Part shown: one piece after another, positions 1-64,000 of the stretch
Layout: the number at the start of each line of letters is the position of its first letter
Numbering within the stretch: the first letter of the stretch is position 1
Origin: an uncultured Gammaproteobacteria bacterium
GTDB lineage: Bacteria > Patescibacteriota > Microgenomatia > UBA8517
Length of the DNA stretch: 64,000 nt
Direction: 5' to 3'
NCBI GenBank assembly: GCA_964489145.1
Contig: CAZAXL010000006.1
Span: forward strand, 1,614 to 65,613
Translations under genes and position numbers: made by a program
The notes under the pieces: model-generated
What the model was told of the DNA's origin: nothing
What the model saw: the letters and a program-made list of their open reading frames with translations, nothing else
Database searches by the model: none

Positions 1-38
1 TGAACTGGAACGGGCCGCTAAATGGGTTAAATAAAGGG

Positions 39-503
39 TTATTTTTTCTTTGTTGAAGCTGTCTTTTTAACCACTTTCTTGACTTTCTCAGGTTTCACTT
101 CTTTTACCTCGACGGAGTCCTTTTTTACGATAGGTGCCGGGGCCAGAATGCTTAAAATTTTGTCAAGCTTGGCATTAACAGCATCAAGCTGAGCCTTGTT
201 TTGATCAAAACTTGGAGCGGGAGACCTAAAATTACCTCTTTCAGGCCTTCCTGAATCCGATCTTCCACCATTCATTTTTTCAAAACACTCACTGCAATAA
301 ACCGGCTTGCCGTTTGTCGGCTTGAAAGGTACCTGGCATTCTTTTCCGCAGTTGCTGCAGACTGTTTGGAACATTTCGCGTCTGCCTCTATCTTCACCAA
401 AAGAAGATCTTCCTCTTCCTGAAAATCCACCGCGTCCTCCGCCTCGGCCAAAGCCGCCACGGTATCCGCCGGATCTGTCATCATCTCTATTAAAATTTCC
501 CAT
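39..503 (-). CDS. RG/RGG-rich protein with CxxC-x16-CxxC zinc ribbon (zf-trcl-like) and lysine-rich tail; putative nucleic-acid-binding
   Basis: GGYRGGFGRGGGRGGFSGRGR repeats; CSNCGKEC...YCSECF zinc ribbon; KKVVKKTASTKKK tail. Confidence 0.5.
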   Translation of the reverse strand: MGNFNRDDDRSGGYRGGFGRGGGRGGFSGRGRSSFGEDRGRREMFQTVCSNCGKECQVPFKPTNGKPVYCSECFEKMNGGRSDSGRPERGNFRSPAPSFDQNKAQLDAVNAKLDKILSILAPAPIVKKDSVEVKEVKPEKVKKVVKKTASTKKK

Positions 504-552
504 AGTGTTTATTATATCACAGGTTGTGTTTTATTGTTGGGGCACTTTGTGG

Positions 553-948
553 CTATTTTTCCACTTCAAACCAGTCAATTGGAGATTGGTCTTCCGGTTC
601 GCCATTATAGTTGACAGTGATTTCTTCATCTTTTTTGATGGGTCTAATGGCGCGGTAAACCATACATTGGGTTTTAAAGTTTTGCTTCCAATCGGCATTG
701 GGAGAGTAGGAATGGTTATAGATTGATCCGTAACCAAAAGCCAGAGCGGCTCCGCGGGTACTTCGCCAGGGATAAATGTAATGGCTGAGCGGGGTTTTTT
801 CCAGATTTTTGCGGTCGGTTGGTGTGAAAACCAAAACCGGCGCACTTTCAACTATTTCTCCGTCTTTGATATCTCTGGCCGCAAAAACCCCAAGACCTTT
901 TTTGGAGGTTCTTTTTAGATAAACGTTTTTATTCATAGCTTTGATCAT
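553..948 (-). CDS. SET-domain protein (putative protein-lysine methyltransferase)
   Basis: GLGVFAARDIKDGEIV, YNHSYSPNADW (NHSxxPN) and C-terminal EEITVNYN motifs typical of SET domains. Confidence 0.75.
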   Translation of the reverse strand: MIKAMNKNVYLKRTSKKGLGVFAARDIKDGEIVESAPVLVFTPTDRKNLEKTPLSHYIYPWRSTRGAALAFGYGSIYNHSYSPNADWKQNFKTQCMVYRAIRPIKKDEEITVNYNGEPEDQSPIDWFEVEK

Positions 949-998
949 CCCTTCGATGTGTCTCGGGGTGCTCCTGAATACTGTTATAATACATCACT

Positions 999-1026
999 AT
1001 GAAAACTTGGCAAAGAATCAAAAACG
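999..1026 (+). repeat. 28-bp perfect direct-repeat copy of the epmA 5' end (atgaaaacttggcaaagaatcaaaaacg), preceded by a TATAAT; encodes a 16-aa remnant (MKTWQRIKNGKGLSFF*)
   Basis: Identical to 2452..2479; lies in the SET/AAA intergenic gap. Confidence 0.9.
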
Positions 1027-1035
1027 GTAAGGGGC

Positions 1036-2391
1036 TTAGCTTTTTTTGATCCAAGCTAAGTAATTATTCAAGGAAGGTGCATTAGTTACACTAGCTTCAT
1101 CTGAGATCAATTTTGAAGCCCAACTTCTTTCTGTCCTCTCGCAAAGATTTTTAATATCCCTTCCCGACAAACCCTCCGCTTCTTGAGCCAGCATTACCAG
1201 CCCCTCCTCGCTTAAATGGGTGGCATAATTTCCGAAAATAACCTGTCTTTCTTTTGTGTCTGGAAGCGGAAATTCAATATTTGTATCAAATCTGCTTAGA
1301 AGTGCCGGGTCCAAATCTTTTTTTCGGTTGGTAGCACCAATTAAAATTGTTTTTTCATTGGGATTAAAGCCGTCAATATTTCTTAATAAAACCGATAAGA
1401 CTCTTCTTGTTTCCTCATGGATATCTCCGTCTCTTGTAGTTGCTAAAGAATCAATTTCATCCAAAAAAAGCAAGGCGTTTCCCAGGCTCTTGCATTCATT
1501 GAAAATTGTTGCCAAATTATTTTCACTTTCTCCGTACCATTTAGACATAATACTTTCTATAGGTACATAAATTAAAGGCGCATCAACTTGCCCTGCAATT
1601 ATTCTTGCCATTGTCGTTTTTCCGGTTCCCGGCGGGCCTTCAAATAGAACTGCTTTTGGCCTATTAGATTCATAAATCCTTCTGGTTTTTTTGGCAATTT
1701 GTTCATAGATTTCCGGGTGCTTAAGAGTAAGAACTACGGTTTCTTTAACCTGCTCTTTTATGCTTTCATATCCTGCTAGGTAGTCCCAGTCGGGAGCATC
1801 CTCCGGATTAAAAATTGTTGCCCCCAAAGATTCGAGAACTTTTTTGGGATCGGATTTCTTTTCGGAAAAAGGATTAGCGAGTTTATAGGCGTTAATAAGT
1901 GCTTCTATCTCCTGTACCTCCAAATCGTTATCTTTCGAAAATTCTATTGACCCGGGAAGATAGGATTTGGGCATTCTTAACCAGATTTTTAAGCCATTCT
2001 TTTTATATAAGTGAATATGGTCAGAAAAGGTTGCATAGGATGACAGTTCCAAGTCTCCCACGGTTTTTGTTATCTCGATAAGAAGAGGGAACATGTCCAC
2101 CTTACCGGCTACATCGAACTTGATATTGGAAGAGTTCTTTTCTCTTGAAAAAGAAACCAGGGGCAAATCATTATTTCCTGTTTCTTCGCCGTACTTAAGC
2201 CTAGCAGTTTCGATAATGTCTTTTGTTTGATGATAGGTAAAAGGCTTTTCCGTCAGTTTTTCTACCGGTTCTGTTGACGGCTCTGGGAGAATTACCTCAT
2301 CGGCGCAAGCTGGGGGATTGGCGGCAGGCTTGTCACCTTGGAATTTTTCCTTTAACCTTTCCAACATATTATATAGAATTATATCATACAA
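1036..2391 (-). CDS. AAA+ ATPase (classic AAA family: Walker A/B plus SRH) with ~230-aa N-terminal domain of unknown function
   Basis: GPPGTGKTTMARIIAG, LLFLDEIDSL, ATNRKKDLDPALLSRFD; ORF starts at TTG 2391, first in-frame ATG at 2367. Confidence 0.8.
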   Translation of the reverse strand: MYDIILYNMLERLKEKFQGDKPAANPPACADEVILPEPSTEPVEKLTEKPFTYHQTKDIIETARLKYGEETGNNDLPLVSFSREKNSSNIKFDVAGKVDMFPLLIEITKTVGDLELSSYATFSDHIHLYKKNGLKIWLRMPKSYLPGSIEFSKDNDLEVQEIEALINAYKLANPFSEKKSDPKKVLESLGATIFNPEDAPDWDYLAGYESIKEQVKETVVLTLKHPEIYEQIAKKTRRIYESNRPKAVLFEGPPGTGKTTMARIIAGQVDAPLIYVPIESIMSKWYGESENNLATIFNECKSLGNALLFLDEIDSLATTRDGDIHEETRRVLSVLLRNIDGFNPNEKTILIGATNRKKDLDPALLSRFDTNIEFPLPDTKERQVIFGNYATHLSEEGLVMLAQEAEGLSGRDIKNLCERTERSWASKLISDEASVTNAPSLNNYLAWIKKS

Positions 2392-2451
2392 TATCAGTAC
2401 TGCCTACCATATCGTTTGTTTTTCTCCGGTTAATCAATATAATGATTAGAT

Positions 2452-3411
2452 ATGAAAACTTGGCAAAGAATCAAAAACGACCCAAACCTGATGGAGAAAT
2501 ATCTTGTTCGGGAAAGGGTTGTTGATACAATCCGTTCCTTTTTCAAAAATCAGGGTTTCCATGAGGTTTTTACGCCAATTTTGGTGCCCATCCCCTCGAT
2601 TGAACCCAACCTTGAAGTGTTTGAGTCAGAATTAAGAACTTCGAAAGGGGAAAAACGCAGAGCCTTTTTAATAATGAGCCCGGAGTTTTCTATTAAAAAA
2701 CTTTTGGCAGGAGGAATCGGAAATTGTTTTGAAATTACAAGATGTTTTAGAAATGAGGAAGAAACAAGCCGTCTCCATAATCCCGAATTTACCATGCTTG
2801 AATGGTATAGGATTAATGCCGGCTATAAGGATATTATGAAAGATTTTGAACACTTATTTTTGAAAATTATCGGTAAAGATAAATTGGAATATCAAGGTGA
2901 AGTTTACGATCTTTCTCTTCCCTGGCCGAAAATTAGGATTTCTGACGCCTTTAAAAAATATGCGGGAAAAGATGTTTTAAAAGTACAGGATGCGGACTTT
3001 TATAAAATCTATTTTAATGAAATAGAACCGGAACTTTTGAAAATGAAAAAGCCGTATTTTATTTACGATTATCCGATTTCTCAAGCATCTTTGTCTAAAC
3101 CCGCTAAAGATCCTAGATTTTCTGAAAGATTTGAGGTTTTTCTTGGCGGGGTTGAATTTGGAAATTGTTTTTCCGAACTGACTGATGCCAAGGAACAGAA
3201 AAAGAGATTTGAGACAGAGAAAAAAGACAGAGAAAGAATGAACAAGACAGAGTACCCGATAGACGAAGATTTAATTGAGGCTTTAAAGGAAGGCATCCCC
3301 GCCGTTTCCGGCATCGCCGTGGGTGTAGATAGGCTCGTCATGCTCGCTGCCGACGCTTCTTCAATTGAGGAAACACTGTTCTTTCCGGGAAAAGAGCTAT
3401 TTGACCTTTAG
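2452..3411 (+). CDS. epmA: EF-P--(R)-beta-lysine ligase (lysyl-tRNA synthetase class II paralog)
   Basis: RCFRNEE, HNPEFTMLEWY, GGVEFGNCFSELTD, GVDRLVMLAA motifs; immediately upstream of efp; TATAAT 10 nt upstream of ATG. Confidence 0.8.
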   Translation: MKTWQRIKNDPNLMEKYLVRERVVDTIRSFFKNQGFHEVFTPILVPIPSIEPNLEVFESELRTSKGEKRRAFLIMSPEFSIKKLLAGGIGNCFEITRCFRNEEETSRLHNPEFTMLEWYRINAGYKDIMKDFEHLFLKIIGKDKLEYQGEVYDLSLPWPKIRISDAFKKYAGKDVLKVQDADFYKIYFNEIEPELLKMKKPYFIYDYPISQASLSKPAKDPRFSERFEVFLGGVEFGNCFSELTDAKEQKKRFETEKKDRERMNKTEYPIDEDLIEALKEGIPAVSGIAVGVDRLVMLAADASSIEETLFFPGKELFDL

Positions 3412-3440
3412 TACCTCCTAAGCTTAGAATACGCATATCC

Positions 3441-4007
3441 ATGAACACAATTAACGCGGGCAACATTACAAAAGGGAGCTTTATTATTTTTAAAGGAGTG
3501 CCTGTTTTTATAACCAAGGCTGAGTTTATGTCTCCCGGAAAAGGCTCTCCCGTTATGAGAATCAAATTCAAAAATGTCCAAACAGGAGCCGCGGGGGAGT
3601 TTACCTATAAAACCGGAGAAAGCGTCGAGGTTGCAGAAATCGAGAAAAAAGAAATGGAATATCTATACCGGGATGGGGAAGAGTTGGTTTTTATGAATCC
3701 GAAATCATATGATCAGGTTAGTATCCCGATGGGTCTTATTGACGACCAGTTTGGCTATTTAACCCCAAATCTTAAATGTTGGATTGTTTGGTATAAAGGT
3801 AGCCCCATTGGCGCAACGCTCCCTTCCCATGTAACTTTAAAAGTGACGGAATCTCCTGATGAGGTTGTCGGGAATAGAATCAATGCTCCCAAAAAGACGG
3901 TGAAACTTGAAACAGGAATCGAAGCTCAAGTTCCATTGTTTATTAAAGTCGGAGAAAAAGTGCAGCTCGATACCACAACCGGAGAATATTTGGGAAGGGT
4001 TAAATAA
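3441..4007 (+). CDS. efp: Elongation factor P
   Basis: AEFMSPGKGSPVMRIKFKNVQTG aligns with the EF-P loop carrying the modified Lys (PGKG). Confidence 0.9.
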   Translation: MNTINAGNITKGSFIIFKGVPVFITKAEFMSPGKGSPVMRIKFKNVQTGAAGEFTYKTGESVEVAEIEKKEMEYLYRDGEELVFMNPKSYDQVSIPMGLIDDQFGYLTPNLKCWIVWYKGSPIGATLPSHVTLKVTESPDEVVGNRINAPKKTVKLETGIEAQVPLFIKVGEKVQLDTTTGEYLGRVK

Positions 4008-4025
4008 TAGGTTAAAATGTAGGGA

Positions 4026-5516
4026 ATGTCCCTTTTACCAATTATCCTGATAGCCGCCCCTTTTGTTCTATTTTTAATACTTCTTCTTTGGAAGAGAACA
4101 CCGCTTATTTGGGTTTCTCTGATTACATTAGTCCTGATAATTGTTTTAGCAATTTTCTATTGGCAAGTTTATCCAGCATATATTTTAGGGTCTCTGGCTA
4201 AAGGATTCTTTGTAGCCCTTGATATATTTTTTATTATTTTTGGCGCAATCCTTTTTTTGGAAATTATGCGGGAGACAAAAATTATCGAAAATATCGGCTA
4301 CCATTTGGAATCCATTTCGAGAGATCTTCGTGTACAGGTAATATTTCTGGCCTGGTTTTTTGAGAATTTTCTGGAAGGGACAGCCGGATTTGGAACCCCT
4401 TCGATAGTTGTTGCCCCTCTTCTGGTTGGCCTTGGAATTCCCCCTATTGATGCTGTAATAATTGCAATTTTGGGCAACAGCGCCTCGGGTGTTTTTGGCG
4501 CTGCGGGAACTCCTATTAAAGTTGGTTTTGGGGCTCTTGCCGGAGCCTCGGTTCCTTTCACTGCGGCACTTGTTAATTCGATTGGAATTTTGGTGCCGGT
4601 TTTTATGCTCTGGTTTTTAACTAGAAAAAAAGAGAACGGCAGGAAAGAATTTATTGAGGCACTTCCTTTTGCCGTTTGGGCAGGAGTTGCCTTTGCGGTT
4701 CCATCAATACTAACTGTTTTTATAGGTCAGGAATTTCCATCGATTTTGGGGGCGGTAATTGGCCTTGCCTTGGTGCTTTTAACTACAAAGTTGGGCATTT
4801 TTACACCGAAGGTGGAAAAAGAACTTGTGGATATACCGCGACCAGCCACGCTCTCATTGGGCAAGGTAATATTTCCTTATTTACTCCTAATAGTAATCTT
4901 GGTTGCTGGCAAGTTTATCCTCGGAACTTCAGGAATATCAATCCCAATCATTATTAAACATACATTTGCGTATTTTAATCCCGGTTTTGCCTTTATCATT
5001 GCAGGAATAGTGACTTTGTTAGCATTTAAAAAAGATATTAATTTTTTTGGATCTTCCGTAAAGTTGGCCTTTAAAAGATCGCTGGAACCGTTTTGGGTGA
5101 TAGTTTTTATGTCTGCAATCTCGCAGATAATGGTTACTTCAGTCAATAATTTAAACGCTTTTCCATCGATGATCGACTTTCTGGCAGTTTATTTTAGAAA
5201 CACTTTTCTTCCGCTTTGGGCTCCTGTCATAGGAGCTTTTGGGAGTTTTCTTACAGGAAGCATAACTGTTTCCAATCTGATGTTTGGCAACTTTTTTGTT
5301 GCTGCTGCAAACGATTTGAGTTTTGGCAGCGATAAAATTTTGGTACTTGCTCTTGTTGGGGCAGCAGCGGGAAACATGATTGCACTTGCCGATATAATGG
5401 CAGCGGAAGCTGCTGTAGGACTTAAAAACGAGGAAAGGAACGTATTAAAGGGGGTAATTTTACCGTGTTTAATTTATGTCGGATTGGTCGGTCTTGTAGG
5501 GATGTTTATTTTATAG
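4026..5516 (+). CDS. L-lactate permease family (LctP) transporter
   Basis: Polytopic membrane protein; ENFLEGTAGFGTPSIVVAPLLVGLG matches the LctP signature LEGAAGFGAPVAI. Confidence 0.65.
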   Translation: MSLLPIILIAAPFVLFLILLLWKRTPLIWVSLITLVLIIVLAIFYWQVYPAYILGSLAKGFFVALDIFFIIFGAILFLEIMRETKIIENIGYHLESISRDLRVQVIFLAWFFENFLEGTAGFGTPSIVVAPLLVGLGIPPIDAVIIAILGNSASGVFGAAGTPIKVGFGALAGASVPFTAALVNSIGILVPVFMLWFLTRKKENGRKEFIEALPFAVWAGVAFAVPSILTVFIGQEFPSILGAVIGLALVLLTTKLGIFTPKVEKELVDIPRPATLSLGKVIFPYLLLIVILVAGKFILGTSGISIPIIIKHTFAYFNPGFAFIIAGIVTLLAFKKDINFFGSSVKLAFKRSLEPFWVIVFMSAISQIMVTSVNNLNAFPSMIDFLAVYFRNTFLPLWAPVIGAFGSFLTGSITVSNLMFGNFFVAAANDLSFGSDKILVLALVGAAAGNMIALADIMAAEAAVGLKNEERNVLKGVILPCLIYVGLVGLVGMFIL

Positions 5517-5520
5517 ACGG

Positions 5521-6378
5521 TTAACACCTTACGTCTCCACCGCAATGTTGACAGTTGCTTATAAGCTGCCCAAAAGGCCTTGTATTTGCCCTTCCGCATT
5601 TGGGACAAGTAAAGCTAAGGGAACCATATTTATCCTCAAGTCCGGTTAAGTTCAAAGTTAAGGAACTGCTTTCAAGAGACGAAACGGATAGGGATCCGCT
5701 ACAACTGACAGAAGATTTACCGACAAGTCCTTTCTCCCGCATTTCGTCGGCAATAAACTTGGCATTAACTCCCGAATGAATCAAATCGACAAAATGGTGG
5801 ATCAATTCATGGTTTGGGAGAGGGATATTATTTGCTTTAGTGCCTATTAACTCTAAAAGATTTCCTAAATAAAAATCTCCATCAACTATAAAAAGTTTAT
5901 TTCTTAATACTTCAGGGTCTTTAATTCCGGCAAAAACAGGGTTTAACTTTGTTGCAACTTCCAAGGTGTGATCTTTGGCTGTGTCAAAAAGCACGGTCAC
6001 ATTAAAAGTGGTTTTTTCTCCCAAAGTGGTTTCTTCTATTTGGTACATGGTGATTTTGTTGCATGGGTAGACAGAGTCGTATGACGGACTGATCCAGAGG
6101 GCTGTGCCCGACGGATTTTCCGATACCCAGGACGTTAATGTGTTAAGAAGTTCCGCATCTTTTTGGCCAAGGTAGGAAGATGTGTTGATTTTAATCTCCG
6201 TGTCGGTTTGAAAATCGAGCAGTATTCCATTTTTATATCTGAATTTATATTCATCAGGTTTTCTATGGGTTTCGTTAAATGTACTTATTAGTTCTTCTCT
6301 TAAACGGTCCGGTTTGGTGTATCTCCAAGAGGGGATAAACTTTTCGATTGTTTTTGTTGGAGACTCTATATGTGACAT
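5521..6378 (-). CDS. Hypothetical protein with HExxH motif and C-terminal CxxC...CxxC zinc ribbon
   Basis: NHELIHHFVDLIH; CPKCGRANTRPFGQLISNCQHCGG. Confidence 0.4.
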   Translation of the reverse strand: MSHIESPTKTIEKFIPSWRYTKPDRLREELISTFNETHRKPDEYKFRYKNGILLDFQTDTEIKINTSSYLGQKDAELLNTLTSWVSENPSGTALWISPSYDSVYPCNKITMYQIEETTLGEKTTFNVTVLFDTAKDHTLEVATKLNPVFAGIKDPEVLRNKLFIVDGDFYLGNLLELIGTKANNIPLPNHELIHHFVDLIHSGVNAKFIADEMREKGLVGKSSVSCSGSLSVSSLESSSLTLNLTGLEDKYGSLSFTCPKCGRANTRPFGQLISNCQHCGGDVRC

Positions 6379-6579
6379 ATTCCTGCTCGGGTTTCTATTG
6401 TCCCTCGACTACGCTCGGGACTTTCAGTCCTTCGATGGTTCTAGGACTTTCAGGGCTCCGGGTATAACGGTAGCGGCACTCCTGCAGATTTACACTGCAA
6501 TTCACCAATTGGTTTAATGTACTTTTAACACGCCTTTCGGTCAAGTGGTATATTTATATTAGTAAGGGGGTGATGGTGC

Positions 6580-6753
6580 GTGTTAGGTAAAAGAAATAAA
6601 GAATTAACTTCTAAAATACTAATGTTTGGGGCGGTTGCCTCAGTTCTTTTTTCGATCGCCGGTTGGATAGGTACTGATATTTGGCTAGCCTCGACCCAGT
6701 GGCTATTGGTAGCAGCAGTTTTGGCCCTTTTTAGCATTTATTTAAAGCAATAA
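6580..6753 (+). CDS. Small (57 aa) membrane protein, below the ORF-track cutoff
   Basis: GTG start 6 nt after AAGGGGGTGA, the same SD used by other genes here; hydrophobic product ...MFGAVASVLFSIAGWIGTDIWLASTQWLLVAAVLALFSIYLKQ. Confidence 0.3.
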   Translation: MLGKRNKELTSKILMFGAVASVLFSIAGWIGTDIWLASTQWLLVAAVLALFSIYLKQ

Positions 6754-6849
6754 CAGTTTGACTGCGGGGAAAGCGCGTTAATTTTGCGGAAATTACTGCC
6801 ATGCCCCAGGCTTGACAATGGTGTGACTTAGTGTTAACTTTCGCTCAAG

Positions 6850-7293
6850 GTGAACATAAAGAGGGTAGTTATAGTATTTGTTGTATTGGCAATAATCATT
6901 GCGGGAGCACTTCTTGTTTCTCAAAAGATTAAAAATAATAGGACTTCTATCAGTCTTCCCGATGCAACCCCAACGGTTGAGCAGCAAATTGAGGAGAAAT
7001 TTAAAGGATTGGTGATACCGGATGATGCAGAAAAAATTGAGCTCAAAAATGTATCAGGGGAGGAAGGGATGGGCATAGCCACAAAGAATGAAATTTTGGC
7101 GGACCTTCCCGATTTACAAAAAGGCGAAAACTATCAGGTTCTACTGGGGAATGGAATAAAAACAGTTCTTTTAGGAAGCATGAGGCAGGCAAAAGGAGGC
7201 TATCTTTTGGAATATGATTCTTTAAAATACCCCGGGTACAACCAAATTGTTGTAGTAAGAGGCGCCAAGCATATATTGGAAGGCTCGTTTTAA
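6850..7293 (+). CDS. Hypothetical membrane-anchored protein
   Basis: N-terminal TM helix VIVFVVLAIIIAGALLV; no recognisable motif. Confidence 0.4.
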   Translation: MNIKRVVIVFVVLAIIIAGALLVSQKIKNNRTSISLPDATPTVEQQIEEKFKGLVIPDDAEKIELKNVSGEEGMGIATKNEILADLPDLQKGENYQVLLGNGIKTVLLGSMRQAKGGYLLEYDSLKYPGYNQIVVVRGAKHILEGSF

Positions 7294-7335
7294 TAATATA
7301 GACGGAAACAATCCGGTAGGTTAATATGAATAAGG

Positions 7336-7590
7336 ATGCAGATCACAATTTACTCCACAGCAACTTGCCCCTATTGCAAAATACTGAAAGATTATCTGAA
7401 GGAAAAAGGGGTGTCTTTTGTCGAAAAAAATATAGATTCGGATGAGAAGGCAAAAGAAGAGATGTCAAATCTTTCTGGAGGATTTTTTGGGGTACCTTTT
7501 ACTCTAATATCGTTTGATGACGGAAGAAAAGAAACGGTAATAGGCTTTGATAAAGGTAAAATTAATTCTATTTTGAATCTACAAGGATGA
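7336..7590 (+). CDS. Glutaredoxin-like protein (Grx/NrdH family)
   Basis: CPYC active site in an 84-aa thioredoxin-fold protein. Confidence 0.7.
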   Translation: MQITIYSTATCPYCKILKDYLKEKGVSFVEKNIDSDEKAKEEMSNLSGGFFGVPFTLISFDDGRKETVIGFDKGKINSILNLQG

Positions 7591-8246
7591 TATTTGTAAA
7601 CTACAAAACTTTTGAAGAAAGCTCCGGTGAAAAGGCGGTTACTCTGACCAAAAAAATCGAGGAGGCAGCTCATGAATCGCAAGTAAAGATAATTCCGGTG
7701 GTTCAGATAATTGATGCTGAGGCGGTTTTGGCCTCGACCACTCTTGAGGTTTGGATACAGCATGTAGATCCTCTTAATTACGGTCCGCATACTGGCTGGA
7801 CTCTACCTGAAGAGGTGGCAAAGATCGGCATTTCGGGAGTATTTCTAAACCACTCCGAGCATAAATTTAACGATTTTGAAGCCCTCCGTACGGCGAATGA
7901 AAAAGCAAAGAACGCAAATCTTAAAACACTGATTTTTGCAGGCGGTCTTGAGGAACTGAAAAATGTTGCGGCACTTAAACCAACCTTTGTTGCCTATGAA
8001 CCGCCGGAGCTGGTGGGTTCAACCGAAACATCAGTTGCCAGGGCGCAGCCGGAAATTATTTCTCAGGCGTATAATATTACTCAAAGCTCGGGCGAGCCTT
8101 TGATAGTGGGCGCAGGAGTAAGCTCTATGGAAGACATTAAAAAGAGTGTGGAACTTGGGGCGGTGGGTGTTGCTATTGCAACGGCGGTAGTTAAGGCTCC
8201 CGATCCCAAAGCAAAATTGTTAGAATTAACGGAGGGTTTTAAATGA
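7587..8246 (+). CDS. tpiA: Triosephosphate isomerase, archaeal-type (short, ~220 aa)
   Basis: N-terminus MIFVNYKTFEES and AYEPPELVGS resemble archaeal TIM (..VNYKTY.., EPPELIG); length 219 aa; ATGA overlap with the upstream gene. Confidence 0.7.
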   Translation: MIFVNYKTFEESSGEKAVTLTKKIEEAAHESQVKIIPVVQIIDAEAVLASTTLEVWIQHVDPLNYGPHTGWTLPEEVAKIGISGVFLNHSEHKFNDFEALRTANEKAKNANLKTLIFAGGLEELKNVAALKPTFVAYEPPELVGSTETSVARAQPEIISQAYNITQSSGEPLIVGAGVSSMEDIKKSVELGAVGVAIATAVVKAPDPKAKLLELTEGFK

Positions 8247-8692
8247 AAATTTTTATTGGGGCTGATCACAGGGGGTATGAGCTGAAGGAAAAAATTGCCA
8301 AATGGCTTTTTGATATGGAGTACCCCTATCAGGATCTTGGGGCAACCCATTTTGATCCGCACGACGACTATACAAAATACGCGGAGGATGTCGCATCGCT
8401 TGTTGCCAAAACGGGAGGATCGCGCGGAGTTCTTCTTTGCGGGAGTGGAGTCGGGGTTGACGTTGTTGCAAATAAATTCGACGGAGTAAGGGCGTCAATC
8501 GGAAAATCGGTTTTTCAGGTTGAAGCGGGAAGAAATGATGACGATATGAACATATTGGTCATTGCCGCCGACTTTACCGATGAAAGAGATACAAAGGCAA
8601 TGCTTATCGCTTTTCTGGAAACAAAATTTTCCGGTAAGGCAAGATATGAGCGGAGACTTCAGGAAATTACGGAAATAGAAGCAAATAATTAA
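8243..8692 (+). CDS. rpiB: Ribose-5-phosphate isomerase B
   Basis: MKIFIGADHRGYELKE, LLCGSGVGVDVVANKFDGVRAS. Confidence 0.85.
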   Translation: MKIFIGADHRGYELKEKIAKWLFDMEYPYQDLGATHFDPHDDYTKYAEDVASLVAKTGGSRGVLLCGSGVGVDVVANKFDGVRASIGKSVFQVEAGRNDDDMNILVIAADFTDERDTKAMLIAFLETKFSGKARYERRLQEITEIEANN

Positions 8693-8693
8693 G

Positions 8694-9653
8694 ATGGATC
8701 TGCCCAAACTAACCGATATTGATGTTGCCGGAAAAAAAGTTCTTCTCAGAGCCGATTTGGATATTGTCGGATCTGAGAATTATAGACTTGATGCAATTAC
8801 ACCTACTTTAGACTTCCTTTTCAATAAGGCCTCAAAAATAACAGTTATCGGACACAAGGGGAGGCCCGGAGGGGTATACGACGAGGGTTTAAGCACAAAA
8901 GGACTGCAGCTGTTTTTCGATAAATGGGGAGCGAAAGTTGAAGAAAATCTAAGGTTTGATCCCGGGGAAGAGGGTAATGACCCTGAATTCGCTAAAAAGT
9001 TGGCGGGTTTGGGTGATGTCTTTATTAATGAGGCATTTGCATCATCTCATCGGGATTCAGCCTCAATCACTTCGCTTCCAAAGTTGCTGCCTCACGCGGC
9101 CGGGATAAGATTTGCTCAAGAAGTAGAGAATCTAAATAAAGTTTTGGAAGACCCCAAAAGGCCGATTTTGTTTATTATCGGTGGGTCAAAAGACGACAAG
9201 GTCGACTATATAAAAAGTCTGGAACCCTTTGCAGACAAAATATTAGTTGGTGGGAGACTCCCCGAGTATTACGGGGATAGGGCTCTTGAAAGCGTAAGGG
9301 AACAAAAAGAAGGAGATAAACTGGTTATCGCAAATCTGGTGCAGGATAAAGAAGATATCACTCTGAACTCGATTGAGAGGTTTGAGAAAGAGATAGGGAA
9401 AGCGAAAACAATAGTTCTTGCCGGACCGATGGGAAAATATGAAGTAGAAGGCCACATGCAGGGAACTGAAAGGATTTTCAGGGCTGTTGCAAATTCTAAT
9501 ACATATAAAGTAACCGGAGGAGGAGATAGTCTTGTTGTTATTGATAAACTCGGCCTTACCCAAAAATTTGACTGGGTATCGGTTGGCGGAGGGGCAATGC
9601 TTGAGTTCCTGTCCAAAAAGACACTACCGGGCATCGAAGCTTTAGAACAGTGA
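8694..9653 (+). CDS. pgk: Phosphoglycerate kinase (unusually short, 319 aa)
   Basis: VLLRADLDI, IGHKGRPGG, TGGGDSLVVIDK, VSVGGGAMLEFLSKKTLPGIEAL. Confidence 0.8.
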   Translation: MDLPKLTDIDVAGKKVLLRADLDIVGSENYRLDAITPTLDFLFNKASKITVIGHKGRPGGVYDEGLSTKGLQLFFDKWGAKVEENLRFDPGEEGNDPEFAKKLAGLGDVFINEAFASSHRDSASITSLPKLLPHAAGIRFAQEVENLNKVLEDPKRPILFIIGGSKDDKVDYIKSLEPFADKILVGGRLPEYYGDRALESVREQKEGDKLVIANLVQDKEDITLNSIERFEKEIGKAKTIVLAGPMGKYEVEGHMQGTERIFRAVANSNTYKVTGGGDSLVVIDKLGLTQKFDWVSVGGGAMLEFLSKKTLPGIEALEQ

Positions 9654-9702
9654 TTTTTTAATGTGCTAATGTTAATAGAGGGATGAAGGGGGGTGAGAAT
9701 AA

Positions 9703-9900
9703 ATGAAACTAAAGACAATTTCTAAATGGTTGGTGGTAATCGGAGCAATAGAGTTGGGCTTAATGAGTGTTTTAAAATTTGATTTGATTGGAAGCCTAAT
9801 CGGAAGATGGCCTATGGTTGTGATGATCTTTTATGCGTTGGTTGGGATTTCCGGTTTTTGGGGAGCTTTTGCCATGCTTACCAAGAAAAAGAAGAAATAA
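9703..9900 (+). CDS. DUF378-like small membrane protein
   Basis: 65 aa, two TM segments; strong SD GGGGGGTGA. Confidence 0.55.
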   Translation: MKLKTISKWLVVIGAIELGLMSVLKFDLIGSLIGRWPMVVMIFYALVGISGFWGAFAMLTKKKKK

Positions 9901-9901
9901 A

Positions 9902-10588
9902 CTATTTTTTGTTATTTGCCAAGAGTGTTTTGACGACTCTGATTGGGTATTCCAGAAAGAAAGATTCCGGATGTTTTTTGAGTCTTCTTGCTGATATTCC
10001 CACGATCAGGGCGGGGTCGTATCCGATCCTGCCTCCGACTTTTGCAATTTTAAGCGATAAATCCATATCTTCATGAACTTTTTTATCATCCATTTCCACA
10101 ATGTCCTTTACCCGTATCCAGATTTTTTTGGTAATAACCATGTTGGGTCCGATCAAGTATTTTTTGCCGTTTGCTATCAATTTGAACGATTTCCAGGCTA
10201 AGTCCGCAGGAATGGTTGAAGTCGATTTAAGTATTTCCGAGTCGTTAAAGAAAACAGGTCCGGTAAGGGCGTCGATGTCTCCTTTTTCAAAATTGCTTTT
10301 AATCCTCTTGATCCAATCTTTGGGAACAACTGTATCCGCATCGCATCTGGCAATAATTTCGTATTTAGCTGAATTAAAACCCCTATTCCTGGCCGGAGTC
10401 ATACCCTGAACCTTTTCATTGACTATTCTTGCCCCAAACTTTCCGGCAACAGTCTCCGTTTTGTCCGTGGAGTTATTATTTATAACAATAATTTCATCTG
10501 CCGAAACCACCTGGTTGACGACGCTTATAAGACATTTTTTTATATATTTTTCCTCGTTGTAGGCGGGAATTATTACAGAAACCTTCAT
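9902..10588 (-). CDS. Glycosyltransferase family 2
   Basis: MKVSVIIPAYNEEKYIKKCL; DAD motif. Confidence 0.75.
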   Translation of the reverse strand: MKVSVIIPAYNEEKYIKKCLISVVNQVVSADEIIVINNNSTDKTETVAGKFGARIVNEKVQGMTPARNRGFNSAKYEIIARCDADTVVPKDWIKRIKSNFEKGDIDALTGPVFFNDSEILKSTSTIPADLAWKSFKLIANGKKYLIGPNMVITKKIWIRVKDIVEMDDKKVHEDMDLSLKIAKVGGRIGYDPALIVGISARRLKKHPESFFLEYPIRVVKTLLANNKK

Positions 10589-10728
10589 ATGGGTATATTA
10601 TGACACCCTCCTTACCTAAAAGGCCAGATTAAGGGGGTTCATGGTTTTATTGAATGCTGATATAATAAAATATAACTGCCATGATGAGTAAGTTCGTCAT
10701 GTGCTATCTGTAAAACAAAAAGAAGAAC

Positions 10729-11832
10729 ATGATTAAAGTAGGTATAAATGGTTTTGGAAGAATTGGAAGGATTGCCTTCAGGATCGGTGTTCTCAAACAT
10801 CTTGACGAGATTGAATTTGCTGCAATTAATACTTCGGGCAGTATGCCGGTAGGGAGTTGGGCGCACCTGACAAACTACGATACGATGTACCGACAGTTTG
10901 AACTGAAAGTTAAGGGCGAAGAGATAAAAGCTCCTAGTGAAGCCACAGATGAGGATCCTTTAATTGGTAATTTGACAATACCGGAAAGGAATGTCAAAGT
11001 TCCGGTTCTTGCTCAGAAAGATCCTGCAAAAATTCCCTGGGGGAAATACGGAGTGGATGTTGTTATCGAATCTACGGGTGTTTTTACCAATGAAGAGGGA
11101 GCAAAAAAACACGCAATTGGAGGAGCTAAAAAGGTTGTGATTTCGGCTCCCACCAAAGGGGGAAACGTGCCGACTTATATTATTGGTGTTAACGAAACTG
11201 ATAATCTTCCACAAATACTTTCAAATTCGTCCTGTACCACCAATTCTGTTGCTCCCATTGCTTCAATTATTCACTCAAAATTCGGAATTGAAAAAGCCCT
11301 ATTAACAACGGTTCACAGTTACACTGACGATCAAAATTTGCAGGACGGTTCCCATAAAGACTTAAGACGTGCCAGAGCGGCAGCGCAAAACATAATTCCT
11401 ACAAGTACCGGAGCTGCCATTTCTACAACGGAGACGATACCGGAACTTAGAGGTCTTTTTGACGGAGTGAGTTTAAGAGTTCCAACAACAACAGGATCTA
11501 TAACGGATTTTACGGTACTTCTTAAGAAAGACGTAACAGTAGAGGAGATAAATAATGTATTTAAAGAGGCAGTGGAAAATCCCTTGTATAAGGGAATAAT
11601 AGCGGTAACTGAGGAACCTTTTGTATCAAGTGATATTATTGGAAGAAGCGAATCTGCAATAGTAGATCTTTCTTTAACACAAGTTGTTGCGGGAAATCTT
11701 GTTAAAATTTTTGCATGGTATGACAACGAATGGGGTTATGCCAATAGACTTGTCGAGCAAGTAATTCGTGTGGGCAGAACATTAGAAGGAGGAGTAGCTC
11801 CTACCGATCCGATTTCCTTGTCATTCAAATAA
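10729..11832 (+). CDS. gap: Glyceraldehyde-3-phosphate dehydrogenase (367 aa, with insertions)
   Basis: MIKVGINGFGRIGR, SNSSCTTNSVAP (active-site Cys), WYDNEWGYANR. Confidence 0.9.
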   Translation: MIKVGINGFGRIGRIAFRIGVLKHLDEIEFAAINTSGSMPVGSWAHLTNYDTMYRQFELKVKGEEIKAPSEATDEDPLIGNLTIPERNVKVPVLAQKDPAKIPWGKYGVDVVIESTGVFTNEEGAKKHAIGGAKKVVISAPTKGGNVPTYIIGVNETDNLPQILSNSSCTTNSVAPIASIIHSKFGIEKALLTTVHSYTDDQNLQDGSHKDLRRARAAAQNIIPTSTGAAISTTETIPELRGLFDGVSLRVPTTTGSITDFTVLLKKDVTVEEINNVFKEAVENPLYKGIIAVTEEPFVSSDIIGRSESAIVDLSLTQVVAGNLVKIFAWYDNEWGYANRLVEQVIRVGRTLEGGVAPTDPISLSFK

Positions 11833-11835
11833 CAA

Positions 11836-12477
11836 ATGGAGGAATTAAAAAAATATTCCGGGAAAAAATTTATTAAAAATATTGCATTTTTTGGAGATGC
11901 AAATATCTCCGAAACAGATGAGGCATATGTGGAGGCTTTTGAAGTTGCCGAGGCTTTGGCCAAGAGGGGTTATGTGATAATTGATGGCGGTGGACCGGGT
12001 ATAATGGAGGCGGCCACGAGCGGTGCCAGAAAAGGGGGCGGAAAAACGGTTGCCATCACTTTTGATCCGGTCGGGGCGGTTGGATATGAAGGGCGCTACA
12101 TTAAAAATGTTACCGACACGGAAGTCGTAACCACAAATTATATTGATCGCATGTTTAAACTTCTGGAGTATGGCGATGTTTTTATCATTTTTAAGGGTGG
12201 AAGCGGAACGGTTTCCGAATTTGGTACTGCCTGGGTTCTGGCTAAACTTTATTTTGGACACCACAAACCGATTATTCTTTACGGACATTTTTGGGCTGAA
12301 ATTCTGGACGTTTTCAGGAAAAATATGAATATCGACAGCACCGAGATGAGTGTTTTCGAAATCTGTTCTACAAAAGATGAGGTTTTAAACGCCATTGATA
12401 GATTCGAAAACAAAATTTCCCAAAGGGATCATTCGGAAGACGGCGATGGTTCAATGGATAGTGCTTTTAAAGTATAA
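11836..12477 (+). CDS. LOG-family protein (TIGR00730; cytokinin riboside 5'-monophosphate phosphoribohydrolase-like)
   Basis: GGGPGIMEAATSGARKGGGKTVAI, IFKGGSGTVSE. Confidence 0.7.
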   Translation: MEELKKYSGKKFIKNIAFFGDANISETDEAYVEAFEVAEALAKRGYVIIDGGGPGIMEAATSGARKGGGKTVAITFDPVGAVGYEGRYIKNVTDTEVVTTNYIDRMFKLLEYGDVFIIFKGGSGTVSEFGTAWVLAKLYFGHHKPIILYGHFWAEILDVFRKNMNIDSTEMSVFEICSTKDEVLNAIDRFENKISQRDHSEDGDGSMDSAFKV

Positions 12478-12492
12478 AGCTCCTGAATTCTT

Positions 12493-13269
12493 ATGGACAT
12501 TGATATAAACAATTTGGAAAGTATCTCCGGGCGAGTGAGAAGATATATCCTTGAGATGATTTATAAGGCCGGATCGGGGCACCCCGGGGGATCACTTTCC
12601 GCAGTTGAAATTCTGGTCGCGCTTTATTTTGGAGTGTTGGAGAGTGATGATCACTTTTTTCTGTCGAATGGACACGTCTGCCCGGCGCTTTACTCTGTTA
12701 TGGCGGAAAAAGGGCTTATCGATAAAAACTTATTGGCAAGTTATACCGAGCTTGGATCTTCTCTTCAGGGACATCCCGAAAAGACAAAACTGAAAGGTAT
12801 AGAGAACACCTCCGGACCTCTGGGTTTGGGTCTGGCTCAAGCAGCCGGATTTGCGGCTATAAAGAAAGGTTCATATATTTATTGCATGACCAGCGATGGA
12901 GAACACGATGAAGGAAATCATTGGGAAGCGATAAATTTTGCGGCAAAATATAAACTCTCAAACCTGATTCAAATTGTTGATAAAAACGGAATTCAAATTG
13001 AGGGAACAGTTGAGGAAATAATGCCTTTAGGCAGCCTAAAGGAAAAGTATTTAGCTTCCGACTGGAATGTTTTTGAAATAGATGGACACAATTTTGATGA
13101 GATTTTTGATTCAATTAGTAAAGCCAAGGATAAAAAAGACAAACCAAGTGTAATTCTTGCAAACACGGTCTTTGGCAAAGGCATTTCTTTTATGGAGAGT
13201 AATCCCGATTGGCACGCAAAAGCACCAAATGAGGATGAGTTTAGAAAGGCAATGGAGGAACTAAAATGA
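12493..13269 (+). CDS. Transketolase, N-terminal (TPP-binding) subunit
   Basis: GSGHPGGSLSAVEILVALY, GPLGLGL. Confidence 0.85.
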   Translation: MDIDINNLESISGRVRRYILEMIYKAGSGHPGGSLSAVEILVALYFGVLESDDHFFLSNGHVCPALYSVMAEKGLIDKNLLASYTELGSSLQGHPEKTKLKGIENTSGPLGLGLAQAAGFAAIKKGSYIYCMTSDGEHDEGNHWEAINFAAKYKLSNLIQIVDKNGIQIEGTVEEIMPLGSLKEKYLASDWNVFEIDGHNFDEIFDSISKAKDKKDKPSVILANTVFGKGISFMESNPDWHAKAPNEDEFRKAMEELK

Positions 13270-14213
13270 TGAAATCGATGCGTGACGGATTCGGGGAGGC
13301 GCTGGTTGAATTGGGCAGGAAAAACCCCGACGTAGTTGTTTTAACAGCTGACCTGGCTGATTCAACAAGGGTAAAAAAGTTTGCGGAAGACTTTCCCGAC
13401 AGATTTTTCCAGGTTGGGGTAGCCGAACAGGCTCTCGTAACCGTTGCTGCCGGTATGGCTGGAGCCGGCAAAATTCCATTTATCACAAGTTATGCCGTTT
13501 TTTCCCCCGGAAGAACATTTGAACAGATAAAAGTAACGGCCGCACTTAGTGATCTGTCTGTCAAAATAGTTGGATCACATGCCGGATTTGGTGCTTCAAT
13601 GTACGGAGCAACACACCAAAGTTTGGAGGACATTGCTCTCATGCGGGTGATTCCCAATATGGTTGTTGTTTCTCCTTGTGACTATTTGGAAGCCAAGAAA
13701 GCCACTATTGCGATTGCCGAAAATGGAAAACCATCTTATTTGAGACTGGCCAGACAGGACTCGCCGGTTATTACGGATGAAAATTCAAAATTTGAAATAG
13801 GGAAAGTGAATATTCTAAGGGAGGGTAAGGATCCCCAAGTGGCCATAATCGGCTGTGGCCCTGTTCTTGCAGAAACCCTGGCAGCTGCCGATGAATTAAA
13901 AAATATTGGAATAGAAGTAATGGTTATAAATAACCACACAATTAAACCCGTTGATGATATTGCAATTACAAATGCTGCAAGAATTTGCGGAGCTATTGTA
14001 ACCGTTGAAGAACATCAGGTGATGGGGGGGTTGGGGAGCGCTGTTGCCGAAGTAATTGCTCAAGGTCATATTGTTCCGATGGAGTTTGTAGGAGTTAAAG
14101 ATGTTTTTGGTGAATCGGCAAAAACATATCAGGAACTCTGGAAAAAGTTTGGGTTAACTAAAGAAAATATCATTGAAGCCGTCAAGAAAGTAATTACAAG
14201 AAAGAATTATTAA
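13266..14213 (+). CDS. Transketolase, C-terminal (pyrimidine-binding) subunit
   Basis: Split-transketolase partner; ATGA overlap with the N-terminal subunit gene. Confidence 0.85.
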   Translation: MMKSMRDGFGEALVELGRKNPDVVVLTADLADSTRVKKFAEDFPDRFFQVGVAEQALVTVAAGMAGAGKIPFITSYAVFSPGRTFEQIKVTAALSDLSVKIVGSHAGFGASMYGATHQSLEDIALMRVIPNMVVVSPCDYLEAKKATIAIAENGKPSYLRLARQDSPVITDENSKFEIGKVNILREGKDPQVAIIGCGPVLAETLAAADELKNIGIEVMVINNHTIKPVDDIAITNAARICGAIVTVEEHQVMGGLGSAVAEVIAQGHIVPMEFVGVKDVFGESAKTYQELWKKFGLTKENIIEAVKKVITRKNY

Positions 14214-14893
14214 TTTTTTACACAAACCCCGCCCGCGTCCGGATATTTTCCATCAAGCTGACATTTATACCCCGCAGGACAAGAAACTCCTGCGAATCCG
14301 CCACAGAATTTTTCCTCAGTGTTTGATTGATCAGTGAATTTAAAAGTGGAGAGGATTTTGTAGAATTTAGAACCATCCCCATTATATTCATCCTCAGGAT
14401 AAGTAGCAGTAGTTAAAACAGCAATAATCTTGCTTTCTTTGGCTATGTAATAATGAGAAAAACTGCCGCCACCTTCGTCAAACTCCTCGGCCAGATAGGT
14501 GTTATAACCACTAATTTTTAGTGAACTCTCATTTTTATTATCTAAATCTTGAATATCTTTATAAAACGGGTTTGCAAAGTCAATTTCGATACTTGGAGTT
14601 GTTTCGTTATTAAGAATTGTTATTAAATCTTTATTAAAATTTATTCCATTAACCGTGGCTTTACCGGTATCCTCTGTTAATTCCCAGTTATTAGGATATT
14701 GAATTTGAAAATGGTGTTTGCTGTTGTTGTATGTTTCCCAATTTACAGTTGGGTCAGAAGTGGCTGAAGCAGTTGGGGAAGGGGTTGATGTGAAAGTTGG
14801 AGTTGGCCAGTAGTTTTTATAGCCGATATACCCAACTGCAACCAGAGCTGCAAAAAACAGAATTATTATTGGTGCAAAACCTCTTTGTTTCAT
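14210..14893 (-). CDS. Secreted/membrane-anchored paralog 1 (N-terminal TM, Ser/Thr/Pro linker, Cys-rich C-terminus)
   Basis: Shares ATSDPTVNWETY and ILSTFKFTD blocks with the downstream paralog; CGGFAGVSCPAGYKCQLDGKYPDAGGVCVKN tail. Confidence 0.5.
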   Translation of the reverse strand: MKQRGFAPIIILFFAALVAVGYIGYKNYWPTPTFTSTPSPTASATSDPTVNWETYNNSKHHFQIQYPNNWELTEDTGKATVNGINFNKDLITILNNETTPSIEIDFANPFYKDIQDLDNKNESSLKISGYNTYLAEEFDEGGGSFSHYYIAKESKIIAVLTTATYPEDEYNGDGSKFYKILSTFKFTDQSNTEEKFCGGFAGVSCPAGYKCQLDGKYPDAGGVCVKN

Positions 14894-15918
14894 TTATATA
14901 GTTGTTTGATTTGAGTTAAGGTGTCTTCACATTTCGGATTATCCGGTGCCATGCCAGTAGAACAAGCTGAAACCCAAATTATGTAGCTTTTGGCGGCGTG
15001 GAGAGGATAATAAGCGCCTGCCTCACAGGTCGTGAATTTAGCAATATCTCCCGCGGAAAAGAAGTCAAAACTGCCTGTATAAGCCAGGTGAACGCCATCA
15101 ATTTCCCTGACAAAGACGTCGGTTTCAGCTACTGCACTTTTTAGATTAACAGAAACGTCCGGTTCGTTTAAGCATTTACTCCAAGATAATCGAGATTGGC
15201 TTTTTTCGTATAACTCCAAGTCTTCAACCCGCGACTTTAGATTTGTTGTTTCGGGATCGGTGAACTTAAAAGTGGAGAGAATTTGAAGAATGGTAGACTT
15301 TTCTTTTTGATACTCCTCTAATGAGGCATCATCATCAGCGTTTACAGGATAACCACTCCCAAACATAACGGCGTAGGATATTCCACTAACATCGACATAC
15401 TGGTTCACATAAACTGAGTGATTTTCCACAATAGTCTCTACGGCGGAATATTCTTTTCCAACAAATGAGAATTTTATGGCATTCTTTATCGTCTTAGTGT
15501 TACCAGAAAACCCATACGTTGAAGAGAACGGTGTTACCTCAATAGAAACTACGCCGGTGGGGTTATCTATGGTTATTTCTTGACCTTCGAAGTAATCACT
15601 GTAATGTTCCCTAACACTCCAGCCGGAAGGGTATTTAAACTGGAACTCTTTACCGCTATGTGTTTCCCAATTTACAGTTGGGTCAGAAGTGGCTGAAACA
15701 GTTGGGGATGAGGTTGGTAGCGCGGCAATTTGTTTTTTAAGTTGAGAGTTCTGATAGAACAGGAATACGATAGTTCCCAAAAGCAAAACTATCAGGACAA
15801 ACATCAAAGTAACTAGTTTTGTGGAGCTCGACTTGACTGGCGTTGTGTTTTCGGGAATGTTATTTATCGGAGGAAAATTGCTGCTTGGTGTGGGTGTCTG
15901 GACGGGATTTTGCTCCAT
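14890..15918 (-). CDS. Secreted/membrane-anchored paralog 2
   Basis: SATSDPTVNWETH and ILSTFKFTD shared with paralog 1; ATGA overlap with 14210..14893. Confidence 0.5.
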   Translation of the reverse strand: MEQNPVQTPTPSSNFPPINNIPENTTPVKSSSTKLVTLMFVLIVLLLGTIVFLFYQNSQLKKQIAALPTSSPTVSATSDPTVNWETHSGKEFQFKYPSGWSVREHYSDYFEGQEITIDNPTGVVSIEVTPFSSTYGFSGNTKTIKNAIKFSFVGKEYSAVETIVENHSVYVNQYVDVSGISYAVMFGSGYPVNADDDASLEEYQKEKSTILQILSTFKFTDPETTNLKSRVEDLELYEKSQSRLSWSKCLNEPDVSVNLKSAVAETDVFVREIDGVHLAYTGSFDFFSAGDIAKFTTCEAGAYYPLHAAKSYIIWVSACSTGMAPDNPKCEDTLTQIKQLYK

Positions 15919-15936
15919 ACATTAAATGTACACCAT

Positions 15937-16509
15937 TTAGAAATTTATTGGAATCTCAAGAGTTTTTGAGTTTTCCGGAAGCCCGCTGGGATTGTCATTT
16001 TCCAAAACTAAAGTTCCGGAGCCCGTGGCGGCTCTGAATGTTAAAGTCGCAGTAAATTCAACAGGCTCTCCTGTCTGCCAGCTTCCCTTAATTATTTCTT
16101 TGGCTCCCACCTGAGCAATTATGTTTTGATCCAAATCAACAAGTTTTATAGGAAATGTCCCTTCAAACATCCATCCGGCGGGGACAGTGCCGGTAACCTT
16201 TAGAGGACTTTTCACTTTTGAGCCCGCGGAAGGCGATGAAACAATTGGTAAGTCGGCAGAGGGTGTGGGTGATGGGGTGGTAGTTAAAATCGGAGCGGGA
16301 GTTACCTGATAACCGGCCAATTTTTCTTTTAGAGTTTGGTTTTGATTATACAAAAAGACAATTGCGCCTAGAGCTAAAAGAACAAAAGCAGCAACGCTTA
16401 AAATTGTAACCAGACCACTTGAGGAATTCTGGTTTTTTGGTACGGAATTTTGGGGAATTATCACATGGGACGCTTCATCAACAGGGTTCATATGCAGAAA
16501 TTGTAGCAT
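15937..16509 (-). CDS. Membrane-anchored protein with Gmad2-like immunoglobulin-like domain
   Basis: TM helix, T/S/P linker, then VPAGWMFEGTFPIKLVDLD...TATLTF...GTLVLENDNPSGLPENSKTLEIPI (Gmad2-like, from memory). Confidence 0.4.
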   Translation of the reverse strand: MLQFLHMNPVDEASHVIIPQNSVPKNQNSSSGLVTILSVAAFVLLALGAIVFLYNQNQTLKEKLAGYQVTPAPILTTTPSPTPSADLPIVSSPSAGSKVKSPLKVTGTVPAGWMFEGTFPIKLVDLDQNIIAQVGAKEIIKGSWQTGEPVEFTATLTFRAATGSGTLVLENDNPSGLPENSKTLEIPINF

Positions 16510-16628
16510 AATCTGCTTTACTCATGAAACGATTAGCTCTAAACTGATAGGTACATATAAAATTCTGTCAGCAAATATTAAGCGATTCAAAGAATCTCTA
16601 AGGATGAATTTTATATGATGTAAACATC

Positions 16629-17606
16629 ATGAGAGAAACTGTCCAAAAACTACTTGCCGAAGGCCGTGGAATTCTGGCCGCTGATGAAAGCACACACACG
16701 ATAGACACAAGATTTAAATCTGCAGGGATTGAATCCACTCCGGAAACCCACAGAAAGTATAGAGAAATGCTTTTAACGACCCCCGAGATAGAAAACTTTC
16801 TGGGTGGGGTCATCTTTTTTGATGAGACTGTAAGACAAAAGGTGGGGGAGAAAACTTTTCCTGAGTATTTAACCGAACGTGGAATTGTACCCGGAATCAA
16901 AGTCGATGAAGGACTGGAACCGTTTAACGGAACGGAAGAAAAGGTAACCCGCGGAATTGAAAGTTTGGACGAACGGCTTAAGGAGTATCGGGGAATGGGT
17001 TTGAAGTTTACAAAGTGGAGAGCGGCGATTTCAATTTCTGATATTTTCCCGACGGATGCTTTTTTGGATGAGAATATGGATCGTTTGGCTGAATTTGCCG
17101 AAATTTCTCAAAAGAATGATTTTGTTCCGATAGTGGAACCCGAAATTCTTTTAACCGGTAATCACACCACAACGCGCTGTGATGAAATTGAAACAAAAGT
17201 CCTGCAAGTTCTTTTTGCCAAGCTCAAGTCAAAAAACATTGATTTGACGAATCTTCTTTTGAAAACCAGCATGGTTCTTCCCGGAAAAGACAGCGGTGTA
17301 AAAGCGGAACCTCTGGAAGTTGCCCATGCAACTCTTAGAGCACTGGGTAAATCGGTTCCTCCGGAGGTTGCCGGCGTAGTTTTTCTTTCAGGCGGACAGA
17401 CGCCGGATGAGGCAACAAACAACTTAAATGAGATAGTAAAATTGAAGGAGGACGCTCCTTGGAAAATTTCTTTTTCTTTCGCAAGAGCTTTGCAGGAAGA
17501 AGCCATGTCCGAATGGGGGGGGAAAGATGAAAACAAACTTTCGGCTCAAGAAGTATTTATAAAACGTTTAGAAAAGGTTTCAAATGCCCGAAATGGAAAA
17601 CTTTGA
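16629..17606 (+). CDS. fba: Fructose-bisphosphate aldolase, class I
   Basis: ILAADESTHTIDTRFKSAGIESTPETHRKYREMLLTTP matches class I FBA N-terminus. Confidence 0.8.
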   Translation: MRETVQKLLAEGRGILAADESTHTIDTRFKSAGIESTPETHRKYREMLLTTPEIENFLGGVIFFDETVRQKVGEKTFPEYLTERGIVPGIKVDEGLEPFNGTEEKVTRGIESLDERLKEYRGMGLKFTKWRAAISISDIFPTDAFLDENMDRLAEFAEISQKNDFVPIVEPEILLTGNHTTTRCDEIETKVLQVLFAKLKSKNIDLTNLLLKTSMVLPGKDSGVKAEPLEVAHATLRALGKSVPPEVAGVVFLSGGQTPDEATNNLNEIVKLKEDAPWKISFSFARALQEEAMSEWGGKDENKLSAQEVFIKRLEKVSNARNGKL

Positions 17607-18591
17607 TCTACTCTCCATAGGAGATTCTGCACTTGATGTTTTTATGACTCCTACGGAGAGCGAAACAGTTTGCAGAATCGACACAAAGGAATGTCTGATT
17701 GCTTTTTCCTATGGCGACAAGATTCCGGTTAAAAACCTCGAGTTTTCAATCGGGGGAAATGCTGCCAACAACGCAATCGGAGTGCGGAGGCTTGGAGTTT
17801 CAACCGGAATTGTTTTGACGCTGGGGGCGGACAATGTCGGGGACATGATTGTTAAAAGACTTAAAGATGAGTTGGTTGACGTTACATATGTAATTCAACA
17901 GCCGTCAACTTCATCAAATTATTCAACAATAATAAATTATTCCGGAGAAAGGACAATATTTGTATATCACGCCCCGAGGAGTTATGAATTTCCGGTTCAG
18001 CTTCCCGTCGCTCCCTGGGTGTACCTTACGAGCATGGGGGAAAGTTTCAGGCCTTTTTATATCCACCTGGTTGACTGGATAAAGAGAAACCCACAAATCA
18101 AGCTTGCTTTTAATCCGGGCAGCTGGCAGATGAGGGCAAATTTTGACGAGATAAAGGATGTAATGAGTCTGACATATGTAATTTTCGTAAACAGAAAAGA
18201 GGCGGAAAAGCTTACCGGTTTTGGGGATTCAACAAAGAGAGAAAGAGATCTTTTGATTTCTCTTTCCAAACTCGGACCAAAAATTTGTGTGATTACAGAC
18301 GGCTCGAAAGGATCCTTCGCTTACGACAGCATTAACGGCAAGTTTTTAAGTGCAGGAGTGCTCCCTGTTGACGCCTACGAAAGAACCGGAGCGGGGGATG
18401 CTTTTGGTTCCGGAACACTCTCCGCCTTAGTTCATGGAAAAACTCTTGATGAGGCTCTTCTTTGGGGAACTTGTAATTCAGCATCTGTTATTGGCTACAC
18501 AGGTTCCCAGAGGGGTCTTTTAAAATTCGAAGAAATGAACGCTTGGCTGGCTCGAGCCAAAAGCAGTGGAGTTTTGGTGCAACCTTTTTAG
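17584..18591 (+). CDS. PfkB-family carbohydrate kinase (ribokinase-like; candidate phosphofructokinase)
   Basis: GAGDAFGSG motif; overlaps the fba 3' end by 23 nt. Confidence 0.7.
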   Translation: MPEMENFDLLSIGDSALDVFMTPTESETVCRIDTKECLIAFSYGDKIPVKNLEFSIGGNAANNAIGVRRLGVSTGIVLTLGADNVGDMIVKRLKDELVDVTYVIQQPSTSSNYSTIINYSGERTIFVYHAPRSYEFPVQLPVAPWVYLTSMGESFRPFYIHLVDWIKRNPQIKLAFNPGSWQMRANFDEIKDVMSLTYVIFVNRKEAEKLTGFGDSTKRERDLLISLSKLGPKICVITDGSKGSFAYDSINGKFLSAGVLPVDAYERTGAGDAFGSGTLSALVHGKTLDEALLWGTCNSASVIGYTGSQRGLLKFEEMNAWLARAKSSGVLVQPF

Positions 18592-18602
18592 ACTTTAATC
18601 AT

Positions 18603-19613
18603 ATGGCAAAAATTTTTGTTACCAGAAAAATTCCGGGAAACAGTCTGGAAAAACTTAAAGAAAGCGAGAATGAAGTTGTGATATCGGAATTTGACAGGCC
18701 TTTAACCGCAGAGGAACTTTTAGAGAAATCAAAGGGCGTTGATTGCCTTCTTTCACTTCTAACAGACCGGATTGATGCCGATGTAATGGATGCAATTGGA
18801 CCGCAACTTAAGATAATAAGTAATTATGCCGTAGGCTTTGACAATATTGACGTAAAAGCTGCGGGGGACAGGGGAATAATTGTAACCAACACTCCCAGTG
18901 ATGAAGTTAACGAGGCCGTTGCGGAGCATACCTGGGCTCTGATTCTTGCTTTAGCCAGAAGAATTGTCGAATCCGACGAGTTTGTCAGGAATCAAGGTTA
19001 TTTTGCCGCTTCGGGCGGATATAAGGGTTGGGAACCGGACTCGTTCCTTGGTCCTTCCGTAAAAGGTAAAACGTTAGGGATTATTGGACTGGGGAGAATT
19101 GGTTCCATGGTAGCCAGACGTGCCAAAGGGTATGAGCTTACAGTTCTTTACAATAAACACAGCAGGGAGTTGGAAATAGAGAAGGAGATGGGGATTAGAT
19201 TTTGTGAATTGGATGAACTTTTGGCTTCGTCAGACTTTGTAACCCTGCATGTCCCCCTGACTGATGAAACCCGGGGAATGATCAACAAAGAAACTTTGGG
19301 CAGGATGAAGCAAGGATCCTATTTGGTTAATACCGCCAGAGGCCCGATTGTAGATGAAAGCGATTTGATAGAGGCACTGGACAGCGGAAAATTGGCAGGG
19401 GCGGCACTGGACGTTTTTGAAAGCGAACCTACTATCAGTCCGAAACTAATATCCATGCCAAATGTTATTATGACTCCGCATATTGCGAGTGCCACCTGGG
19501 AGGCAAGAAATAAAATGGGGGAGCAAGCAGTTGCCGCAATTATCGATGTTGTAAACGGCATCAAACCTCAAAATATGGTTGACGAGAAAGTCTGGAATGT
19601 CCGAAGAAAATAA
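18603..19613 (+). CDS. D-isomer-specific 2-hydroxyacid dehydrogenase (glyoxylate/hydroxypyruvate reductase-like)
   Basis: GIIGLGRIGSMVARRAKG NAD-binding motif; start moved to MAKIFVTRK (ATG 18603). Confidence 0.8.
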   Translation: MAKIFVTRKIPGNSLEKLKESENEVVISEFDRPLTAEELLEKSKGVDCLLSLLTDRIDADVMDAIGPQLKIISNYAVGFDNIDVKAAGDRGIIVTNTPSDEVNEAVAEHTWALILALARRIVESDEFVRNQGYFAASGGYKGWEPDSFLGPSVKGKTLGIIGLGRIGSMVARRAKGYELTVLYNKHSRELEIEKEMGIRFCELDELLASSDFVTLHVPLTDETRGMINKETLGRMKQGSYLVNTARGPIVDESDLIEALDSGKLAGAALDVFESEPTISPKLISMPNVIMTPHIASATWEARNKMGEQAVAAIIDVVNGIKPQNMVDEKVWNVRRK

Positions 19614-19635
19614 ACTTCTTATATAGAATAAATTT

Positions 19636-19953
19636 ATGGCAATTTTTGGAAAAAAAGAAGACGAATTTGAAGAAGAGGAAGATTTTAAATCCGGTAGAAA
19701 AATTACCAGGAAGTTTAAAGATCTAAACCCTGAAAATAAAAAAAGGAGAAAAGAACCTCCGAAACCCTGGGGTAAAAAAGAGAGGCTGATTGTGCTGATT
19801 GTTCTTCTTGTTTCGACTTTAACTTCGGTTATACTGCTATTTAGCAACTCTTTTAAAATTAAGTTTGCCGAATTCCGTATTGGAGTACCCGAGTTTAATC
19901 TGAATTCGATAAATATCTTTAAAGGTGAGACAATAGTTATCGAGAAAAAATAA
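19636..19953 (+). CDS. Hypothetical membrane protein, charged N-terminus
   Basis: ORF with a single TM segment. Confidence 0.35.
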   Translation: MAIFGKKEDEFEEEEDFKSGRKITRKFKDLNPENKKRRKEPPKPWGKKERLIVLIVLLVSTLTSVILLFSNSFKIKFAEFRIGVPEFNLNSINIFKGETIVIEKK

Positions 19954-19961
19954 CATTCAAT

Positions 19962-20627
19962 ATGAAAAAACTTACTTCGCCATTCACACTTATTAAAAAA
20001 TCACTGGAAATATTTACTAAAAAGGAAAATTTTCTTTTTCTAATCAAAATTTATCTGCCGGTTTCGGCTTTATCATTAATTTCATTGGCTTTTATAAACA
20101 TTCCCTTTTTGTCTAAAACGTTGGACGCTTCTTTGGGGAACGCCGTAGATATAGTAGTCAGCATACTCTTCCTTGTTCTCTCGGTTTTTATGAGCATAGC
20201 CGGAATAATGGCTGTTATCAGGATAATCGACGGTAAAAACCTGCGGATAAAAGAGGTTTATAAAGAAGCTTTTTCAAAATTTGGAATTTTCTTCTTGCTG
20301 ACAATTACCATTTATTTAATAAATCTCCTGGGACTGGTTTTGTTGATCGTTCCGTTTGTTCTCGTAATTGTTTGGTTTGCATTCAGTAAATTTGTAATGG
20401 TTGATAAAGGCGTCGGAATCAAAGTATCACTTCTCGAAAGCAGGAGCATGGTGAAAGGAATTTTTTGGCAAGTTCTTGGCAGATTGCTTGCTTTCGGACT
20501 CTTTTGGTTTTTCTCGCAGATGGTATTGTCAATTTTACCTTTCGGAATAGGAACTGTTATTTATGGTCTTTGCGGAGGGCTTTTTGTAATTCCGTCGTTT
20601 CTTCTCTACAGGGAAATTAACGGGTAA
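19962..20627 (+). CDS. Hypothetical polytopic membrane protein
   Basis: Multiple hydrophobic segments. Confidence 0.4.
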   Translation: MKKLTSPFTLIKKSLEIFTKKENFLFLIKIYLPVSALSLISLAFINIPFLSKTLDASLGNAVDIVVSILFLVLSVFMSIAGIMAVIRIIDGKNLRIKEVYKEAFSKFGIFFLLTITIYLINLLGLVLLIVPFVLVIVWFAFSKFVMVDKGVGIKVSLLESRSMVKGIFWQVLGRLLAFGLFWFFSQMVLSILPFGIGTVIYGLCGGLFVIPSFLLYREING

Positions 20628-22920
20628 ACTCTGTACTGGCTCCCGTGTCGAGGATTTTGTTTTTCCTATTTTTCTTATCGTCATCTAACCGTTTTTGATC
20701 AAAATTGCAGTGTTTGGTTGGACGGTTCTCATCTAGAAACCATTCTTGCCTGGTGGGACAATTATCGCAGGGAAGTGTGCCCGATAGAGAACAGATATTT
20801 ACTTTACTGATGCCGTCCGGAACTTTCCAATCGATAGATGGCTGCCCGTTTAAAACTGCCATCATGATTTTATTCCAGATAGGAGAGGCTCCGGTTATAC
20901 CTGAGGCAACACGGCTCATGGGAGAGTTGTCATTATTTCCGACCCAGGTTAGCACCAAATAGTTTTGGTTATAGCCCACCGTCCAATTATCCCTGAGGTC
21001 ATTACTGGTTCCTGTTTTGACTGCTATCTCAGGGTGGTCTTTTACCGCCAGGTAGGAGTTGTATCCGAATTCAGGCGCTCTGGCACCGTTATCTTTAAGA
21101 ATGTCTGTCAAAAGAAACGCAACTCTCTCGTCAATTACCTGGGTTACCACCGGATCATTTTTTTCTAAGATTTGTCCCTTGTAATTTTTAACTTCTAAAA
21201 TTGGCATAAAATCGGGTCTTTTACCCGAACCCGCCAGCGTCGCATAGACTTTAGATAAATCAAGGGCTGTAACGGCACCTCCTCCGAGTGTTAAGGAAAG
21301 TCCATAATCGGAGGGATTTTTCCAAGTTGTGATTCCCATTTTTCGGCCCTCCTCAATCATTTTTGGAACACCATACGAAGCAAGAATTTTTACTGCTGGA
21401 ATATTTCTACTTTGGGCAAGTGCGCTTCTCAGGGTAATTTGTCCCCGATATTGCCCATCGTAGTTTACCGGGGCGTAGGGTGTGGTTCCGGGTGTGTAAA
21501 AGGTAATTGGGGAGTCATCGATAATCGAGGCGGGTGTAAATCCGTTAGAAAGCGCGTAAGCATAATTTACAACTTTAATTGAGCTTCCGGGTTGTCTTAC
21601 ACTTGTAATAACATTTACATTTCCATCATTTTCGGTATCGAAATAATTTTTCGAGCCTACCATTGCTAAAATTTCTCCGGTTTGGGGATTCATAACAAGC
21701 GCTGCACCGTTTCCAACATGAAGCCTGTCCAGTTTGTCTACTTCGGTTTTAACAACTTGTTCTGCGGCTTCTTGTATGAGCAAGTCCAGGCTGGTTGTGA
21801 CCTCAAGCCCTCCTTTTTCGACAACACTTTCCCCATATTTATCGACAAGAAGCTGCCTGATATACATCACAAAATGAGGAGCTTTGATTTCCGTTTTTCT
21901 CGAAACAAAATGCAGTTTCTCGGCGGCGGCTGCGCTTGCCTGACTTTGAGAAATATATTTATTTATCACCATTAAACGCAAGACTTCCCTTTGTCTTTCA
22001 AAAGCAAGTTCCGGGTTTGATCCGAATGGTGAGAAAGTTGTCGGGCTTTTAGGAAGGCCTGCCAGAAGCGCAGCTTCCGATAGAGAAATGTCTTCAACGT
22101 TTTTTCCAAAATATGACTCGGATGCTTCCTGGATTCCATATGCGGTGCCGCCATAACTCACCTCATTCAAATACATTTCAAATATTTGATCTTTGGTATA
22201 AATCGTTTCAATTTCGACGGAAAGAATTAATTCACGGATTTTACGTGTTATTGTTTTTTCGGGGGAGAGGAGGGTATTTTTAACAAGCTGTTGAGTAATA
22301 GTCGAACCTCCCTGAACCGAGCCGGTTTTAATATCTTGTACTATTGCTCTAAAAATTCCTCTCAGAGAAAATCCGGGGTGGGAATAAAACTCGGCGTCTT
22401 CAGCAGCCAAAGTTGCCAGTTTGACGCTGTCCGGAATTTGAGTTAGGGGAATTATGGTCCTGTTTTTATCCTTATATATTTTGTAGAGGAGATTGCCGTT
22501 TCGGTCATAAATTTTAGTTGAAACTTCGGGAACCCTTGACTCAAGTTCTCCGGGGGACGGCATGTCGCGGATGATGAAAAAGTAAAAAGCAGAACTAAGA
22601 AATAAAATCAGGATCAATGTTGCAAAAAAAGACCAGGCTTTACGGCGCGGGCGGCGTTTTCGTTTCTTCTTGTCGGATTTGGCAAAAAAGTTTTTAAAAC
22701 GTGTGGAAATTTTTATGAAAATCAATCCCAGACGGAGTTCCTCAAGTCTCAGGGAAAATTTGGAAAACACAGATCTCTTTGCTTTGCCTTTTCTTTTCTT
22801 TTTAACTTTAATTGATCCTATTTTATTTGTGATTACGACCGGCAAAAGAAGTAAACCGGCAAGAAAAAAATATATAGGCTTGCCGACTAGGCTGAGAATC
22901 CGTTTAATTGCTTTAATCAT
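20617..22920 (-). CDS. Class A penicillin-binding protein (PBP1A family; transglycosylase plus transpeptidase)
   Basis: AAEDAEFYSHPGF (GT51), RQPGSSIKV, SRN, KTGTSND. Confidence 0.85.
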   Translation of the reverse strand: MIKAIKRILSLVGKPIYFFLAGLLLLPVVITNKIGSIKVKKKRKGKAKRSVFSKFSLRLEELRLGLIFIKISTRFKNFFAKSDKKKRKRRPRRKAWSFFATLILILFLSSAFYFFIIRDMPSPGELESRVPEVSTKIYDRNGNLLYKIYKDKNRTIIPLTQIPDSVKLATLAAEDAEFYSHPGFSLRGIFRAIVQDIKTGSVQGGSTITQQLVKNTLLSPEKTITRKIRELILSVEIETIYTKDQIFEMYLNEVSYGGTAYGIQEASESYFGKNVEDISLSEAALLAGLPKSPTTFSPFGSNPELAFERQREVLRLMVINKYISQSQASAAAAEKLHFVSRKTEIKAPHFVMYIRQLLVDKYGESVVEKGGLEVTTSLDLLIQEAAEQVVKTEVDKLDRLHVGNGAALVMNPQTGEILAMVGSKNYFDTENDGNVNVITSVRQPGSSIKVVNYAYALSNGFTPASIIDDSPITFYTPGTTPYAPVNYDGQYRGQITLRSALAQSRNIPAVKILASYGVPKMIEEGRKMGITTWKNPSDYGLSLTLGGGAVTALDLSKVYATLAGSGKRPDFMPILEVKNYKGQILEKNDPVVTQVIDERVAFLLTDILKDNGARAPEFGYNSYLAVKDHPEIAVKTGTSNDLRDNWTVGYNQNYLVLTWVGNNDNSPMSRVASGITGASPIWNKIMMAVLNGQPSIDWKVPDGISKVNICSLSGTLPCDNCPTRQEWFLDENRPTKHCNFDQKRLDDDKKNRKNKILDTGASTEFTR

Positions 22921-23028
22921 TTTCCGCGAATTTTAACCCCACACCAAACTTAATGCAATGGAGAATGATATGGGCACAACATTATTGATGTGGGGTTATA
23001 CAGTAAAGCCGTAAAAATAAAAGCTAAA

Positions 23029-25266
23029 TCAGCGTAGTGGGTAGTTTATGGTTGCCGATGCCGAAGCAATGACGCAGGTTAGACAGAATAGTGTTCCGTC
23101 AGGATCCATATAAGTGGGTTTATTTTCCGTATGAACTTGATCCGGTGGATCAGAGACGGAAGCCATCTGACCGGTGGTGTTATTTATAAGAATATCCTGA
23201 AATATAACATTTGATGTTGCCGGAATGGTTCCTGTAAGAAAATACTCAAATCTTGTCGGACATCCGGGATTTCCCGGATCTTGAGATGGAGGAGCACCTC
23301 CAGTATCGGCACAAATTGTTGCTCCAACCACGCCGTCCGGTTGTTTTGGCCAAGCGTGTCCTTTCTCATTGGGGTCATAATCTCCGGCCTCAGCTTTAGC
23401 AAGCACTGCTTTCATAATTTTGTTCCATATGGGAGAGGCTCCGGATACCCCAGAAACCGCGCCACCCATTGAACTGTTATCGTTGTTTCCTACCCAAGTA
23501 ACAACAACAGCATCTGCCGTGTAGCCAACAGTCCAGTTATCACGTCTATCGTTTGTTGTACCGGTTTTAACCGAAACTTCTGGATGTCCCGCTACATTCA
23601 GGAAAGAACTTGGACCAAACGCTCCCGTTCTGGCGTTGTTATCCAAAAGTATGTGGGATGTTAAAAATGTAACACTGGGTTCTAAAATTCGGTTTCCCGT
23701 TAACACATTTTTAGAAGGATCATATTCAGATAGTGTGTTTCCTTTCCAATCGGTAACCTTTGTTATCGCGACAAGAGGCTGCTCAATTCCTTGATTAGCA
23801 AAGACTCCGTAGGCAACTGCCATATCATAAGGCCGGACTAAAATTCCGCCTAAAGTTGCGGAAAGTCCGTAATCCTTTGGATCGGTAAGGGTGGTTAAAC
23901 CCATTTTTTTCCCAAAATCGATGAAATTTTCCAGCCCGTTTATCGCCAGCACCCTTACGGCGGGAATATTGTATGAATTTCCCAGCACGAATCTTGTCTG
24001 AACCAAACCATGAAAAGTTCCGTCATAATTTACCGGACAGTAATCGGGTTGACCCCGTACTCTAAAACAGGTCGGAACATCCGCAAAAGCCGTTGCCAAA
24101 GTTATTTTTTGATCCCTGATGGCCAGAGCATAATTCAAAGGTTTGATGGAGCTTCCCGGTTGCCTTTGTGAAAGAACTACGTTTACCTTGCCGTCCTCAT
24201 CCGTGGCAAAATAATCTTTTGAACCTACCATTGCCAAAATCTCACCGGTAGATGGCCTTGTAACAATTGCAGCGCCATTTCCAACCTTCTGTTTTTTAAG
24301 CTTGGCAACCTCTGTTGCAACGGCCTGCTGAGCCAGGTTTTGTATGTCCAAGTCCAGCGTTGTGTAAACTCTTAAGCCGCCCTGTTCTACGATTTTTTCG
24401 CCGTATTTTTCGGCAAGCTGTTCTTTGATCCAAAGCGCAAAATGGGGCGCTTGTGTGGGATTAATATTTGCGTAATTAAGCCCCTCTTTACTTGCCTGAT
24501 CAGCCTCTTCTTTTGTGATGTATTTATTCGCAATCATTTGTCTCAAAACTTCTTCCTGCCTATCCTTTGCAAGTTCCGGATGGGCTCCGAATGGCGAATA
24601 GGTGGAGGGTCTTTGTGGCAATCCTGCCAAAAGAGCCGACTCGGCGAGACTTAAATCTTTTGTGGATTTATCAAAATACGTCTCGCTGGCGGACTCAATT
24701 CCATAAGCAGTCCCGCCGTAGGGGATTGTGTTTAGGTACATTTCCAGAATTTGATCTTTGGAATAGATAGACTCAATAACAATCGTCAAAACCAACTCCT
24801 GAGCTTTTCGTCTGACAGTTCTCTCACTGGTTAGAAGCGAATTTTTTACAAGTTGCTGGGTGATGGTTGAGCCTCCTTGAACTTGGTGTTTAAAAATTGT
24901 GTTATAAAGTGCGCGGGTAATTCCCGTATACGAGAATCCCTGGTGTTTATAAAAGTCTTTATCTTCAATTGAAACAGTCGCGTTTTTTACATAGATCGGA
25001 ATTTCTTTAAGTTTAATAGGCGTCCTTTTTCTGTCGGTATAAATTTCGTAAATTAACCTGCTCTCTCTGTCAAATATTTTTGTTGAAACGGGTAATGTTT
25101 CGGAAATAAGCTTTGTAGGAAGGGGAATTCCCCAAAAAAGATAAACTCCGATTATCGTTACGAATCCCCAGTAAATCGTAGCCTTAATTCCACGCCTGGT
25201 GGTAAGTAGATATCTGGTTTTTTTGCCGATTAATTTAGATAGCCTTTTCATCCGAAAGGAAACCAT
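23029..25266 (-). CDS. Class A penicillin-binding protein (PBP1A family), paralog
   Basis: EDKDFYKHQGF, RQPGSSIKP, KTGTTND. Confidence 0.85.
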   Translation of the reverse strand: MVSFRMKRLSKLIGKKTRYLLTTRRGIKATIYWGFVTIIGVYLFWGIPLPTKLISETLPVSTKIFDRESRLIYEIYTDRKRTPIKLKEIPIYVKNATVSIEDKDFYKHQGFSYTGITRALYNTIFKHQVQGGSTITQQLVKNSLLTSERTVRRKAQELVLTIVIESIYSKDQILEMYLNTIPYGGTAYGIESASETYFDKSTKDLSLAESALLAGLPQRPSTYSPFGAHPELAKDRQEEVLRQMIANKYITKEEADQASKEGLNYANINPTQAPHFALWIKEQLAEKYGEKIVEQGGLRVYTTLDLDIQNLAQQAVATEVAKLKKQKVGNGAAIVTRPSTGEILAMVGSKDYFATDEDGKVNVVLSQRQPGSSIKPLNYALAIRDQKITLATAFADVPTCFRVRGQPDYCPVNYDGTFHGLVQTRFVLGNSYNIPAVRVLAINGLENFIDFGKKMGLTTLTDPKDYGLSATLGGILVRPYDMAVAYGVFANQGIEQPLVAITKVTDWKGNTLSEYDPSKNVLTGNRILEPSVTFLTSHILLDNNARTGAFGPSSFLNVAGHPEVSVKTGTTNDRRDNWTVGYTADAVVVTWVGNNDNSSMGGAVSGVSGASPIWNKIMKAVLAKAEAGDYDPNEKGHAWPKQPDGVVGATICADTGGAPPSQDPGNPGCPTRFEYFLTGTIPATSNVIFQDILINNTTGQMASVSDPPDQVHTENKPTYMDPDGTLFCLTCVIASASATINYPLR

Positions 25267-25345
25267 ATTACATTATATTACAGATGGTGTAATCTGTTAT
25301 TGTGAAGAGCATAAGTTAAACTTTTTGGTACAATATATCTTATTA

Positions 25346-25855
25346 ATGGAAACCCTCAAACAACTTGAATCAAGATCCTGGTGGAAATACCTTGGTGAGG
25401 ATATTCAGAAACTTCTTTCAACATCGGAATTTCTTTATGATGTTGTTGAAAGTTGGGGAGCGGATCTGCCGGGTGGAAAAGAGAAGTTTCATGATTATTC
25501 TTTTGTGCTTTTTCCCGCGGCGAAAGCTTACGAAGGTTTTTTGAAGAAAATGTTTTTGGATATGGGATTTATCACTGAAGAGGATTATTTTGGTAAGCAT
25601 TTTAGAATCGGTAAGGCACTTAACCCCTCTCTACCCAGAGAACTGAGAAATGAAAGCGTATATGACAAAATTGTCAATTATTGCCGCGGAGAAGCTCTGG
25701 CAGATCACCTTTGGGAGACATGGAGGCTCTGCAGGAATTTAATTTTTCACTGGTTTCCGAATGAAAAAAATGCAATTACCTTGCCCGAGGCAAGGCAGAG
25801 AATAGAAATGATAATAAATGCAATTGATGAAGCTTTTGAAGGGTGTAAGATATAA
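25346..25855 (+). CDS. Hypothetical all-alpha protein with HEPN-like RNxxxH motif
   Basis: CRNLIFHWF (R-x4-H) near the C-terminus; start moved to METLKQLES (ATG 25346). Confidence 0.35.
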   Translation: METLKQLESRSWWKYLGEDIQKLLSTSEFLYDVVESWGADLPGGKEKFHDYSFVLFPAAKAYEGFLKKMFLDMGFITEEDYFGKHFRIGKALNPSLPRELRNESVYDKIVNYCRGEALADHLWETWRLCRNLIFHWFPNEKNAITLPEARQRIEMIINAIDEAFEGCKI

Positions 25856-25905
25856 GATATACCTTGCATCTCGTGAACTCGATGTAAAATAAAACAGAAG
25901 GAAAA

Positions 25906-26556
25906 ATGACTGCCAAGACGACAGTAGTAAAACACGTAACTATTTATTCAATCTATCTTCTTTTGGTTTGGACTGCCTACCGTTTTTTGCGGCTCCAATT
26001 TCCGGATCAGGTTGAAGAACTTATTATTAAACCCATTATCTGGCTGCTACCCATATTCTGGTTTACAACTAAAGAAAAATTTCCCTTGTCGTCGCTTGGA
26101 ATAACTTTCAAAAACCTATTTCCAGCAATTTATCTTTCATTGGGACTTGGGGCGATCTTTGTAATTGAAGCGGTATTAACCAATTTCTTTAAATATGGGC
26201 ATTTTAATTTCGGGGCAAATATAGGTAACATGCCGATACTTTCTTCGCTCGGTCTTTCTTTCGCGACCGCCTTTTCGGAAGAAACGGCCTTTAGGGGATA
26301 TATTTTCGGAAGGCTTTGGTTTACTTTGAAAGACGAATGGTCCGCGAATGTCGCCAGTTCGATTATTTGGACGATTGTGCATATTCCGATAGCGTTTTTG
26401 GTTTGGAAATTAAATCTCGCCTCAGGAATTCTATACCTGCTCCTTACAGCGGCGTTTGGAATAGGATCTGCCTTTGTCTTTGGGAGAACTAAGAACATTT
26501 TCGGTTCGATCCTGCTTCACGTACTTTGGGAATGGCCGATTATTCTTTTCAGGTAA
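25906..26556 (+). CDS. CPBP-family (CAAX/Abi) intramembrane metalloprotease
   Basis: EETAFRGYIFGRL, WTIVHIP, ILLHVLWEW. Confidence 0.7.
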   Translation: MTAKTTVVKHVTIYSIYLLLVWTAYRFLRLQFPDQVEELIIKPIIWLLPIFWFTTKEKFPLSSLGITFKNLFPAIYLSLGLGAIFVIEAVLTNFFKYGHFNFGANIGNMPILSSLGLSFATAFSEETAFRGYIFGRLWFTLKDEWSANVASSIIWTIVHIPIAFLVWKLNLASGILYLLLTAAFGIGSAFVFGRTKNIFGSILLHVLWEWPIILFR

Positions 26557-26600
26557 CTTGACACAAGGAAAGTGTCCGAAGTAGGATTGTATTTGTCCCG

Positions 26601-27221
26601 ATGAAAAATTTTTTACTCGCCGCCGCTATTTTTGTCTTCGCTTTTGCTGTTCTTTTCATTTCAATTTTTGATTCATCGGCTATAAATTATCCCACTTCCC
26701 AGTCTCCGTACCAGCCGCTTGTGGGTCCAAAAGCACCGGAAATTAACTATCCTCTTCCTTATTCCGGAAATGTTTTGCCGGATAGCCCTTTATGGCCCCT
26801 TAAGGCATTAAGGGATAAAGTCTGGATTGGGGTGACAACCTCCCATCTTAGAAGAGCCGAACTTGCCCTGCTTTTTTCCGATAAAAGATTGGTTATGACA
26901 CAGAAACTTTTTGAAAAAGGGGAACCGGATATTGCTATATCCACTTTAACAAAAGGGGAGATGTATTTTCCGATTGCCGTGGAGGAAGAAAAAATTGCTA
27001 GATCCCAGGGGGTGGATACCTCTATATTTTTAAGCAAATTGGCCTTATCGGCTTTGAAACACAGAGAGGTTGCAGAGGATTTGATACAGTTAGCACCGGA
27101 AGATATAAGGCCACTTATTATCAAGGCGGAAAATTATGCAAAAGACACATATGAACTAGCAAAAGACCTGTTAAATTCAAAAGGATTGCCGGTTCCGAAA
27201 GATCCATTTGTTGGGGATTAA
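26601..27221 (+). CDS. Hypothetical secreted protein
   Basis: N-terminal signal/TM segment; no recognised motif. Confidence 0.35.
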   Translation: MKNFLLAAAIFVFAFAVLFISIFDSSAINYPTSQSPYQPLVGPKAPEINYPLPYSGNVLPDSPLWPLKALRDKVWIGVTTSHLRRAELALLFSDKRLVMTQKLFEKGEPDIAISTLTKGEMYFPIAVEEEKIARSQGVDTSIFLSKLALSALKHREVAEDLIQLAPEDIRPLIIKAENYAKDTYELAKDLLNSKGLPVPKDPFVGD

Positions 27222-27371
27222 ATGCCTTAATCGCCTCATTTTTTTATACTATTTTTTGGTTCTCCAAAAGCCCGAAAAAATTATTTCCGCAAAAACTACA
27301 GGAATTGTAAAAATATCAGGCTTAGCACACGCCTGAGATGATATATTTTGAACAAAAGCTTACTAGTTGAC

Positions 27372-27419
27372 AGTCTACAGGTAGTGTTTAACAATCAATA
27401 CTGTCACTATTTGTAGAGC
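27372..27419 (+). promoter_or_regulatory. Two NrdR-box-like degenerate palindromes (centres 32 bp apart) overlapping a TTGACA promoter upstream of nrdR
   Basis: agtctacaggtagtgt (27372..27387) and tcactatttgtagagc (27404..27419) compared with the NrdR box recalled as acaCwAtATaTwGtgt; TTGACA at 27366. Confidence 0.35.
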
Positions 27420-27479
27420 ATTTACTTTACATGCGTGAAACGCATGCAAAAGCTTTAGCTTTTTCCAAGAGTGAAACTT

Positions 27480-27917
27480 ATGAAATGTCCTTTTTGCGGT
27501 ACAGCCGAGACAAGTGTTTTAGAGAGTAGGACTGCTGAGGACGGTTCAATAAGAAGGAGAAGAGAATGTGGTAAGTGCGGAAAGAGATTTACAACGGTAG
27601 AACAGGTAAAAAGAAGTTTTCTCTGGGTCATTAAGAAAAACGGTAGACGGGAGGTTTTTGATAAAGAAAAGATAAAAAGGGGAATACTTAGGGCAATTGA
27701 AAAGCGTCCCGTTTCGTTGGATCTTGTTGATGACGTTACCGATCAGGTGGAAATGGAAATGCTGAGAAGTGAAAAACAGGAAATTTCCACGGGAGTCATA
27801 GGAAGCGCAGTCTTGAAAAAATTGAAAAAAATAGATAAAGTCGCCTGGCTCAGATTTGCAAGCGTTTACCTTGAATTTGAAGATTTAAGCGATTTTGAAA
27901 AATTAATCGAAAAATAA
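27480..27917 (+). CDS. nrdR: Transcriptional repressor NrdR
   Basis: MKCPFCGTAETSVLESR...RRRECGKCGKRFTTVE zinc ribbon plus ATP-cone; start taken at ATG 27480. Confidence 0.9.
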   Translation: MKCPFCGTAETSVLESRTAEDGSIRRRRECGKCGKRFTTVEQVKRSFLWVIKKNGRREVFDKEKIKRGILRAIEKRPVSLDLVDDVTDQVEMEMLRSEKQEISTGVIGSAVLKKLKKIDKVAWLRFASVYLEFEDLSDFEKLIEK

Positions 27918-27919
27918 AA

Positions 27920-30373
27920 ATGGCATTACAAACAATAAAGACCAAAAAAACACTCAAAGCTAAACAAAAGAAAGTTGTTTACAAAAATGGTGAAACAAAA
28001 GTAACTCTTGATGATTTGATCGCACCCTCATATGAAGAAATAATGTCCGAGGTAAAGAAAAAGGTGGGGGAACGGCCCGAAAGAGATTCGGCATTGCCGG
28101 CAGGAATCTGGACGAAACAGGCACTAAAAGTATTGGAGGAGAGATATCTGGTAAAAGATGGCAAGCTGGAGCCTATCGAAAGCCCCGAAGATATGGTTTG
28201 GAGAGTTTCCTGGGAGATGGCCTCAGCCGAGGCCAGATGGGGAAGTAAAAGAAAAGAAATTGAGGCTCTTGCGAAAGAATTTTACAATCTTTTAATTTCA
28301 AGAGAGTTCTTACCAAATTCTCCAACTTTGATGAATGCCGGGACTGGTAACGGTCTCCAATATTCGGCTTGTTTTGTTTTACCGGTTGAGGACTCTATGG
28401 AGGGAATCTTTGATGCTCTGAAATATCAGGCCTTAATCCATAAAACAGGAGGGGGAACCGGATTTTCTTTCAGCAGGCTTAGGGAGGGAGGTTCCATTGT
28501 CAGGACTTCTTCAGGAATTGCTTCCGGGCCGGTTTCATTCATGAGAATTTTTGATGCGGCAACCAATGAGGTTAAACAGGGCGGAAAAAGAAGGGGTGCG
28601 AATATGGGAATTCTGAGGGTCGACCACCCAGATGTTTTAGAATTTATTCACTGCAAAGAGAACGGGGGGATAACCAATTTTAATATTTCTGTTGCCATTA
28701 CGGATAAGTTTATAGATGCATATTATAAGGATGAAGAATACGAACTGATTAGTCCAAAAACCAAAAGCATGGTTGGAACCCTTTCTGCCAGGCGGGTTTT
28801 TGATGAGATTGCGGAATTGGCGTGGAAAACCGGGGATCCGGGACTTATCTTTATCGATAGAGTTAATCAGGGAACTGCCAATCCAATTCCTGCTTTAGGC
28901 CCCATTGAATCCACAAATCCGTGCGGAGAACAGCCCCTTTATCCTTTCGATGTCTGCAACCTGGGCAGCATCTTTTTGACCTATTTTATTAAAGAAGAAA
29001 ACGGCAAAAAAGAAGTCGATTGGGAAAAACTCAAAAGAGTCACACATCAGGCAACCAGATTTTTGGACAATGTTATTGAGGTTAATCCGTTTCCACTTCC
29101 CGAAATAAGAAAAGTGGCATTTAATATCAGAAGAATCGGTCTTGGGGTGGGAGGATGGAGTGATATGCTTGTTGGTCTGGGGATTCCTTATGACAGTGAA
29201 GAGGCAATGGTGCTGGCCGAAAAAGTGATGAAATTTATTCAGGATGAGGCGGTTTTGGCATCCGAGGAGCTGGCAAAAAAAAGAGGACCTTTCTTCCTTT
29301 GGCCGGTTTCAATTTACAGGGAAGGTACTCCAAGAAGACACTCTACCGTTACGACAATTGCCCCAACCGGGACAATTTCAATCCTTGCGGGCGCCAGCAG
29401 CGGAATTGAACCGATGTTTGCGATTGCATATCAGCATATCGTTAAAGATAAACACCTCAATAGAAAACTTTCTTTTGTTAACCCTGATTTTGAAAAAATT
29501 GCCAAAGAGCGTGGTTTCTGGTCAGAGGATCTGATGGCAAAAGTTGCCGAAAAAGGAGTAGTAAGGGATATAGAGGAAGTTCCGGAAGACGTCAGAAAAA
29601 TTTTTGGGACGGCTCACGAGATAGATATAGATTGGCATATAAGAACACAAACAGCTTTCCAAAAATACACTGAAAATGCGGTCAGTAAGACAATTAATTT
29701 GAGGCATGATGCAACCGTCGACGATGTTAAAAAAGCATATTTGGCAGCCTGGGAGGGCAGCTGTAAAGGAATTACCATCTTTAGAGATGGTAGCAAGAGT
29801 GAACAAGTACTTAACCTTGGACTTAACAAAAAAGAGGAGAAAAAGAATGATGCAGCTCCCACACAAGTAATTATGGAAAGACCGGTAAAAGTTGAAGGAG
29901 CAACATATAGAATTGTTACACCTCTTGGTAGTGCATTTATTACCGTTAATCAGGACTCTGAAGGAAATCCGTTTGAATTATTTATTACAATCGGAAAGGC
30001 GGGAAGTGAAGTGGCGGCTATGGCGGAGGCTCTGGGTCGTATGATTTCTACAACCCTAAGATTTGGAAATCATAAACCGCCGATTGAAAGAGCACGCGAA
30101 ATAGTTGAACAACTAAAAGGTATCGGTGGGGGAAGGTCAGTGGGTTTTGGACCAAATAAAGTTAGATCCTTGCCCGATGCTGTAGCTAAGGCAATTTCAC
30201 TTCATTTTGGATTTAATAATGTAAGCCACGATGCTCCTGAGGTGATAGAAGCCGCTTCAGATAAAGAAGAAACCAAAGTTGTTGGCGATATTTGTCCTGC
30301 CTGCGGATCTCCCGCCCTTGTTTATCAGGAAGGTTGTTCCAAATGTCATGCATGCGGGCACTCCGAGTGTTAA
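27920..30373 (+). CDS. nrdJ: Ribonucleotide reductase class II (adenosylcobalamin-dependent)
   Basis: ESTNPCGEQPLYPFDVCNLGSI, C-terminal CPACGS...CSKCHACGH zinc ribbon. Confidence 0.9.
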   Translation: MALQTIKTKKTLKAKQKKVVYKNGETKVTLDDLIAPSYEEIMSEVKKKVGERPERDSALPAGIWTKQALKVLEERYLVKDGKLEPIESPEDMVWRVSWEMASAEARWGSKRKEIEALAKEFYNLLISREFLPNSPTLMNAGTGNGLQYSACFVLPVEDSMEGIFDALKYQALIHKTGGGTGFSFSRLREGGSIVRTSSGIASGPVSFMRIFDAATNEVKQGGKRRGANMGILRVDHPDVLEFIHCKENGGITNFNISVAITDKFIDAYYKDEEYELISPKTKSMVGTLSARRVFDEIAELAWKTGDPGLIFIDRVNQGTANPIPALGPIESTNPCGEQPLYPFDVCNLGSIFLTYFIKEENGKKEVDWEKLKRVTHQATRFLDNVIEVNPFPLPEIRKVAFNIRRIGLGVGGWSDMLVGLGIPYDSEEAMVLAEKVMKFIQDEAVLASEELAKKRGPFFLWPVSIYREGTPRRHSTVTTIAPTGTISILAGASSGIEPMFAIAYQHIVKDKHLNRKLSFVNPDFEKIAKERGFWSEDLMAKVAEKGVVRDIEEVPEDVRKIFGTAHEIDIDWHIRTQTAFQKYTENAVSKTINLRHDATVDDVKKAYLAAWEGSCKGITIFRDGSKSEQVLNLGLNKKEEKKNDAAPTQVIMERPVKVEGATYRIVTPLGSAFITVNQDSEGNPFELFITIGKAGSEVAAMAEALGRMISTTLRFGNHKPPIERAREIVEQLKGIGGGRSVGFGPNKVRSLPDAVAKAISLHFGFNNVSHDAPEVIEAASDKEETKVVGDICPACGSPALVYQEGCSKCHACGHSEC

Positions 30374-30384
30374 AATGACGCCGA

Positions 30385-30921
30385 ATGGCTATCTATACAA
30401 AAACAGGTGATAAAGGGGAAACGGGTCTTTTTTCCTCCGATAAATCCAAAAAAATCCGAATTAGTAAGGCTTCTTTGAGAGTTGAGGCAATTGGATCAGT
30501 AGATGAGGCAAATACTTTTTTGGGATTGGCGGCATCTTTTGTAAAAAACAGGGAAATTAATCTCAAGGTAATTGAAATTCAGAAACATCTTTTTGAAGTT
30601 GGGGCCATCTTGGCAGGTGCAAAAATTGATATGGATGAAGATTTACCCCAAGAAATGGAAAAAGAGATTGATGAAATGGATAAAACTCTTCCCAAGTTAA
30701 TCTACTTTATACTTCCGGGAGGTGGGCACGGGGGAAGCTTTCTTTTTATGGCCAGAACATTTATCAGACGGGCCGAGAGAAGAGTAGTTTCCATTTCCAA
30801 GAAAGAAAAAGTTGATACAAATCTAATAATTTATCTTAATAGACTCTCCGATTATGTTTATACACTGGCGAGATATTCAAACTTCAAAGAAGGGATAAAG
30901 GAAAAGTCTTGGAGAGGGTAG
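30385..30921 (+). CDS. ATP:cob(I)alamin adenosyltransferase, PduO-type
   Basis: MAIYTKTGDKGETGLFSS...RVEAIGSVDEANTFLG. Confidence 0.85.
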   Translation: MAIYTKTGDKGETGLFSSDKSKKIRISKASLRVEAIGSVDEANTFLGLAASFVKNREINLKVIEIQKHLFEVGAILAGAKIDMDEDLPQEMEKEIDEMDKTLPKLIYFILPGGGHGGSFLFMARTFIRRAERRVVSISKKEKVDTNLIIYLNRLSDYVYTLARYSNFKEGIKEKSWRG

Positions 30922-30946
30922 CTAACTGTTATACAATGATTGATAT

Positions 30947-31300
30947 ATGGCTGCCACACCTGAGGTTCTAAAACCAAGTCAACCCGAGGTTCAGGAGATA
31001 AGTAAAGAAGCCGAATTTATTGTACCCGAAACATTACGGCAAAGCACGGGTATCCAAGTCGTCCAAAAAAACTTTAAATCGCAAGTTAAAGACGACCATG
31101 GACAGCCTCTAGTCCAAACTCCGCCGACTCAGGTAATTGAAGTAAACCCTCCGGCAGACTTGGAAACACTTACCGACTGGTCAAAAGGTTCCGTAGATTC
31201 CTCTCAAACATGGTTGGGAATGTTTTGGAAGAGAATTTTTCTGAAAGCCTTGTATTTTGGTTGGAAAATAATTGGAAAGGAAAAAGTAAATGCCGCTTGA
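30947..31300 (+). CDS. Hypothetical protein; 11-nt overlap with the downstream ATPase gene
   Basis: No motif; hydrophobic C-terminus. Confidence 0.4.
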   Translation: MAATPEVLKPSQPEVQEISKEAEFIVPETLRQSTGIQVVQKNFKSQVKDDHGQPLVQTPPTQVIEVNPPADLETLTDWSKGSVDSSQTWLGMFWKRIFLKALYFGWKIIGKEKVNAA

Positions 31301-33623
31301 TTCAATAAACTACGCAAATATGCTTTTTATAGCGGTTTTGGCCGTGTTTTTTATTTTTCTTTTGGTTGCTTTCGGGTATTCTGTTTTTATTTATTTTAAA
31401 AACAGGGATCGTGAGAAGAAATCTATAGAGTCGGTGCTTTTACAGGTTGCGGTTCCAAGGCACAACGAAACAAAAATAGACGTAATGGAACAGCTTATTT
31501 CCGGCCTTTATTCAATAAAAAAAGGAGGTTGGAAACAAAAATTTTCAGTGCAACCGGCGATTTCTTTTGAAATAGTTGCCAGACAGGAGGATATCCGTTT
31601 TTATGTTTGGGTTCCCAAGAAGCTTAAGGATTTGGTTGAAAAACAAATAAATGGAGCATATTCGGATGCCGAGGTGATTGAGGTTGATGAATACAATGTT
31701 TTTGACAGTAAAGGTAAAGTTGCCTACAAAACGTTTCAATTGGGGAAAAATAATTTTTATCCCCTTAAAACTTTTAAAGATTTGGCAACGGATCCAATGC
31801 TTGGAATTACCTCGGCTCTCGCAAAAATGGGATCAGGGGATGCTGCCGTGATTCAAATTATTATTTCTCCGGCAGAGAGTGATTGGCAAAAAGAGGGGGG
31901 TCATTTTGTGAGCGACACTAAAAAACAGGAAAGTGATGCCGAAAAAGCAAAGTTTTCGACTTCAGCTAAAACCCTAGAAGCGGTTGAATCAAAAATCAGC
32001 AAACCGGGTTTTGAGACCTCCATAAGAATTATTGCCGTGTCGGAAGATGAAGAAACTGCCAAAGGAACCGTGACGAATATTGCCGGATCTTTTGCCCAGT
32101 TTGCGGGAGAGCTGAACAGTCTTAAAGGAAGAAAGATCTACAGAAAATCTTCATTTATGGAGGACTTTTTGTACAGATACCAGCCAATGTTTAATATTTT
32201 TGGCAATCATGTTTCTATTCTTAATTCCGAAGAGTTGGCTACAATTTTTCATTTTCCAAATAAACAAATTACAACCCCGCACATTCACTGGCTTAATGCT
32301 AAAACGGCCCCTGCTCCTTCCCAGATTCCCACCGAAGGGCTTCATTTGGGAGTTAGTGCTTATAGGGGAATCAAAAGATCGGTTTACATTAGCAATGAAG
32401 ATAGGATGCGTCACATTTATATAATCGGAAAAACGGGTACTGGAAAGTCTGAACTTCTTAAGGATCTTGTTCTGCAGGATATCAGGGAGGGAAAAGGAGT
32501 TTGCTTTATGGATCCGCATGGAGACGCAGTTGAAGATATCCTGAAACTTATTCCGCCGGAGAGGGCTGAGGACGTAATTTATTTTAATCCGAGCGATACG
32601 GAACGCCCTCTGGGAATGAACCTCCTTGAAGCAAGAACCGAGGATGAAAAACATTTTGCGGCTACCTCGGTAATTAATCTTATGTATAAGCTTTTTGATC
32701 CTTATAAAACCGGAATTGTGGGACCAAGGTTTGAGCATGGTATCAGAAATGCCATGCTTACGGTAATGGCAGAGCCGGGAAATACTTTTGTTGAGCTTAT
32801 GAGGGCAATGACCGATTCCAGATATGTTCAGGAACTTTTACCAAGGGTTACCGACCCTATCATTAGAAGATATTGGACCGATCAAATTGCCCAGACTTCA
32901 GACTTTCATAAATCTGAGGTTTTGGATTACACTGTCTCAAAATTTGGCCGCTTTGTTACAAATAAGCTTATAAGAAACATCATTGGACAATCTCAAAGCT
33001 CTTTTGACATGAGGAAAGTTATGGACGAGGGTAAAATTCTCCTAATCAATCTTGCAAAAGGTCCACTGGGGGAGGAAAACAGCAACTTTTTAGGTCTTCT
33101 TCTTGTCCCGAGGATTTTGATGGCAGCGATGAGCAGAGCCAATGTTCCGATGGCCCAAAGACGCGATTTTTACTTTTATGTTGATGAATTCCAGAATTTT
33201 GCCACGCCGGATTTTGCGGTGATTTTATCCGAAGCCAGAAAATACCGGCTTGGACTTTGTGTTGCCAACCAATTTATCGGACAGGTTGAAGAGGAAGTTA
33301 AAAATGCGGTTTTTGGCAATGTTGGAACACTTGTCGCTTTCAGGGTGGGGGTATCCGATGCAAACTATCTCCAGCATGAATTTACACCGACCTTTGGGGA
33401 AGACGACCTTCTTAATGTTGAGCGCTACCATGCTTTCTGTAAAACAATTGTCAACAACGAACCTGTTCCTCCTTTTTCAATGGATATGAGTAAGGATATG
33501 AATAAACAAAAAGCGGCGGAAAGCCAGCGGGTTGCCGAAATAATAAAAGAAATGAGCAGACTTAAATACGGACGTGACGAAAAATTGGTTGAGGCGGAAA
33601 TTCAAAGAAGATCCAACCTTTAG
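31290..33623 (+). CDS. VirD4/TraD/TraG-like type IV coupling-protein-family P-loop ATPase with N-terminal TM segment
   Basis: N-terminal TM helix; HIYIIGKTGTGKSELL (Walker A, TrwB-like); FYFYVDEFQNF (Walker B); C-terminal TraG-D_C-like region. Confidence 0.6.
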   Translation: MPLDSINYANMLFIAVLAVFFIFLLVAFGYSVFIYFKNRDREKKSIESVLLQVAVPRHNETKIDVMEQLISGLYSIKKGGWKQKFSVQPAISFEIVARQEDIRFYVWVPKKLKDLVEKQINGAYSDAEVIEVDEYNVFDSKGKVAYKTFQLGKNNFYPLKTFKDLATDPMLGITSALAKMGSGDAAVIQIIISPAESDWQKEGGHFVSDTKKQESDAEKAKFSTSAKTLEAVESKISKPGFETSIRIIAVSEDEETAKGTVTNIAGSFAQFAGELNSLKGRKIYRKSSFMEDFLYRYQPMFNIFGNHVSILNSEELATIFHFPNKQITTPHIHWLNAKTAPAPSQIPTEGLHLGVSAYRGIKRSVYISNEDRMRHIYIIGKTGTGKSELLKDLVLQDIREGKGVCFMDPHGDAVEDILKLIPPERAEDVIYFNPSDTERPLGMNLLEARTEDEKHFAATSVINLMYKLFDPYKTGIVGPRFEHGIRNAMLTVMAEPGNTFVELMRAMTDSRYVQELLPRVTDPIIRRYWTDQIAQTSDFHKSEVLDYTVSKFGRFVTNKLIRNIIGQSQSSFDMRKVMDEGKILLINLAKGPLGEENSNFLGLLLVPRILMAAMSRANVPMAQRRDFYFYVDEFQNFATPDFAVILSEARKYRLGLCVANQFIGQVEEEVKNAVFGNVGTLVAFRVGVSDANYLQHEFTPTFGEDDLLNVERYHAFCKTIVNNEPVPPFSMDMSKDMNKQKAAESQRVAEIIKEMSRLKYGRDEKLVEAEIQRRSNL

Positions 33624-33703
33624 GGAACAGATATAAAGTGATTGGTGCCGGTTGTTTTTTCTAAATTTATATCTTAATATCAATTCACTTAATATCTAAA
33701 AAT

Positions 33704-34546
33704 ATGAATATCGGTATTATCGGCAACGGATATGTGGGCGGTGCTACAGGAGCGGGATTTTCCACTAACCCTGATAATAAAATTTTTTGGTACGATAAAT
33801 ATAAGGAAAGCCCCAACACACTAGACGAAGTGATCGAAAAGTCAGAATTCATTTTTATCTGTGTTCCAACCCCCATCTTTTCCAATTATTCAGGAATGGA
33901 TATGAGCATAGTCGAAGAAGTTGTAGGGGGGGTTGCAGAAAAAATCAAAAATTCGGAAAAGATTGTCATCATTAAATCAACTTCGCTTCCCGGAACCACC
34001 AAGAAAATGGCAAAAAAATACCCTCATGTAAATTTTGTCATGAATCCTGAATTTCTAACCCAGAAAAACGCAAATGCTGATTTTCTTAAACCATTTAGGA
34101 CTGTGATTGGCTGTGAGGCGTCTGATGTGGGGGATAGAGTTAAGAAACTCTACGAAACAATTTTACCCGGGGATCAAAAATACATAATTACGGACACAAC
34201 CAGCGCCGAGGTAATTAAATATATGAGTAACCTGATGCTTGCCAGTAAAGTTCTTCTGGCAAATGAATTTTATGAGCTTTCTAAAAAGGTTGGGGCAAAC
34301 TATTTGGATGTACAAAAAGGAGTTGAGTCGGATCCAAGGATAGGAACCCATTTGGGTGTTCCCGGGCCGGACGGCGATGTTGGATTCGGAGGGGCGTGTT
34401 TCCCGAAAGATATGGTGGGAATATTGGGTTTGGCCAAAAAACTTGATGTTGATATGAATGCTCTAAAGACTATTTGGGAGGAAAACCTCAGGATAAGGAA
34501 ACACAGGGATTGGGAAGAAATGCCTCAGGCCTTCAAGAAAAAATAA
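33704..34546 (+). CDS. Nucleotide-sugar dehydrogenase (UDP-glucose/GDP-mannose dehydrogenase family), lacking the C-terminal UDP-binding domain
   Basis: MNIGIIGNGYVGGATGAG Rossmann; GGACFPKD catalytic Cys; ends ~45 aa after the catalytic Cys, 280 aa versus ~390-440 typical. Confidence 0.6.
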   Translation: MNIGIIGNGYVGGATGAGFSTNPDNKIFWYDKYKESPNTLDEVIEKSEFIFICVPTPIFSNYSGMDMSIVEEVVGGVAEKIKNSEKIVIIKSTSLPGTTKKMAKKYPHVNFVMNPEFLTQKNANADFLKPFRTVIGCEASDVGDRVKKLYETILPGDQKYIITDTTSAEVIKYMSNLMLASKVLLANEFYELSKKVGANYLDVQKGVESDPRIGTHLGVPGPDGDVGFGGACFPKDMVGILGLAKKLDVDMNALKTIWEENLRIRKHRDWEEMPQAFKKK

Positions 34547-34645
34547 CCAGCGGGCTCGCATGTCATGACCCTGAGAGTATCAAAGGGGAATTGAATCATG
34601 ACATCGACTTTATGACAGATTCTTCGAACCTGACATGCCAAAACT

Positions 34646-34720
34646 TGGTGGAGCCGGATAGAGTCGAACTATCCTCCGTACTTTATAAGAGTACTGTCCT
34701 AACCGATGAACGACGGCTCC
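34646..34720 (-). tRNA. tRNA-Ile, anticodon UAU (gene TAT), CCA encoded
   Basis: Cloverleaf GGAGCCG/CGGCTCC acceptor, D-arm GTTC-ATCGGTTA-GGAC, anticodon stem GTACT/AGTAC with loop CTTATAA, T-arm GATAG-TTCGACT-CTATC, A73 then CCA. Confidence 0.7.
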
Positions 34721-34835
34721 CCAAGTTTCGTCATAAAAGCGTGTCTTACCATCCGATGGCAAGCCTTGCTTATCATTAAACGACAAGCCCGTTACTATTA
34801 AAGTCTAAGCGTATTATATCAGAAGCAAAGCTAAA

Positions 34836-35699
34836 TTATAGTTCGATGAGGGTTTGTTTTTTGCCCGGGTCAGTAATCTGGGCAAGCTCAAGATAGCGCT
34901 CGGTTGTCGAAAGGCGCTTGTGTCCCGAAACTTGTGAGAGAAGAACGATATCAACTCCGGCCTTAAGATTTTCAATAATAAATGTGGTCCTCAAGTCATT
35001 GACAGAGTAGTTTGGAAGTTCTGCCCTTTGGATATATCTGGCAATTGATGCCCTGATATTTCTAACTGCCAGAGGCTTTCCGTTTTTGCTGATAAATACA
35101 TACGGCGAATCTGCTTTCGGACGGATTGTCAGATAGGCATTTAATACTTCAGAGGCGGGTTTATTGAGAGGAATAGTTCTTTCGGGTTGAGTTGCATAGG
35201 CCTCAATTTTTAAAGAATCCTTCCCGACATTTTCAGTCTTTAAACCGGCGACCTCGGAAATTCTAAGTCCGCTTTGGAGAATTAGCTCAGTGATAGCGGC
35301 GATTCTGGTATCATTTCTGACGACATCCCTGAGGGCTCTATACTCAAGAGGGGAAAGAAACTTGGGAAGCGCACTTTCAATTTTTGGATGTGCTACCGAA
35401 GCTGAAACATCGGACGTAATAATGTTTTCCGAAATCATCCATCTAAAGAAAGTCTTAACAGCGTTAAGTTTGCGGCTAACCGATTTCGGGGTATATTTAT
35501 CGGCCAAAAGAGTATCACGAAAAGAGTCGAGATCATCCGGTCTCACCTGTTCGGGTAAGACTTTTTCGCGTCTGACCAAAAAATCCACTAGCTGAGTCAA
35601 GTCGCTTCGGTAGGCCAAAATAGTTGCCGGTGAGCGCCTTTTCTCGGTTAACGAATTTATAAATTTCGGGAGCAGGTTTTTAATAGGTTCTTGTGCCAT
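34836..35699 (-). CDS. Tyrosine recombinase, XerC/XerD family (~287 aa)
   Basis: N-terminal core-binding domain (ILAYRSDLTQLVDFL), LRISEV, HKRLSTTERY catalytic region; start moved to MAQEPIKN (ATG 35699). Confidence 0.8.
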   Translation of the reverse strand: MAQEPIKNLLPKFINSLTEKRRSPATILAYRSDLTQLVDFLVRREKVLPEQVRPDDLDSFRDTLLADKYTPKSVSRKLNAVKTFFRWMISENIITSDVSASVAHPKIESALPKFLSPLEYRALRDVVRNDTRIAAITELILQSGLRISEVAGLKTENVGKDSLKIEAYATQPERTIPLNKPASEVLNAYLTIRPKADSPYVFISKNGKPLAVRNIRASIARYIQRAELPNYSVNDLRTTFIIENLKAGVDIVLLSQVSGHKRLSTTERYLELAQITDPGKKQTLIEL

Positions 35700-35792
35700 A
35701 ATATTATTCGTAGATGGGCATCTTTTGTCTATTGCTTTGCAATTATAGTGCAAATTTAAAAATAGTCAATGCATTACAGGATATAATTAATT

Positions 35793-36182
35793 ATGAAAAA
35801 CAAAAAATTAGGGCTCCTGGAAGTTAAGTTTAAAAGTGTTTTGGGATACACAATATGGTTTTTGATAGTACTTCTTTTGATTTCCACCGTCAGGAATATA
35901 GGTAGAGTAATAAACATCAGAAAGCAGGTGGAGGTGGAGAGACAAAAAGTCGAAAAAATGCAGGCAGATAACGTAAAACTTCAAGTTCAAATTGCTGAGG
36001 CGCAAGGCCAGGATTTTATTGAAAAGCAAATCCGGAATAAGCTCGGACTTACCAAAGAAGGGGAAGCCATGGTTGTGCTTCCGGACGAATCGATAGTCAG
36101 AAGCCTTGCCCCTTCTCTAACTTCCGAGGAAGAAACACTTCCTGATCCAAACTGGAAGAAATGGGAAAAACTCTTTTTCTAA
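35793..36182 (+). CDS. FtsB/DivIC-like septum formation initiator family protein
   Basis: N-terminal TM, coiled coil, then IEKQIRNKLGLTKEGEAMVV, the conserved FtsB C-terminal motif. Confidence 0.5.
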   Translation: MKNKKLGLLEVKFKSVLGYTIWFLIVLLLISTVRNIGRVINIRKQVEVERQKVEKMQADNVKLQVQIAEAQGQDFIEKQIRNKLGLTKEGEAMVVLPDESIVRSLAPSLTSEEETLPDPNWKKWEKLFF

Positions 36183-36200
36183 TTTCTTTTACAAATTTAG

Positions 36201-36274
36201 TGGCTGAGGAGAGACTCGGACTCTCGACCTCGGCGTTATGAATGCCGCGCTCTTACCGACTGAGCTACCCAGCC
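36201..36274 (-). tRNA. tRNA-Met (anticodon CAU), elongator-like (G1-C72 pair); CCA not encoded
   Basis: GGCTGGG-TA-GCTC..GAGC-CGGCA-TTCATAA-CGCCG-..-GAGAG-TCCGAGT-CTCTC-CTCAGCC-A; A31.C39 mismatch; T-loop has C at position 55. Confidence 0.65.
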
Positions 36275-36284
36275 AACAAATTTA

Positions 36285-36326
36285 CGTCATGATTGCCGTG
36301 CTCTAACCAAATGAGCTACGTAGCCC
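36285..36326 (-). pseudogene. 5'-half tRNA-Met-like fragment (acceptor 5' strand, D-arm, anticodon-stem 5' strand, loop ATCATGA) with no 3' half
   Basis: GGGCTACGTAGCTCATTTGGTTAGAGCACGGCAATCATGACG resembles an elongator tRNA-Met 5' half; sits 10 nt upstream of the intact tRNA-Met. Confidence 0.5.
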
Positions 36327-36400
36327 TGACCCAAGCGTATTTTATCACGAGGCGGTATTTTTTGCCGAGTGGCGCTTTGTTTATGACCTTAGCAAGCTCT

Positions 36401-36433
36401 TTGCTTACCATTTTTAGCCTCCTGTGTTATAAT
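36401..36433 (+). promoter_or_regulatory. Candidate sigma70-type promoter for the plus-strand tRNA (TTGCTT-N18-TGtTATAAT)
   Basis: -10 TATAAT at 36427..36433, ~18 nt before the tRNA 5' end. Confidence 0.35.
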
Positions 36434-36450
36434 TGCCTCGCTAGTCTATA

Positions 36451-36520
36451 TGCGGGGTAGTGTACGGCTGCACGTGAGGCTCATAATCTCACAGGCTGGG
36501 TTCAACTCCCAGCCCCGCAA
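36451..36520 (+). tRNA. tRNA with CAU anticodon and initiator-like acceptor stem (GCGGGG/CCCCGC, A73); Met/fMet candidate
   Basis: Acceptor (T)GCGGGG..CCCCGCA-A as in bacterial tRNA-fMet, but T1-A72 would pair and the anticodon stem lacks three G-C pairs; short D-loop; normal T-loop TTCAACT. Confidence 0.55.
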
Positions 36521-36681
36521 CAAGAGTCAGAATGTAAATTTCAGTTAAATAAAGGCTTTGATCCGGAGGGATGGAACCGGTGAGCTGAGGTCTAAATCAC
36601 CTACAGAGGCGAAACTGTAAAAAGACTGCAACGAGTGTCGGAAACGGAGCTCGTCAAGAATAAGGTTTCCTTATCTTAACG

Positions 36682-36704
36682 ATCTCGCTTTGGCGAGATT
36701 TTTG
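36682..36704 (+). terminator. Candidate intrinsic terminator (atctcgc-tttg-gcgagat plus ttttg)
   Basis: 7-bp perfect stem, 4-nt loop, T-tract. Confidence 0.4.
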
Positions 36705-36744
36705 TTGATAAGGCTACAAAGTCAAGGTGGCACAGCCCTTAAAG

Positions 36745-36795
36745 GCCCTTGTAAGTTAATCACTTTTTTGTGGTTATCTTGCAAGGGCTTTTTTA
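36745..36795 (+). terminator. Candidate intrinsic terminator (11-bp stem gcccttgtaag/cttgcaagggc, long loop, tttttt)
   Basis: Inverted repeat with one mismatch followed by T6. Confidence 0.5.
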
Positions 36796-36818
36796 TTTGA
36801 AAAAAGCCAGGAAAGGGG

Positions 36819-37088
36819 GTGAGAAATATGAAAGAAAATAACATAAATCAAAGCATTAATTACGATAGTATTTTAGATAAACTTCCAAATATGGAGAAGG
36901 CGGCTGAAATCTTCCAACACATGGAGGGATGCTTGCAAACGGTTCCATTAAGGCAATCAGAAGCCAGGGAAATAACTGAAACGATGCCTGGACCATACGG
37001 TATCCGATTTGGGCCAAGATTTGTCAGGGAAGTCAAGAAATATCTGGTATGCGAAGAATGTCATACACAGGAGAGATATTATGATTAA
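36819..37088 (+). CDS. Hypothetical small protein (Cys/His-containing)
   Basis: Strong SD AAGGGGGTGA 5 nt upstream of ATG. Confidence 0.45.
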   Translation: MRNMKENNINQSINYDSILDKLPNMEKAAEIFQHMEGCLQTVPLRQSEAREITETMPGPYGIRFGPRFVREVKKYLVCEECHTQERYYD

Positions 37089-37122
37089 CCTAAATATAGT
37101 CTAATTTATGCTAAACTAAGCC

Positions 37123-38112
37123 ATGCCAAAGAAACGGGTATTTTCCGGCACAAGGGCCACGGGAAGGTTGCATTTGGGCAACTATCTTGGGGCAGTGAAG
37201 GGATATTTGGAATTACAAAATAACCCCGATTATGAAACCATTTATATGGTTATGGATTTGCATGCCATAACGACCCCCTATGATAAGGCAAAATTGTCGG
37301 AAAACACCAGAAATGTAATTATGGATTATCTTGCCTGCGGACTTGATCCTGAAAAGTCCATAATTACAGCACAATCTTTAGTTCCGGAACACACGTATCT
37401 TGCCCACATTCTTTCGTCCGAAATTACTGTTGCCAGAATGCAGCACCTCCCCACATTTAAAGAAAAAGTTAAACAGCACCCCGATCACGTAACCATGGCG
37501 CTTCTTAATTACCCGGTTTTAATGGCTTCCGACATCCTCCTTTATAAAGCAAGTCTGGTTCCTGTTGGTATCGATCAGGAACCGCATTTGGAGATTGCCC
37601 GCGAAATTGCCAGAAAAATGAATGAAAAATACGGCACAGATTTCCCCGAGCCAAAACGTTTTGCCACGCAAGGAGAATATGTTCCGTCCCTGACAGGGGA
37701 GGGAAAAATGAGCAAAAGCGTGGAGGGAAGCTATATAGGTTTGACGGATAGTTTGGATGAGATTAAAAAGAAACTCTCGGGAGCTCCCACAGATTCAGGG
37801 AAAGGCGAGGCTATTCCGGAAAAGGGAGGAGTCGCCAATCTTTTTAAGCTAGTTGAATTATTTGAAGGTTCTGAAAAAAGAAAAGAATACGAAGAAAAAT
37901 ATCTCGGTGGTGGGGTAAGATACGGCGAGTTGAAAGCGGAACTTGCTGAGGCTATTTTTAAAGAAATTGAGCCTATCCAAAAGCAAAGAAAAATCTATGA
38001 GAACGATCCGTCTTTGGTTGACAGGATTATCAAGGAAGGAGCCGAAAAAGCAGGGGTAATTGCCGGAAAAACAATAGAAGAGATAAGAGATAAAATTGGG
38101 CTAATCAAATAA
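37123..38112 (+). CDS. trpS: Tryptophan--tRNA ligase
   Basis: HIGH-class motif (TGRLHLGNYLGA), KMSKS (GKMSKSVEGS). Confidence 0.9.
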   Translation: MPKKRVFSGTRATGRLHLGNYLGAVKGYLELQNNPDYETIYMVMDLHAITTPYDKAKLSENTRNVIMDYLACGLDPEKSIITAQSLVPEHTYLAHILSSEITVARMQHLPTFKEKVKQHPDHVTMALLNYPVLMASDILLYKASLVPVGIDQEPHLEIAREIARKMNEKYGTDFPEPKRFATQGEYVPSLTGEGKMSKSVEGSYIGLTDSLDEIKKKLSGAPTDSGKGEAIPEKGGVANLFKLVELFEGSEKRKEYEEKYLGGGVRYGELKAELAEAIFKEIEPIQKQRKIYENDPSLVDRIIKEGAEKAGVIAGKTIEEIRDKIGLIK

Positions 38113-38480
38113 TGGACAACATTTCTTTTGACGATTTTGAAAAGGTCGATATCAGAATTGGTACGGTTACTTCTGCCGAGGTGCCTGAGTGGAGTCATTG
38201 GGTAATGAAGCTAAAGGTCAACTTTGGTTCCGAAATTGGAGAAAAGCAGTGTTTTTCGGGAATTATGAAATTCTACAAGCCCGAAGAATTGGTTGGCAAA
38301 CAGTTTCCGTTTGTTATCAACCTGGAGCCCAGAAAAATGGGGCCGGAAAAAGAGGCCAGTGAAGCAATGATGATAATGGCCGCCCCCGGGGACAATCTTC
38401 CGGAAGAAGAAGCAGAAAATGTTGCCCCTGTCATTTTTCAGCTTCAAAACAAAGTTGACGACGGGACAAAAGTACGTTAA
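38112..38480 (+). CDS. tRNA-binding protein (CsaA/Trbp111/EMAP-like domain)
   Basis: FEKVDIRIGTVTSAE...KLKVNFG. Confidence 0.7.
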   Translation: MDNISFDDFEKVDIRIGTVTSAEVPEWSHWVMKLKVNFGSEIGEKQCFSGIMKFYKPEELVGKQFPFVINLEPRKMGPEKEASEAMMIMAAPGDNLPEEEAENVAPVIFQLQNKVDDGTKVR

Positions 38481-38501
38481 AGGTGTATTATTGACACTCA
38501 T

Positions 38502-40388
38502 ATGGATCCAACTAAGTTTTTTAGTCAAAACTCAACCGGTAAAAAAGCATCAAAAAATGGCCAGAAGCAGGTTAAAGTCAAACTTCGCATCAACCTTTGG
38601 ACAATTGCGGCAACGATCCTGATTGTATTTTTCATAATTCCTGGATTTATTGCAGCCGTACAAACATTCGGCAATTCCTCAAAAGAAAACATCTCCCAAT
38701 TGATGACGGATATAAAAGGAGGAAATGTGGACAAGGTGAGTGTTGAAGGATCAAAACTTCTTGTAACTTATAAGGACGAGTCGGTTAAGATTTCAACAAA
38801 AGAAGATACGGAAAACTTTTCCGACCTTCTAAAAAATTACGAAATCGATCCTGCAAGCGTGAATTATGAAATCGTCGACCAATCGGCTGCCAAAGTAATC
38901 GGGGACATTATCGGAATTGTGCTGCCGCTCATTCTTATGGTTGGATTTTTCTACTATATAATGCGTGCCCAAAACAAGGGAGCTCAGGATATCTTCTCTT
39001 TTGGCAGAAGTAAGGCAAAAATTTTTGCCAAGGGTAAACAGAGCATAACTTTTGTTGATGTTGCCGGGGTTGATGAAGCTAAAAAAGAACTTGAAGAGCT
39101 TGTGGATTTTCTTAAAAATCCGGCTAAATATAGAAAAATCGGAGCAAGAACCCCCAAAGGGGCGCTTTTGGTCGGGCCATCCGGTGTGGGGAAGACTCTT
39201 TTGGCTAAAGCTGTTGCCGGAGAGGCCGGTGTCCCATTTTTCTCAATGGCGGGAAGTGAATTTATGGAAATGCTTGTAGGAGTAGGAGCTTCTAGAGCCC
39301 GCGATCTTTTTGCTCAGGCAAAGGCGGCAGCCCCTTCAATCATTTTTATTGATGAAATTGATGCAATAGGGCGTCAAAGAGGCAGGGGAATGATGGGTGG
39401 ACATGACGAAAGGGAACAGACACTAAACCAAATTTTGGTTGAAATGGATGGTTTCACTCCGAACGATAACGTAATTGTTATAGCGGCTACCAACAGAGGG
39501 GATTTACTCGATCCGGCACTTCTCAGGCCGGGGAGGTTTGACAGAAGAATAGTTCTTGATATGCCTGATAAAGAAGGCAGGTTGGCAATCTTACATATTC
39601 ATGCACAGGGTAAGAAGTTTGCCAAAGGAGTTGACTGGAGTAAAGTCGCTGATAGAACTGTTGGTTTTTCAGGGGCCGATATTGAGAACATGCTAAACGA
39701 GGCCGCAATCGGGGCCGCGAGAAACGGCAATAGTGAAATTTCAATGGCTGACCTTGAAGAATCTTCAACTAAGGTTAAACTCGGACCTGCCAAAAAGAGG
39801 CTTCAAAGCGATGAAGATAAAAAATTGACTGCCTATCATGAGGCAGGACACGCCATTGTCACGCATTTTTTGAAAAATATGGACCCGGTTCATCGAATTT
39901 CCATAGTTGCCCGCGGAATGAGTTTGGGGCACACTTTGATTCCTCCTGTGGGAGATAGAACTCACGAAACAAAATCCCGTTTATTAGAGCAGATTACGGC
40001 CATGCTTGGGGGACGGGCCGCGGAAGAAGTCATATTTAATGAAATGACCAGTGGAGCGGCAAACGATATTGCCCAAGCCACAAAAATTTCTAAAGCAATG
40101 GTCGTGGAATTTGGAATGAGCGAACTTGGACCCATTAACTTCGGACCCGATATGGGAATGGGGGATTTTGGACAAATGGAATGGTACGAACAGGCCCAGA
40201 ATTCACCTTCCTTTATGGAAAAAATAGATACCGAAACCAAAAAATTCTTAGATATGGGCTACAAAGCCGCCGTAAAACTTATTAAAGAGAAAAGAAAATT
40301 GCTGGATAAAGTAAGCAAAGCTTTGATTGAAAAAGAAACTCTTGATCGGGACGACTTCGAAAAGATTGTTGGTAGGAAGATATCCTGA
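38502..40388 (+). CDS. ftsH: ATP-dependent zinc metalloprotease FtsH
   Basis: GPSGVGKTLLAKAVAGEA, AAA SRH, HEAGHAIV zinc-binding motif. Confidence 0.9.
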   Translation: MDPTKFFSQNSTGKKASKNGQKQVKVKLRINLWTIAATILIVFFIIPGFIAAVQTFGNSSKENISQLMTDIKGGNVDKVSVEGSKLLVTYKDESVKISTKEDTENFSDLLKNYEIDPASVNYEIVDQSAAKVIGDIIGIVLPLILMVGFFYYIMRAQNKGAQDIFSFGRSKAKIFAKGKQSITFVDVAGVDEAKKELEELVDFLKNPAKYRKIGARTPKGALLVGPSGVGKTLLAKAVAGEAGVPFFSMAGSEFMEMLVGVGASRARDLFAQAKAAAPSIIFIDEIDAIGRQRGRGMMGGHDEREQTLNQILVEMDGFTPNDNVIVIAATNRGDLLDPALLRPGRFDRRIVLDMPDKEGRLAILHIHAQGKKFAKGVDWSKVADRTVGFSGADIENMLNEAAIGAARNGNSEISMADLEESSTKVKLGPAKKRLQSDEDKKLTAYHEAGHAIVTHFLKNMDPVHRISIVARGMSLGHTLIPPVGDRTHETKSRLLEQITAMLGGRAAEEVIFNEMTSGAANDIAQATKISKAMVVEFGMSELGPINFGPDMGMGDFGQMEWYEQAQNSPSFMEKIDTETKKFLDMGYKAAVKLIKEKRKLLDKVSKALIEKETLDRDDFEKIVGRKIS

Positions 40389-40417
40389 AAACTTCAGACG
40401 GTTTAAGGTAAAATACT

Positions 40418-41350
40418 GTGTATATGTCTAAATTGGTAATAATTGATGGAAATGCCATTCTTCATAGGGCTTTCCATGCCATGCCACCCCTAACTACGAG
40501 AAGCGGTGAGCCCATCAATGCCGTCTATGGGCTTGTTTCAATGTTTTTACGGGTTATCCAGGATCTTAAGCCGGATTCCATTGCTGTGGCCTTTGACGAG
40601 AAGGAAAAGACATTCAGACATAAGGAATTTGAAAAATATCAATCTCAGCGCCCTCCTACGGCGGACGAACTCTCGTCACAGTTTGGAAAAGCCAGAGATT
40701 TTTTTAAAGCGGTGGGTGTTCCAATTTATTCAAAGCCCGGTTTTGAGGCGGATGATGTAATTGGAACAATTGCTACGCGAAGTTTCGATAAATTAAAAAT
40801 TAAAAATTTAAAATTAAAAATTGATGAGGTAATAATCATTACGGGAGATAGAGATATTCTCCAACTGGTGGACGACAAAACAAAACTCTATATGCCCATC
40901 GTCGGACTTGCTAACGCCAAGCTTTACGACGCCGCCGCGGCGACGGAAAGGATGGGAGTGCCCCCTGAGGAGATTCCAGATTATAAAGCACTGGTTGGAG
41001 ACGCTTCAGATAACTATCCCGGGGTAGGGGGTATCGGACCAAAGACTGCGGAAAAACTTTTAGAGAAGTATGGAAGTATAGATAATATTTATGCTCATTT
41101 ACAGGATATTGAGCCGAAAACAAGGCAAAAGTTGACTGATGGTAAAAAGGACGCAAAATTATTTTACAGGCTTGCTACAATAGTCAAAGATGTTCCCATA
41201 GAAATTGATTTCCCGCAAATGGAAAAGTGGAAAATTGACAGTCCCGAGGTGTTTAATCTTTTTGAAAAGTTTGGTTTTAAGACCTTAATGGATAGAATTA
41301 AGAAAGTTGGCAAATCAATTGACGAAAGTAAGCAAAATACTTTATTTTGA
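40418..41350 (+). CDS. 5'-3' exonuclease (FEN/Pol I N-terminal domain family)
   Basis: LVIIDGNAILHRAFHA, FEADDVIGT, GDRDILQL, helix-hairpin-helix (GIGPKTAEKLL). Confidence 0.8.
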   Translation: MYMSKLVIIDGNAILHRAFHAMPPLTTRSGEPINAVYGLVSMFLRVIQDLKPDSIAVAFDEKEKTFRHKEFEKYQSQRPPTADELSSQFGKARDFFKAVGVPIYSKPGFEADDVIGTIATRSFDKLKIKNLKLKIDEVIIITGDRDILQLVDDKTKLYMPIVGLANAKLYDAAAATERMGVPPEEIPDYKALVGDASDNYPGVGGIGPKTAEKLLEKYGSIDNIYAHLQDIEPKTRQKLTDGKKDAKLFYRLATIVKDVPIEIDFPQMEKWKIDSPEVFNLFEKFGFKTLMDRIKKVGKSIDESKQNTLF

Positions 41351-41356
41351 CAATAT

Positions 41357-42472
41357 ATGAAAATTGCAATAGTTCATGATTATTTAAAAGAGTATGGCGG
41401 GGCGGAGAGGGTGTTGGAAACTTTTTTGGAAATTTGGCCGGATGCCGATATTTACACAACTGTTTTCCTACCCGAATTTGCCGGGCCACACAAAGGCCGT
41501 GTTGAAAAATGGAACGTAAAGACTTCATTTTTACAGTACGTACCATTTAAAGCAAAATTAATAAGCATGTTTAGATTTGTGGCCCCTCTGGTTTTTAGAA
41601 GCTTTAATTTATCCGACTATGATGTGGTTATTACTTCTACGGCAGGAACCTATACAAGCCCCAATTTTGTCAGGATAGGCAAAAAAACCACTCTAATTTG
41701 TTATTGTCACACACCTCCAAGATACCTTTACGGGTATCCTGTTGCCAACGATTGGAGAAGCAACTGGTTTAGAAGAATACTTTTATTTTTGGGTAAATTG
41801 CCGATGTATTTTTTGCGAAAGTTGGATTATGGGTCGGCTCAACTTCCCGATTATATTATTGCCAACTCTAGGGAAGTGGCTGGAAGGATAAGAAGATTCT
41901 ACCGCCGGGAATCGACTGTAATTTACCCTCCGGTTGAAATTCCAAAACTGGACGGATTGCCACAAAAGGGTGACTATTATTTGATTGGGGGCAGGGTTTC
42001 GAGGCACAAAGGGCACGGTATCGCTGTAAAAGCGTTTACTGAATTGGGACTTCCCCTTAAAGTTTTTGGTGGTACTTTTGCCTCGTATGGACTTAATCAG
42101 TTTAAAAAATTTGCTGGAAGAAATATTGAATTTCTGGGTGAGGTTAGTGAAAGCGATAAATGGAAACTAATGAAAGGTGCAAAAGCTTTTATTTTTCCAT
42201 CGGAACAGGAAGATTTTGGAATTATTCCGGTTGAAGCAATGGCGGCGGGAACTCCCGTTATTGCTCTAAACCAGGGTGGGGTAAAAGAAACAGTGATAGA
42301 TGGTAAAACAGGTTTGTTTTTCAATGAAAGAACACCGGAAGCCCTAGCTGAAGCGGTTAAGAAATTTGAAAAGATGAAATTTAATCCTGAAGATTGTATA
42401 AATCAGGCCAAAAAGTTTTCAAAAAAGCGTTTCAAAAAAGAAATAGTGGAGTTTGTAAATAATTATGCCTGA
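41357..42472 (+). CDS. Glycosyltransferase family 4 (GT-B)
   Basis: EQEDFGIIPVEAMAAGTPVIA (E-x7-E motif). Confidence 0.75.
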   Translation: MKIAIVHDYLKEYGGAERVLETFLEIWPDADIYTTVFLPEFAGPHKGRVEKWNVKTSFLQYVPFKAKLISMFRFVAPLVFRSFNLSDYDVVITSTAGTYTSPNFVRIGKKTTLICYCHTPPRYLYGYPVANDWRSNWFRRILLFLGKLPMYFLRKLDYGSAQLPDYIIANSREVAGRIRRFYRRESTVIYPPVEIPKLDGLPQKGDYYLIGGRVSRHKGHGIAVKAFTELGLPLKVFGGTFASYGLNQFKKFAGRNIEFLGEVSESDKWKLMKGAKAFIFPSEQEDFGIIPVEAMAAGTPVIALNQGGVKETVIDGKTGLFFNERTPEALAEAVKKFEKMKFNPEDCINQAKKFSKKRFKKEIVEFVNNYA

Positions 42473-43313
42473 ATTACCTGAAGTTGAGACAATGCGGTTG
42501 CAGTTAAAAAAGTTCCTCGTGGGCCATAAAATTACATCTGTTGAAGTCAAAAGCCGCAAAACTTTTCAAGGGGATGAGAAAAAAGTCATTGGCGGAAAAA
42601 TTACCGATGTAAGACGGTTCGGAAAGGTTTCTGTAATCGATTTAGATAATAATTATTCGATTTTGACCCACGTAAAGCTCACCGGTCAGTATATTTACAG
42701 AGGACTAAATCTTCCAGACCCAAGAGAATTGTCTAAAAAAGTGACCGGAGGAATTCCGGGTCTCCACACATTGGTCATTTTCAATTTCGATAAAGGAGGA
42801 GTGCTTTACTACAACGATGTCAGACGATTTGGTTGGATCAGGATAGAAAAGACAGGAGACGTTAAGAATGAAAAGTTTATTGTTAAGCTTGGACCAGAAC
42901 CATTTAAAGGCCTAACTCTGCAGGTATTTCAAGAAATTCTTTCAAAAACTTTCAGTATGATTAAAGTTGTCCTAATGGATCAGGAAAAGATTGGTGGAGT
43001 GGGGAATATTTATGCGAACGACGCACTTTGGCTTTCTAAAGTTAATCCTAAAACTCCGGCAAAAAGTTTGGATCCCGAATCTGTAAAAAAACTGTATGAA
43101 GCAATTGTCACGGTTCTTAAGGCAGGAATAAAATATGGCGGGGCGAGTGAGCTGGCCTTTGTTACCCCCGACGGGGGCGAGGGGAAATATCAAAATCACA
43201 CTTTGGTTTACGGACATGAGGGAGAACCATGTGAGAGGTGTCACAAATCGGTTATTAAAAAATTCTTTTTAGGAGGGCGGGGAACTTATTTTTGTCCCAA
43301 ATGTCAAAAGTGA
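42465..43313 (+). CDS. mutM: Formamidopyrimidine-DNA glycosylase (Fpg/Nei family)
   Basis: MPELPEVE N-terminus; C-terminal CERC...CPKC zinc finger. Confidence 0.85.
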   Translation: MPELPEVETMRLQLKKFLVGHKITSVEVKSRKTFQGDEKKVIGGKITDVRRFGKVSVIDLDNNYSILTHVKLTGQYIYRGLNLPDPRELSKKVTGGIPGLHTLVIFNFDKGGVLYYNDVRRFGWIRIEKTGDVKNEKFIVKLGPEPFKGLTLQVFQEILSKTFSMIKVVLMDQEKIGGVGNIYANDALWLSKVNPKTPAKSLDPESVKKLYEAIVTVLKAGIKYGGASELAFVTPDGGEGKYQNHTLVYGHEGEPCERCHKSVIKKFFLGGRGTYFCPKCQK

Positions 43314-43325
43314 CATAATTAATTT

Positions 43326-43934
43326 ATGAATGAAAAACTAAGTGAGGAAACTTATAAGGAAATAAAGGTATATGCGCTTTCCCAAATGGCTAAATTAAAA
43401 AAAGCCAGCCACAACGATGAACATGTTATCCGTGTAAAGGATAATGCCTTGAAAATAATAAAACTTCTGGATAAAGAACGCGAAGTTGATAAAAATCTTT
43501 TGAAGGCAGTTTGCCTGCTTCATGATTTTACCTATACTGTGAGAAAACCGGGTATATACACCTACATTTTTGAAGGACACATAGAAAGAAGAGTAATCCG
43601 TTCGGTTTTGGAAAAGTTTGATTTATCGGAGGGTGCCAAAGAAATAATTGTCGATGCAGTGTTTCATCATGCACACAGTTTTCCCTTCAGGAGATTAAAT
43701 AAAAGCCACAGCACTTATACAAAGGTTCTTCAAGACGCCGATACGTTGGATTTTTTTGATTGCTTAAGGATAAAAATGTATATAAGTGAACATGATAAGG
43801 GTATGTTTAGAAATGTCAGGAGGTTTTGGAGCATTAAATTAATAGAGTACGGGGTAAATAATTTGAGAGAATTTTTAAATTACCCGACACTCGCAAAATC
43901 TTTTTTTGCGGATTCCTCTATGAGTTGTCTATAG
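43326..43934 (+). CDS. HD-domain phosphohydrolase
   Basis: H...HD (LLHDFTY) ... D pattern. Confidence 0.55.
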   Translation: MNEKLSEETYKEIKVYALSQMAKLKKASHNDEHVIRVKDNALKIIKLLDKEREVDKNLLKAVCLLHDFTYTVRKPGIYTYIFEGHIERRVIRSVLEKFDLSEGAKEIIVDAVFHHAHSFPFRRLNKSHSTYTKVLQDADTLDFFDCLRIKMYISEHDKGMFRNVRRFWSIKLIEYGVNNLREFLNYPTLAKSFFADSSMSCL

Positions 43935-43946
43935 CCAAAACGGTTT

Positions 43947-44762
43947 ATGTACAAAAAAATAGTAAATAAAAAAAACATTGAGTTCCACTATTACGAATAT
44001 GGCGCCGTGAATAAAAAGATACTGCTTTTCCTGCCAGGCTACGCGGACAGTGCCTTGATGTATGGGAAACTTGGGAGAAGTTTAGCTAAAGAGTATAGAG
44101 TGATTGCGCTTGATTTTCCGATGATACACAGTTCGGAAAAAATCTACGACCTTAAGATGCTTACGGATTTTATCGAAGACTTTGTTAGAGAAATAAATAT
44201 AAATGATTTTACAATTGCCGGTTTTTCCTCATGCGGACTTGCTGCTATTAATTATGCTCACCATAATCCCGATAAAGTTAAGGAGCTTGTACTTCTAAAT
44301 TCCGTACCGAGATTTATCTTGTCAAAGAGGAATCGCAGAATTTATAAATTTCTGACACCACTGTTTTTATCAAGGCCAATACTTTTCATTTATTCAAGGC
44401 TCAACTCATCAAAAAGACTTAGAAAGACTTTCAAATTACCCCAGATATCCTCCTTTACCATATGCAGGATGAGGAACTATTATTATTCGGTTTTTGGTAC
44501 GGCAGTAAATTTGTTGGGTGAATCGGTTTTAGTAAGGTTCAAAAATACAAAAGCACCGAAGAAAATAATATTTTTTAAAGATGACACGATAATTCCATGG
44601 GCGCGTTATCAATATTTTGTTGAAAAACTTGATTGCGAAGTTGTAGTTTTCTCGGAAGGGCTGCATGCCGACAAAAGAATTTATTGGGAAAAATTAAAAA
44701 CTTTGTGGCTAAAGACTCCAAAGATAGAATTTCAGGATGTTAGTATTGAAAAAAGCAAATAA
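43947..44762 (+). CDS. Alpha/beta hydrolase
   Basis: GFSSCG nucleophile elbow (GxSxG). Confidence 0.6.
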   Translation: MYKKIVNKKNIEFHYYEYGAVNKKILLFLPGYADSALMYGKLGRSLAKEYRVIALDFPMIHSSEKIYDLKMLTDFIEDFVREININDFTIAGFSSCGLAAINYAHHNPDKVKELVLLNSVPRFILSKRNRRIYKFLTPLFLSRPILFIYSRLNSSKRLRKTFKLPQISSFTICRMRNYYYSVFGTAVNLLGESVLVRFKNTKAPKKIIFFKDDTIIPWARYQYFVEKLDCEVVVFSEGLHADKRIYWEKLKTLWLKTPKIEFQDVSIEKSK

Positions 44763-44774
44763 ATTGTCTTTGTT

Positions 44775-45839
44775 ATGATTAAAAAGATTGAACTTCAGAA
44801 TTTTAGAAATTTTAAGAAGATAATTTTTGAATTTTCGCCAAAAATAACCGTTATAGTTGGTCCCAACGCGTCTGGGAAAACGAACGTTCTTGAAAGTTTG
44901 CACCTTCTTTCTACGGGTAAAAGTTTTAAGGCAAAACTTGAAGAAGAGGTAATTCAGTATGACGCGGACATAGGTAGAGTGGGAGGCGTTGTTGTCGGAG
45001 AAGAGGAAACATCCACCACTTTGGAGGCAGTTATAACCAGGGGTAAAATTAATATAGGTGCGGCACGACCCGAGATAGTACCCCGCAAAAAACTCCTCGT
45101 AAACGGAGTACCAAGGCGGATGATTGATTTTTCGGGTAACTTTAGAACTGTGCTTTTTGGGCCTTGGGACCTGGATTTGGTTACAGAATCTCCCTCAATC
45201 AGGAGAAAATTTTTGGATACGGTTTTGGGACAAGTGGATAGGGAATATCGAAGATCAGCCCTTTCTTACGAAAAAGGCCTAAGGCAAAGAAACCGTGTAC
45301 TTTGGGATATGAGGGAGGGTAATATCGGACCCGACAGGCTTCTTTTTTGGAACCAGCTGCTTATTAAAAATGGCAACTATATTACGGAAAAAAGAGGGGA
45401 GTTTATTGATTTTGTAAATAGTTTGGAATTTGAAATTAATGGTTTGAAGCTTAATATTTCTTATGATAAAAGCGTGATTTCCGAAAGCAGACTTGAACAA
45501 TATAAAGAAGAGGAAGTTAGTGCCGCAACAACTCTGGTTGGCCCCCATAGAGATGATTTTGCCTTCAATAAAGGGGAAAGAAGCTTGTCCAGCTACGGTT
45601 CCAGGGGGGAGCAAAGGATGGGTGTTCTCTGGTTGAAGATGGCGGAGCTTTCTTTTATTGAAGAAAAAAATTCTGCCCGGCCGACGCTCCTCCTAGACGA
45701 CATTTTTTCAGAACTTGATGAAGAACATAAAAAAGTCGTGATGGACATTGCCCTGAAACAGCAAACAATTATCACGTCGGTTGATGATGAATTCGCAAAA
45801 GAACTGAAAAAAGTGGAGAGAATTGAGTTGATGGGTTAA
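44775..45839 (+). CDS. recF: DNA replication and repair protein RecF
   Basis: IELQNFRNF...VGPNASGKTNVLESL (Walker A), LLLDDIFSELD (Walker B). Confidence 0.85.
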   Translation: MIKKIELQNFRNFKKIIFEFSPKITVIVGPNASGKTNVLESLHLLSTGKSFKAKLEEEVIQYDADIGRVGGVVVGEEETSTTLEAVITRGKINIGAARPEIVPRKKLLVNGVPRRMIDFSGNFRTVLFGPWDLDLVTESPSIRRKFLDTVLGQVDREYRRSALSYEKGLRQRNRVLWDMREGNIGPDRLLFWNQLLIKNGNYITEKRGEFIDFVNSLEFEINGLKLNISYDKSVISESRLEQYKEEEVSAATTLVGPHRDDFAFNKGERSLSSYGSRGEQRMGVLWLKMAELSFIEEKNSARPTLLLDDIFSELDEEHKKVVMDIALKQQTIITSVDDEFAKELKKVERIELMG

Positions 45840-45842
45840 AAT

Positions 45843-46121
45843 ATGGATATGGAAAATGGTGAAGGCAAACCTAAGCCTAGATACGAATATAAGAGCGTCT
45901 TTATCGGAAAAAATCCCGATACCGGAGTGCCTTATTTTGAAAAAAGAAGGGTGCGCATAGTGGATATCAATGAGCCGCCGGAAGATCCTCCAAATGAGGA
46001 TTTATCTGCGATAGGAAATACGAGAAATGAATCGATACATTCATCTAAACGGTACGGAAATTACAATGCGGATATTGTTTCAAAAGCGATGGACGATAAA
46101 GCGGACGCGGACAAGGATTAA
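45843..46121 (+). CDS. Hypothetical acidic protein
   Basis: ORF only. Confidence 0.3.
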   Translation: MDMENGEGKPKPRYEYKSVFIGKNPDTGVPYFEKRRVRIVDINEPPEDPPNEDLSAIGNTRNESIHSSKRYGNYNADIVSKAMDDKADADKD

Positions 46122-46387
46122 TTCTTATTAATAATTCGTGTCAAATTGTAAGTTACGAGTACGGCAAGAACTGTAACAACAAGTGCGTAGATAAGAAGTG
46201 AGATAATTCCGGAAGCTCCTCCCACGAGCGGCTTAATATATTGGCTTACGAGCTCCTGAATAAGTGCATTCCAAGCTAAGGCTGCCACAAGTCCGAGGCC
46301 GCCCGTTGAAAGAGTCAGCATTTGTTTTAAAACCTCTTTTTTTACTTCAGACGCGTTTTTCCTGAGTCTGTGAATCTTTTTTGGCAT
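46118..46387 (-). CDS. Hypothetical small membrane protein
   Basis: Two hydrophobic segments; overlaps the annotated 5' extension of the next gene. Confidence 0.35.
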   Translation of the reverse strand: MPKKIHRLRKNASEVKKEVLKQMLTLSTGGLGLVAALAWNALIQELVSQYIKPLVGGASGIISLLIYALVVTVLAVLVTYNLTRIINKN

Positions 46388-46408
46388 ATACTTAAGTTAT
46401 TATACCCC

Positions 46409-47218
46409 ATGGACATGTTCAGCTCAAAAATATTGGAAAGTCTGGTGATGCCGCAGGCTGATTCTTCAAAGGGGCAAAACGGCCAGATTACAGTTATCGG
46501 CGGATCAAAGCTTTTCCATGGCGCCCCGCTTTTGGCGCTTACCACCGCCTCAAGACTTGTCGATATGACGTTTTTTGCCTCACCCGAGCCCTCCGTCGGA
46601 AGCATTGCCGAAAAGGCAAAATCGGAACTTTTTTCTTTTATTTGGATCCCATGGGAAGAAAAGGAAAATTATATTGAAAAATCAGATGCCATCCTAATCG
46701 GCTCCGGAATGATGCGCTATAAAAAAGAGTGGAACGATGGAGGAGGTGATGAAACAAGAGAAATAACCCGCGACCTTCTTTTGAAATTCCCTGACAAGAA
46801 ATGGGTAATTGATGCCGGAAGCTTGCAAATGATTGAGCCCCAGTGGATTCCAGCCGGTTCAGTTTTAACTCCTAATCAAAAAGAATACCAAAGACTCTTT
46901 GGGGATATGGATTCCTCAGTTGCCGCCAAAAAGTTCAATTGCGTTATTGTCTACAAGTTGCCTTTAACTACGGTTTGCTCGCCGGATAGATGCATTGAGA
47001 TCAGGGGCGGAAATGCAGGTCTTACTAAAGGAGGGACCGGAGATGTGCAGGCAGGGCTTACAGTTGGACTTTTGGCAAAAAACGATCCTTTTCTGGCAGC
47101 ATCCGCGGCATCATTTATTGTTAAAAAAGCTGCCGATAAGCTTTATAAAAGAGTTGGCACTGTTTATAACGCGGACGATCTTGCGATAGAAATTCCAAAG
47201 GTTTTTTCCGGAATATAA
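46409..47218 (+). CDS. ADP-dependent NAD(P)H-hydrate dehydratase (YjeF C-terminal domain)
   Basis: GQITVIGGSKLFHGAPLLA, GGTGDVQAGL; start taken at a downstream ATG to avoid overlap. Confidence 0.7.
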   Translation: MDMFSSKILESLVMPQADSSKGQNGQITVIGGSKLFHGAPLLALTTASRLVDMTFFASPEPSVGSIAEKAKSELFSFIWIPWEEKENYIEKSDAILIGSGMMRYKKEWNDGGGDETREITRDLLLKFPDKKWVIDAGSLQMIEPQWIPAGSVLTPNQKEYQRLFGDMDSSVAAKKFNCVIVYKLPLTTVCSPDRCIEIRGGNAGLTKGGTGDVQAGLTVGLLAKNDPFLAASAASFIVKKAADKLYKRVGTVYNADDLAIEIPKVFSGI

Positions 47219-47263
47219 ATCCTATTGTATTTTCCGCAATTTTTGCGTTAATATAGACATAAT

Positions 47264-48328
47264 ATGTACTCTCCCAAATATGTGGTTTCGAATAGAGTTC
47301 TTAAAAATATCGGCTCTATTGAAGCAAGCAAGGAAGTTATTGAGAATGCTCCTTTAGTCCCTTCTTTTGCAAAGCAATTTCAATCGGACGCTGTTGTCCG
47401 CACCATTCATCACGGTACCCATATAGAGGGGAACGACCTGACCCTTTATCAGACTAAAAAGATTTTGGAGGGGGCCGAGGTTTATGCCAGGGCACGCGAC
47501 ATCCAGGAAGTAATAAATTACAGGAATGTTATGCAGCTTCTGGATGAACTCGCAGTTAAGCGTGGAGGATACGAGACCGACATGCTTAAGGATATTCATA
47601 GAGCAACGGTTGATAGGATTATTGTGCCGGAAAAAATCGGAGTTTTCAGGACAACTGAGGTTGTAATAAAAGAAGAAGGAACCGGTAAAGTTATTTTTCA
47701 ACCACCTCCATCACACGAAGTTCCGTATCTGCTCGATGATTTCTTTGAATGGTTGAATGATCCAACAGCCCGGGATACCCATCCGATAATCAGATCCGGC
47801 ATCGCGCACTACATTTTGGTTGCAATCCACCCTTTTGTTGAAGGAAACGGCAGAACGGTCAGGGCCTTTTCGAATCTGGTTTTGATGAGGGAGGGGTATA
47901 ACATCAAAAAGTTTTTCTCCATTGAAGAGCGTTTTGACGCGGACCCCAGAGCCTATTATGAAGCTTTAGGGGAGGTTGATAAAGGGTCTCCCAATCTGGG
48001 TACAAGAGATGTAACCGTCTGGTTGGAATATTTTACCGGAGTGGTTGCGGCGGAGCTCGAGAAGGTTAAAGACAAGGTTAGAAAGCTTTCTGTTGATTCA
48101 CGCCTCAAGGTAAAGTTTGGAGAACAGGTTGCGCTAAGCGAGAGGCAAATGCGTCTTATTGAATATATCTCTGACCAAGGTTCGGGTGGAATGGCTGAAC
48201 TGAAAAAAGTACTATCGATGGTTTCTGAGGATACGATTTTAAGAGAGCTTAAGGATCTTTTGAGTAAGGGGATAATCAAAAAGCAGGGCAGTACAAAAGC
48301 CAGTAAGTATGTGATAGCCAATAAATAA
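47264..48328 (+). CDS. Fic-family protein (putative AMPylase) with C-terminal winged-helix-like region
   Basis: Complete Fic motif HPFVEGNGRTVR. Confidence 0.8.
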   Translation: MYSPKYVVSNRVLKNIGSIEASKEVIENAPLVPSFAKQFQSDAVVRTIHHGTHIEGNDLTLYQTKKILEGAEVYARARDIQEVINYRNVMQLLDELAVKRGGYETDMLKDIHRATVDRIIVPEKIGVFRTTEVVIKEEGTGKVIFQPPPSHEVPYLLDDFFEWLNDPTARDTHPIIRSGIAHYILVAIHPFVEGNGRTVRAFSNLVLMREGYNIKKFFSIEERFDADPRAYYEALGEVDKGSPNLGTRDVTVWLEYFTGVVAAELEKVKDKVRKLSVDSRLKVKFGEQVALSERQMRLIEYISDQGSGGMAELKKVLSMVSEDTILRELKDLLSKGIIKKQGSTKASKYVIANK

Positions 48329-48340
48329 TTAATTACCAAA

Positions 48341-48547
48341 ATGCTAGCAAATGATCCGCAAATTTTGTACATGATTTTAGTTGTCCCGTGTCTTTTCGGG
48401 CTTACGCTGGTGGGGGAAGGCATCAGTAAGCTTGTGCACGAGGAGTCAAACGGTTTAGTCTCCATTATTTTCGGATTCTTGTTTATCGGACTTGTTATTT
48501 TCGCCTACGTTTTCTTCTCAAGTTATCTGGTTTTAGGCAAAGGATAA
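48341..48547 (+). CDS. Hypothetical small membrane protein
   Basis: Two TM segments. Confidence 0.3.
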   Translation: MLANDPQILYMILVVPCLFGLTLVGEGISKLVHEESNGLVSIIFGFLFIGLVIFAYVFFSSYLVLGKG

Positions 48548-48587
48548 TTACCATTTTTTCCCCAAACGCAATATAATCTGAATTGAT

Positions 48588-50279
48588 ATGCAGTTAAACA
48601 AATTCGCAGGCTATCTGGAAAAACTGGAAAAAACTTCAAGTAGACTTGAAATTACCTCAATTTTGACGGATTTGTTCAAAAAAACCGATACAGATGAAAT
48701 TCAAAAAACGGTTTATCTTACTCTCGGAATTTTAGCTCCCAATTATGAAGGAGTTCTTCTTAACTTGGCAGAAAAAATGGTTATTAAAGCAATTGTCTTA
48801 GCCTACAGTGCAGAACCTGGAGCAGTCATCAAGTTGTATAAAGAAAAAGGTGATGTAGGAGACACAGCAGAGTTGTTAGCCACGAGTACTAAACAGTCGG
48901 AGGGACAAAGATTAACCGTCTCTGATATTTACGAAAAGCTTTTGGCAATAGCTAAAGATTCGGGTGGGGGATCACAAGACAGGAAAATTAAGAAAATGGC
49001 CCAAATCCTGACCGAAATAGACCCGCTTTCTGCCCGCTACATTGCCAGAATTCCGGTTGGCAGGCTTAGACTTGGATTTTCGGAAAAAACAATAATTGAT
49101 GCACTAGCCGGTCACGATAAGAAAATTCAGAAAGATATTGAAAAGGCATATAACATAAGACCCGATATTGGTTATATTGCAAAACTGGTTAAAGAGGGAA
49201 ATATAAAGGCTGCAAAACCAGCTGTTGGAGTTCCGATTGTACCCATGTTGGCCCAAAGATTGAATTCAACAACCGAAATGATTAAAAAGATGGGGGAAGT
49301 TTCGGTTGAGCCCAAATTTGACGGTCTCAGGATTTTTATTCACTACAAAAAACCTGATTTCATTAGGATTTTTACAAGAAATATGAATGTGCTTGATCCC
49401 AACATCTTTCCAGAACTGAAAGAAATCAGGAAATATATAAAGGCAGAAAGTGTGGTATTAGATACTGAAGCTGTCGGACTGGACGAAAAAAGGGAGAGGT
49501 TTGTTGATTTCCAAAAAACAATACAAAGGAGAAGAAAACACGATATAGTCAAAAGTTCCGAAAACACCCCGCTTCAATTTCAAGTCTTTGACGTACTTAT
49601 TCTTAATGGAGAAAGCTTTATTAACACTCCTTATACTGAAAGAAGAAAGATTTTGGAAAAAGAAGTGGTTAACGGGAAGCTTTTCAGAGTTGACGAAAAT
49701 ACAATTACAAAAGACCCAGAAGTGATAAAAAACCTACATCAAAAGTATCTCAAGATGGGACTTGAAGGTGTGGTTGTTAAAAAAGCTAATGGTGGATATG
49801 TTAGTGGTAGAACAGGTTGGAATTGGGTGAAAATGAAAGAAGTTGAAGGAAAAAGGGGAAAACTTTCCGACACGGTCGACTGTGTAGTCATGGGATACAC
49901 CACAGGTAAAGGAAAAAGAGCTGGTTTTGGAATGGGCCAGTTTTTGGCGGGAGTAAGAGACGGAGAAACGTTTAAAAGTGTTACAAAAGTCGGAACGGGA
50001 CTATCTGACGAACAATTTAGGGAATTGAAGGCTCGTTTAACCAAAATTCAGGTGAAGGAAAAACCGAAGGAATATGTCGTAAATAAAGACCTGCATCCCG
50101 ATTTTTGGGTTACCCCCTCGGTTGTAATTGAGCTTGCGGCGGACGAAATAACGGTAAGTCCCAAACATACGGCCGGCCTTGCTCTCAGATTTCCACGGCT
50201 AATTCGATTCCGTGACGATAGAAGCGCCATAGATGTAACAACTGTAAACGAACTTCACGATCTTTTGAAGCTACAGTAA
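48588..50279 (+). CDS. ATP-dependent DNA ligase (archaeal/eukaryotic-type)
   Basis: VEPKFDGLR (KxDG adenylation motif), EGVVVKK, C-terminal OB-fold region. Confidence 0.85.
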   Translation: MQLNKFAGYLEKLEKTSSRLEITSILTDLFKKTDTDEIQKTVYLTLGILAPNYEGVLLNLAEKMVIKAIVLAYSAEPGAVIKLYKEKGDVGDTAELLATSTKQSEGQRLTVSDIYEKLLAIAKDSGGGSQDRKIKKMAQILTEIDPLSARYIARIPVGRLRLGFSEKTIIDALAGHDKKIQKDIEKAYNIRPDIGYIAKLVKEGNIKAAKPAVGVPIVPMLAQRLNSTTEMIKKMGEVSVEPKFDGLRIFIHYKKPDFIRIFTRNMNVLDPNIFPELKEIRKYIKAESVVLDTEAVGLDEKRERFVDFQKTIQRRRKHDIVKSSENTPLQFQVFDVLILNGESFINTPYTERRKILEKEVVNGKLFRVDENTITKDPEVIKNLHQKYLKMGLEGVVVKKANGGYVSGRTGWNWVKMKEVEGKRGKLSDTVDCVVMGYTTGKGKRAGFGMGQFLAGVRDGETFKSVTKVGTGLSDEQFRELKARLTKIQVKEKPKEYVVNKDLHPDFWVTPSVVIELAADEITVSPKHTAGLALRFPRLIRFRDDRSAIDVTTVNELHDLLKLQ

Positions 50280-50346
50280 CTTACCAGTTGCCTAAAAACT
50301 TCATCTGTGAAAAAATGAATTGATAAGAGAAAGGTGGTGAATATTT

Positions 50347-50676
50347 ATGGCGGAAAAAGAAAAAGGTTTCAAAAAAGAAACGGCAGGAGCATTTGCTTAT
50401 GTTTTGGGTCCGATTACGGGAATATTCTTTTTGGTGACGAGTAAAGACCCCTTTGTCAGATTCCATGCAATGCAGTCAATAGTTGTATTCATCGCCCTTT
50501 TTGTAGTGCAATGGATACTCGGAATAACAATCATACTTTTCCCATTGTCGGCACTTATCGGTCTTGTTACTTTTGCCCTTTGGTTAATTTTGATTTATAA
50601 AGCCTGGCAGGGAGAAGAGTGGGAAGTACCTGTTCTTGGAAAAGTTGCCAGAGACTTTCTGAAAAAAGTAAAGTAA
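50347..50676 (+). CDS. DUF4870-like small membrane protein
   Basis: AGAFAYVLGPITGIFFLV...RFHAMQSI pattern. Confidence 0.5.
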   Translation: MAEKEKGFKKETAGAFAYVLGPITGIFFLVTSKDPFVRFHAMQSIVVFIALFVVQWILGITIILFPLSALIGLVTFALWLILIYKAWQGEEWEVPVLGKVARDFLKKVK

Positions 50677-50732
50677 GACAAAGCCGAGGCGGGGAGGGTT
50701 TGGTGTGGATCATGAGGTGATACAATTGCTTC

Positions 50733-51215
50733 ATGGGCAAAATGAAATTAATAATAGGTTTAGGTAATCCCGGCGTCGATTATACTGAAACACGCCACAA
50801 TGTTGGCTACAAGGTCGTTGATGAACTTCTTAGAAGAATCAAACCCTCAAAGAATATTTTGGCCAGAAAAACCAATGTATTTATGAACCAGTCGGGAAAA
50901 TTTGTTGAATCTCAGACTTCCGAATATCAAACAAAAGAGGAAAACTTGTACATTGTTCATGATGACCTGGATATCCCACTGGGTGACTATAAAATTCAAT
51001 TTGGTAAGGGTCCTAAGGATCACAATGGCCTGAAGTCAATCGACGACGCGTTGGGAACTGGTGAGTATTGGCACGTAAGAATCGGAATAGACAATAGACC
51101 AGGCGACTCCCGTCCGATGGGAGAAGAGTATGTACTGCAAAACTTTTCCGACGAGGAAAAGGTGATAATTGGAAAAACAATTAAAGAAGTATGCAAAAAA
51201 TTGGAGACATTGTAG
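50733..51215 (+). CDS. pth: Peptidyl-tRNA hydrolase
   Basis: MKLIIGLGNPGVDYTETRHNVGY. Confidence 0.85.
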   Translation: MGKMKLIIGLGNPGVDYTETRHNVGYKVVDELLRRIKPSKNILARKTNVFMNQSGKFVESQTSEYQTKEENLYIVHDDLDIPLGDYKIQFGKGPKDHNGLKSIDDALGTGEYWHVRIGIDNRPGDSRPMGEEYVLQNFSDEEKVIIGKTIKEVCKKLETL

Positions 51216-51472
51216 GGAAATATAAATTGGAGGATAGAGATAAGTATGTAAGCCGTGAGTTCCAAAAATATGCTTACGACCTTGCGGTTGAACTCAGGGA
51301 CTTGCCCCACAAGTCACTTTACATGAAACTTGCCAAGGTAACTCCCAGGATTTTTCTTGAAAAAGCCAGAAGTTTTGTTAAAGATGCAACGAATGCGAAA
51401 TCAAAAGGAAGGCTCTTCATGTGGAAGCTGAAGCAGCTCAAAGATGAAGCAGAACTCAAGAAGACAAAATAA
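51191..51472 (+). CDS. Hypothetical basic protein (25-nt overlap with pth)
   Basis: ORF only. Confidence 0.35.
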   Translation: MQKIGDIVGKYKLEDRDKYVSREFQKYAYDLAVELRDLPHKSLYMKLAKVTPRIFLEKARSFVKDATNAKSKGRLFMWKLKQLKDEAELKKTK

Positions 51473-51770
51473 AGGATTTTTTGAGAGGATTTACGCTGTG
51501 GCAAAGGGTATCCCGAGAGGTAAGGTTATGACCTACGGACAGATTGCCGAAATTTTAGGATCAAAAGACGCAAGAAAGGTTGGGTGGGCGCTTCATGCCA
51601 ATAAAGATGTAAATTGCCCGTGCCATAGGGTTGTAAATAAGGAGGGCAAGGTTTCCCGTTCGTATGCATTTGGGGGCTATATGGAACAGAAAGATAAACT
51701 TTTGGGAGAGGGAGTTATCTTTTTGGACGAGTCAAGAGTCGATTTGGGCAAATGCAAATACGCGGATTAA
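51444..51770 (+). CDS. MGMT-family (O6-alkylguanine-DNA alkyltransferase DNA-binding domain) protein
   Basis: PCHRVV active-site motif; single-domain 108 aa. Confidence 0.7.
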   Translation: MKQNSRRQNKGFFERIYAVAKGIPRGKVMTYGQIAEILGSKDARKVGWALHANKDVNCPCHRVVNKEGKVSRSYAFGGYMEQKDKLLGEGVIFLDESRVDLGKCKYAD

Positions 51771-51795
51771 TGCTAGAATAATCTGAGGTATTGCC

Positions 51796-52329
51796 ATGAA
51801 GCGCGAACTTTTTGTCCATTTTGCATTTTGGTTGTCATTTTTTGTCCTGATCTCTATTTTAAGAAACTATTTATCCTTTGCCTACTGGCCTTTTTGGGTT
51901 GGAGGACTAATCGGTACGGCTCTGCCGGATGTAGACCACCTTATTTATGTTTTCTTTCTAAATCCGCAGGAACTGACATCTCAAAGAGTGAACTTTCTTC
52001 TTAAAAAGAGGGGAATTCTCAGAATAATAGCGCTTTTATACGAAACCAGGAGGGAAAGAAAAAACTTGGTCTTTCATACATTTTTCTTCCAGATAATTTT
52101 CTTAATTCTAACATTTTTTATAGTAAGCTCTTCAGCGTCGCTTCTGGTTCGAGGAATAGTGCTGGCATTCTCCCTTCATCTCTCAACTGACCAGCTTGCG
52201 GACATACTTGATCTTAAAAATCTGAACGGTTGGGGATCGCTTTTGTCTTCTGAATTGGACTACCGTAAATCGATTCTTTATTTTTCCGCTTTGTTATTTT
52301 TGTTGCTTTTAATGGGGTTTTTGATGTAA
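51796..52329 (+). CDS. Hypothetical polytopic membrane protein
   Basis: Hydrophobic segments. Confidence 0.4.
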   Translation: MKRELFVHFAFWLSFFVLISILRNYLSFAYWPFWVGGLIGTALPDVDHLIYVFFLNPQELTSQRVNFLLKKRGILRIIALLYETRRERKNLVFHTFFFQIIFLILTFFIVSSSASLLVRGIVLAFSLHLSTDQLADILDLKNLNGWGSLLSSELDYRKSILYFSALLFLLLLMGFLM

Positions 52330-52336
52330 CCGGATA

Positions 52337-52867
52337 TCATTCCTTACAGCAATCGATGGCTTTCTGGACTATTGACCCGAATCTTGAAAAAACAGATTCT
52401 GAAGTTGTTTTGCTACCCCCGTCATCGGTAAATTGGACCTTACTTGTATTTTGGTTTTTAGCGTTTGGGATTTTGCTTAAATTAAGCGCCCAAAACAGGG
52501 TATAAAGCTTATAAGATTTCGCAAAGAGTTCATCGGCCTTTTTCTTGTCGCCCTTTTTAAGTTCCTTGGTTCCAACCTCCATCATTCTCATCGATGAGGA
52601 GAGCAAGTGCTTGCTGATGCACCAGACCTCACCTTCAGGATCCTTTACAATGTTTTTCATTAGATCTGTTCTCATTAAACGAACTTCATTCAGAAGGTCC
52701 AGATATCTTTTGTCACCGGTTTTTTGAGATGTAAAAAATAGATGCTCTTCGATGGAGATCAGGTTCATTATCCCAATCGACAAGTCCTCACCCGAGGAGA
52801 GATCAACGTTTTTATCAATCTCAAATTCTTTAACTTTATTTATAAGATCTTTATAAGTTTTTATCAT
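52337..52867 (-). CDS. Hypothetical protein
   Basis: ORF only. Confidence 0.4.
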   Translation of the reverse strand: MIKTYKDLINKVKEFEIDKNVDLSSGEDLSIGIMNLISIEEHLFFTSQKTGDKRYLDLLNEVRLMRTDLMKNIVKDPEGEVWCISKHLLSSSMRMMEVGTKELKKGDKKKADELFAKSYKLYTLFWALNLSKIPNAKNQNTSKVQFTDDGGSKTTSESVFSRFGSIVQKAIDCCKE

Positions 52868-52900
52868 GATGTTGTAGAGTGAAAAGCTTTGCTTACCATA

Positions 52901-53344
52901 TTAATTTTTAGTCAGAAAGAAAAAGGCGACACTTGCTAGTATAAGCGACAAAACCGGAAATACAACCTTCTGATATGAAAAAAGCTGTTTGTTGCGCACT
53001 TTCCTGACTTTTTTATCTGCCCAGATGCCTATCAAGAAAAATATCGAACCCACGGCGGTACCCAGTATCACTTTATCTATTTCCCAAAGCCGGTTGCCCG
53101 CGATCCCGATTGAATTATTAATTTTCAGGGGGATAAGAACCAGAAGATATAGTAGGGCGATAACGGGTAATCTGTATCTCTGTACTTTTAATCCGGGCCA
53201 TTTTTTATCGATCCAGCTAATTGTTATGAAAGAGAAAGACAAAATAAATCCGCCGATCCAGAGCGATGTCACAGCATCATCTATCCCCAGGAACCTTGAA
53301 ATTCCTAGTCCTGCAATCACAGTTACTGTACAAACAGGGCACAT
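52901..53344 (-). CDS. Hypothetical membrane protein
   Basis: Four hydrophobic segments. Confidence 0.4.
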   Translation of the reverse strand: MCPVCTVTVIAGLGISRFLGIDDAVTSLWIGGFILSFSFITISWIDKKWPGLKVQRYRLPVIALLYLLVLIPLKINNSIGIAGNRLWEIDKVILGTAVGSIFFLIGIWADKKVRKVRNKQLFSYQKVVFPVLSLILASVAFFFLTKN

Positions 53345-53415
53345 ATTAGTTATCTAGTACTGTATCCTGATTTTTTATTTGTTTCAATGACTTTTGTGAT
53401 AATCAATTAGACTAT

Positions 53416-53446
53416 TGACGTAAAGTCTTGTGAAAAGGTATATTGG
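53416..53446 (+). promoter_or_regulatory. Candidate promoter of trxA (TTGACG-N18-TATATT)
   Basis: Near-consensus hexamers ~25 nt upstream of the trxA ATG. Confidence 0.35.
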
Positions 53447-53470
53447 TTTCTAGTTACAACAAAGATAAAT

Positions 53471-53791
53471 ATGGCAAGCATTGATATTGTAGATCAAAAT
53501 TTTGATGCCCAGGTTTTACAGAATAAACTTCCAGTGTTGGTTGATTTTTGGGCAGAATGGTGCGGACCGTGCAAAATGGCGGGACCGGTTTTGGATGAAC
53601 TTTCGGAGGTTTATAAGGACAAACTACTGATAGTAAAGCTGAATGTTGACCAAAACCCGGTTAATTCACAGAAATATGGAATAATGTCGATTCCGACCAC
53701 GATTCTCTTTAAGAATGGTAAAGAAATAGATCGTCAGGTTGGTTTTTCAGGAAAAGAAGCATACGAGACATTAATGAAGAAAGGTCTCTGA
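53471..53791 (+). CDS. trxA: Thioredoxin
   Basis: WAEWCGPCKM. Confidence 0.9.
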   Translation: MASIDIVDQNFDAQVLQNKLPVLVDFWAEWCGPCKMAGPVLDELSEVYKDKLLIVKLNVDQNPVNSQKYGIMSIPTTILFKNGKEIDRQVGFSGKEAYETLMKKGL

Positions 53792-53816
53792 GTATAGGGA
53801 AGGGGGTGACTAATTT

Positions 53817-54086
53817 ATGGATCCAAATCAAGTAAATCAAAATCCAACACCAGCAGGTGATGTTGGTATGGGAGTGCCTGCTGTTGATCCTAATGTAGGA
53901 GTACAGGTACCACCAGTAGAGCCGACGATGCCAACACCTCCTCCGGCAATGCCGGTTGAGCCAGTTGCACCGGTTGCACCGACTGTTGAAGAACAACCGG
54001 CAGCTCCGGAAGTACCGGTTGCGCCTCAGGGTGGCGACATGGGTGGAGGACAAATGCCTCCGACGATGCCTCCGGCAGCCGTATAA
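53817..54086 (+). CDS. Proline-rich low-complexity (likely disordered) protein
   Basis: Strong SD AAGGGGGTGA; PVxP repeats. Confidence 0.4.
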   Translation: MDPNQVNQNPTPAGDVGMGVPAVDPNVGVQVPPVEPTMPTPPPAMPVEPVAPVAPTVEEQPAAPEVPVAPQGGDMGGGQMPPTMPPAAV

Positions 54087-54155
54087 GATCGAATTTCGAA
54101 ATGAGTAACCAAATCGGAGTCGATTTGTCTAAATCCGAAACAAAGCTTTTATGTT

Positions 54156-55151
54156 TTGTCTTTCGGATTTAGCACTTCGAGATTAATTATGGATAAAGAT
54201 GTTTTTGCACCAAAACCCGAGAGTCCAATGGGTCCCTGGGACGTCGTTGTTATTGGCTCCGGTCCTTCGGGGCTTACTGCCGCTATTTATACAACCCGCG
54301 GAGCAGCCTCGACCCTGATTTTCGGGGGAGAAGTTTGGGGAGGCCAGCTGATGCTGACCACAATGGTTGATAATTTTCCGGGATTTCCGGAGGGAATTCT
54401 TGGTCCTGAGTTGATGGAAAAGATGAAGAAGCAGGCAGAAAGGTTTGGAGCTGAATTTGTCGGAGCAAATGTAGACTCGATAGATGTCACGAAAAAACCG
54501 TTTAAGATCAAATCCGGCGGAAAAACCTATCTGGCCAGATCTGTTATAGTTGCGACCGGTGCGGAAACTGTATGGTTGGACGCGCCTGGGATTAAAAAAT
54601 TAATTGGAAAGGGTATTTCTTCCTGTGCTCCATGCGACGCCCCGTTTTTTAGAGGCAAAAAAGTGGCGGTTGTTGGTGGGGGCGATAGTGCGATGGAAGA
54701 GGCTTCGGTTTTAACAAAATACGCGTCTGAAGTAACCCTGATCCATAGGCGTGATGAGTTTAAGGCTTCTGCTGCAATGCAGGAAAAAGTTAAAAATGAC
54801 CCTAAAGTAAAAATAATGTGGAATTCTGAAGTTGTAGAGGCTATTGGGGAGACAAAATTGGAAAAATTAGTCATTAAAAACAACAAAACAGGAGAGGCCG
54901 CAGAGATTCCTTTTGACGGTCTTTTTATAGCGATAGGCCATAAGCCAACCAGCGACATTTTTGCCGGGCAGATCGAAAGAGACGAAAGAGGGTATATTTT
55001 GAAAAAAACATGGCATAGCGGTACCTCCTCTAGAGGGATTTTTGTCGCGGGGGACGTGATGGATAAACATTTCAAGCAAGCTGTAGTTTCAACGGGAATG
55101 GGATGTATGGCGGCCATGGAAGCCCTGGAATATTTAGAAGAAGATAAATAA
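54156..55151 (+). CDS. trxB: Thioredoxin-disulfide reductase
   Basis: VVVIGSGPSGLTAAIY (FAD), CAPCD redox-active disulfide, VVGGGDSAMEEA (NADPH). Confidence 0.85.
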   Translation: MSFGFSTSRLIMDKDVFAPKPESPMGPWDVVVIGSGPSGLTAAIYTTRGAASTLIFGGEVWGGQLMLTTMVDNFPGFPEGILGPELMEKMKKQAERFGAEFVGANVDSIDVTKKPFKIKSGGKTYLARSVIVATGAETVWLDAPGIKKLIGKGISSCAPCDAPFFRGKKVAVVGGGDSAMEEASVLTKYASEVTLIHRRDEFKASAAMQEKVKNDPKVKIMWNSEVVEAIGETKLEKLVIKNNKTGEAAEIPFDGLFIAIGHKPTSDIFAGQIERDERGYILKKTWHSGTSSRGIFVAGDVMDKHFKQAVVSTGMGCMAAMEALEYLEEDK

Positions 55152-55169
55152 TTCCCGCTTGTCGAAAGA

Positions 55170-56966
55170 ATGAATCAAGAAAAGACGGCTCCGGATAAAA
55201 TTAAAACAAGTTCCAAACTATTTCCCAAAAATCTTTCCATAAAAACCATCATATTTTCAGCAATCGTTTTGTTTTTGTGTATTGTTGTTTTTGGTATTTC
55301 ACTTATTGTTGCCACAGGTGGCTTCAGAGGACAGGTAGATTCAACAAATTTTGGCAACTCCAATCTCTTTACAGATATCCTTATTGGCTCGATTGGAATA
55401 GGTGTCCTATCGTTTACTGTGGCAGTACTGTCAATGGCTGCTGCCCTCCTTTCGTTTTTTAAACTTATAACTTTTCATAAAAGTTTGTTGGAAATAATAT
55501 TTTTTGTGCCTAAGTTTTTTTTGGTCATGGCGACATTGCCACTGATTTTAATTTGGCGGATATTCAGGCAACCCAAAATAAGATTTGAAAAAAAATTCCT
55601 ATTGGCGGTGGTTGTGGGAGCAACTCTTTTACCGATGTGGGTTGGGGGTTATGTTGTCATGGGAAACCTTGGAGCGTATCAGTTAGGATATATTCCTGAA
55701 GATACAACCATTGTCGGAACAGGTTCGATGTATCCGACGTGGCCAAAAGGCGATGCAGGAAAAACTCCGGCGGAGTTAACAAAACAAATAGTTGGTACTG
55801 CCGGTTTTTTGCGGTATCCCAATGGCTTGGTGGTGTTTGAAAAACGAATCTTCGGTCACGATATTGGGAGGGGTGACATCATAACCTTTCGCAACTTAGC
55901 TACAGAAGAGCTGACCGAGAAAACTTCCGGCGATCCTGCGGGTTTGTTAAAAAGAGTTATTGCTCTTGCCGGGGACACAATAGAACTCCGTGATGGTCTG
56001 GTTTATCTAAATGATACTCCGATTAAGGAACAATACGTTGCAAAACCCCATACAACTTTTGGAGAGGCATTTTTAAAAGAGTGTCAAAAGGTTACAGTTC
56101 CCGAAAATAATGTTTTTACGATGGGAGATAACAGAATGGGGAGTGCAGATTCAAGAGAGATAGGGTTTGTGCCAATCTCAGATATTGATTACGTATTGCC
56201 TTACAGAGACCAAAAAGGAAAATTAGATAAAAATTGGCATGATACAACAAATGACTTGAATAATTCCTCGAAGCCAAAAATTGACAGAAATCAATTTGTA
56301 GAACTGCTTAACGCTAAAAGAAAAGAAAATGGTGCCGGTAAAATTGAATATGACACCAAACTTGAAAAATCTGCGGAGTTGAGAGGAAAGGCAATATTGA
56401 AATTTGATGATTATACATATGAAGCAACGAAAAGTGGCTACCCAATGGAAAAATCTATGGCGGGTGCAGGATATTGGAATTCTTACTGGTGGGAAGTGAT
56501 AATCCCCGGATATTACGATGCAGACGGACTAATTGAGGATTATCTGGATCGTGATACAAGCGATGCCAAGAAAAACTGGTTTGACAAAAAGTTTCAGGAT
56601 ATTGGAATCGCGGAAGTGGAAGGAGCGGTAAACGGCTGCCCGACACAGGTAATTGTCGTTCAAGTTACAGGATACATACCGGCTACATACGACCCCGATG
56701 TCGTACAGAGTTGGAGGGATGCACTAAACAATTTAAACGACATCATTCCTTCATGGGAGAAAGCTAAAGACTGGGATTATATAAATCAACAGGATCTGGC
56801 ACACCTTCTAGACCTTCTTTATAGAGAAAGAGTAATTGCATCAAACATTTTGGCAAAAGAAGATGCACGCCAGTGGTTGAGTAAAGCTGACAATGATTCA
56901 ATTGATGAATATAATAAATTGGCAAACGAGAGTTTTTCCTTGGCAAATAAACTAAACGGGAGATAG
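55170..56966 (+). CDS. lepB: Signal peptidase I (S26) with N-terminal polytopic membrane region and ~250-aa C-terminal extension
   Basis: IVGTGSMYPTWPKGD (Ser box), VFTMGDNRMGSADSRE. Confidence 0.7.
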   Translation: MNQEKTAPDKIKTSSKLFPKNLSIKTIIFSAIVLFLCIVVFGISLIVATGGFRGQVDSTNFGNSNLFTDILIGSIGIGVLSFTVAVLSMAAALLSFFKLITFHKSLLEIIFFVPKFFLVMATLPLILIWRIFRQPKIRFEKKFLLAVVVGATLLPMWVGGYVVMGNLGAYQLGYIPEDTTIVGTGSMYPTWPKGDAGKTPAELTKQIVGTAGFLRYPNGLVVFEKRIFGHDIGRGDIITFRNLATEELTEKTSGDPAGLLKRVIALAGDTIELRDGLVYLNDTPIKEQYVAKPHTTFGEAFLKECQKVTVPENNVFTMGDNRMGSADSREIGFVPISDIDYVLPYRDQKGKLDKNWHDTTNDLNNSSKPKIDRNQFVELLNAKRKENGAGKIEYDTKLEKSAELRGKAILKFDDYTYEATKSGYPMEKSMAGAGYWNSYWWEVIIPGYYDADGLIEDYLDRDTSDAKKNWFDKKFQDIGIAEVEGAVNGCPTQVIVVQVTGYIPATYDPDVVQSWRDALNNLNDIIPSWEKAKDWDYINQQDLAHLLDLLYRERVIASNILAKEDARQWLSKADNDSIDEYNKLANESFSLANKLNGR

Positions 56967-56980
56967 TATCATCATCGTTT

Positions 56981-57826
56981 ATGTGTATTGACTTTTTTAT
57001 TACTGAAGTAGAAAATGGGCACATGTCAGGAAAAACAAAATCCCCAAAAAACATCCAGCAGTTTCTTGTTCCAGCGCTTGCAATTGTGGCGATAGGCTTA
57101 GCTTTCCTGTCGGGAACACTTCTCCAAAAGGTAAAAAATTATGAAAAAGACGGAAATGCCGGCACAGCCACAAAAGAAACTACTCAGGTAGAACCCTCAG
57201 TATCACTGGATACAATCAAAGGTCTTTTTGATAAGGATTTGGTTAAATTCGGAGATGTCGATCGCAAAGTCCTGTTTGTTGAGATGGCAGACCCTTCTTG
57301 CCCTTACTGTGCCGCGGCCGACGGAAAAAATCGCTCGATATATACAAGTGTTGGAGAAACCTTTCGGCTTACTGCGGATGGAGGACAGTATGTCGCACCC
57401 GGGACAGAGATTCAAAAATTGGTTAATTCAGGACAGGCATCCTACGTTTACATTTATTATCCCGGACACGGCAATGGGGAAATGGGGATGAAAGCTCTTT
57501 ATTGTGCCAATGAGAAAGGTAAATTCTGGGAAGCACACGACCTCATTATGAGCGATGCTGGTTATACTTTAGTGAACACCACGGTTAAAAATGATAAAAC
57601 AAAATCAGGCATAGTTGCTGATTTTCTGAAAAGTGTAATCGACCCAAATTTTACGAAATCGTGTCTGGATAGCGGTAAATATGACGCGAGACTGCAAAGT
57701 GATCAGAGTTTAGCAACAAGTCTGGGAATCCAGGGGACTCCTACTTTTTACGTGAACGCAACCAGTTTCCCCGGTGCATATAACTACACCGATATGAAAT
57801 CCGCAGTTGACTCCGCTTTGAAGTAA
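56981..57826 (+). CDS. DsbA-like thiol:disulfide oxidoreductase
   Basis: TM anchor then CPYC; alternative start ATG 57023. Confidence 0.6.
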   Translation: MCIDFFITEVENGHMSGKTKSPKNIQQFLVPALAIVAIGLAFLSGTLLQKVKNYEKDGNAGTATKETTQVEPSVSLDTIKGLFDKDLVKFGDVDRKVLFVEMADPSCPYCAAADGKNRSIYTSVGETFRLTADGGQYVAPGTEIQKLVNSGQASYVYIYYPGHGNGEMGMKALYCANEKGKFWEAHDLIMSDAGYTLVNTTVKNDKTKSGIVADFLKSVIDPNFTKSCLDSGKYDARLQSDQSLATSLGIQGTPTFYVNATSFPGAYNYTDMKSAVDSALK

Positions 57827-57830
57827 GTAA

Positions 57831-58652
57831 ATGAGGAAACAAGGAAGTAAAATCAGCGAAGCTTCGATTTCGCAAATAAAAATTAATGTTCCTGTAAAGG
57901 GAAATATCATCTTGGAAAAAATTCTTGACATGGTTAATTCAAACAGGGAATTGAAGACTCTTTGGAGAATAATGAATGTAAACGCGATTGAACGGCTTGG
58001 ATATACGGATCACGGGCCAATGCATTTTAACTTTGTCGCCAATTATGCTTTACAAATCGCACGGATTTTTGAAAACAAGGGGATCCCGTTTTCAATCGTA
58101 AAAGATTTTAGCCTGACGAATAACCATGCCGAAGTGGTAATTTTTTTGGCCTCCCTAATGCATGACCTTGGAATGAGCATCCATAGAGTCAACCATGAAA
58201 TGTTCAGCCTTTTTATTGCCCGCGATTTTTTGAAAGAAATGCTGGATTTTATGCCAATCGAAGAAAAAACAGTTGTCCTGAGCGAAACACTGCACGCGAT
58301 TATTAGCCATAGCCATGGAAGTGCCGGCAAGACCTCTACTGTCGAAGGGGGAATTGTCAGAATCGCGGACGCGCTTGATATGAGTAAAGGTAGAAGCAGG
58401 ATTCCGTACCAAATGGGAAAAATCGATATTCACTCGGTATCCGCCAACGCCATTGAAAGCGTTAAAGTTACCGAGGGCAAAGACAAACCGGTTGAGGTCA
58501 GGATTGTTATGACGACCGAAGCGGGAGTTTTTCAGGTAGATGACTTTATTGAGGAAAAACTGGAAGTTTCAGGGCTTACCAAATACATCGATGTAAAGTC
58601 TTTCTTAAAAGAAAATGGCACAGAGAGGGTTTATAAGCATTACTCTTCCTGA
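57831..58652 (+). CDS. HD-domain phosphohydrolase
   Basis: H...HDLG...H...D pattern (LMHDLGMSIH, RIADALD). Confidence 0.55.
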   Translation: MRKQGSKISEASISQIKINVPVKGNIILEKILDMVNSNRELKTLWRIMNVNAIERLGYTDHGPMHFNFVANYALQIARIFENKGIPFSIVKDFSLTNNHAEVVIFLASLMHDLGMSIHRVNHEMFSLFIARDFLKEMLDFMPIEEKTVVLSETLHAIISHSHGSAGKTSTVEGGIVRIADALDMSKGRSRIPYQMGKIDIHSVSANAIESVKVTEGKDKPVEVRIVMTTEAGVFQVDDFIEEKLEVSGLTKYIDVKSFLKENGTERVYKHYSS

Positions 58653-59179
58653 ATTGACTCCAGAACCTTGTAGACGATAACAGCTGCAGATCCCCAAACG
58701 TTGAGGGACTTGTTTACACCAAACATAGGAAGCTCAACTATTACGTCTGCCAAGTCCAGTACTTCTTTTGAAATTCCGTCAGTTTCGTTGCCAACAACTA
58801 TCGCGACAGGAAACCCCACCTTGGTACTTAGTACAGAGTAGGGAGTACTCAGTGGGGACTGTTCTACGGCAATGATCTGTACCCCTTTCTGTTTTAACTC
58901 TTTCACCAAATCTATCGTATTTTCCTTTTTTTCCCAAGGAACCCATTCTTCGGTTCCAACAGCCGCTTTATGGATTCGGCTGTTTGGGGGGTACTCGGTA
59001 TCATCGCAGATGTACATTTTTTCAGCGGCAATTGCATCGGCAAGACGGAATAAAGAACCAATATTGTAGGTATCTATTACTCGATCTAAAACCAAATAAA
59101 TTGGTTTTCTTTTTATTGTTGAATACGTTTCCGGAGTAGGGCGGGTACGTCTCAAATCTTTTGCACCAAGCTTAAACAT
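58640..59179 (-). CDS. TrmH/SpoU-family RNA 2'-O-methyltransferase
   Basis: NIGSLFRLADA, VGNETDGIS, SLNVWGSAAV; start moved to ATG 59179 because the ORF-track start (59191) lies inside tRNA-Glu. Confidence 0.7.
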   Translation of the reverse strand: MFKLGAKDLRRTRPTPETYSTIKRKPIYLVLDRVIDTYNIGSLFRLADAIAAEKMYICDDTEYPPNSRIHKAAVGTEEWVPWEKKENTIDLVKELKQKGVQIIAVEQSPLSTPYSVLSTKVGFPVAIVVGNETDGISKEVLDLADVIVELPMFGVNKSLNVWGSAAVIVYKVLESIQEE

Positions 59180-59182
59180 AAG

Positions 59183-59256
59183 TGACCCCATTGGGATTCG
59201 GACCCAAGATTTCTGGGATGAAAACCCAGCGTCCTAGACCACTAGACGATGGGGCC
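59183..59256 (-). tRNA. tRNA-Glu (anticodon UUC); CCA not encoded
   Basis: GGCCCCA-TC-GTCT..GGAC-CTGGG-TTTTCAT-CCCAG-..-TTGGG-TCCGAAT-CCCAA-TGGGGTC-A; T-loop has C at position 55. Confidence 0.8.
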
Positions 59257-59267
59257 ATGTTGATATG

Positions 59268-59339
59268 TGAGCCCTCTGGGACTCGAACCCAGAACCGCTT
59301 CCTTAAAAGGGAATTGCTCTACCATTGAGCTAAGGGCCC
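59268..59339 (-). tRNA. tRNA-Lys (anticodon UUU); CCA not encoded
   Basis: GGGCCCT-TA-GCTC-AATGGTA-GAGC-ATTCC-CTTTTAA-GGAAG-..-CTGGG-TTCGAGT-CCCAG-AGGGCTC-A. Confidence 0.8.
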
Positions 59340-59358
59340 TCATGGGGCACCTTGGATA

Positions 59359-59394
59359 AATGGCAAGATATTCTTACCATTGAGCTAAGGGCCC
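59359..59394 (-). other. tRNA-Lys 5' fragment (20-22 nt identical to the tRNA-Lys 5' end) fused to a 9-bp hairpin (AATGGTAAG/CTTGCCATT), ~20 nt upstream of tRNA-Lys
   Basis: GGGCCCTTAGCTCAATGGTA-AGAATATCTTGCCATT in tRNA orientation. Confidence 0.6.
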
Positions 59395-59443
59395 GCGTAA
59401 GCTCATATTTTACTCGTTTAGAGGTAATTCCTCAAGCTGGAGG

Positions 59444-60088
59444 TTAGACTCTTTCTTTTGATAGCCGTGTGGAAGTTTCTAATTCGATCTCAGGAATGGT
59501 TTTTTCAGCATTAACTACTATCAATCTGTCCTCGATTGCCAGCCTTTCTATTAGTGGTCTGGTTAACTCATGGAAAGTTCTTAACTTTTTCTCGACCGAT
59601 TCCGGCCTGTCATCGTCCCTGGGAAGTAGGCCACTGGCTTTGGCAATATCATTTCTCATTTTAGATCTTTCTCTGGTAGTTTCATCGGAAACCGGATAAT
59701 AAATATAGTGGGGGATTATTTCAAAATCTTTGGACATTTCGATGAACATATCATCCACCAGATTTAACTGAGTAACAGTTCTGGGAAATCCTGTAAACAG
59801 GAAAGTGGTAATGCCGTTTTCGGTCTTTTCCAGAAGTACCTCTTTTACTATTTTGACGATTGGCTCATCCGGAATATAGCCTCCGGAATCGACATTGGCA
59901 ATATAAGGTTCCAAAACGCTGTGATATTTGGCAAAATCTCCGACACAATCTCTTGCCCCTCTATAAATTTCCCCCGTGGAGAGTTTTATGGAGTCTTGCA
60001 ACTTTTCAAGCAGAAGATTCGCCTGTGTATCTTTGCCAGACCCACCCTTGCCGATAAAAAAGATAAATTTTAGAGGTGCTCTTTCCAT
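59444..60088 (-). CDS. adk: Adenylate kinase family nucleoside-monophosphate kinase
   Basis: GKGGSGKDTQA P-loop, LFTGFPRTVTQ; start moved to MERAPLKF (ATG 60088). Confidence 0.75.
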   Translation of the reverse strand: MERAPLKFIFFIGKGGSGKDTQANLLLEKLQDSIKLSTGEIYRGARDCVGDFAKYHSVLEPYIANVDSGGYIPDEPIVKIVKEVLLEKTENGITTFLFTGFPRTVTQLNLVDDMFIEMSKDFEIIPHYIYYPVSDETTRERSKMRNDIAKASGLLPRDDDRPESVEKKLRTFHELTRPLIERLAIEDRLIVVNAEKTIPEIELETSTRLSKERV

Positions 60089-60184
60089 AATGGGAATATA
60101 GCGGGGAAGTCCAAAATAATCAAGATGAGACAAGCTCGCGGTTTTTGGAAAACTGGTATAAAATACACATGCCAGACAGAACAT

Positions 60185-60219
60185 TGGGGAGTCGTCTAAT
60201 GGTAAGGAAACCTTGCCAT
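60185..60219 (+). other. tRNA-Gln 5' fragment (20 nt identical to the tRNA-Gln 5' end) fused to a hairpin (AATGGTAAG..CTTGCCAT), 27 nt upstream of tRNA-Gln
   Basis: TGGGGAGTCGTCTAATGGTA-AGGAAACCTTGCCAT; tail homologous to the Lys fragment tail. Confidence 0.6.
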
Positions 60220-60245
60220 CAGCCTTCCAGTTTTAGTTTTAATAT

Positions 60246-60317
60246 TGGGGAGTCGTCTAATGGTAGGACAGCAGCCTTTGAAGCTGTTTATTCTAGGTTC
60301 GAATCCTAGCTCCCCAG
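60246..60317 (+). tRNA. tRNA-Gln (anticodon UUG); U1-A72, G73; CCA not encoded
   Basis: TGGGGAG-TC-GTCT-AATGGTA-GGAC-GCAGC-CTTTGAA-GCTGT-TTATT-CTAGG-TTCGAAT-CCTAG-CTCCCCA-G. Confidence 0.8.
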
Positions 60318-60358
60318 CAAAACTTGGAGGCTTACACGCTAGTTAATTTCAAAAAATC

Positions 60359-60829
60359 ATGGCAGTAAATCTTAATAACTATTTTGAAATCAAAGATATT
60401 TTAGACAAAGACGGCATAGACTCTATTTTATACGGTTCTCTTGGTGTTTCAGTTTACCTCGGCAATTTCAGAGAATTTGACGATGTCGACCTTCTTGTTA
60501 ACAAGGATTTTGTAGAAAGTCGATGGCAGGAATTAAAAGAAATAATGACAAGGGAAGGTTTCTCAGTTTTAGATGAGAAGGAGCATGAATTTATTAATTC
60601 TAAAGGAGTCAAAATCGCTTTTGCTGGAAATAATGTTTTAGAAAGAGATGAAATATGTACTTTAGATACAGGTGTGATTGAGGTTGAAAAAGACGGTAAG
60701 AAAATCAGAACAATAACCAAAGATGCATTTATAAATGCATATCTTTTTAGTTCTACTGATGGCTATAGAAAAGAAAAAAGGGGGAGAAGTGATTTAGATA
60801 TTGTAGATAGTTTAAAAAAATTACAATAA
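60359..60829 (+). CDS. Nucleotidyltransferase-fold protein (minimal Pol-beta-type NTase)
   Basis: YGSLGVSVYLGNFREFDDVDLLV (GS...DxD). Confidence 0.45.
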   Translation: MAVNLNNYFEIKDILDKDGIDSILYGSLGVSVYLGNFREFDDVDLLVNKDFVESRWQELKEIMTREGFSVLDEKEHEFINSKGVKIAFAGNNVLERDEICTLDTGVIEVEKDGKKIRTITKDAFINAYLFSSTDGYRKEKRGRSDLDIVDSLKKLQ

Positions 60830-60933
60830 CAAAAAAGTTCTGATATAGTTCCAGATGCTCAGCCATTCAACTTGTCGAATTCACTCATGGTCTTCGGCCA
60901 TTCGACAAAAACACAATTGCAATATAATTAGTT

Positions 60934-61197
60934 ATGTCTTATTTCGTTTATATTCTCCGTACATCTTCAGATACGCTTTATATTGGTCAAACAAATAATC
61001 TAGAGAAAAGGTTAAAAGAACACAAAAATAAATCTACTAAATCCGCCAAGTATATTCGGTATTTTGACTCGGTGGACTTGGTTTATTCAGAAACACACAC
61101 AACCAGAAAAGAGGCAATGCAAAGAGAATCAAAACTTAAGAAATTGACCAAGGTCAAAAAGGAAGCGCTGATATCCGGAAAAGGGGAGTGTTTATAA
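60934..61197 (+). CDS. GIY-YIG nuclease family protein
   Basis: YFVYIL..SDTLYIGQTNNLEKRLKEH. Confidence 0.75.
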   Translation: MSYFVYILRTSSDTLYIGQTNNLEKRLKEHKNKSTKSAKYIRYFDSVDLVYSETHTTRKEAMQRESKLKKLTKVKKEALISGKGECL

Positions 61198-61205
61198 GCT
61201 TAACT

Positions 61206-61982
61206 TCACAGTTTTTTGGCTTTGATTGCCATGAATAGGGGAATTTCGTTTCTGCTTCTGTTTTCCATCCGCGCTGCTTTTCCTTCACTTTCTTTGTCAG
61301 AGGTCCATTCCTCGATAAGCTCAATTACAAACCCGGCATCTTTTAACATCTTGGAATAAGAAGAGAGGGGAAAGTGATAGCTCATTGTAATTTCACTTCC
61401 TCTGTCACTCGGATTCATATTAATTGGAATATCCATAGGGCTCATGTATTTATCAATTCTTCTGTATTGAATTTTTCTGTCCGCATCCAGTCCCCAGGAA
61501 GATTGTCTGGGAATTCTAAAGGCAGGGTGGTTTAGAACCACAACTAAATCCCCGTTTTTTGTGAGATGTTGCGATACGTTTTGGAGCGCTTTGACAGGAC
61601 TTTTGATGTTTTGTAGGGCAAGAATGATTGCAGCGTGAGTAAAATCGTTGGAAGCTTGTAAGGGTTTTGTAACATCGGATACCAGATATTTATGTTTCGG
61701 ATTCCGATCATTTCGTTTGGCGGAGTTAACGAGGGACAGCGCCATATCAATACCCAGGTATTCGACACTTTGCGGCAGCGACTTTGCCAAAACTCCGTTT
61801 CCACAGGCCAAATCCAATAATTTATAATTAATGGCTGATGGTTGAGAACTAATATCCAGAAGGCGGAGAACGCCGGGGATTACTACGTGTTGATGGTAAT
61901 AATGTCCGCGGCCTTGTTCGGTAACCCGGTTGTACCACGGAGCAACTTTTTGCCAAGAACTCCTTGAAAAGTTTTTGCGCAT
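61206..61982 (-). CDS. Class I SAM-dependent methyltransferase
   Basis: LLDLACGNGVL motif I; start moved to MRKNFSRSSWQK (ATG 61982). Confidence 0.7.
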   Translation of the reverse strand: MRKNFSRSSWQKVAPWYNRVTEQGRGHYYHQHVVIPGVLRLLDISSQPSAINYKLLDLACGNGVLAKSLPQSVEYLGIDMALSLVNSAKRNDRNPKHKYLVSDVTKPLQASNDFTHAAIILALQNIKSPVKALQNVSQHLTKNGDLVVVLNHPAFRIPRQSSWGLDADRKIQYRRIDKYMSPMDIPINMNPSDRGSEITMSYHFPLSSYSKMLKDAGFVIELIEEWTSDKESEGKAARMENRSRNEIPLFMAIKAKKL

Positions 61983-62025
61983 AAAACAATTATACATAAA
62001 TAGTGTAAAATGTTTTTCAAGCTCG

Positions 62026-62304
62026 ATGCGTTGCGAAATTCTCTCCCTGGCCAGAAGTTTGAGAAAATATCCCAATTTAACATGCAACGAGGAGTGCGAG
62101 ATAAAACACGAGTGCGTTTTTTCCACTGACGACTTGATTTTCCCTAAGGTAGACATAAAAGAGGGCCCCCACAACGAAAATATAATTGATGGTACAAACA
62201 TGAATTTAGAAGATATTCTCAAGAGTCTAGGCAGTGACAACGGCAGGAAAAATTTACCTAAAGATATGCTTCAGCTAATAAATGACGACAGCGGCGAAAT
62301 ATAG
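62026..62304 (+). CDS. Hypothetical Cys-rich small protein
   Basis: ORF only; start chosen downstream of the overlap with the methyltransferase. Confidence 0.25.
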   Translation: MRCEILSLARSLRKYPNLTCNEECEIKHECVFSTDDLIFPKVDIKEGPHNENIIDGTNMNLEDILKSLGSDNGRKNLPKDMLQLINDDSGEI

Positions 62305-62375
62305 GAGTATAATTCGCGGTAGTTAGCACATTTCGGCTTAATAAATTCCATTTTTAGACAAAAAGGAGACCAAAG

Positions 62376-62675
62376 ATGGCTGAACAGATGGAAGCACTGG
62401 TTAAGGAACTCGAAAGATCACTCGAGTTCTATTCGTCAGACGATGATACTGTAAAATTGGTTACAGTTGAAATCGAGAAACACCATTATTTTTTTGGGAA
62501 CCCCCGTGTCAGCAAGCCTCATAATCGAAGAATTTCCATAAATGGGTTCAGAGATTACCGTAGCACAAATAGCTGTGCGGGGTGGATTAAAGAGCAATTG
62601 CTCTTGGATGGATGGTCGATAGACCAGAGAAAAGGGGTTGCCCATAACGAGAAGTGGTTTAAAAAACCAAAATAA
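62376..62675 (+). CDS. Hypothetical 99-aa protein (family A, copy 1)
   Basis: Shares I.G[FY]...S...A.W[IL]...L...GW...W[FY][KR]K pattern with 62865..63161. Confidence 0.4.
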   Translation: MAEQMEALVKELERSLEFYSSDDDTVKLVTVEIEKHHYFFGNPRVSKPHNRRISINGFRDYRSTNSCAGWIKEQLLLDGWSIDQRKGVAHNEKWFKKPK

Positions 62676-62699
62676 AAAAGGAAACAATAAGGCCGAAAA

Positions 62700-62734
62700 A
62701 AGGCACAACTTTCAAAATAAGCTGTGCCTTTTTT
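62700..62734 (+). terminator. Candidate intrinsic terminator
   Basis: aaggcacaac/gctgtgcctt stem then T6. Confidence 0.5.
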
Positions 62735-62864
62735 ATTGGTATTCAGAAAAATCCAAACTTAAAAATTGACCGATAGTGGTACAATTGTAGCCAAGATTAG
62801 CCAAATGCGGCAAAATCAAAAGTTTTCGGTTCGCAAATTAACATAAACCCAAGAGAGGAGAGAT

Positions 62865-63161
62865 ATGTCAATACACAGCATGATTTTTGTTCGTGTAACT
62901 GGCAGTACCGTTCAAATCATGACGTCTCATGACGATATCATGACGTGGATCAGTAATTCCATTGAGGCGCATAAGACCAGAAATAGTCTTAAAATTGACA
63001 GTTCAAACAAGAATTGGCTGACAATATGCGGCTACAGTGGGCGCGAAAGTGCTATTCTGTATGCATCCTGGCTGGTCAGGTTCCTTAGTAGCAACGGTTG
63101 GCGAGAAGTAACCTACAATGAATATATTGATGGGCATTGGTATAGAAAGGAGGCGGAATAG
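62865..63161 (+). CDS. Hypothetical 98-aa protein (family A, copy 2)
   Basis: Distant paralog of 62376..62675. Confidence 0.4.
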   Translation: MSIHSMIFVRVTGSTVQIMTSHDDIMTWISNSIEAHKTRNSLKIDSSNKNWLTICGYSGRESAILYASWLVRFLSSNGWREVTYNEYIDGHWYRKEAE

Positions 63162-63179
63162 AAAAAGGGTTTAAGAACA

Positions 63180-63226
63180 AAGACCACTCTAGTAAGTGAA
63201 TAAACAAGAGTGGTCTTTTCTTTTGG
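63180..63226 (+). terminator. Candidate intrinsic terminator
   Basis: Perfect 11-bp stem aagaccactct/agagtggtctt then ttcttttg. Confidence 0.55.
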
Positions 63227-63276
63227 GAAAAAAGTGTGTTTGACATTAAATTTTATAACTGTTATTTTTTCCTTGT

Positions 63277-63816
63277 ATGACTCCTGATAGAAAAATTTTG
63301 AAAGTCGATAAGCCTTTCACTGGGTGTAAGGTTTATTTCTCCAATTCCATTTCAGTATTGGCCAACCAAGAGGCCGGTCTGGGGTCTAGGGTTATTGAGT
63401 ACATGGTTGAAAACGGAGCACACGTGTTGGACCGGCACGTTGGAGGAAAAGATGAGGCAGAAAGAATTATGATATTTAAAAAAGAATTCGGATTTGACTA
63501 TAACGATAAAGAAAACCCTAAAAGTGCGCTGGAGCAGAAGGATATTGAGTTGGTCGATCGGGCAACCCATGTAATTGCTTTTGTTGACGGACCAAGCCAT
63601 GGAGTGGGGAATGAAATTCAAAGAGCAATCGATAGATATGAATTTAAAGGGGAAAGTGTCCAAATTCTTTGCTTAATCAGTGAAGAAAATGCCAAAAAAC
63701 TTTCTTGGATGATAAGTGGAAAGGACAACCCCAAGTACCCGATGTTTCATCTGAGAACGTATAGAAGTGTTGAGGATGCCAAAACTCAGATTTTTGGGTT
63801 TTTGATGATGGGGTAA
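63277..63816 (+). CDS. Nucleoside 2-deoxyribosyltransferase-like fold protein
   Basis: VIAFVDGPSHGVGNEIQRA resembles the NDT D-x-G-x-x-E-x-G-x-A catalytic region. Confidence 0.4.
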   Translation: MTPDRKILKVDKPFTGCKVYFSNSISVLANQEAGLGSRVIEYMVENGAHVLDRHVGGKDEAERIMIFKKEFGFDYNDKENPKSALEQKDIELVDRATHVIAFVDGPSHGVGNEIQRAIDRYEFKGESVQILCLISEENAKKLSWMISGKDNPKYPMFHLRTYRSVEDAKTQIFGFLMMG

Positions 63817-64000
63817 CTCCAAAACTTTTTTGCCTCTCCACACAAAAAGGAAATGAATGATGGTTGATGATTTATGATTAAAATTTCAGGAGCGTATTCA
63901 ATGGGGATTATAAGACTTTAGCCTTAAAAATACCTAGTTGTGCTCAAAGCCCTATAAAACCTTTCGCTTTTTGATAAATTATCAGTAAAGTTTCTCTCTA

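Follow-up and report, generated by a model that had tools for sequence, protein, structure and literature searches.

A recurrent association of SET-domain and zinc-ribbon genes beside an unrelated inserted AAA ATPase gene in Candidatus Woesebacteria

Three genes that follow one another on the minus strand in a tiny groundwater bacterium, Candidatus Woesebacteria, were found to fall into a recurrent pair and an unrelated newcomer. The recurrent unit is a SET-domain gene (SET-A) followed by a gene for an RGG-rich zinc-ribbon protein (ZF), and not the three genes together. The third gene, encoding an AAA ATPase (AAA), is by sequence comparison a recent, strain-specific one-gene insertion unrelated to SET or ZF. 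The reading preferred here combines the SET–ZF association and the unrelated inserted AAA gene with the proposal that ZF is what SET-A, and in other lineages a second SET family, SET-B, most likely methylate; as a whole it is given a probability of roughly 0.45. The window referred to below is the complete stretch of 64,000 nucleotides that was analysed.

Gene content of the locus

The initial annotation described three minus-strand genes with spacings of 50 and 88 bp; the genes and their strand stand, but the gaps were measured as 49 nt between ZF and SET and 87 nt between SET and AAA. AAA, SET and ZF each have many conserved homologues and are therefore true genes rather than chance open reading frames (Table 1). 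For SET-A the second ATG (936) is favoured and translation probably begins there, yielding a protein of 127 aa, the length of its homologues. For the AAA gene, ATG 2367 is the most probable start and agrees with the JGI gene call; the best promoter-like −10 sits downstream of TTG 2391. In relatives, EpmA and EF-P are divergently adjacent to SET, with start codons sometimes only ∼10–50 bp apart.

Table 1. Features of the locus, with positions counted from the first letter of the window.
Feature	Position	Strand	Remarks
ZF gene	39..503	-	ORF, 154 aa
Extended −10 element TGATATAAT	511..519	-	Read from sequence; ends 7 nt before ZF ATG
SET-A gene	553..948	-	ORF, 131 aa; 127 aa with start at 936
SET promoter-like site TTGCCA-16-TATTAT	986..1013	-	Consensus match only
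Direct repeat copy 1, TATGAAAACTTGGCAAAGAATCAAAAACG	998..1026	.	Orphan copy of EpmA start region, SET side
Inserted DNA, AAA as sole gene	1027..2450	-	1,453 bp including one repeat copy
AAA+ ATPase gene	1036..2367	-	443 aa; ORF reaches TTG 2391 (451 aa)
AAA N-terminal alpha/beta domain	1873..2235	-	Residues 45–165 of the 443-aa protein; family-specific
Direct repeat copy 2	2451..2479	.	Holds functional EpmA start codon (2452)
EpmA (EF-P lysine aminoacylase)	2452-3411	+	TIGR00462, 305 bits vs 287 cut-off
EF-P	3441-4007	+	TIGR00038, 196 bits vs 186 cut-off

Insertion of the AAA gene

An insertion signature at the AAA gene had been pointed out in the initial annotation and was confirmed: the direct repeats at its two flanks match exactly over 29 nt, and the closest relative (L002, UBA8517), in which SET is 99% and EF-P 98% identical, carries a single uninterrupted copy and no AAA gene. 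The start codons of EpmA and SET are separated by 50 bp in this relative, and AAA was also absent from between EpmA and SET in 11 further loci that keep EpmA directly beside SET. The AAA gene entered this 50-bp divergent spacer, duplicating 29 nt of its target. The −35 hexamer of the SET promoter-like site falls inside the duplicated repeat. The GC content of the insert is 0.39, compared with 0.41 for the window.

The insert has AAA as its only ORF and shows neither a transposase or integrase gene nor terminal inverted repeats. Assignment of the insert to an IS element, a transposon or an integrative element was rejected, as the 29-nt direct duplication was accompanied by neither hallmark genes nor inverted repeats. 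Homologues of AAA in four other genomes (P0124, P0140, P0142 and P0143) lie in four unrelated contexts, never beside SET or ZF; flanking direct repeats were absent from three of these four loci, while L051 showed a 12-nt match of chance length.

Two sets of loci were searched for AAA by tblastn, 49 species-level genomes carrying SET-A (SET-anchored) and 80 metagenome loci carrying ZF (ZF-anchored), and the gene was detected in 0 of the 129. The co-occurrence of all three genes that had been anticipated for relatives was therefore not observed. Since AAA is an unrelated recent insertion, there is no three-gene module. Co-orientation and short spacing, both seen in this genome only, would favour AAA, SET and ZF as one module in which the ATPase remodels the methylated protein or the enzyme. 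This arrangement is nevertheless given a probability close to nil: AAA is a strain-specific insertion with target duplication, it is missing from every SET or ZF locus searched, its homologues are never found with either gene, and it has promoter-like sites of its own. The proposal of a remodelling ATPase acting on the RG-rich protein is unsupported on the same grounds, and AAA, an accessory gene and recent arrival at this site, is not to be read together with its neighbours.

Linkage of SET and ZF

In the SET-anchored genomes, ZF was located within 4 kb downstream of SET-A in 23 of 49 species, always in the same orientation; the two genes were immediate neighbours in ∼10 of these, and the other 26 loci were without ZF inside the fetched sequence. 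ZF was the commonest neighbour family of SET-A with 21 loci, EpmA following with 15 and EF-P with 13. The reciprocal comparison was made with the 52 ZF-anchored loci that had at least 700 bp of upstream sequence and were therefore eligible; SET lay upstream of ZF in 10 of these, making it the top neighbour family there also, and 42 had no nearby SET. Conservation of a SET gene next to a zf-trcl-like protein gene, suggested earlier as a check, was thus recovered as proximity in 23/49 and 10/52 loci, counts that are uncorrected for phylogeny.

A second, distinct SET family (SET-B), paralogous to SET-A, was also found in these loci. Its members are ∼190 aa long, match PF00856 with E values of 1e-17 to 5e-21, and carry an NHSCxPNC motif together with the post-SET motif CxCGxxxC (CxPCxHxCxCGxxxC). 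SET-B is directly upstream of ZF in L071, L083 and L100, where neither SET-A nor EpmA is present, and clusters of SET-A, SET-B and ZF occur in L011, L044, L047, L048 and L064. Of the functional module that the initial annotation had suggested from adjacency, the SET and ZF part recurs in relatives, the two being mutual top neighbours with SET-B also upstream of ZF, and the AAA part does not.

Much of this linkage falls in a single clade (Woesebacteria/Microgenomates), and part of it could therefore be synteny by inheritance. The proximity of SET and ZF might then reflect Microgenomates synteny only, with SET-A methylating another target, most plausibly in the translation apparatus, such as EF-P or ribosomal proteins. 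Eukaryotic SET enzymes, including Rkm1-4 and Efm1, methylate translation-apparatus components such as ribosomal proteins. EpmA and EF-P adjoin SET-A in 15 of 49 and 13 of 49 genomes respectively, SET-A and EpmA are comparably conserved, as expected of a housekeeping modifier, and in one locus (L066) EpmA and ZF still face each other without an intervening SET. ZF furthermore has a predicted promoter of its own, and its family, with at least 2,945 clusters, greatly exceeds that of SET-A with 627 hits. This explanation is considered somewhat unlikely when the linkage is followed with divergence. At SET identities of 70% or more, ZF was linked in 12/14 loci and EpmA in 9/14; at 60–69% the figures were 8/28 and 5/28, and below 60% ZF remained linked in 2/7 and EpmA in 0/7, hence the linkage of EpmA fades faster than that of ZF. 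Pairs of SET-B and ZF also exist without EpmA or EF-P, two distinct SET families share ZF as a neighbour, and we know of no SET enzyme that targets EF-P.

SET-A and its enzyme family

SET-A matches PF00856 over 105 of 105 profile positions (E 1.2e-17; 64.7 bits vs a cut-off of 22.4). The SAM-binding GxG and NHSxxPN motifs, reported as canonical in the initial annotation, are present. Among 14 homologues no variation was seen in G18-x-G20, in N78-H79-S80-x-x-P83-N84 or in Y114, the catalytic Tyr of the C-terminal (E/D)(I/L)x(V/F/Y)xY segment. Residues 6–116 align with S. pombe Set7 (5h6z; E 3e-16) and PBCV-1 vSET (1n3j; E 2e-11), with the GxG, NHS and Tyr motifs in register; this alignment with solved enzymes is consistent, by sequence alone, with a cofactor-binding pocket in SET-A. 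Like SET-A, vSET and Set7 are of minimal size (119–169 aa) and have a SET core with no pre- or post-SET domain. These two enzymes methylate histone H3 (K27, K37) in viral and eukaryotic chromatin, whereas the organism that carries SET-A lacks histones. The pre-SET domain and the post-SET Cys cluster, the latter a feature of many but not all SET enzymes, are absent from SET-A, the C-terminus of which is the cysteine-free segment NYNGEPDDQTPIDWFEV, specific to the Patescibacteria family.

A family search with SET-A returned 627 hits, and identity across the 49 species ranged from 54 to 99% (median ∼66%), which indicates purifying selection. The PHROGs search with SET gave one weak match only (E 4e-5), to a family of unknown function. 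Family membership and conserved motifs predict SET-A to be a minimal cytosolic SAM-dependent protein-lysine methyltransferase, which would act in the manner of vSET and S. pombe Set7.

Patescibacteria are commonly seen as episymbionts, a lifestyle that would suit SET-A as a secreted effector acting on host proteins, comparable to RomA/LegAS4 of Legionella and NUE of Chlamydia. Most characterized bacterial SET proteins are indeed effectors (PMC3980110). However, no signal peptide or additional domain was visible in the 127–131 aa of SET-A, its strong conservation across the 49 species shows no rapid divergence of the effector type, its context is one of housekeeping genes, and prokaryotic hosts, if any, would be without histone tails; a role as an effector appears very improbable.

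The ZF protein and its promoter

In profile searches ZF matched PF23477 (zf_Tbcl_2; E 2.7e-19) and TIGR04272 (CxxC-x17-CxxC; E 9e-20), scoring above the cut-offs of both (70.1 bits vs 36 and 69 bits vs 27). These matches and the residue counts agree with the earlier description of an RGG/RG zinc-ribbon protein with a lysine-rich tail. The protein begins with MGNFNRDD and an RGG-rich region (residues 1–41, with 9 R and 15 G), followed by the zinc ribbon (residues 42–77), in which the cysteines are arranged C49-x2-C52-x17-C70-x2-C73. An RG/S linker then leads to a conserved helix, QNKAQLDAVNAKLDKIL, and to the tail, which has 12 K among the last 32 residues; the pI of the protein is 9.9. Grouped at 90% identity, the members of this family in Patescibacteria form at least 2,945 clusters. 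A PDB sequence search with ZF gave low-complexity noise only, and PHROGs and PADLOC searches gave no match.

The CxxC-x17-CxxC domain binds Zn in small proteins of Methanosarcina mazei, as determined by ICP-MS (PMC12704099). ZF has the zinc-ribbon domain in common with the M. mazei proteins A00184 and A01980 and scores above the curated cut-offs; the Patescibacteria ZF differs from these members in its extra RGG-rich N-terminus, conserved helix and lysine-rich tail.

An extended −10 element precedes the ZF start codon closely (Table 1) and no Shine-Dalgarno sequence was seen upstream of the ATG; from the sequence, ZF is predicted to have its own promoter and a leaderless mRNA. The pattern TGnTAnAAT-N6-8-ATG is conserved upstream of ZF genes with or without an upstream SET, being present in its strict form in 27 of 71 ZF loci with near matches in many others. 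No terminator-like site was found in the 49-nt gap between SET and ZF, and co-transcription of the two was once considered for this reason, but was dropped in view of the conserved ZF promoter. As ZF has this promoter, adjacency to SET need not mean an operon. Strict enzyme–substrate pairing of SET and ZF is weakened by the promoter and by the wider ZF family.

Apart from SET, the genes that recur beside ZF encode a beta-CASP/RMMBL RNase in 6 loci, a DEAD-box helicase with RGG repeats in 5 and BipA in 4; cold-shock-domain genes adjoin ZF in L092 and L140, and RRM and EngB genes were also seen beside it. The combination of an RGG region with a zinc finger is characteristic of RNA-binding proteins. 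Its family and its conserved motifs predict ZF to be a nucleic-acid-binding protein that most likely binds RNA. Were ZF instead a DNA-binding nucleoid or chromatin-like protein, SET-A would be its 'histone' methyltransferase. The linkage of SET and ZF stands for this interpretation too, and a basic protein with a lysine-rich tail would be in keeping with it, as would the action of prokaryotic SET enzymes on DNA-binding proteins (PMC3980110). It is regarded as improbable, given that the recurrent neighbours of ZF belong to RNA metabolism (RNase, DEAD-box helicase, CSD, RRM and BipA) and that the RGG and zinc-finger combination would itself point to RNA.

ZF as a candidate substrate

Because SET and ZF recur together in relatives, methylation of a basic nucleic-acid-binding protein, one of the functions proposed for the locus at the outset, is the leading hypothesis, and gene neighbourhood and precedent together suggest ZF as the most likely substrate of SET. 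To our knowledge, very few endogenous substrates of prokaryotic SET enzymes have been identified, namely MC1-alpha and Hc1. Go1-SET of M. mazei methylates DNA-binding MC1-alpha, and cpnSET of Chlamydia pneumoniae methylates histone-like Hc1 (PMC3980110). In both, the substrate is an endogenous small basic nucleic-acid-binding protein, as is proposed for SET-A, which is likened to Go1-SET by published description. ZF differs from MC1-alpha and Hc1 in belonging to another family (RGG, CxxC-x17-CxxC and a K-rich tail), with an RNA-associated look.

In the preferred reading ZF would be an abundant, basic, zinc-binding RNA-binding protein expressed from a strong promoter of its own as a leaderless mRNA. 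SET-A, or SET-B in other lineages, would methylate conserved lysines of the zinc ribbon or of the lysine-rich tail, and this methylation would tune nucleic-acid binding. No lysine column cleanly separated SET-linked from unlinked ZF proteins in a phylogeny-confounded comparison of 31 with 10 sequences, and no publication connecting SET with CxxC-x17-CxxC proteins of these bacteria came up in the literature search.

A real SET–ZF link would give the SET family that Microgenomates of the candidate phyla radiation conserve a substrate that can be tested, and would be the first functional handle on a very widespread, uncharacterized CxxC-x17-CxxC/RGG family; it would also imply post-translational control of an RNA-binding protein despite minimal regulatory repertoires. 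A more speculative and rather doubtful extension is that Microgenomates may possess a dedicated lysine methylation system, in which SET-A and/or SET-B act on an abundant RNA-binding protein with RGG, zinc-ribbon and lysine-tail segments that is translated from a leaderless mRNA. Such a system, if true, would be a bacterial counterpart of the modification of eukaryotic RGG-type RNA-binding proteins or histone tails, and would regulate RNA chaperoning or ribosome biogenesis in ultra-small cells.

The AAA protein

Residues 248–376 of AAA match PF00004 (E 1.9e-37, 129 bits), and in comparison with the Cdc48/VAT/p97 D2, PAN and FtsH group residues 200–422 match Cdc48 D2 (E 4e-75). The protein has a single AAA module of the classic clade with all of the expected AAA+ features, namely Walker A (GPPGTGKT), Walker B (LFLDEID), sensor-1, arginine residues and an aromatic pore loop (KWYGES), kept as in Cdc48-type proteins. 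No variation was seen at G244, K250, T251, D303, E304, N347 or R359, and K276-W277 is conserved. In contrast to the Cdc48/PAN/FtsH group, AAA combines its one module with an N-domain that has no solved relative, and has no protease or partner gene nearby.

Classification of AAA as a CDC48, PAN, FtsH or CdvC equivalog was rejected on scores well short of the NCBIfam cut-offs, at 144 vs 803 (CDC48), 137 vs 500, 127 vs 600 and 121 vs 650. The anti-phage ATPase IetA/IteA (PADLOC, NF042959) resembles AAA in the AAA module only (E 3e-42), and membership of IetAS/IteA was likewise rejected (130 bits vs a cut-off of 510, with no IetS-like protease in five contexts). Matches to PADLOC and PHROGs were generally at the level of the AAA module only.

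The initial annotation assigned AAA a novel N-terminal domain of ∼230 aa. Novelty is borne out in that no solved structural relative was found (Foldseek best E 0.018, TM ≤0.41), but the extent was revised, since the structure prediction, confident for the N-domain (pLDDT 89), places ∼44 disordered residues before a single compact alpha/beta domain of ∼120 aa, which the AAA module follows. When the N-domain alone was searched exhaustively with phmmer as a single sequence, only five representative proteins came up, three of them full-length members of the AAA family (426–457 aa) and two of 224–230 aa; these hits do not indicate that the domain occurs in any other architecture. AAA, with its family-specific N-domain, would be a hexameric unfoldase or remodeller of the classic clade, and its family is common to Patescibacteria and DPANN archaea.

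Gene content and affiliation

Three co-directional ORFs were found on the minus strand, encoding an RGG/zinc-ribbon protein (ZF), a minimal SET-domain methyltransferase (SET-A) and an AAA ATPase (AAA). Genes for the EF-P lysine aminoacylase (EpmA), EF-P and a lactate permease lie divergently upstream. The intergenic gaps are short, as the initial annotation had described, at 49 nt (ZF/SET-A) and 87 nt (SET-A/AAA) in place of the 50 and 88 bp reported. Its domain calls were borne out by Pfam and NCBIfam profile searches, in which ZF matched PF23477/TIGR04272 (CxxC-x17-CxxC; E ~1e-19), SET-A matched PF00856 (E 1e-17) and AAA matched PF00004 (E 2e-37); all three genes are members of already annotated families. 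Identical proteins are present on a JGI metagenome contig. As the nearest genome is Candidatus Woesebacteria UBA8517 (SET-A identity 99%), the organism was assigned to the Microgenomates group of Patescibacteria.

Features of the window referred to in the text
Feature	Position	Strand	Remark
ZF	39–503	minus	154 aa; ORF at the window's left end
Extended -10 before ZF	504–519	minus	end 7 nt from the ATG
SET-A	553–948	minus	131 aa as ORF
29-nt direct repeat	998–1026 and 2451–2479		exact copies
AAA	1036–2391	minus	451 aa counted from TTG
EpmA	2452–3411		upstream, divergent from the three minus-strand ORFs
EF-P	3441–4007		upstream, divergent from the three minus-strand ORFs
285-aa ORF	5521–6378	minus	directly after the lactate permease gene
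tRNA-Ile (UAU) and two CAU-anticodon tRNA genes	34646–34720, 36200–36274, 36451–36521	minus, minus, plus	

The AAA gene is an insertion

The three genes had been proposed to form a functional module. Among 49 species-level loci anchored on SET-A, tblastn detected AAA only in the window's own contig, and it was still not found when 80 metagenome loci anchored on ZF were added. In UBA8517 the start codons of EpmA and SET-A are 50 bp apart; the same spacer in the window is broken by 1,453 bp with an exact 29-nt direct repeat at both ends. The repeat consists of the first 28 nt of EpmA and one further base, and the duplication spans the EpmA start codon and a -35-like hexamer of the putative SET-A promoter. 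As the junction is uninterrupted in the 12 loci of relatives keeping direct EpmA/SET-A adjacency, including the closest, UBA8517, the insertion is derived and the repeat is a target duplication. The insert is ~1.4 kb, carries AAA as its single gene and matches the host in composition; it has neither transposase nor integrase, and terminal inverted repeats are absent. SET-A has retained its native upstream region, and insert DNA now precedes EpmA. Four AAA homologues (52–68% identical by alignment) occupy four unrelated neighbourhoods, never beside SET or ZF; three lack flanking repeats and the fourth (L051) has only a 12-nt match, nothing comparable. The AAA gene is outside any module, and the three-gene cassette is not real.

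The AAA protein belongs to the classic clade of AAA+ ATPases and contains a single AAA module. Its residues 200–422 match Cdc48 D2 (E 4e-75), and the Walker A and B motifs, sensor and arginine residues and KWYGES pore loop are conserved in the homologue alignment. Assignment to a named equivalog, anti-phage IteA included, was rejected, with scores far under every cut-off. The supposed novel N-terminal domain of ~230 aa proved smaller, with ~44 disordered residues followed by a ~120-aa alpha/beta domain in a confident predicted structure; a search of solved structures gave no significant relative for the alpha/beta domain. An exhaustive search located this domain in just five representatives, of which three are full-length proteins of the family (426–457 aa) and two are proteins of 224–230 aa. 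The family, N-domain included, is common to Patescibacteria and DPANN archaea (Woesearchaeota and Nanoarchaeota; matches include P0151, P0159, P0168 and P0186) at ~50% identity over ~88% of the length, a distribution suggestive of gene transfer between domains of life in ultra-small organisms.

The SET-A enzyme

SET-A has neither pre- nor post-SET modules. The canonical GxG and NHSxxPN motifs recognized initially are invariant across homologues, as are the catalytic Tyr positions, and are in register with S. pombe Set7 (5h6z, E 3e-16) and PBCV-1 vSET (1n3j, E 2e-11). Identity among the 49 species is 54–99% (median ~66%), similar to that of EpmA. The second ATG (936) is the probable start codon, for a product of 127 aa.

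ZF and its predicted promoter

In the conserved layout of ZF, MGxFxRDDR is followed by an RGG-rich segment and the zinc ribbon CSNCGKECEVPFRPTNGKPVYCSDCFEK; an RG/S linker then leads to a helix (QNKAQLDAINxKLDKIL) and a tail rich in lysine. This very large family, found in several Patescibacteria groups, resolves into at least 2,945 clusters (90% identity), and M. mazei homologues of the zinc ribbon bind zinc (PMC12704099). A perfect extended -10, TGATATAAT, precedes ZF, and no Shine-Dalgarno sequence was found before its ATG. The same arrangement, TGnTAnAAT ending 6–8 nt before the ATG without a Shine-Dalgarno sequence, is conserved in many genomes (L002–L138) whatever the upstream gene; an independent promoter and a leaderless transcript are thus very probable for ZF, and the prediction extends across Microgenomates. 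Another conserved motif, resembling GYSCCAACAATAA, lies ~25–40 nt upstream in these promoter regions.

Outside the SET context the recurrent neighbours of ZF are RNA-metabolism genes, namely beta-CASP/RMMBL RNase (six loci), RGG-bearing DEAD-box helicase (five) and BipA/TypA (four), together with cold-shock-domain proteins, an RRM protein and EngB. By association, these neighbours and the RGG/zinc-finger/basic-tail architecture point to an RNA-binding or RNA-chaperone protein rather than a nucleoid protein. In other Patescibacteria, cold-shock-domain, RRM, EngB, BipA and DEAD-box genes flank ZF, as in L092 (199–2917), L140 (4647–5843), L067, L086, L093, L105 and L126, and the DEAD-box helicases have RGG-rich N-termini of their own.

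Association of SET genes with ZF

It was the SET and ZF part of the proposed association that recurred in relatives. ZF lies within 4 kb downstream of SET-A on the same strand in 23/49 species (directly adjacent in ~10), and a SET gene, also the top neighbour family of ZF, is upstream in 10 of the 52 ZF-anchored loci having at least 700 bp of upstream sequence; both counts ignore phylogeny. Ranked by loci, the neighbour families of SET-A are ZF (21), EpmA (15), EF-P (13), and RpoD-like sigma factor and DnaG (10 each). At SET-A identities of ≥70%, 60–69% and <60%, ZF was nearby in 12/14, 8/28 and 2/7 loci and EpmA in 9/14, 5/28 and 0/7, the linkage to ZF persisting longer as identity falls. Genes between separated SET-A and ZF vary, and include beta-CASP RNase, dCMP deaminase (L138) and, as candidates by N-terminal resemblance only, CTP synthase with pyrophosphatase and UMP kinase.

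A second family, SET-B (~190 aa; PF00856, E 1e-17 to 5e-21), carries NHSCxPNC and the canonical post-SET zinc motif CxCGxxxC. SET-B is immediately upstream of ZF in L071, L083 and L100, where SET-A and EpmA are absent, and SET-A/SET-B/ZF clusters occur in L011, L044, L047, L048 and L064. Two paralogous SET families beside the same neighbour form the strongest argument for a functional, not merely inherited, link. SET-B was also seen in L073 and is absent from the window.

By analogy with Go1-SET acting on MC1-alpha and cpnSET on Hc1 (PMC3980110), SET-A, with SET-B where present, may methylate ZF lysines using SAM and so modulate nucleic-acid binding by ZF, a reading given a probability of about 0.35–0.45. 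The main rival, considered somewhat less likely, is that SET and ZF lie close together through inherited synteny, with the enzyme acting on the translation apparatus or other proteins. Against a link, most ZF genes in the ZF-anchored loci have no nearby SET, in 26/49 SET-A loci the fetched sequence contains no ZF, and ZF has its own predicted promoter. Furthermore, in metagenome contig L066 (1093–2421) LctP, EF-P and EpmA lie divergent from ZF and the interval holds no SET gene; there SET was lost or never inserted. No lysine column separated SET-linked from unlinked ZF proteins. A literature search found no paper linking SET to CxxC-x17-CxxC proteins in these bacteria. The proposed methylation of ZF by its SET neighbours is a moderately interesting, testable hypothesis about the two-gene association.

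Other features of the window

The 285-aa ORF has a C-terminal zinc-ribbon-like motif (CPKCG...CQHCGG) and gave no Pfam match. The window also has a tRNA-Ile gene whose anticodon, UAU, is uncommon in bacteria, with two CAU-anticodon tRNA genes nearby.

Follow-up and report, generated by a model that had tools for sequence, protein, structure and literature searches.

A 1,453-bp segment carrying an AAA+ ATPase gene has been inserted between a SET-domain gene and epmA in a Woesebacteria genome. The borders of the insert can be placed exactly, relatives have the empty site, and the promoter region now standing in front of epmA came in with the insert. Integration was probably guided by homology and took place after nucleotide 28 of epmA, with the predicted overlapping control of SET and epmA kept on both sides. 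The favoured route is the insertion, guided by homology, of a cassette allele that already existed; we infer both this route and the function of the promoters. Coordinates refer to the window, i.e., the whole 64,000-nucleotide stretch of DNA that was analysed, and the insert and its neighbours are the following.

553 to 948, minus strand: SET-domain gene (Pfam PF00856; JGI call of 127 amino acids), the left neighbour in the ancestral order
999 to 1026, plus strand: left copy of the 28-mer, an exact match behind the native epmA promoter, which opens a 16-codon remnant ORF
999 to 1049, plus strand: remnant ORF, MKTWQRIKNGKGLSFF and a stop, overlapping the 3′ end of the AAA gene in antisense
1027 to 2451, no strand: insert-specific DNA, comprising the AAA gene with 9 nt on one side and 84 nt of promoter region on the other, without counterpart in L012 and seven other relatives
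1036 to 2367, minus strand: AAA+ ATPase gene, 443 amino acids from the ATG at 2367 (451 if the TTG at 2391 is used)
2452 to 2479, plus strand: right copy of the 28-mer, nucleotides 1-28 of intact epmA
2452 to 3411, plus strand: epmA (EF-P lysine aminoacylase; TIGR00462), the insertion target
3441 to 4007, plus strand: efp, downstream of epmA and part of the conserved SET/epmA-efp context

The insertion consists of the insert-specific DNA plus one repeat copy, and an AAA+ gene (1036-2391, minus strand) is the sole long ORF between the two copies, as a sequence-only reading of this DNA had stated. The length of 451 residues given there is probably too great: the true start is predicted to be the ATG at 2367 (443 residues), because all homologues begin with M-x-E-R/K at that position. 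The protein joins one Cdc48/VCP-D2-like AAA domain (PF00004, 1.9e-37) to a family-specific N-domain. Its best PDB matches are Cdc48/VCP D2, no homologue in the alignment departs from GPPGTGKT and LFLDEID, and its Walker A and Walker B motifs place it among the classic-clade AAA+ ATPases (Cdc48/VCP-D2-like). The anti-phage ATPase IetA/IteA was rejected as an identity for the cargo, since NF042959 scores 129.7 bits, below its cut-off of 510, and covers the ATPase domain only; the insert contains no partner protease gene, which an IetA/IteA system would need. A wider defence-system reading was also rejected, PADLOC and NCBIfam matching only the IetA/IteA ATPase domain, far under the cut-off; PADLOC gives no match for SET, the zinc-finger protein, or the 285-aa ORF. 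Carriage by a phage or virus was discarded as well, as IMG/VR holds no relative and a tblastn search with the N-domain finds no match in phage genomes. An Rfam search of positions 1-6000 gave no match. Of the neighbouring genes, SET probably starts at the ATG at 936, and EpmA is genuine, with a TIGR00462 score of 304.8 bits against an equivalog cut-off of 286.9.

The repeat itself, ATGAAAACTTGGCAAAGAATCAAAAACG, occurs as two exact copies on the plus strand, 1453 nt apart. An exact search bears out the perfect direct repeat described earlier and finds only these two copies in the 64-kb window; no third copy appears even at 3 mismatches, and the expectation from 100 shuffles is 0. The full exact match is 29 nt (998-1026 and 2451-2479), and imperfect similarity continues for 14 nt past the exact 28-mer, so that the repeat reaches 42 nt at 86% identity and takes in a TATAAT at 985-990 and at 2438-2443. 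The two TATAAT boxes reported previously are thus both present, at a distance of 8 nt from the ATG in the left and right copies alike and not of about 10. The locus is a metagenome-assembled sequence, and short exact repeats can mislead assemblers; an artefact or chimera created through a shared k-mer is nonetheless of negligible probability. Six independently assembled contigs of the same species (L001-L003 and L124-L126), which differ in sample, pipeline, and archive (JGI or ENA), reproduce the structure with both repeats identical, which therefore is no assembly artefact, and the AAA gene is intact and conserved.

The unoccupied form of the site is seen most clearly in L012 (Candidatus Woesebacteria UBA8517), the nearest other species, in which epmA and SET are 94% and 99% identical to those of the window at the amino acid level. 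Nucleotide identity is about 94% on both flanks (94.3% on the left, ~93% across epmA-efp). In L012, SET directly adjoins epmA and only one copy of the 28-mer is present; the junction is composed of the window's left promoter, the single 28-mer, and the window's right epmA continuation, and the window matches it without a difference over the 65 nt up to 1026. The window thus corresponds to an L012-like site with 1,453 bp added. SET stands next to epmA without the AAA gene in eight Woesebacteria (L012, L013, L014, L015, L017, L018, L019, and L115). These empty sites agree with what the sequence-only reading had proposed, namely that the structure is an insertion junction and not an old tandem duplication, and that the AAA gene entered a SET/epmA-efp context. 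An imported donor tract beside the insert was sought and none was found; both flanks are equally similar to L012, so no divergent tract adjoins the insert. The AAA copies in this species' contigs (~48) encode one identical protein sequence. Among billions of proteins, the next AAA relative is only 66% identical, and no homologue lies between 66% and 100%. Relatives of epmA, in contrast, occur at 99, 94, 83, 80, and 78%, some of them on contigs of 763-770 kb; the AAA gene is therefore missing from near relatives.

What the duplication accomplishes is suggested by the promoters at its two ends.

985 to 990, plus strand: native TATAAT, with 8 nt between it and the left ATG, in a leaderless-type geometry conserved at Woesebacteria epmA
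986 to 1013, minus strand: predicted sigma-70-type promoter TTGCCA-N16-TATTAT toward SET (promoter scan, 10/12 matches)
2368 to 2451, no strand: insert-borne divergent promoter region between the AAA and epmA starts
2438 to 2443, plus strand: substitute TATAAT carried in by the insert, likewise separated from the epmA ATG by 8 nt and homologous to the insert-side promoter of L008
2439 to 2466, minus strand: duplicate promoter geometry TTGCCA-N16-CATTAT facing AAA (promoter scan, 9/12 matches; prediction only)

A TATAAT-like box precedes the epmA ATG by 6-8 nt (mostly 8) in 12 relatives and in both copies of L008, a distant relative that also carries the AAA gene; variants are TAGAAT in L116 and TATAGT at the L008 left copy. 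Consensus matches of this kind predict leaderless translation of epmA, while TAnAAT-N7-9-ATG is only modestly enriched before long ORFs (8/18 vs a background of 24%). On the opposite strand, epmA codons 4-5 (TGG CAA), taken in reverse complement, form the predicted SET -35 box. The same geometry is present in SET-adjacent relatives. Several empty-site genomes have just ~20 nt between the start codons (ATG) of SET and epmA, which forces the SET promoter into epmA. TTGGCAA, which contains the TTGCCA box read on the other strand, is kept in 7/8 SET-adjacent genomes vs 1/5 non-adjacent epmA starts, a small contrast (p ~0.03, from those counts) between genomes that are phylogenetically non-independent. 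The first 30 nt of epmA rank 1/33 bins for third-position conservation (76% vs 49% gene-wide). The left 28-mer copy probably carries the SET promoter, as predicted from consensus matches, so that the duplication would serve SET and epmA both. Earlier it had been taken for a 16-aa remnant and nothing else; the remnant does read as described, and the copy is probably not dead. A conserved small protein is ruled out for the remnant ORF, since only the duplicated 9-10 residues are common to L008 and the sequence past residue 9 is not conserved there.

This arrangement resembles the overlapping divergent promoters of compact genomes: on opposite strands, the SET and epmA genes have overlapping -10 boxes (TATTAT and TATAAT), the predicted SET -35 falls within codons of the adjacent gene, and synonymous positions in that stretch show unusual conservation. 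Unlike in the usual cases, the overlap here would account for the duplication in an insertion scar, and the promoters are predicted only. At the insert side, positions 2368 to 2451 show 80% identity over aligned columns with the corresponding region of L008, whose promoter follows the pattern GGTTA-N4-ATATAAT-N8-ATG; minus-strand promoters are predicted in the same interval as TAGGCA-N17-TATAAT (2406 to 2378) and CTGATA-N18-TATAAT (2397 to 2368). This homologous insert-side promoter suggests that the cassettes of the window and L008 share ancestry. It also corrects the earlier view that the sequences upstream of the two -10 boxes are diverged descendants of one copy: that on the left is native, as its 65-nt identity to L012 attests, and that on the right is insert-borne. 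If the predicted promoters work, transcription would start at about 997-999 and 2450-2452 on the plus strand, and on the minus strand near 979 for SET and near 2432 or 2371 for AAA.

The target was a Woesebacteria (CPR) genome with back-to-back SET and epmA, and the segment that interrupted it ten codons into epmA brought a promoter region of its own along with the AAA+ ATPase gene. SET and epmA would share a compact divergent control region, the epmA ATG standing 8 nt past TATAAT and the SET -35 in epmA codons 4-5; because the two control regions overlap, an insertion would spare both genes only if the overlapping piece stood on both sides. The left copy retains the native promoter block on the side of SET and also opens a meaningless 16-codon ORF, and the right copy restores the epmA frame behind the insert-supplied TATAAT. 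In the homology-guided route, the incoming DNA would already have borne the epmA 5′ end, either in a looped-out circle or in an "occupied allele" that came from a different Woesebacterium, and may have recombined with the recipient inside the unusually conserved 28-30-nt stretch by means of host functions; DNA uptake probably preceded recombination. A right-hand promoter that derives from the insert and is homologous to that of L008 would agree with such a cassette-borne epmA 5′ end. Recombination is active in this lineage, as indicated by a 440-nt patch at ~10% divergence that separates otherwise identical strains and by a 1.3-kb lctP tract that matches L012 at no more than 70-80% identity. 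Conserved Com genes occur throughout CPR, and Saccharibacteria have been shown to combine natural transformation with homologous recombination (PMC10633639).

The closest parallel to such a route is Campbell-type (single-crossover), homology-guided integration in naturally transformable bacteria. There, too, the stretch shared by insert and target is repeated at both ends, the empty site of relatives has one copy, no element-encoded recombinase is required, and repeat length can differ by site (28-42 nt here, ~90-120 nt at the AAA locus L009). The window differs in that its homology is very short, no donor, circular form, or empty-site read from the same population is observed, and the shared stretch is a gene 5′ end with a replacement promoter, so that the target stays functional. 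A homology of 28-42 nt is close to the lower limit for RecA-type recombination, which counts against the homology-guided route.

L008 bears on the age of the event. It has the same gene order, orientation, and insertion point (nt 28-30), with repeats that differ at 6/30 positions; its left copy retains TTGGCAA and its right copy has drifted to GTGGCAG. With a diverged duplicate in L008, this type of event predates the window species. Only these two occupied lineages are known, and presence and absence of the gene are clearly polymorphic among relatives, a finding at odds with the uniformly duplicated arrangement that would have spoken against an insertion. Between the window and L008, amino acid identity is 70% for AAA, 74% for epmA, and 70% for SET, and third-position identity is 44-47% in all three, i.e., synonymous sites are saturated. 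AAA is as diverged as the host genes, and therefore nothing shows recent transfer between the two. A recent cassette exchange is thus unsupported, and co-transfer of SET and AAA is rejected, since the SET of L008 resembles the L017 and L019 versions more.

These resemblances in order, junction, and divergence are what would be expected of a single old insertion in the ancestor of the window and L008, followed by vertical descent and repeated precise deletion between the repeats, with the window repeats kept identical by gene conversion. Repeat-mediated deletion would, moreover, leave the native promoter, as in every empty site. This history is nevertheless unlikely. L008 falls outside the window lineage (epmA tree and SET identities), and empty-site genomes such as L012 and L115 are far closer; two occupied lineages against >100 epmA clusters at 73-94% identity would call for dozens of losses; and the gap in AAA homologues between 66% and 100% also stands against it. 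If the window repeats were as old as those of L008, 0/28 differences would be improbable without conversion (rough Poisson p ~0.003).

AAA genes elsewhere stand in unrelated contexts, and their borders help to separate the remaining mechanisms. L122 and L009 are 86.6% identical over the AAA gene only, with flanks unrelated even by tblastx. At L009 the gene lies between direct repeats, 16 nt exact and 60 nt at 71%, a duplication of ~90-120 nt of unrelated sequence, as compared with 28 nt in the window and ~30 nt in L008. The flanks of L005 share 12 nt exactly (16/19) and no more, which is not significant; the AAA loci of L118 and L119 have no flanking repeats, and no epmA remnant was found at those of L121 and L123.

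Site-specific integration would treat the 28-mer as an att core, with a recombinase encoded elsewhere inserting a circular AAA cassette whose attP holds the core and the replacement promoter. It would account for perfect direct repeats exactly at the insert borders, for a target gene restored by insert-borne sequence, and for the use of one site in two distant lineages, all of which recall att-type integrative elements and genomic islands. It is quite unlikely all the same, because the insert lacks a recombinase gene and no Phage_integrase or resolvase family occurs among the genes called from ~7.5 kb upstream to 10 kb downstream. The 28-mer shows no evident dyad symmetry, the insert ends bear no inverted repeats (1027-1080 vs 2400-2451 yields no inverted pair), and the L009 duplication misfits one fixed att core. 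Unlike att-type elements, the insert is a single 1.45-kb gene with no integrase in or near it, its target is a 5′ end and promoter rather than a tRNA or 3′ end, and other loci of the AAA family have no common core.

A target-site duplication, in which a transposition-like event or a staggered break with cuts 28 nt apart was followed by fill-in repair, fits an exact repeat whose inner ends are the borders of the insert-specific DNA. Transposons, casposons, and CRISPR repeats likewise involve direct target duplication at both ends, and the length is within the CRISPR-repeat range. This origin is very unlikely, as there is no transposase, Cas1, terminal inverted repeat, or array. Duplication length varies between loci, with none detectable in L118 and L119. 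Neither the imperfect homology past the exact repeat, with TATAAT at the same 8-nt spacing, nor the homologous insert-side sequence in L008 is predicted by it. Transposon target duplications are usually far shorter than 28 nt.

Homology-guided insertion may have a wider counterpart in the AAA family, whose relatives reach DPANN archaea at ~50% identity. The AAA+ gene could be a recombinase-less, single-gene mobile CPR cassette that carries a copy of the highly conserved 5′ end of its target gene and a replacement promoter, is inserted by host recombination with its neighbours unharmed, and leaves duplications of variable length (28 nt here, ~100 nt in L009); we offer this only tentatively, as unlikely. 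Elsewhere in the window, at the tRNA-Lys/tRNA-Gln locus (59.2-60.3 kb), duplicated tRNA 5′ ends surround a small gene at 59.4-60.1 kb, which may reflect the same process.

On present evidence, the locus is an instructive, fairly ordinary insertion scar. Its new points are the predicted SET promoter in the left copy, the older scar in L008, and the roaming AAA gene. It represents a clean, datable gene gain in an uncultivated CPR bacterium, for which the unoccupied and occupied states can be set beside an older, decayed form of the scar, and it shows how an insertion can be tolerated in a genome compact enough to place a predicted promoter inside a neighbour's first codons. It also suggests a Woesebacteria promoter architecture, as yet predicted, of back-to-back starts 8 nt past TATAAT with the -35 in the neighbour's coding sequence. 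Should the AAA gene be a self-targeting cassette that host recombination moves, it would provide a simple model of single-gene gain in small symbiotic genomes.

The 28-mer ATGAAAACTTGGCAAAGAATCAAAAACG occurs exactly twice in the window and brackets a single gene, a minus-strand single-domain AAA+ ATPase, as the sequence-only reading had reported. A search of the window allowing up to 3 mismatches returned no third copy, and none is expected by chance.

Features of the locus (window coordinates)
999-1026: left copy of the 28-mer, which begins a 16-codon ORF, MKTWQRIKNGKGLSFF*
1013 to 986, minus strand: predicted sigma-70-like site TTGCCA-N16-TATTAT, directed at SET (promoter scan)
2367, minus strand: probable ATG start of the AAA gene
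2452-2479: right copy, which begins a 319-aa protein with an EpmA score above the curated cut-off

The AAA gene start is probably ATG 2367 and not TTG 2391 because every homologue starts M-x-E-R/K. The repeat is exact over 29 nt and extends as a similar sequence over 42 nt (86% identity). TATAAT falls within this extended repeat, ahead of both copies as previously noted, and is 8 nt from the ATG in each rather than about 10. SET-domain and zinc-finger genes lie to the left, and efp and a lactate permease gene lie to the right. Six independently assembled contigs from JGI and ENA samples (at least 98.8% nucleotide identity) share this structure with both repeats intact, and the structure is therefore real.

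An epmA-anchored scan of species-representative genomes assigns the window to Candidatus Woesebacteria, within the Microgenomates (CPR). Mapping of the window proteins onto the retrieved loci shows SET directly adjoining epmA, with no AAA gene, in eight of these relatives. SET-epmA-efp is a conserved neighborhood in Woesebacteria (L012-L019, L115, window 936-1001).

Empty sites and their similarity to the window
L012, nearest other species: epmA 94% aa, SET 99% aa
L115: epmA 83%
L013, L014, L015, L017, L018, L019: epmA 73-78%

The DNA of L012 is ~94% identical to the window on either side of the repeats (94.3% on the left; ~93% across epmA-efp), and its junction runs from the left-hand promoter of the window (65 nt identical) through a single 28-mer into the right-hand epmA continuation. 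The window is therefore an L012-like site to which 1,453 bp have been added. On this comparison, which the sequence-only reading had suggested as a check, the earlier proposal that the AAA gene was inserted into a SET/epmA-efp context holds; added to it are proof from an empty site, a rationale in overlapping promoters, an older homologous scar in L008, and evidence that the AAA gene moves between contexts.

The AAA protein sequence is identical across all ~48 copies found on contigs of the window species, while among billions of proteins the closest relative after these shows just 66% identity. Relatives of epmA, in comparison, form a continuum (99, 94, 83, 80, and 78%), some on 763-770-kb contigs that represent nearly whole genomes; close relatives are therefore devoid of the AAA gene. 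The distant relative L008 carries SET, AAA, and epmA in the same order and orientation as the window. Its own epmA start is duplicated between the AAA stop and SET, with the duplicate ending at nt 30; these copies mismatch at 6 of 30 positions, with TATAAT or TATAGT retained 8 nt ahead of the ATG in each. The window and L008 have clearly homologous noncoding DNA between the AAA and epmA starts (80% in aligned columns), and the two cassettes are therefore of common origin. L008 falls outside the window lineage by epmA and SET similarity, the empty-site L012 and L115 being far nearer to the window. In the window-L008 comparison, AAA, epmA, and SET all show saturation at synonymous sites, and thus the two occupied alleles separated anciently. 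A single old gain followed by many precise losses is a possible history, which requires many more events. The perfect repeats and the empty-site neighbor at 94% argue instead that the window lineage acquired the insert recently, from a donor outside the sampled genomes.

The existence of the repeat may be explained by promoter overlap. Read in reverse complement, epmA codons 4-5 (TGG CAA) form the predicted SET −35 hexamer, and the predicted SET −10 box and the epmA TATAAT overlap on opposite strands. In several empty-site genomes, only ~20 nt separate the SET and epmA ATGs, so the SET promoter would have to fall within the first epmA codons; the geometry TTGCCA-N16-TATTAT-N7/8-ATG is likewise visible there. 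Across these genomes, third-codon-position conservation peaks in the first 30 nt of epmA (76% vs 49%; rank 1 of 33 bins). TTGGCAA is retained in 7/8 SET-adjacent genomes compared to 1/5 epmA starts that no longer face SET, and in L008 it is intact in the SET-facing copy, whereas drift has changed it to GTGGCAG in the copy with only an EpmA-coding role. Together, these observations mean that the left copy is best read as a predicted working SET promoter and not as debris: the 16-aa ORF stands, and the copy that opens it is probably more than a dead remnant. The right copy restores epmA behind a predicted promoter supplied by the insert, and its reverse strand bears a predicted TTGCCA-N16-CATTAT (promoter scan) now directed at the AAA gene. 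In several genomes, back-to-back SET and epmA start codons each lie 7-8 nt from a common AT-rich −10 block. The arrangement of these starts suggests leaderless transcripts.

The insert, with space for one gene only, has neither a recombinase gene nor terminal inverted repeats, and integrase families are absent among called genes from ~7.5 kb upstream to 10 kb downstream. Integration would have been guided by homology, the incoming molecule being a looped-out circle or an occupied allele. We infer this route because integration at a fixed att core or cutting by a transposase would fit less well with target duplications that vary in length and with an insert that appears to carry a copy of the promoter and 5′ end of its target. 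The locus behaves like a Campbell-type or homology-guided insertion. It resembles gene-end-restoring integrative elements, yet lacks the recombinase that defines them, and it does not qualify as a transposon. The machinery for DNA uptake is conserved across CPR, and in Saccharibacteria transformation via homologous recombination has been demonstrated (PMC10633639).

Recombination with diverged DNA is evident at the locus itself. A 440-nt patch at 3288-3725 (epmA 3′ end, spacer, and efp 5′ end), ~10% divergent between the window and its conspecifics L124-L126, is their only difference between positions 87 and about 5960, and represents a short recombination tract within a 99% identical population. 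At 4150-5450 (lactate permease gene, lctP), a 1.3-kb tract is 70-80% identical to L012, with ~94% on both sides, and looks like an imported divergent allele in a recombination mosaic. In L003, L124, and L125, a different gene (YggT) lies between Pterin_4a and the zinc-finger gene; the upstream flank, too, is therefore variable among strains. A defense-like cluster occupies L001 1-2450, 5-7.5 kb upstream of the window start (N6/N4 DNA methylase, HTH_17 protein, SMODS nucleotidyltransferase, and HTH_31 protein).

At window positions 59267-60318, divergent tRNA-Lys (minus) and tRNA-Gln (plus) flank a minus-strand P-loop kinase-like ORF (~690 nt). Each tRNA has a further copy of its 5′ end on the side facing the ORF, an arrangement that may represent another insertion scar in the style of that at epmA.

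Duplicates of tRNA 5′ ends
59375-59394: 20 nt, exact
60180-60204: 25 nt, 96%

Two neighboring minus-strand ORFs of 227 and 342 aa (14329-14787 and 15255-15716) have common 30-56-nt stretches at 90-95% identity, ~928 nt apart, and are probably tandem paralogues.

The placement of SET, a lysine methyltransferase-type gene, beside the EF-P modification gene may reflect a functional link. The cargo belongs to the classic clade of AAA+ ATPases and cannot be classed as the anti-phage ATPase IetA/IteA. Its N-domain has a confident predicted model that resembles generic α+β folds only. The gene family occupies differing contexts in nearly every lineage examined. Two of its loci, L122 and L009, are 86.6% identical at the nucleotide level across the gene plus 48 nt of upstream DNA, and their flanks show no relatedness even at the protein level; L121 and L118 are 90% identical, yet the downstream flank is rearranged. 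Flanking the gene in L009 are an exact 16-nt repeat and, after it, a 60-nt repeat at 71%. In L121 (1653-1836), the start of a 305-aa gene comes after the AAA gene; in L118 (1892-2040 and 4420-4560, 90% identical), that gene is upstream of AAA. The pattern could represent a tandem or circular arrangement of a ~2.6-kb unit or a local rearrangement. A hairpin, ctgtctttaaagacag, followed by a T-run directly upstream of the AAA start codon is conserved in one subgroup (L009 5958-5993; L123 about 850-880) and absent from the window. The best full-length relatives outside Microgenomates belong to DPANN archaea (Woesearchaeota and Nanoarchaeota; P0031, P0038, P0039, P0047, P0048, P0052, and others in the protein match list), with ~50% identity including the N-domain; ultrasmall symbionts of both domains therefore have the AAA family in common.

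What the first reader, a model, noticed from the sequence alone, without database searches (positions are those of the whole stretch)
14210..16509. Tandem triplet of secreted proteins with a near-identical 55-bp DNA repeat, suggesting recent duplication or gene conversion
Three consecutive minus-strand genes each encode an N-terminal TM anchor plus a Ser/Thr/Pro linker. The first two share peptide blocks (ATSDPTVNWET[YH], ILSTFKFTD). The block around NWET is ~50/55 nt identical at DNA level (14724..14780 vs 15663..15717), and ~85% identical around ILSTFKFTD. Flanking sequence is diverged. Paralog 1 ends in a 6-Cys knot-like tail. The third gene carries a Gmad2-like Ig domain. This is a candidate variable cell-surface protein family.
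Basis: seen in the sequence. Interest (0 to 1): 0.6.

Follow-up and report, generated by a model that had tools for sequence, protein, structure and literature searches.

The report
Recombining surface-protein cassettes in a Woesebacterium
Two neighbouring genes for membrane-anchored surface proteins of an uncultured groundwater bacterium share a short stretch of near-identical DNA that marks where related strains have cut and pasted the outer part of the protein; this is a familiar way of varying a cell surface, seen here in a new protein family and bacterial group.

Summary
The repeat is real. It spans 56 nt with 53 identical (14732-14787 vs 15661-15716), including a 37-nt exact run. A second block is 27/30 identical (14329-14358 vs 15255-15284). 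In block D1, all 15-16 shared residues use the same codon (p about 1e-8). Outside the blocks, codon sharing is at chance.

P1 and P2 are old paralogs (31% identity), not a recent duplication. Both belong to a modular Microgenomates family: membrane anchor, Pro/Thr/Ser linker, PsbP-like body, optional C-terminal module. D1 (SATSDPTVNWET) and D2 (ILSTFKFTD) code the first and last strands of the body.

At this same site, between a Gmad2 gene and transketolase, related Ca. Woesebacteria strains differ:
- The window has two genes.
- A common strain has one gene: a P2-type anchor joined inside D1 to the P1 body. That tract has 454 nt with no mismatch, in flanks that are 9-18% diverged, and it ends in D2.
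- Another strain has an unrelated body between conserved D1 and D2.
- Another contig has a different body joined at D2 to a 152/153-identical tail.

Best reading: homologous recombination or gene conversion at module junctions swaps ectodomain cassettes among strains. The proteins' function is unknown. Some mosaic contigs may be assembly chimeras. The family-wide codon conservation of the D2 core is unexplained.

The parts
15937..16509 (-). P3: membrane-anchored protein with a Pro/Thr/Ser linker and a Gmad2 Ig-like domain. It is the first gene of the three-gene run. It evolves at the ordinary strain rate (90-92% nt between strains).
   Evidence: ORF; Pfam PF10648 at E 1.9e-8, above the cut-off; strain identities.
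14890..15918 (-). P2: long N-terminal cytoplasmic stretch, TM anchor, linker, PsbP-like body, then a rare C-terminal domain ending in ...CEDTLTQIKQLYK.
   Evidence: ORF; weak PsbP_2 match; AlphaFold model; C-terminal domain found in only 21 representative clusters.
15717..15918 (-). P2 'long' anchor and linker module. It is 82% identical to the M strain and 76% to the G strain.
15661..15716 (-). D1 copy in P2: the junction block that codes (T)SSPTVSATSDPTVNWET.
15285..15660 (-). P2 body (PsbP-like beta sandwich). It is absent from the M and G haplotypes. The H4 haplotype (L036) carries a diverged version, 59% aa identical.
15255..15284 (-). D2 copy in P2: the junction block that codes QILSTFKFTD.
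14890..15254 (-). P2 C-terminal domain (about 120 aa, 4 Cys). In other proteins the same domain follows PsbP-like bodies, a Cys-rich module or a bare linker.
14210..14893 (-). P1: short MKQ-type anchor, linker, PsbP-like body and a 4-Cys tail. Its start overlaps the P2 stop (ATGA). Its stop overlaps the convergent transketolase stop.
   Evidence: AlphaFold pLDDT 78.9; Foldseek to CyanoP/PsbP/Tsi3.
14788..14893 (-). P1 MKQ-type anchor and linker module. The anchor type MKQKGFAPIIIL...GYFGYKNYWPK recurs across family members that have unrelated bodies.
14732..14787 (-). D1 copy in P1, 53/56 identical to the P2 copy. The 3' 37 nt are exact.
14359..14731 (-). P1 body cassette. In the M strain it is 100% identical in DNA and sits behind a P2-type anchor.
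14329..14358 (-). D2 copy in P1 (KILSTFKFTD). It is the right-hand breakpoint of the tract shared by M and W, the left edge of the tail indel, and the left edge of the tail shared with L035.
14210..14328 (-). Cys-rich tail module (QSNTEEKFCGGFAGVSCPAGYKCQLDGKYPDAGGVCVKN). It is missing in the M and H4 haplotypes. Together with D2 it is 152/153 identical in L035, behind an unrelated body.
14788..15716 (-). The 929-nt unit between the two D1 copies (P2 D1, body and C-terminal domain, plus the P1 anchor). It is absent from the single-gene M haplotype.
   Evidence: Spacing of 929 nt; chimeras P0052 and P0054.

Best explanation
The window comes from a Candidatus Woesebacteria (Microgenomates/CPR) genome. 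P3, P2 and P1 form a run of genes for proteins tethered to the outer face of the membrane by an N-terminal helix and a Pro/Thr/Ser linker.

P1 and P2 are old paralogs of a modular family: anchor, linker, PsbP/Mog1-like body, optional C-terminal module. The first strand of the body (DPTxNWxTY, block D1) and its last strand (ILSTFKFT, block D2) are the only conserved parts.

The 56-nt near-identity is a recombination or gene-conversion tract at the linker/body junction. It is not a by-product of the shared peptide.

D1 and D2 are short islands of DNA homology between otherwise unalignable modules. General homologous recombination (RecA-type, inferred) crosses over there. The results are gene conversion between the tandem genes, deletion or insertion of the 929-nt unit between the two D1 copies, and replacement of bodies and tails among co-occurring strains.

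Shown: the excess DNA identity; the modular architecture; and three robust haplotypes whose breakpoints fall in D1 and D2.

Inferred: the enzymology; the direction of the events; and that the swaps change what the cell surface binds (host cell, phage or cell-wall enzyme). The PsbP-like fold is typically a protein-binding module.
For: 1. DNA identity exceeds the peptide constraint.
- 15/15 shared residues use the same codon, p about 2e-8.
- The exact run is 37 nt, against a null maximum of 18 nt.
- The H4 allele (L036) codes the same motif (DPTADWKTY) with different codons, so D1 carries no intrinsic DNA constraint.

2. Haplotype M.
- It is seen in 33 collection blocks, on contigs up to 750 kb, from several assemblers.
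- It is one gene: a P2-type anchor (82% identical), then D1, then the P1 body.
- There is no mismatch over 454 nt, from the left edge of D1 (last mismatch at 15719) to inside D2 (first mismatch at 14333).
- The anchor, P3, aldolase and tktC are 9-18% diverged.

3. Haplotype G (L018, 763-kb contig).
- Flanks are 89-97% identical.
- D1 is 53/56 and D2 is 93% identical.
- The body and tail between and after them are unalignable.

4. L035 carries a different body joined at D2 to a tail that is 152/153 identical to the window.

5. The tail presence/absence boundary lies at D2.

6. The same syntenic slot holds 1, 2 or 3 family genes in more distant relatives.

7. Tandem paralogs in four other lineages also share exact tracts beyond the codon-resampled nulls. 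They lie at D2 or in anchors.

8. Fold and architecture.
- The P1 model has pLDDT 78.9 and matches CyanoP, PsbP and Tsi3 at probability 1.0.
- The family alignment shows only the D1 and D2 residues as near-invariant.
- The C-terminal domain is attached to several different upstream modules.
Against: - All strain evidence comes from metagenome assemblies. Contigs L002, L004, L013, L027 and L028-30 are mosaics of the W, M and X backgrounds that switch inside identical stretches, so they may be chimeric assemblies. I therefore count only W, M, G, H4 and L035.
- No reads were available to confirm junctions or to look for minor deletion variants.
- Bubble-popping in assemblers could hide a few SNPs in the '100%' body.
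- D2 is short (about 25-30 nt), near the lower limit for RecA-type exchange.
- Concerted evolution alone does not explain why the D2 core codons are the same in lineages whose housekeeping genes are saturated at synonymous sites.
- There is no functional evidence for the proteins.
Confidence: 0.72

Rival explanations
1. Peptide conservation plus codon bias only. The two blocks are the conserved first and last strands of the domain, and their DNA similarity follows from the amino acids.
For: - The motifs are family-wide at the protein level.
- Block D2 in this pair shares only 6 of 9 codons, which is not significant.
Against: - D1: 15/15 codons are the same, p about 2e-8.
- None of 100 codon resamplings reach 37 nt.
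- The H4 allele uses other codons for the same motif.
- The linker part of D1 (SPTxSATS) is not conserved across the family, yet it is identical in DNA here.
Confidence: 0.03
2. Recent tandem duplication, followed by fast diversifying selection on the body. The borders are the remnants that have not yet diverged.
For: The genes are adjacent, have the same orientation and the same domain length: D1-to-D2 spacing is 403 vs 406 nt.
Against: - Synonymous sites in the bodies are at chance-level identity.
- The anchors are of two unrelated types, each shared with other family members.
- P2 has an extra domain.
- The P2 body has its own diverged ortholog at this site in H4.
- The bodies are invariant among strains, not fast-evolving.
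Confidence: 0.04
3. A nucleotide-level functional element (a recombination signal such as a Chi-like or uptake sequence, or an mRNA element) lies in the blocks. Selection on that element, not exchange, keeps them identical.
For: - The D2 core ATC CTC TCC ACT is kept in 14-15 of 15-17 instances, depending on the codon, from six or more lineages. These are non-preferred codons, and TTA is never used.
- At invariant Leu/Ser/Ile/Thr sites of housekeeping orthologs, the same lineages share the codon in only 16-37% of cases.
Against: - There is no Rfam match.
- The motif is not over-represented elsewhere in the window.
- The flanks of D2 are not conserved, so a structured RNA is unlikely.
- D1 shows no such constraint in H4.
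- This rival does not explain the 454-nt identical tract or the swapped bodies.
Confidence: 0.15
4. The strain-level 'recombinants' are assembly artefacts. Assemblers jump or collapse at the 37-56-nt repeat, so only the within-genome repeat is real.
For: - Several contigs start or end exactly at D1 or D2, or inside P1.
- Mosaic contigs switch between the W and M backgrounds within identical sequence.
- L002 is a three-way mosaic.
Against: - M is found in 33 blocks, from IDBA, MEGAHIT (k=141, longer than the repeat), UBA and JGI assemblies, on contigs up to 750 kb. An M anchor with a P2 body is seen only once.
- M would need two jumps, at 37 nt and at about 25 nt, every time.
- The G and H4 haplotypes and L035 carry unique bodies that no collapse can create.
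Confidence: 0.08
5. Programmed diversification by a dedicated system: a diversity-generating retroelement, a shufflon/invertase, or pilS-like silent cassettes.
For: CPR genomes often carry DGRs that target surface proteins (general knowledge). The locus varies among strains.
Against: - The three D1 mismatches are C/T, T/A and C/T, not adenine-specific.
- The repeats are direct.
- Both genes are complete, with start codons.
- No reverse transcriptase or recombinase lies among the neighbours within about 6 kb.
- The bodies are invariant among strains.
Confidence: 0.02

Closest known systems
PsbP / Mog1-like fold family (Pfam PsbP_2 PF18933; CyanoP 2LNJ; plant PsbP 1V2B; T6SS immunity protein Tsi3)
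   Same: - The predicted body fold of P1 matches these at Foldseek probability 1.0.
- P1 and P2 give weak PF18933 matches.
- Several homologs carry precomputed PF18933 hits.
- The fold is a non-enzymatic protein-binding sandwich.
   Different: - Scores are below the Pfam cut-off: 23.6 and 18.7 bits against 27.
- Sequence identity is about 10-13%.
- There is no photosystem or T6SS context.
- Here the domain is tethered by a TM helix and linker, and it is combined with a Cys-rich tail or a rare C-terminal domain.
Modular polymorphic loci with a conserved demarcation motif (CdiA-CT after VENN, Rhs-CT after PxxxxDPxGL, with downstream orphan modules). This comparison rests on my own knowledge.
   Same: A short conserved peptide-coding block separates constant from replaceable modules. 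It supplies the homology for swapping modules between strains and with adjacent copies.
   Different: - There is no toxin domain and no immunity gene.
- Both neighbours are complete genes, not promoterless orphans.
- Two junctions (D1 and D2) bracket an internal body, whereas those systems have one junction before a C-terminal tip.
Mosaic surface-protein genes shaped by homologous recombination (flagellin central domain, pneumococcal PspA/PspC, Neisseria pilE/pilS and opa). This comparison rests on my own knowledge.
   Same: - Conserved ends flank a variable middle.
- Alleles are exchanged among strains.
- Short gene-conversion tracts occur between paralogs.
   Different: - A different protein family and a CPR organism.
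- No silent cassette archive and no evidence of high-frequency switching.
- The variation seen here is between strains only.
Gmad2 Ig-like domain (PF10648), for P3 only
   Same: P3 matches above the Pfam cut-off.
   Different: P3 is not a paralog of P1 or P2. It shares only the anchor-linker layout. It shows no excess DNA identity with P2: the longest exact match is 10 nt, which is chance level.

Membership tests
Pfam PsbP_2 (PF18933) | HMM score at or above the gathering cut-off (27 bits) | tested here: not met
   P1 scores 23.6 bits (E 5.8e-5) and P2 18.7 bits (E 1.9e-3). The homolog P0030 scores 26.3 bits.
Pfam PsbP_2 (PF18933) | PsbP/Mog1-like alpha-beta sandwich fold | tested here: met
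   The AlphaFold model of P1 has pLDDT 78.9. Top Foldseek PDB hits are CyanoP 2lnj (E 5.9e-5), PsbP and Tsi3, at probability 0.98-1.0.
Gmad2 (PF10648), for P3 | HMM score above the gathering cut-off | tested here: met
   34.9 bits against a cut-off of 25.7, E 1.9e-8, residues 90-175.
Diversity-generating retroelement target | Template/variable repeat pair that differs at adenines | tested here: not met
   The three mismatches are C/T, T/A and C/T on the coding strand.
Diversity-generating retroelement target | Reverse transcriptase gene nearby | tested here: not met
   The called neighbours within about 6 kb are PBP, dehydrogenase, PfkB, aldolase, transketolase, LOG, GAPDH, GT2 and PGK. None is a reverse transcriptase. 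The rest of the window was not scanned.
Invertible / shufflon-type phase variation | Inverted repeats that flank the segment, plus a site-specific recombinase | tested here: not met
   The repeats are direct. Only short, chance-level inverted repeats are present. No recombinase is among the neighbours.
pilE/pilS-type antigenic variation | Promoterless, truncated silent cassettes that donate to one expression site | tested here: not met
   P1 and P2 are both complete ORFs with their own start codon and anchor. Only two copies of D1 occur in the window, and one in the species-representative genome.
Polymorphic toxin (CDI/Rhs-like) cassette locus | Conserved demarcation motif before a replaceable module | tested here: met
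   This is met by analogy only. D1 and D2 bound the replaced bodies and tails.
Polymorphic toxin (CDI/Rhs-like) cassette locus | Toxin domain with a cognate immunity gene | tested here: not met
   Pfam finds no toxin or immunity family in P1, P2, the tails or the C-terminal domain.
Mosaic genes formed by homologous recombination / gene conversion | Tracts of near-identical DNA with sharp borders, embedded in diverged sequence | tested here: met
   - 454 nt with 0 mismatches in flanks that are 9-18% diverged.
- 152/153 identity for D2 plus tail, next to an unalignable body.
- 53/56 identity for D1 between paralogs that are otherwise saturated.
Mosaic genes formed by homologous recombination / gene conversion | Junctions confirmed in single molecules (reads or isolates) | not testable with these tools
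   Only assembled contigs are available.

The most novel reading that the evidence does not exclude
D1, and especially the D2 core (ATCCTCTCCACTTT), may be nucleotide-level 'docking' sequences kept the same across Microgenomates lineages. They would let PsbP-like ectodomains, anchors and tails circulate as a shared pool of exchangeable cassettes between strains and species. Cassettes that keep the consensus junction would be the ones that spread. This would be a lineage-wide cassette-exchange system for the cell surface of CPR bacteria, and not just occasional recombination.
Probability: 0.18. Interest if true: 0.7.

Novelty: new variant of a known kind. Interest (0 to 1): 0.45.

Why it matters
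CPR bacteria are thought to live attached to other cells, and almost nothing is known about the proteins on their surface or how those proteins vary.

This locus gives a concrete, testable case. It is a conserved genomic slot next to central-metabolism genes, and co-occurring strains carry different combinations of anchor, ectodomain and tail. The exchange points can be mapped to the nucleotide.

It identifies a family, and specific junction motifs, that can be tracked in metagenomic time series. Such tracking could ask whether cassette turnover follows changes in hosts or phages.

It is also a caution for metagenome assembly. Contigs break or become mosaic exactly at these blocks.

Tried and rejected
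- Metagenome scan with a D1 pattern degenerate at synonymous sites. It returned only 3 stretches, all already known.
- Genome scan with the 20-nt D1 core. It found only UBA8517. This gave the taxon but no new alleles.
- Viral contig scan for DQILSTFKF at peptide-level degeneracy. No hits, so there is no sign of phage carriage.
- Word-indexed homolog search with the 121-aa C-terminal domain alone. It returned nothing, although the full-length query and the exhaustive HMMER search found relatives. That search was wasted.
- Rfam at permissive threshold. No match.
- Promoter and terminator scans. At chance level.
- Pfam and PDB sequence searches for the Cys tails and the C-terminal domain. Only sub-threshold hits: Lustrin_cystein at E 6e-4 and Toxin_7.
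- Literature searches for PsbP-like proteins in CPR, for PF18933, and for Woesebacteria with mosaic or gene conversion. Nothing relevant.
- I first counted the 259-aa chimera with tail (L028-30), the 188-aa P1 (L002, L004) and the MDQ-anchor P2 (L027) as independent recombinants. I dropped them after the flank comparison showed that they are W/M mosaics which could be assembly chimeras.
- Molecular drive by gene conversion alone was considered for the D2 codon conservation. I rejected it as sufficient, because concerted evolution does not slow divergence between lineages.
Full report
**1. Observation**

The region holds three consecutive minus-strand ORFs:
- P1, 14210-14893, 227 aa
- P2, 14890-15918, 342 aa
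- P3, 15937-16509, 190 aa

The P2 stop overlaps the P1 start (ATGA). P3 and P2 are 18 nt apart.

The repeat finder reports two direct repeats:
- D1: 56 nt at 53/56 identity, 14732-14787 vs 15661-15716.
- D2: 30 nt at 27/30 identity, 14329-14358 vs 15255-15284.

Their spacings are 929 and 926 nt, so both repeats are in register within the two genes. The 33-nt core of D1 occurs exactly twice in the 64-kb window and in none of 100 shuffles.

The P1 tail has four cysteines, not six.

**2. Is the identity more than the peptide requires?**

P1 and P2 are 31% identical. I aligned them codon by codon and used codon frequencies from 53 long ORFs of the window.
- In D1, all 15 identical residues use the identical codon. 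The product of same-codon probabilities is about 2e-8.
- An ungapped reading adds a sixteenth identical codon.
- Outside the blocks, identical residues share a codon about as often as chance.
- D2 alone shares 6 of 9 codons, which is not significant.
- Resampling the synonymous codons of one gene 100 times never gave an exact match above 18 nt. The observed exact match is 37 nt.

The DNA identity exceeds the peptide expectation.

**3. What the proteins are**

- P3 is a Gmad2 Ig-like domain protein, above the Pfam cut-off.
- P1 and P2 give sub-threshold PsbP_2 (PF18933) matches.
- An AlphaFold model of P1 built on 35 homologs has pLDDT 78.9. It shows an N-terminal helix (residues 8-28), a disordered linker, a beta-rich body and a small hairpin tail.
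- Foldseek against the PDB puts CyanoP, plant PsbP and the T6SS immunity protein Tsi3 on top, at probability about 1.0. The body is therefore a PsbP/Mog1-like sandwich, a fold that usually binds other proteins.
- The P2 model is weaker (pLDDT 67.7) but shows the same body followed by a mixed alpha/beta C-terminal domain.
- That C-terminal domain is rare. It is found in 21 representative clusters out of 1.84 billion, always at the C-terminus. It follows one or two PsbP-like bodies, a Cys-rich module or a bare linker.

The alignment of 35 family members shows near-invariant residues only in D1 (W, T, Y ... Y, P) and D2 (LSTFKF). It also shows a recurrent MKQKGFAPIIIL...GYFGYKNYWPK anchor and a recurrent FCGGFAG..CP.GY.C.LDGKYPDAGG.C tail, both attached to unrelated bodies.

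So the family is modular. D1 and D2 code the first and last strands of the body.

**4. Source and strain variation**

Exact-protein look-ups place the locus in Rifle aquifer metagenomes. The D1 core hits one species-representative genome, Candidatus Woesebacteria UBA8517.

The 90% cluster of P1 contains natural chimeras:
- P0052 (220 aa) and P0054 (259 aa) have a P2-type anchor (MDQNPVQTPISSS...) joined at SATSDPTVNWET directly to the P1 body.
- A crossover between the two D1 copies predicts 86 + 173 = 259 aa.

Comparing all fetched loci segment by segment gives three robust haplotypes at the same site, between P3 and transketolase:

| Haplotype | Where seen | Structure | Flank identity to the window |
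|---|---|---|---|
| W | the window and six or more identical contigs | two genes, P2 and P1 | reference |
| M | 33 collection blocks, contigs to 750 kb, several assemblers | one gene: P2-type anchor, D1, P1 body, D2, stop; no tail | 82-91% (9-18% diverged) |
| G | L018, 763-kb contig | one gene: long anchor (76%), D1 (53/56 to the P1 copy), unrelated body, D2 (93%), different Cys tail | 89-97% |

M and W show no mismatch over 454 nt, from 15716 (the last mismatch on the left is 15719) to 14334 (the first mismatch on the right is 14333). The M anchor is 17.8% diverged, P3 9.8%, aldolase 13.3% and tktC 9.2%. At 9% divergence, such a clean tract has a probability of about 1e-19.

A fourth haplotype, H4 (L036), has one gene with a diverged P2-type body (59% aa) and no C-terminal domain. 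H4 codes the D1 motif as GAT CCG ACA GCA GAT TGG AAA ACA TAT. This shows that the motif itself does not dictate the codons.

A fifth contig, L035, has a different body joined at D2 to a D2-plus-tail segment that is 152/153 identical to the window.

**5. Caveat on assemblies**

- Contigs L004, L013, L027 and L028-30 combine W-type and M-type flanks, switching inside sequence that is identical in both.
- L002 joins a 66-78% identical left flank (species X) to a 100% W cassette and a 100% M right flank.
- Many contigs begin or end at D1, at D2, or inside P1.

These may be real recombinants or assembly chimeras. I do not count them as evidence.

M itself is unlikely to be a repeat-collapse artefact, for three reasons:
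- It would need two jumps through 37-nt and about 25-nt matches in every assembly, including k=141 assemblies.
- An M anchor followed by the P2 body is seen in only one contig.
- G, H4 and L035 carry unique sequence that no collapse could create.

**6. Generality**

More distant relatives keep the same synteny (aldolase ... slot ... split transketolase, LOG, GAPDH, DUF378, PGK, RpiB, TIM). They hold two genes (L040) or three genes (L043) of the family in the slot.

In four other lineages, tandem paralogs share exact DNA tracts longer than any of 100 codon-resampled nulls (repeats):

| Locus | Exact tract | Location | Null maximum |
|---|---|---|---|
| L040 | 28 nt | D2 | 22 nt |
| L043 | 28 nt | anchor | 20 nt |
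| L042 (Shapirobacteria) | 44 nt | anchor | 32 nt |
| L039 | 46 nt | anchor | 17 nt |

The P3/P2 control shows none. Short conversion tracts between adjacent family genes are therefore a recurrent property. The window's D1 is one instance.

**7. Mechanism**

The data fit ordinary homologous recombination acting on short islands of homology at module borders. Three outcomes follow:
- gene conversion between the tandem genes, which gives the 56-nt tract;
- unequal crossover or insertion at D1, which gives presence or absence of the 929-nt unit;
- double crossovers at D1 and D2, or D2 plus the downstream flank, which replace bodies and tails among co-occurring strains.

The 37-nt exact run is above the roughly 25-nt minimum for RecA-dependent exchange known from E. 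coli (my own knowledge). D2 is near that limit, so exchange anchored in the conserved flanking genes may contribute.

There is no recombinase, reverse transcriptase or inverted repeat nearby. The D1 mismatches are not adenine-specific. No RNA family matches. Promoter-like and terminator-like sites are at chance level.

The direction of the events is not resolved: W could give M by deletion plus transfer, or M could give W by insertion.

The function of the proteins is inferred only from architecture and fold. They are ectodomains displayed on a flexible stalk, and probably bind a partner on a host cell, a phage or a cell-wall enzyme. Nearly identical bodies in backgrounds that are 9-18% diverged suggest recent spread of particular cassettes.

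**8. Unexplained**

The D2 core is conserved at the codon level across the whole family:

| Residue | Codon | Instances | Note |
|---|---|---|---|
| Ile | ATC | 14/15 | |
| Leu | CTC | 14/17 | the rest are CTT; TTA is never used, although it is 35% of Leu codons in these genes |
| Ser | TCC | 15/17 | |
| Thr | ACT | 15/16 | |

The next three codons (TTY AAR TTY) vary freely.

As a control, I took amino-acid-invariant sites of tkt, GAPDH, PGK and TIM in three of these lineages. All three lineages share the codon in only 19% (Leu), 16% (Ser), 37% (Ile) and 18% (Thr) of cases.

Concerted evolution within genomes does not explain conservation between lineages. The remaining options are frequent inter-lineage exchange of modules or a sequence-level signal.

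The motif is not over-represented elsewhere in the window. One extra exact copy lies in another reading frame inside P2, at 14998-15008.

**9. Comparison and novelty**

The fold belongs with PsbP/Mog1-like proteins, but the Pfam threshold is not met.

The evolutionary behaviour resembles two known kinds of locus (my own knowledge):
- mosaic surface-protein genes such as flagellin, PspA/PspC and pilE/pilS;
- the motif-demarcated modules of CdiA and Rhs loci.

It differs from them in several ways. There are no toxin-immunity pairs and no silent cassettes. Two junctions bracket an internal body. The protein family and the organism group are different.

I found no description of this in the searchable literature.

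I rate it a new variant of a known kind, of moderate interest. The open question that could raise the interest is whether the junction blocks are maintained as exchange sites across lineages.

Noticed in passing
window 14346-14356 and 15272-15282; L018, L035, L036, L039, L040, L042, L043 (D2 positions listed): The D2 core ATC CTC TCC ACT is conserved at the codon level in 14-15 of 15-17 family domains, depending on the codon, from six or more lineages. These are non-preferred codons. Housekeeping orthologs of the same lineages are saturated at synonymous sites.
   Followed up: partly
window 14998-15008 (minus strand): There is a third exact copy of ATCCTCTCCAC inside the P2 C-terminal domain, in a different reading frame (YYPLHA). 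About 0.03 exact copies are expected by chance in the whole window. Its meaning is unknown.
   Followed up: no
L002 (= Ga0209727_1000725), locus 1-13029: This contig is a three-way mosaic. The left flank (PBP to P3) is 66-78% identical to the window. The P2+P1 cassette is 100% identical. The right flank is 100% identical to the M strain. It is either a very recent inter-species transfer or a chimeric assembly.
   Followed up: partly
window 14210-14213: The P1 stop codon overlaps the stop codon of the convergent transketolase C-terminal subunit gene (13266-14213) by 4 nt. This leaves no intergenic space for terminators. In the tail-less strains the same overlap is rebuilt directly after ILSTFKFTD.
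   Followed up: partly
window 8000-22000 and syntenic loci L018, L040, L043: The variable slot sits inside a conserved cluster of central-carbon genes: class I aldolase, PfkB kinase, split transketolase, LOG-like protein, GAPDH, PGK, RpiB and TIM. The cluster keeps its order across Woesebacteria-like lineages.
   Followed up: partly
L039 7131-8030: An IS1595-family transposase gene lies directly downstream of two tandem family genes. Those two genes share a 46-nt exact (96 nt at 91%) stretch of anchor DNA.
   Followed up: no
L042 10057-10100 vs 11009-11052 (Ca. Shapirobacteria contig): Two adjacent family genes share a 44-nt exact tract that codes the end of the anchor and the start of the linker (LYLLFLNFNKTPAT). 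The first half of the anchor is diverged.
   Followed up: partly
window 16492-16509 (P3 start): P3 is called as 190 aa or 184 aa in different assemblies (start at M1 or at M7, MNPVDE...). The true start codon is uncertain.
   Followed up: no
protein P0013: One family member carries the CGGFAG..CP.G..C...YPDAGG.C module twice. One copy sits between the anchor and the linker, and the other is at the C-terminus. This shows that the tail module can occupy other positions.
   Followed up: no
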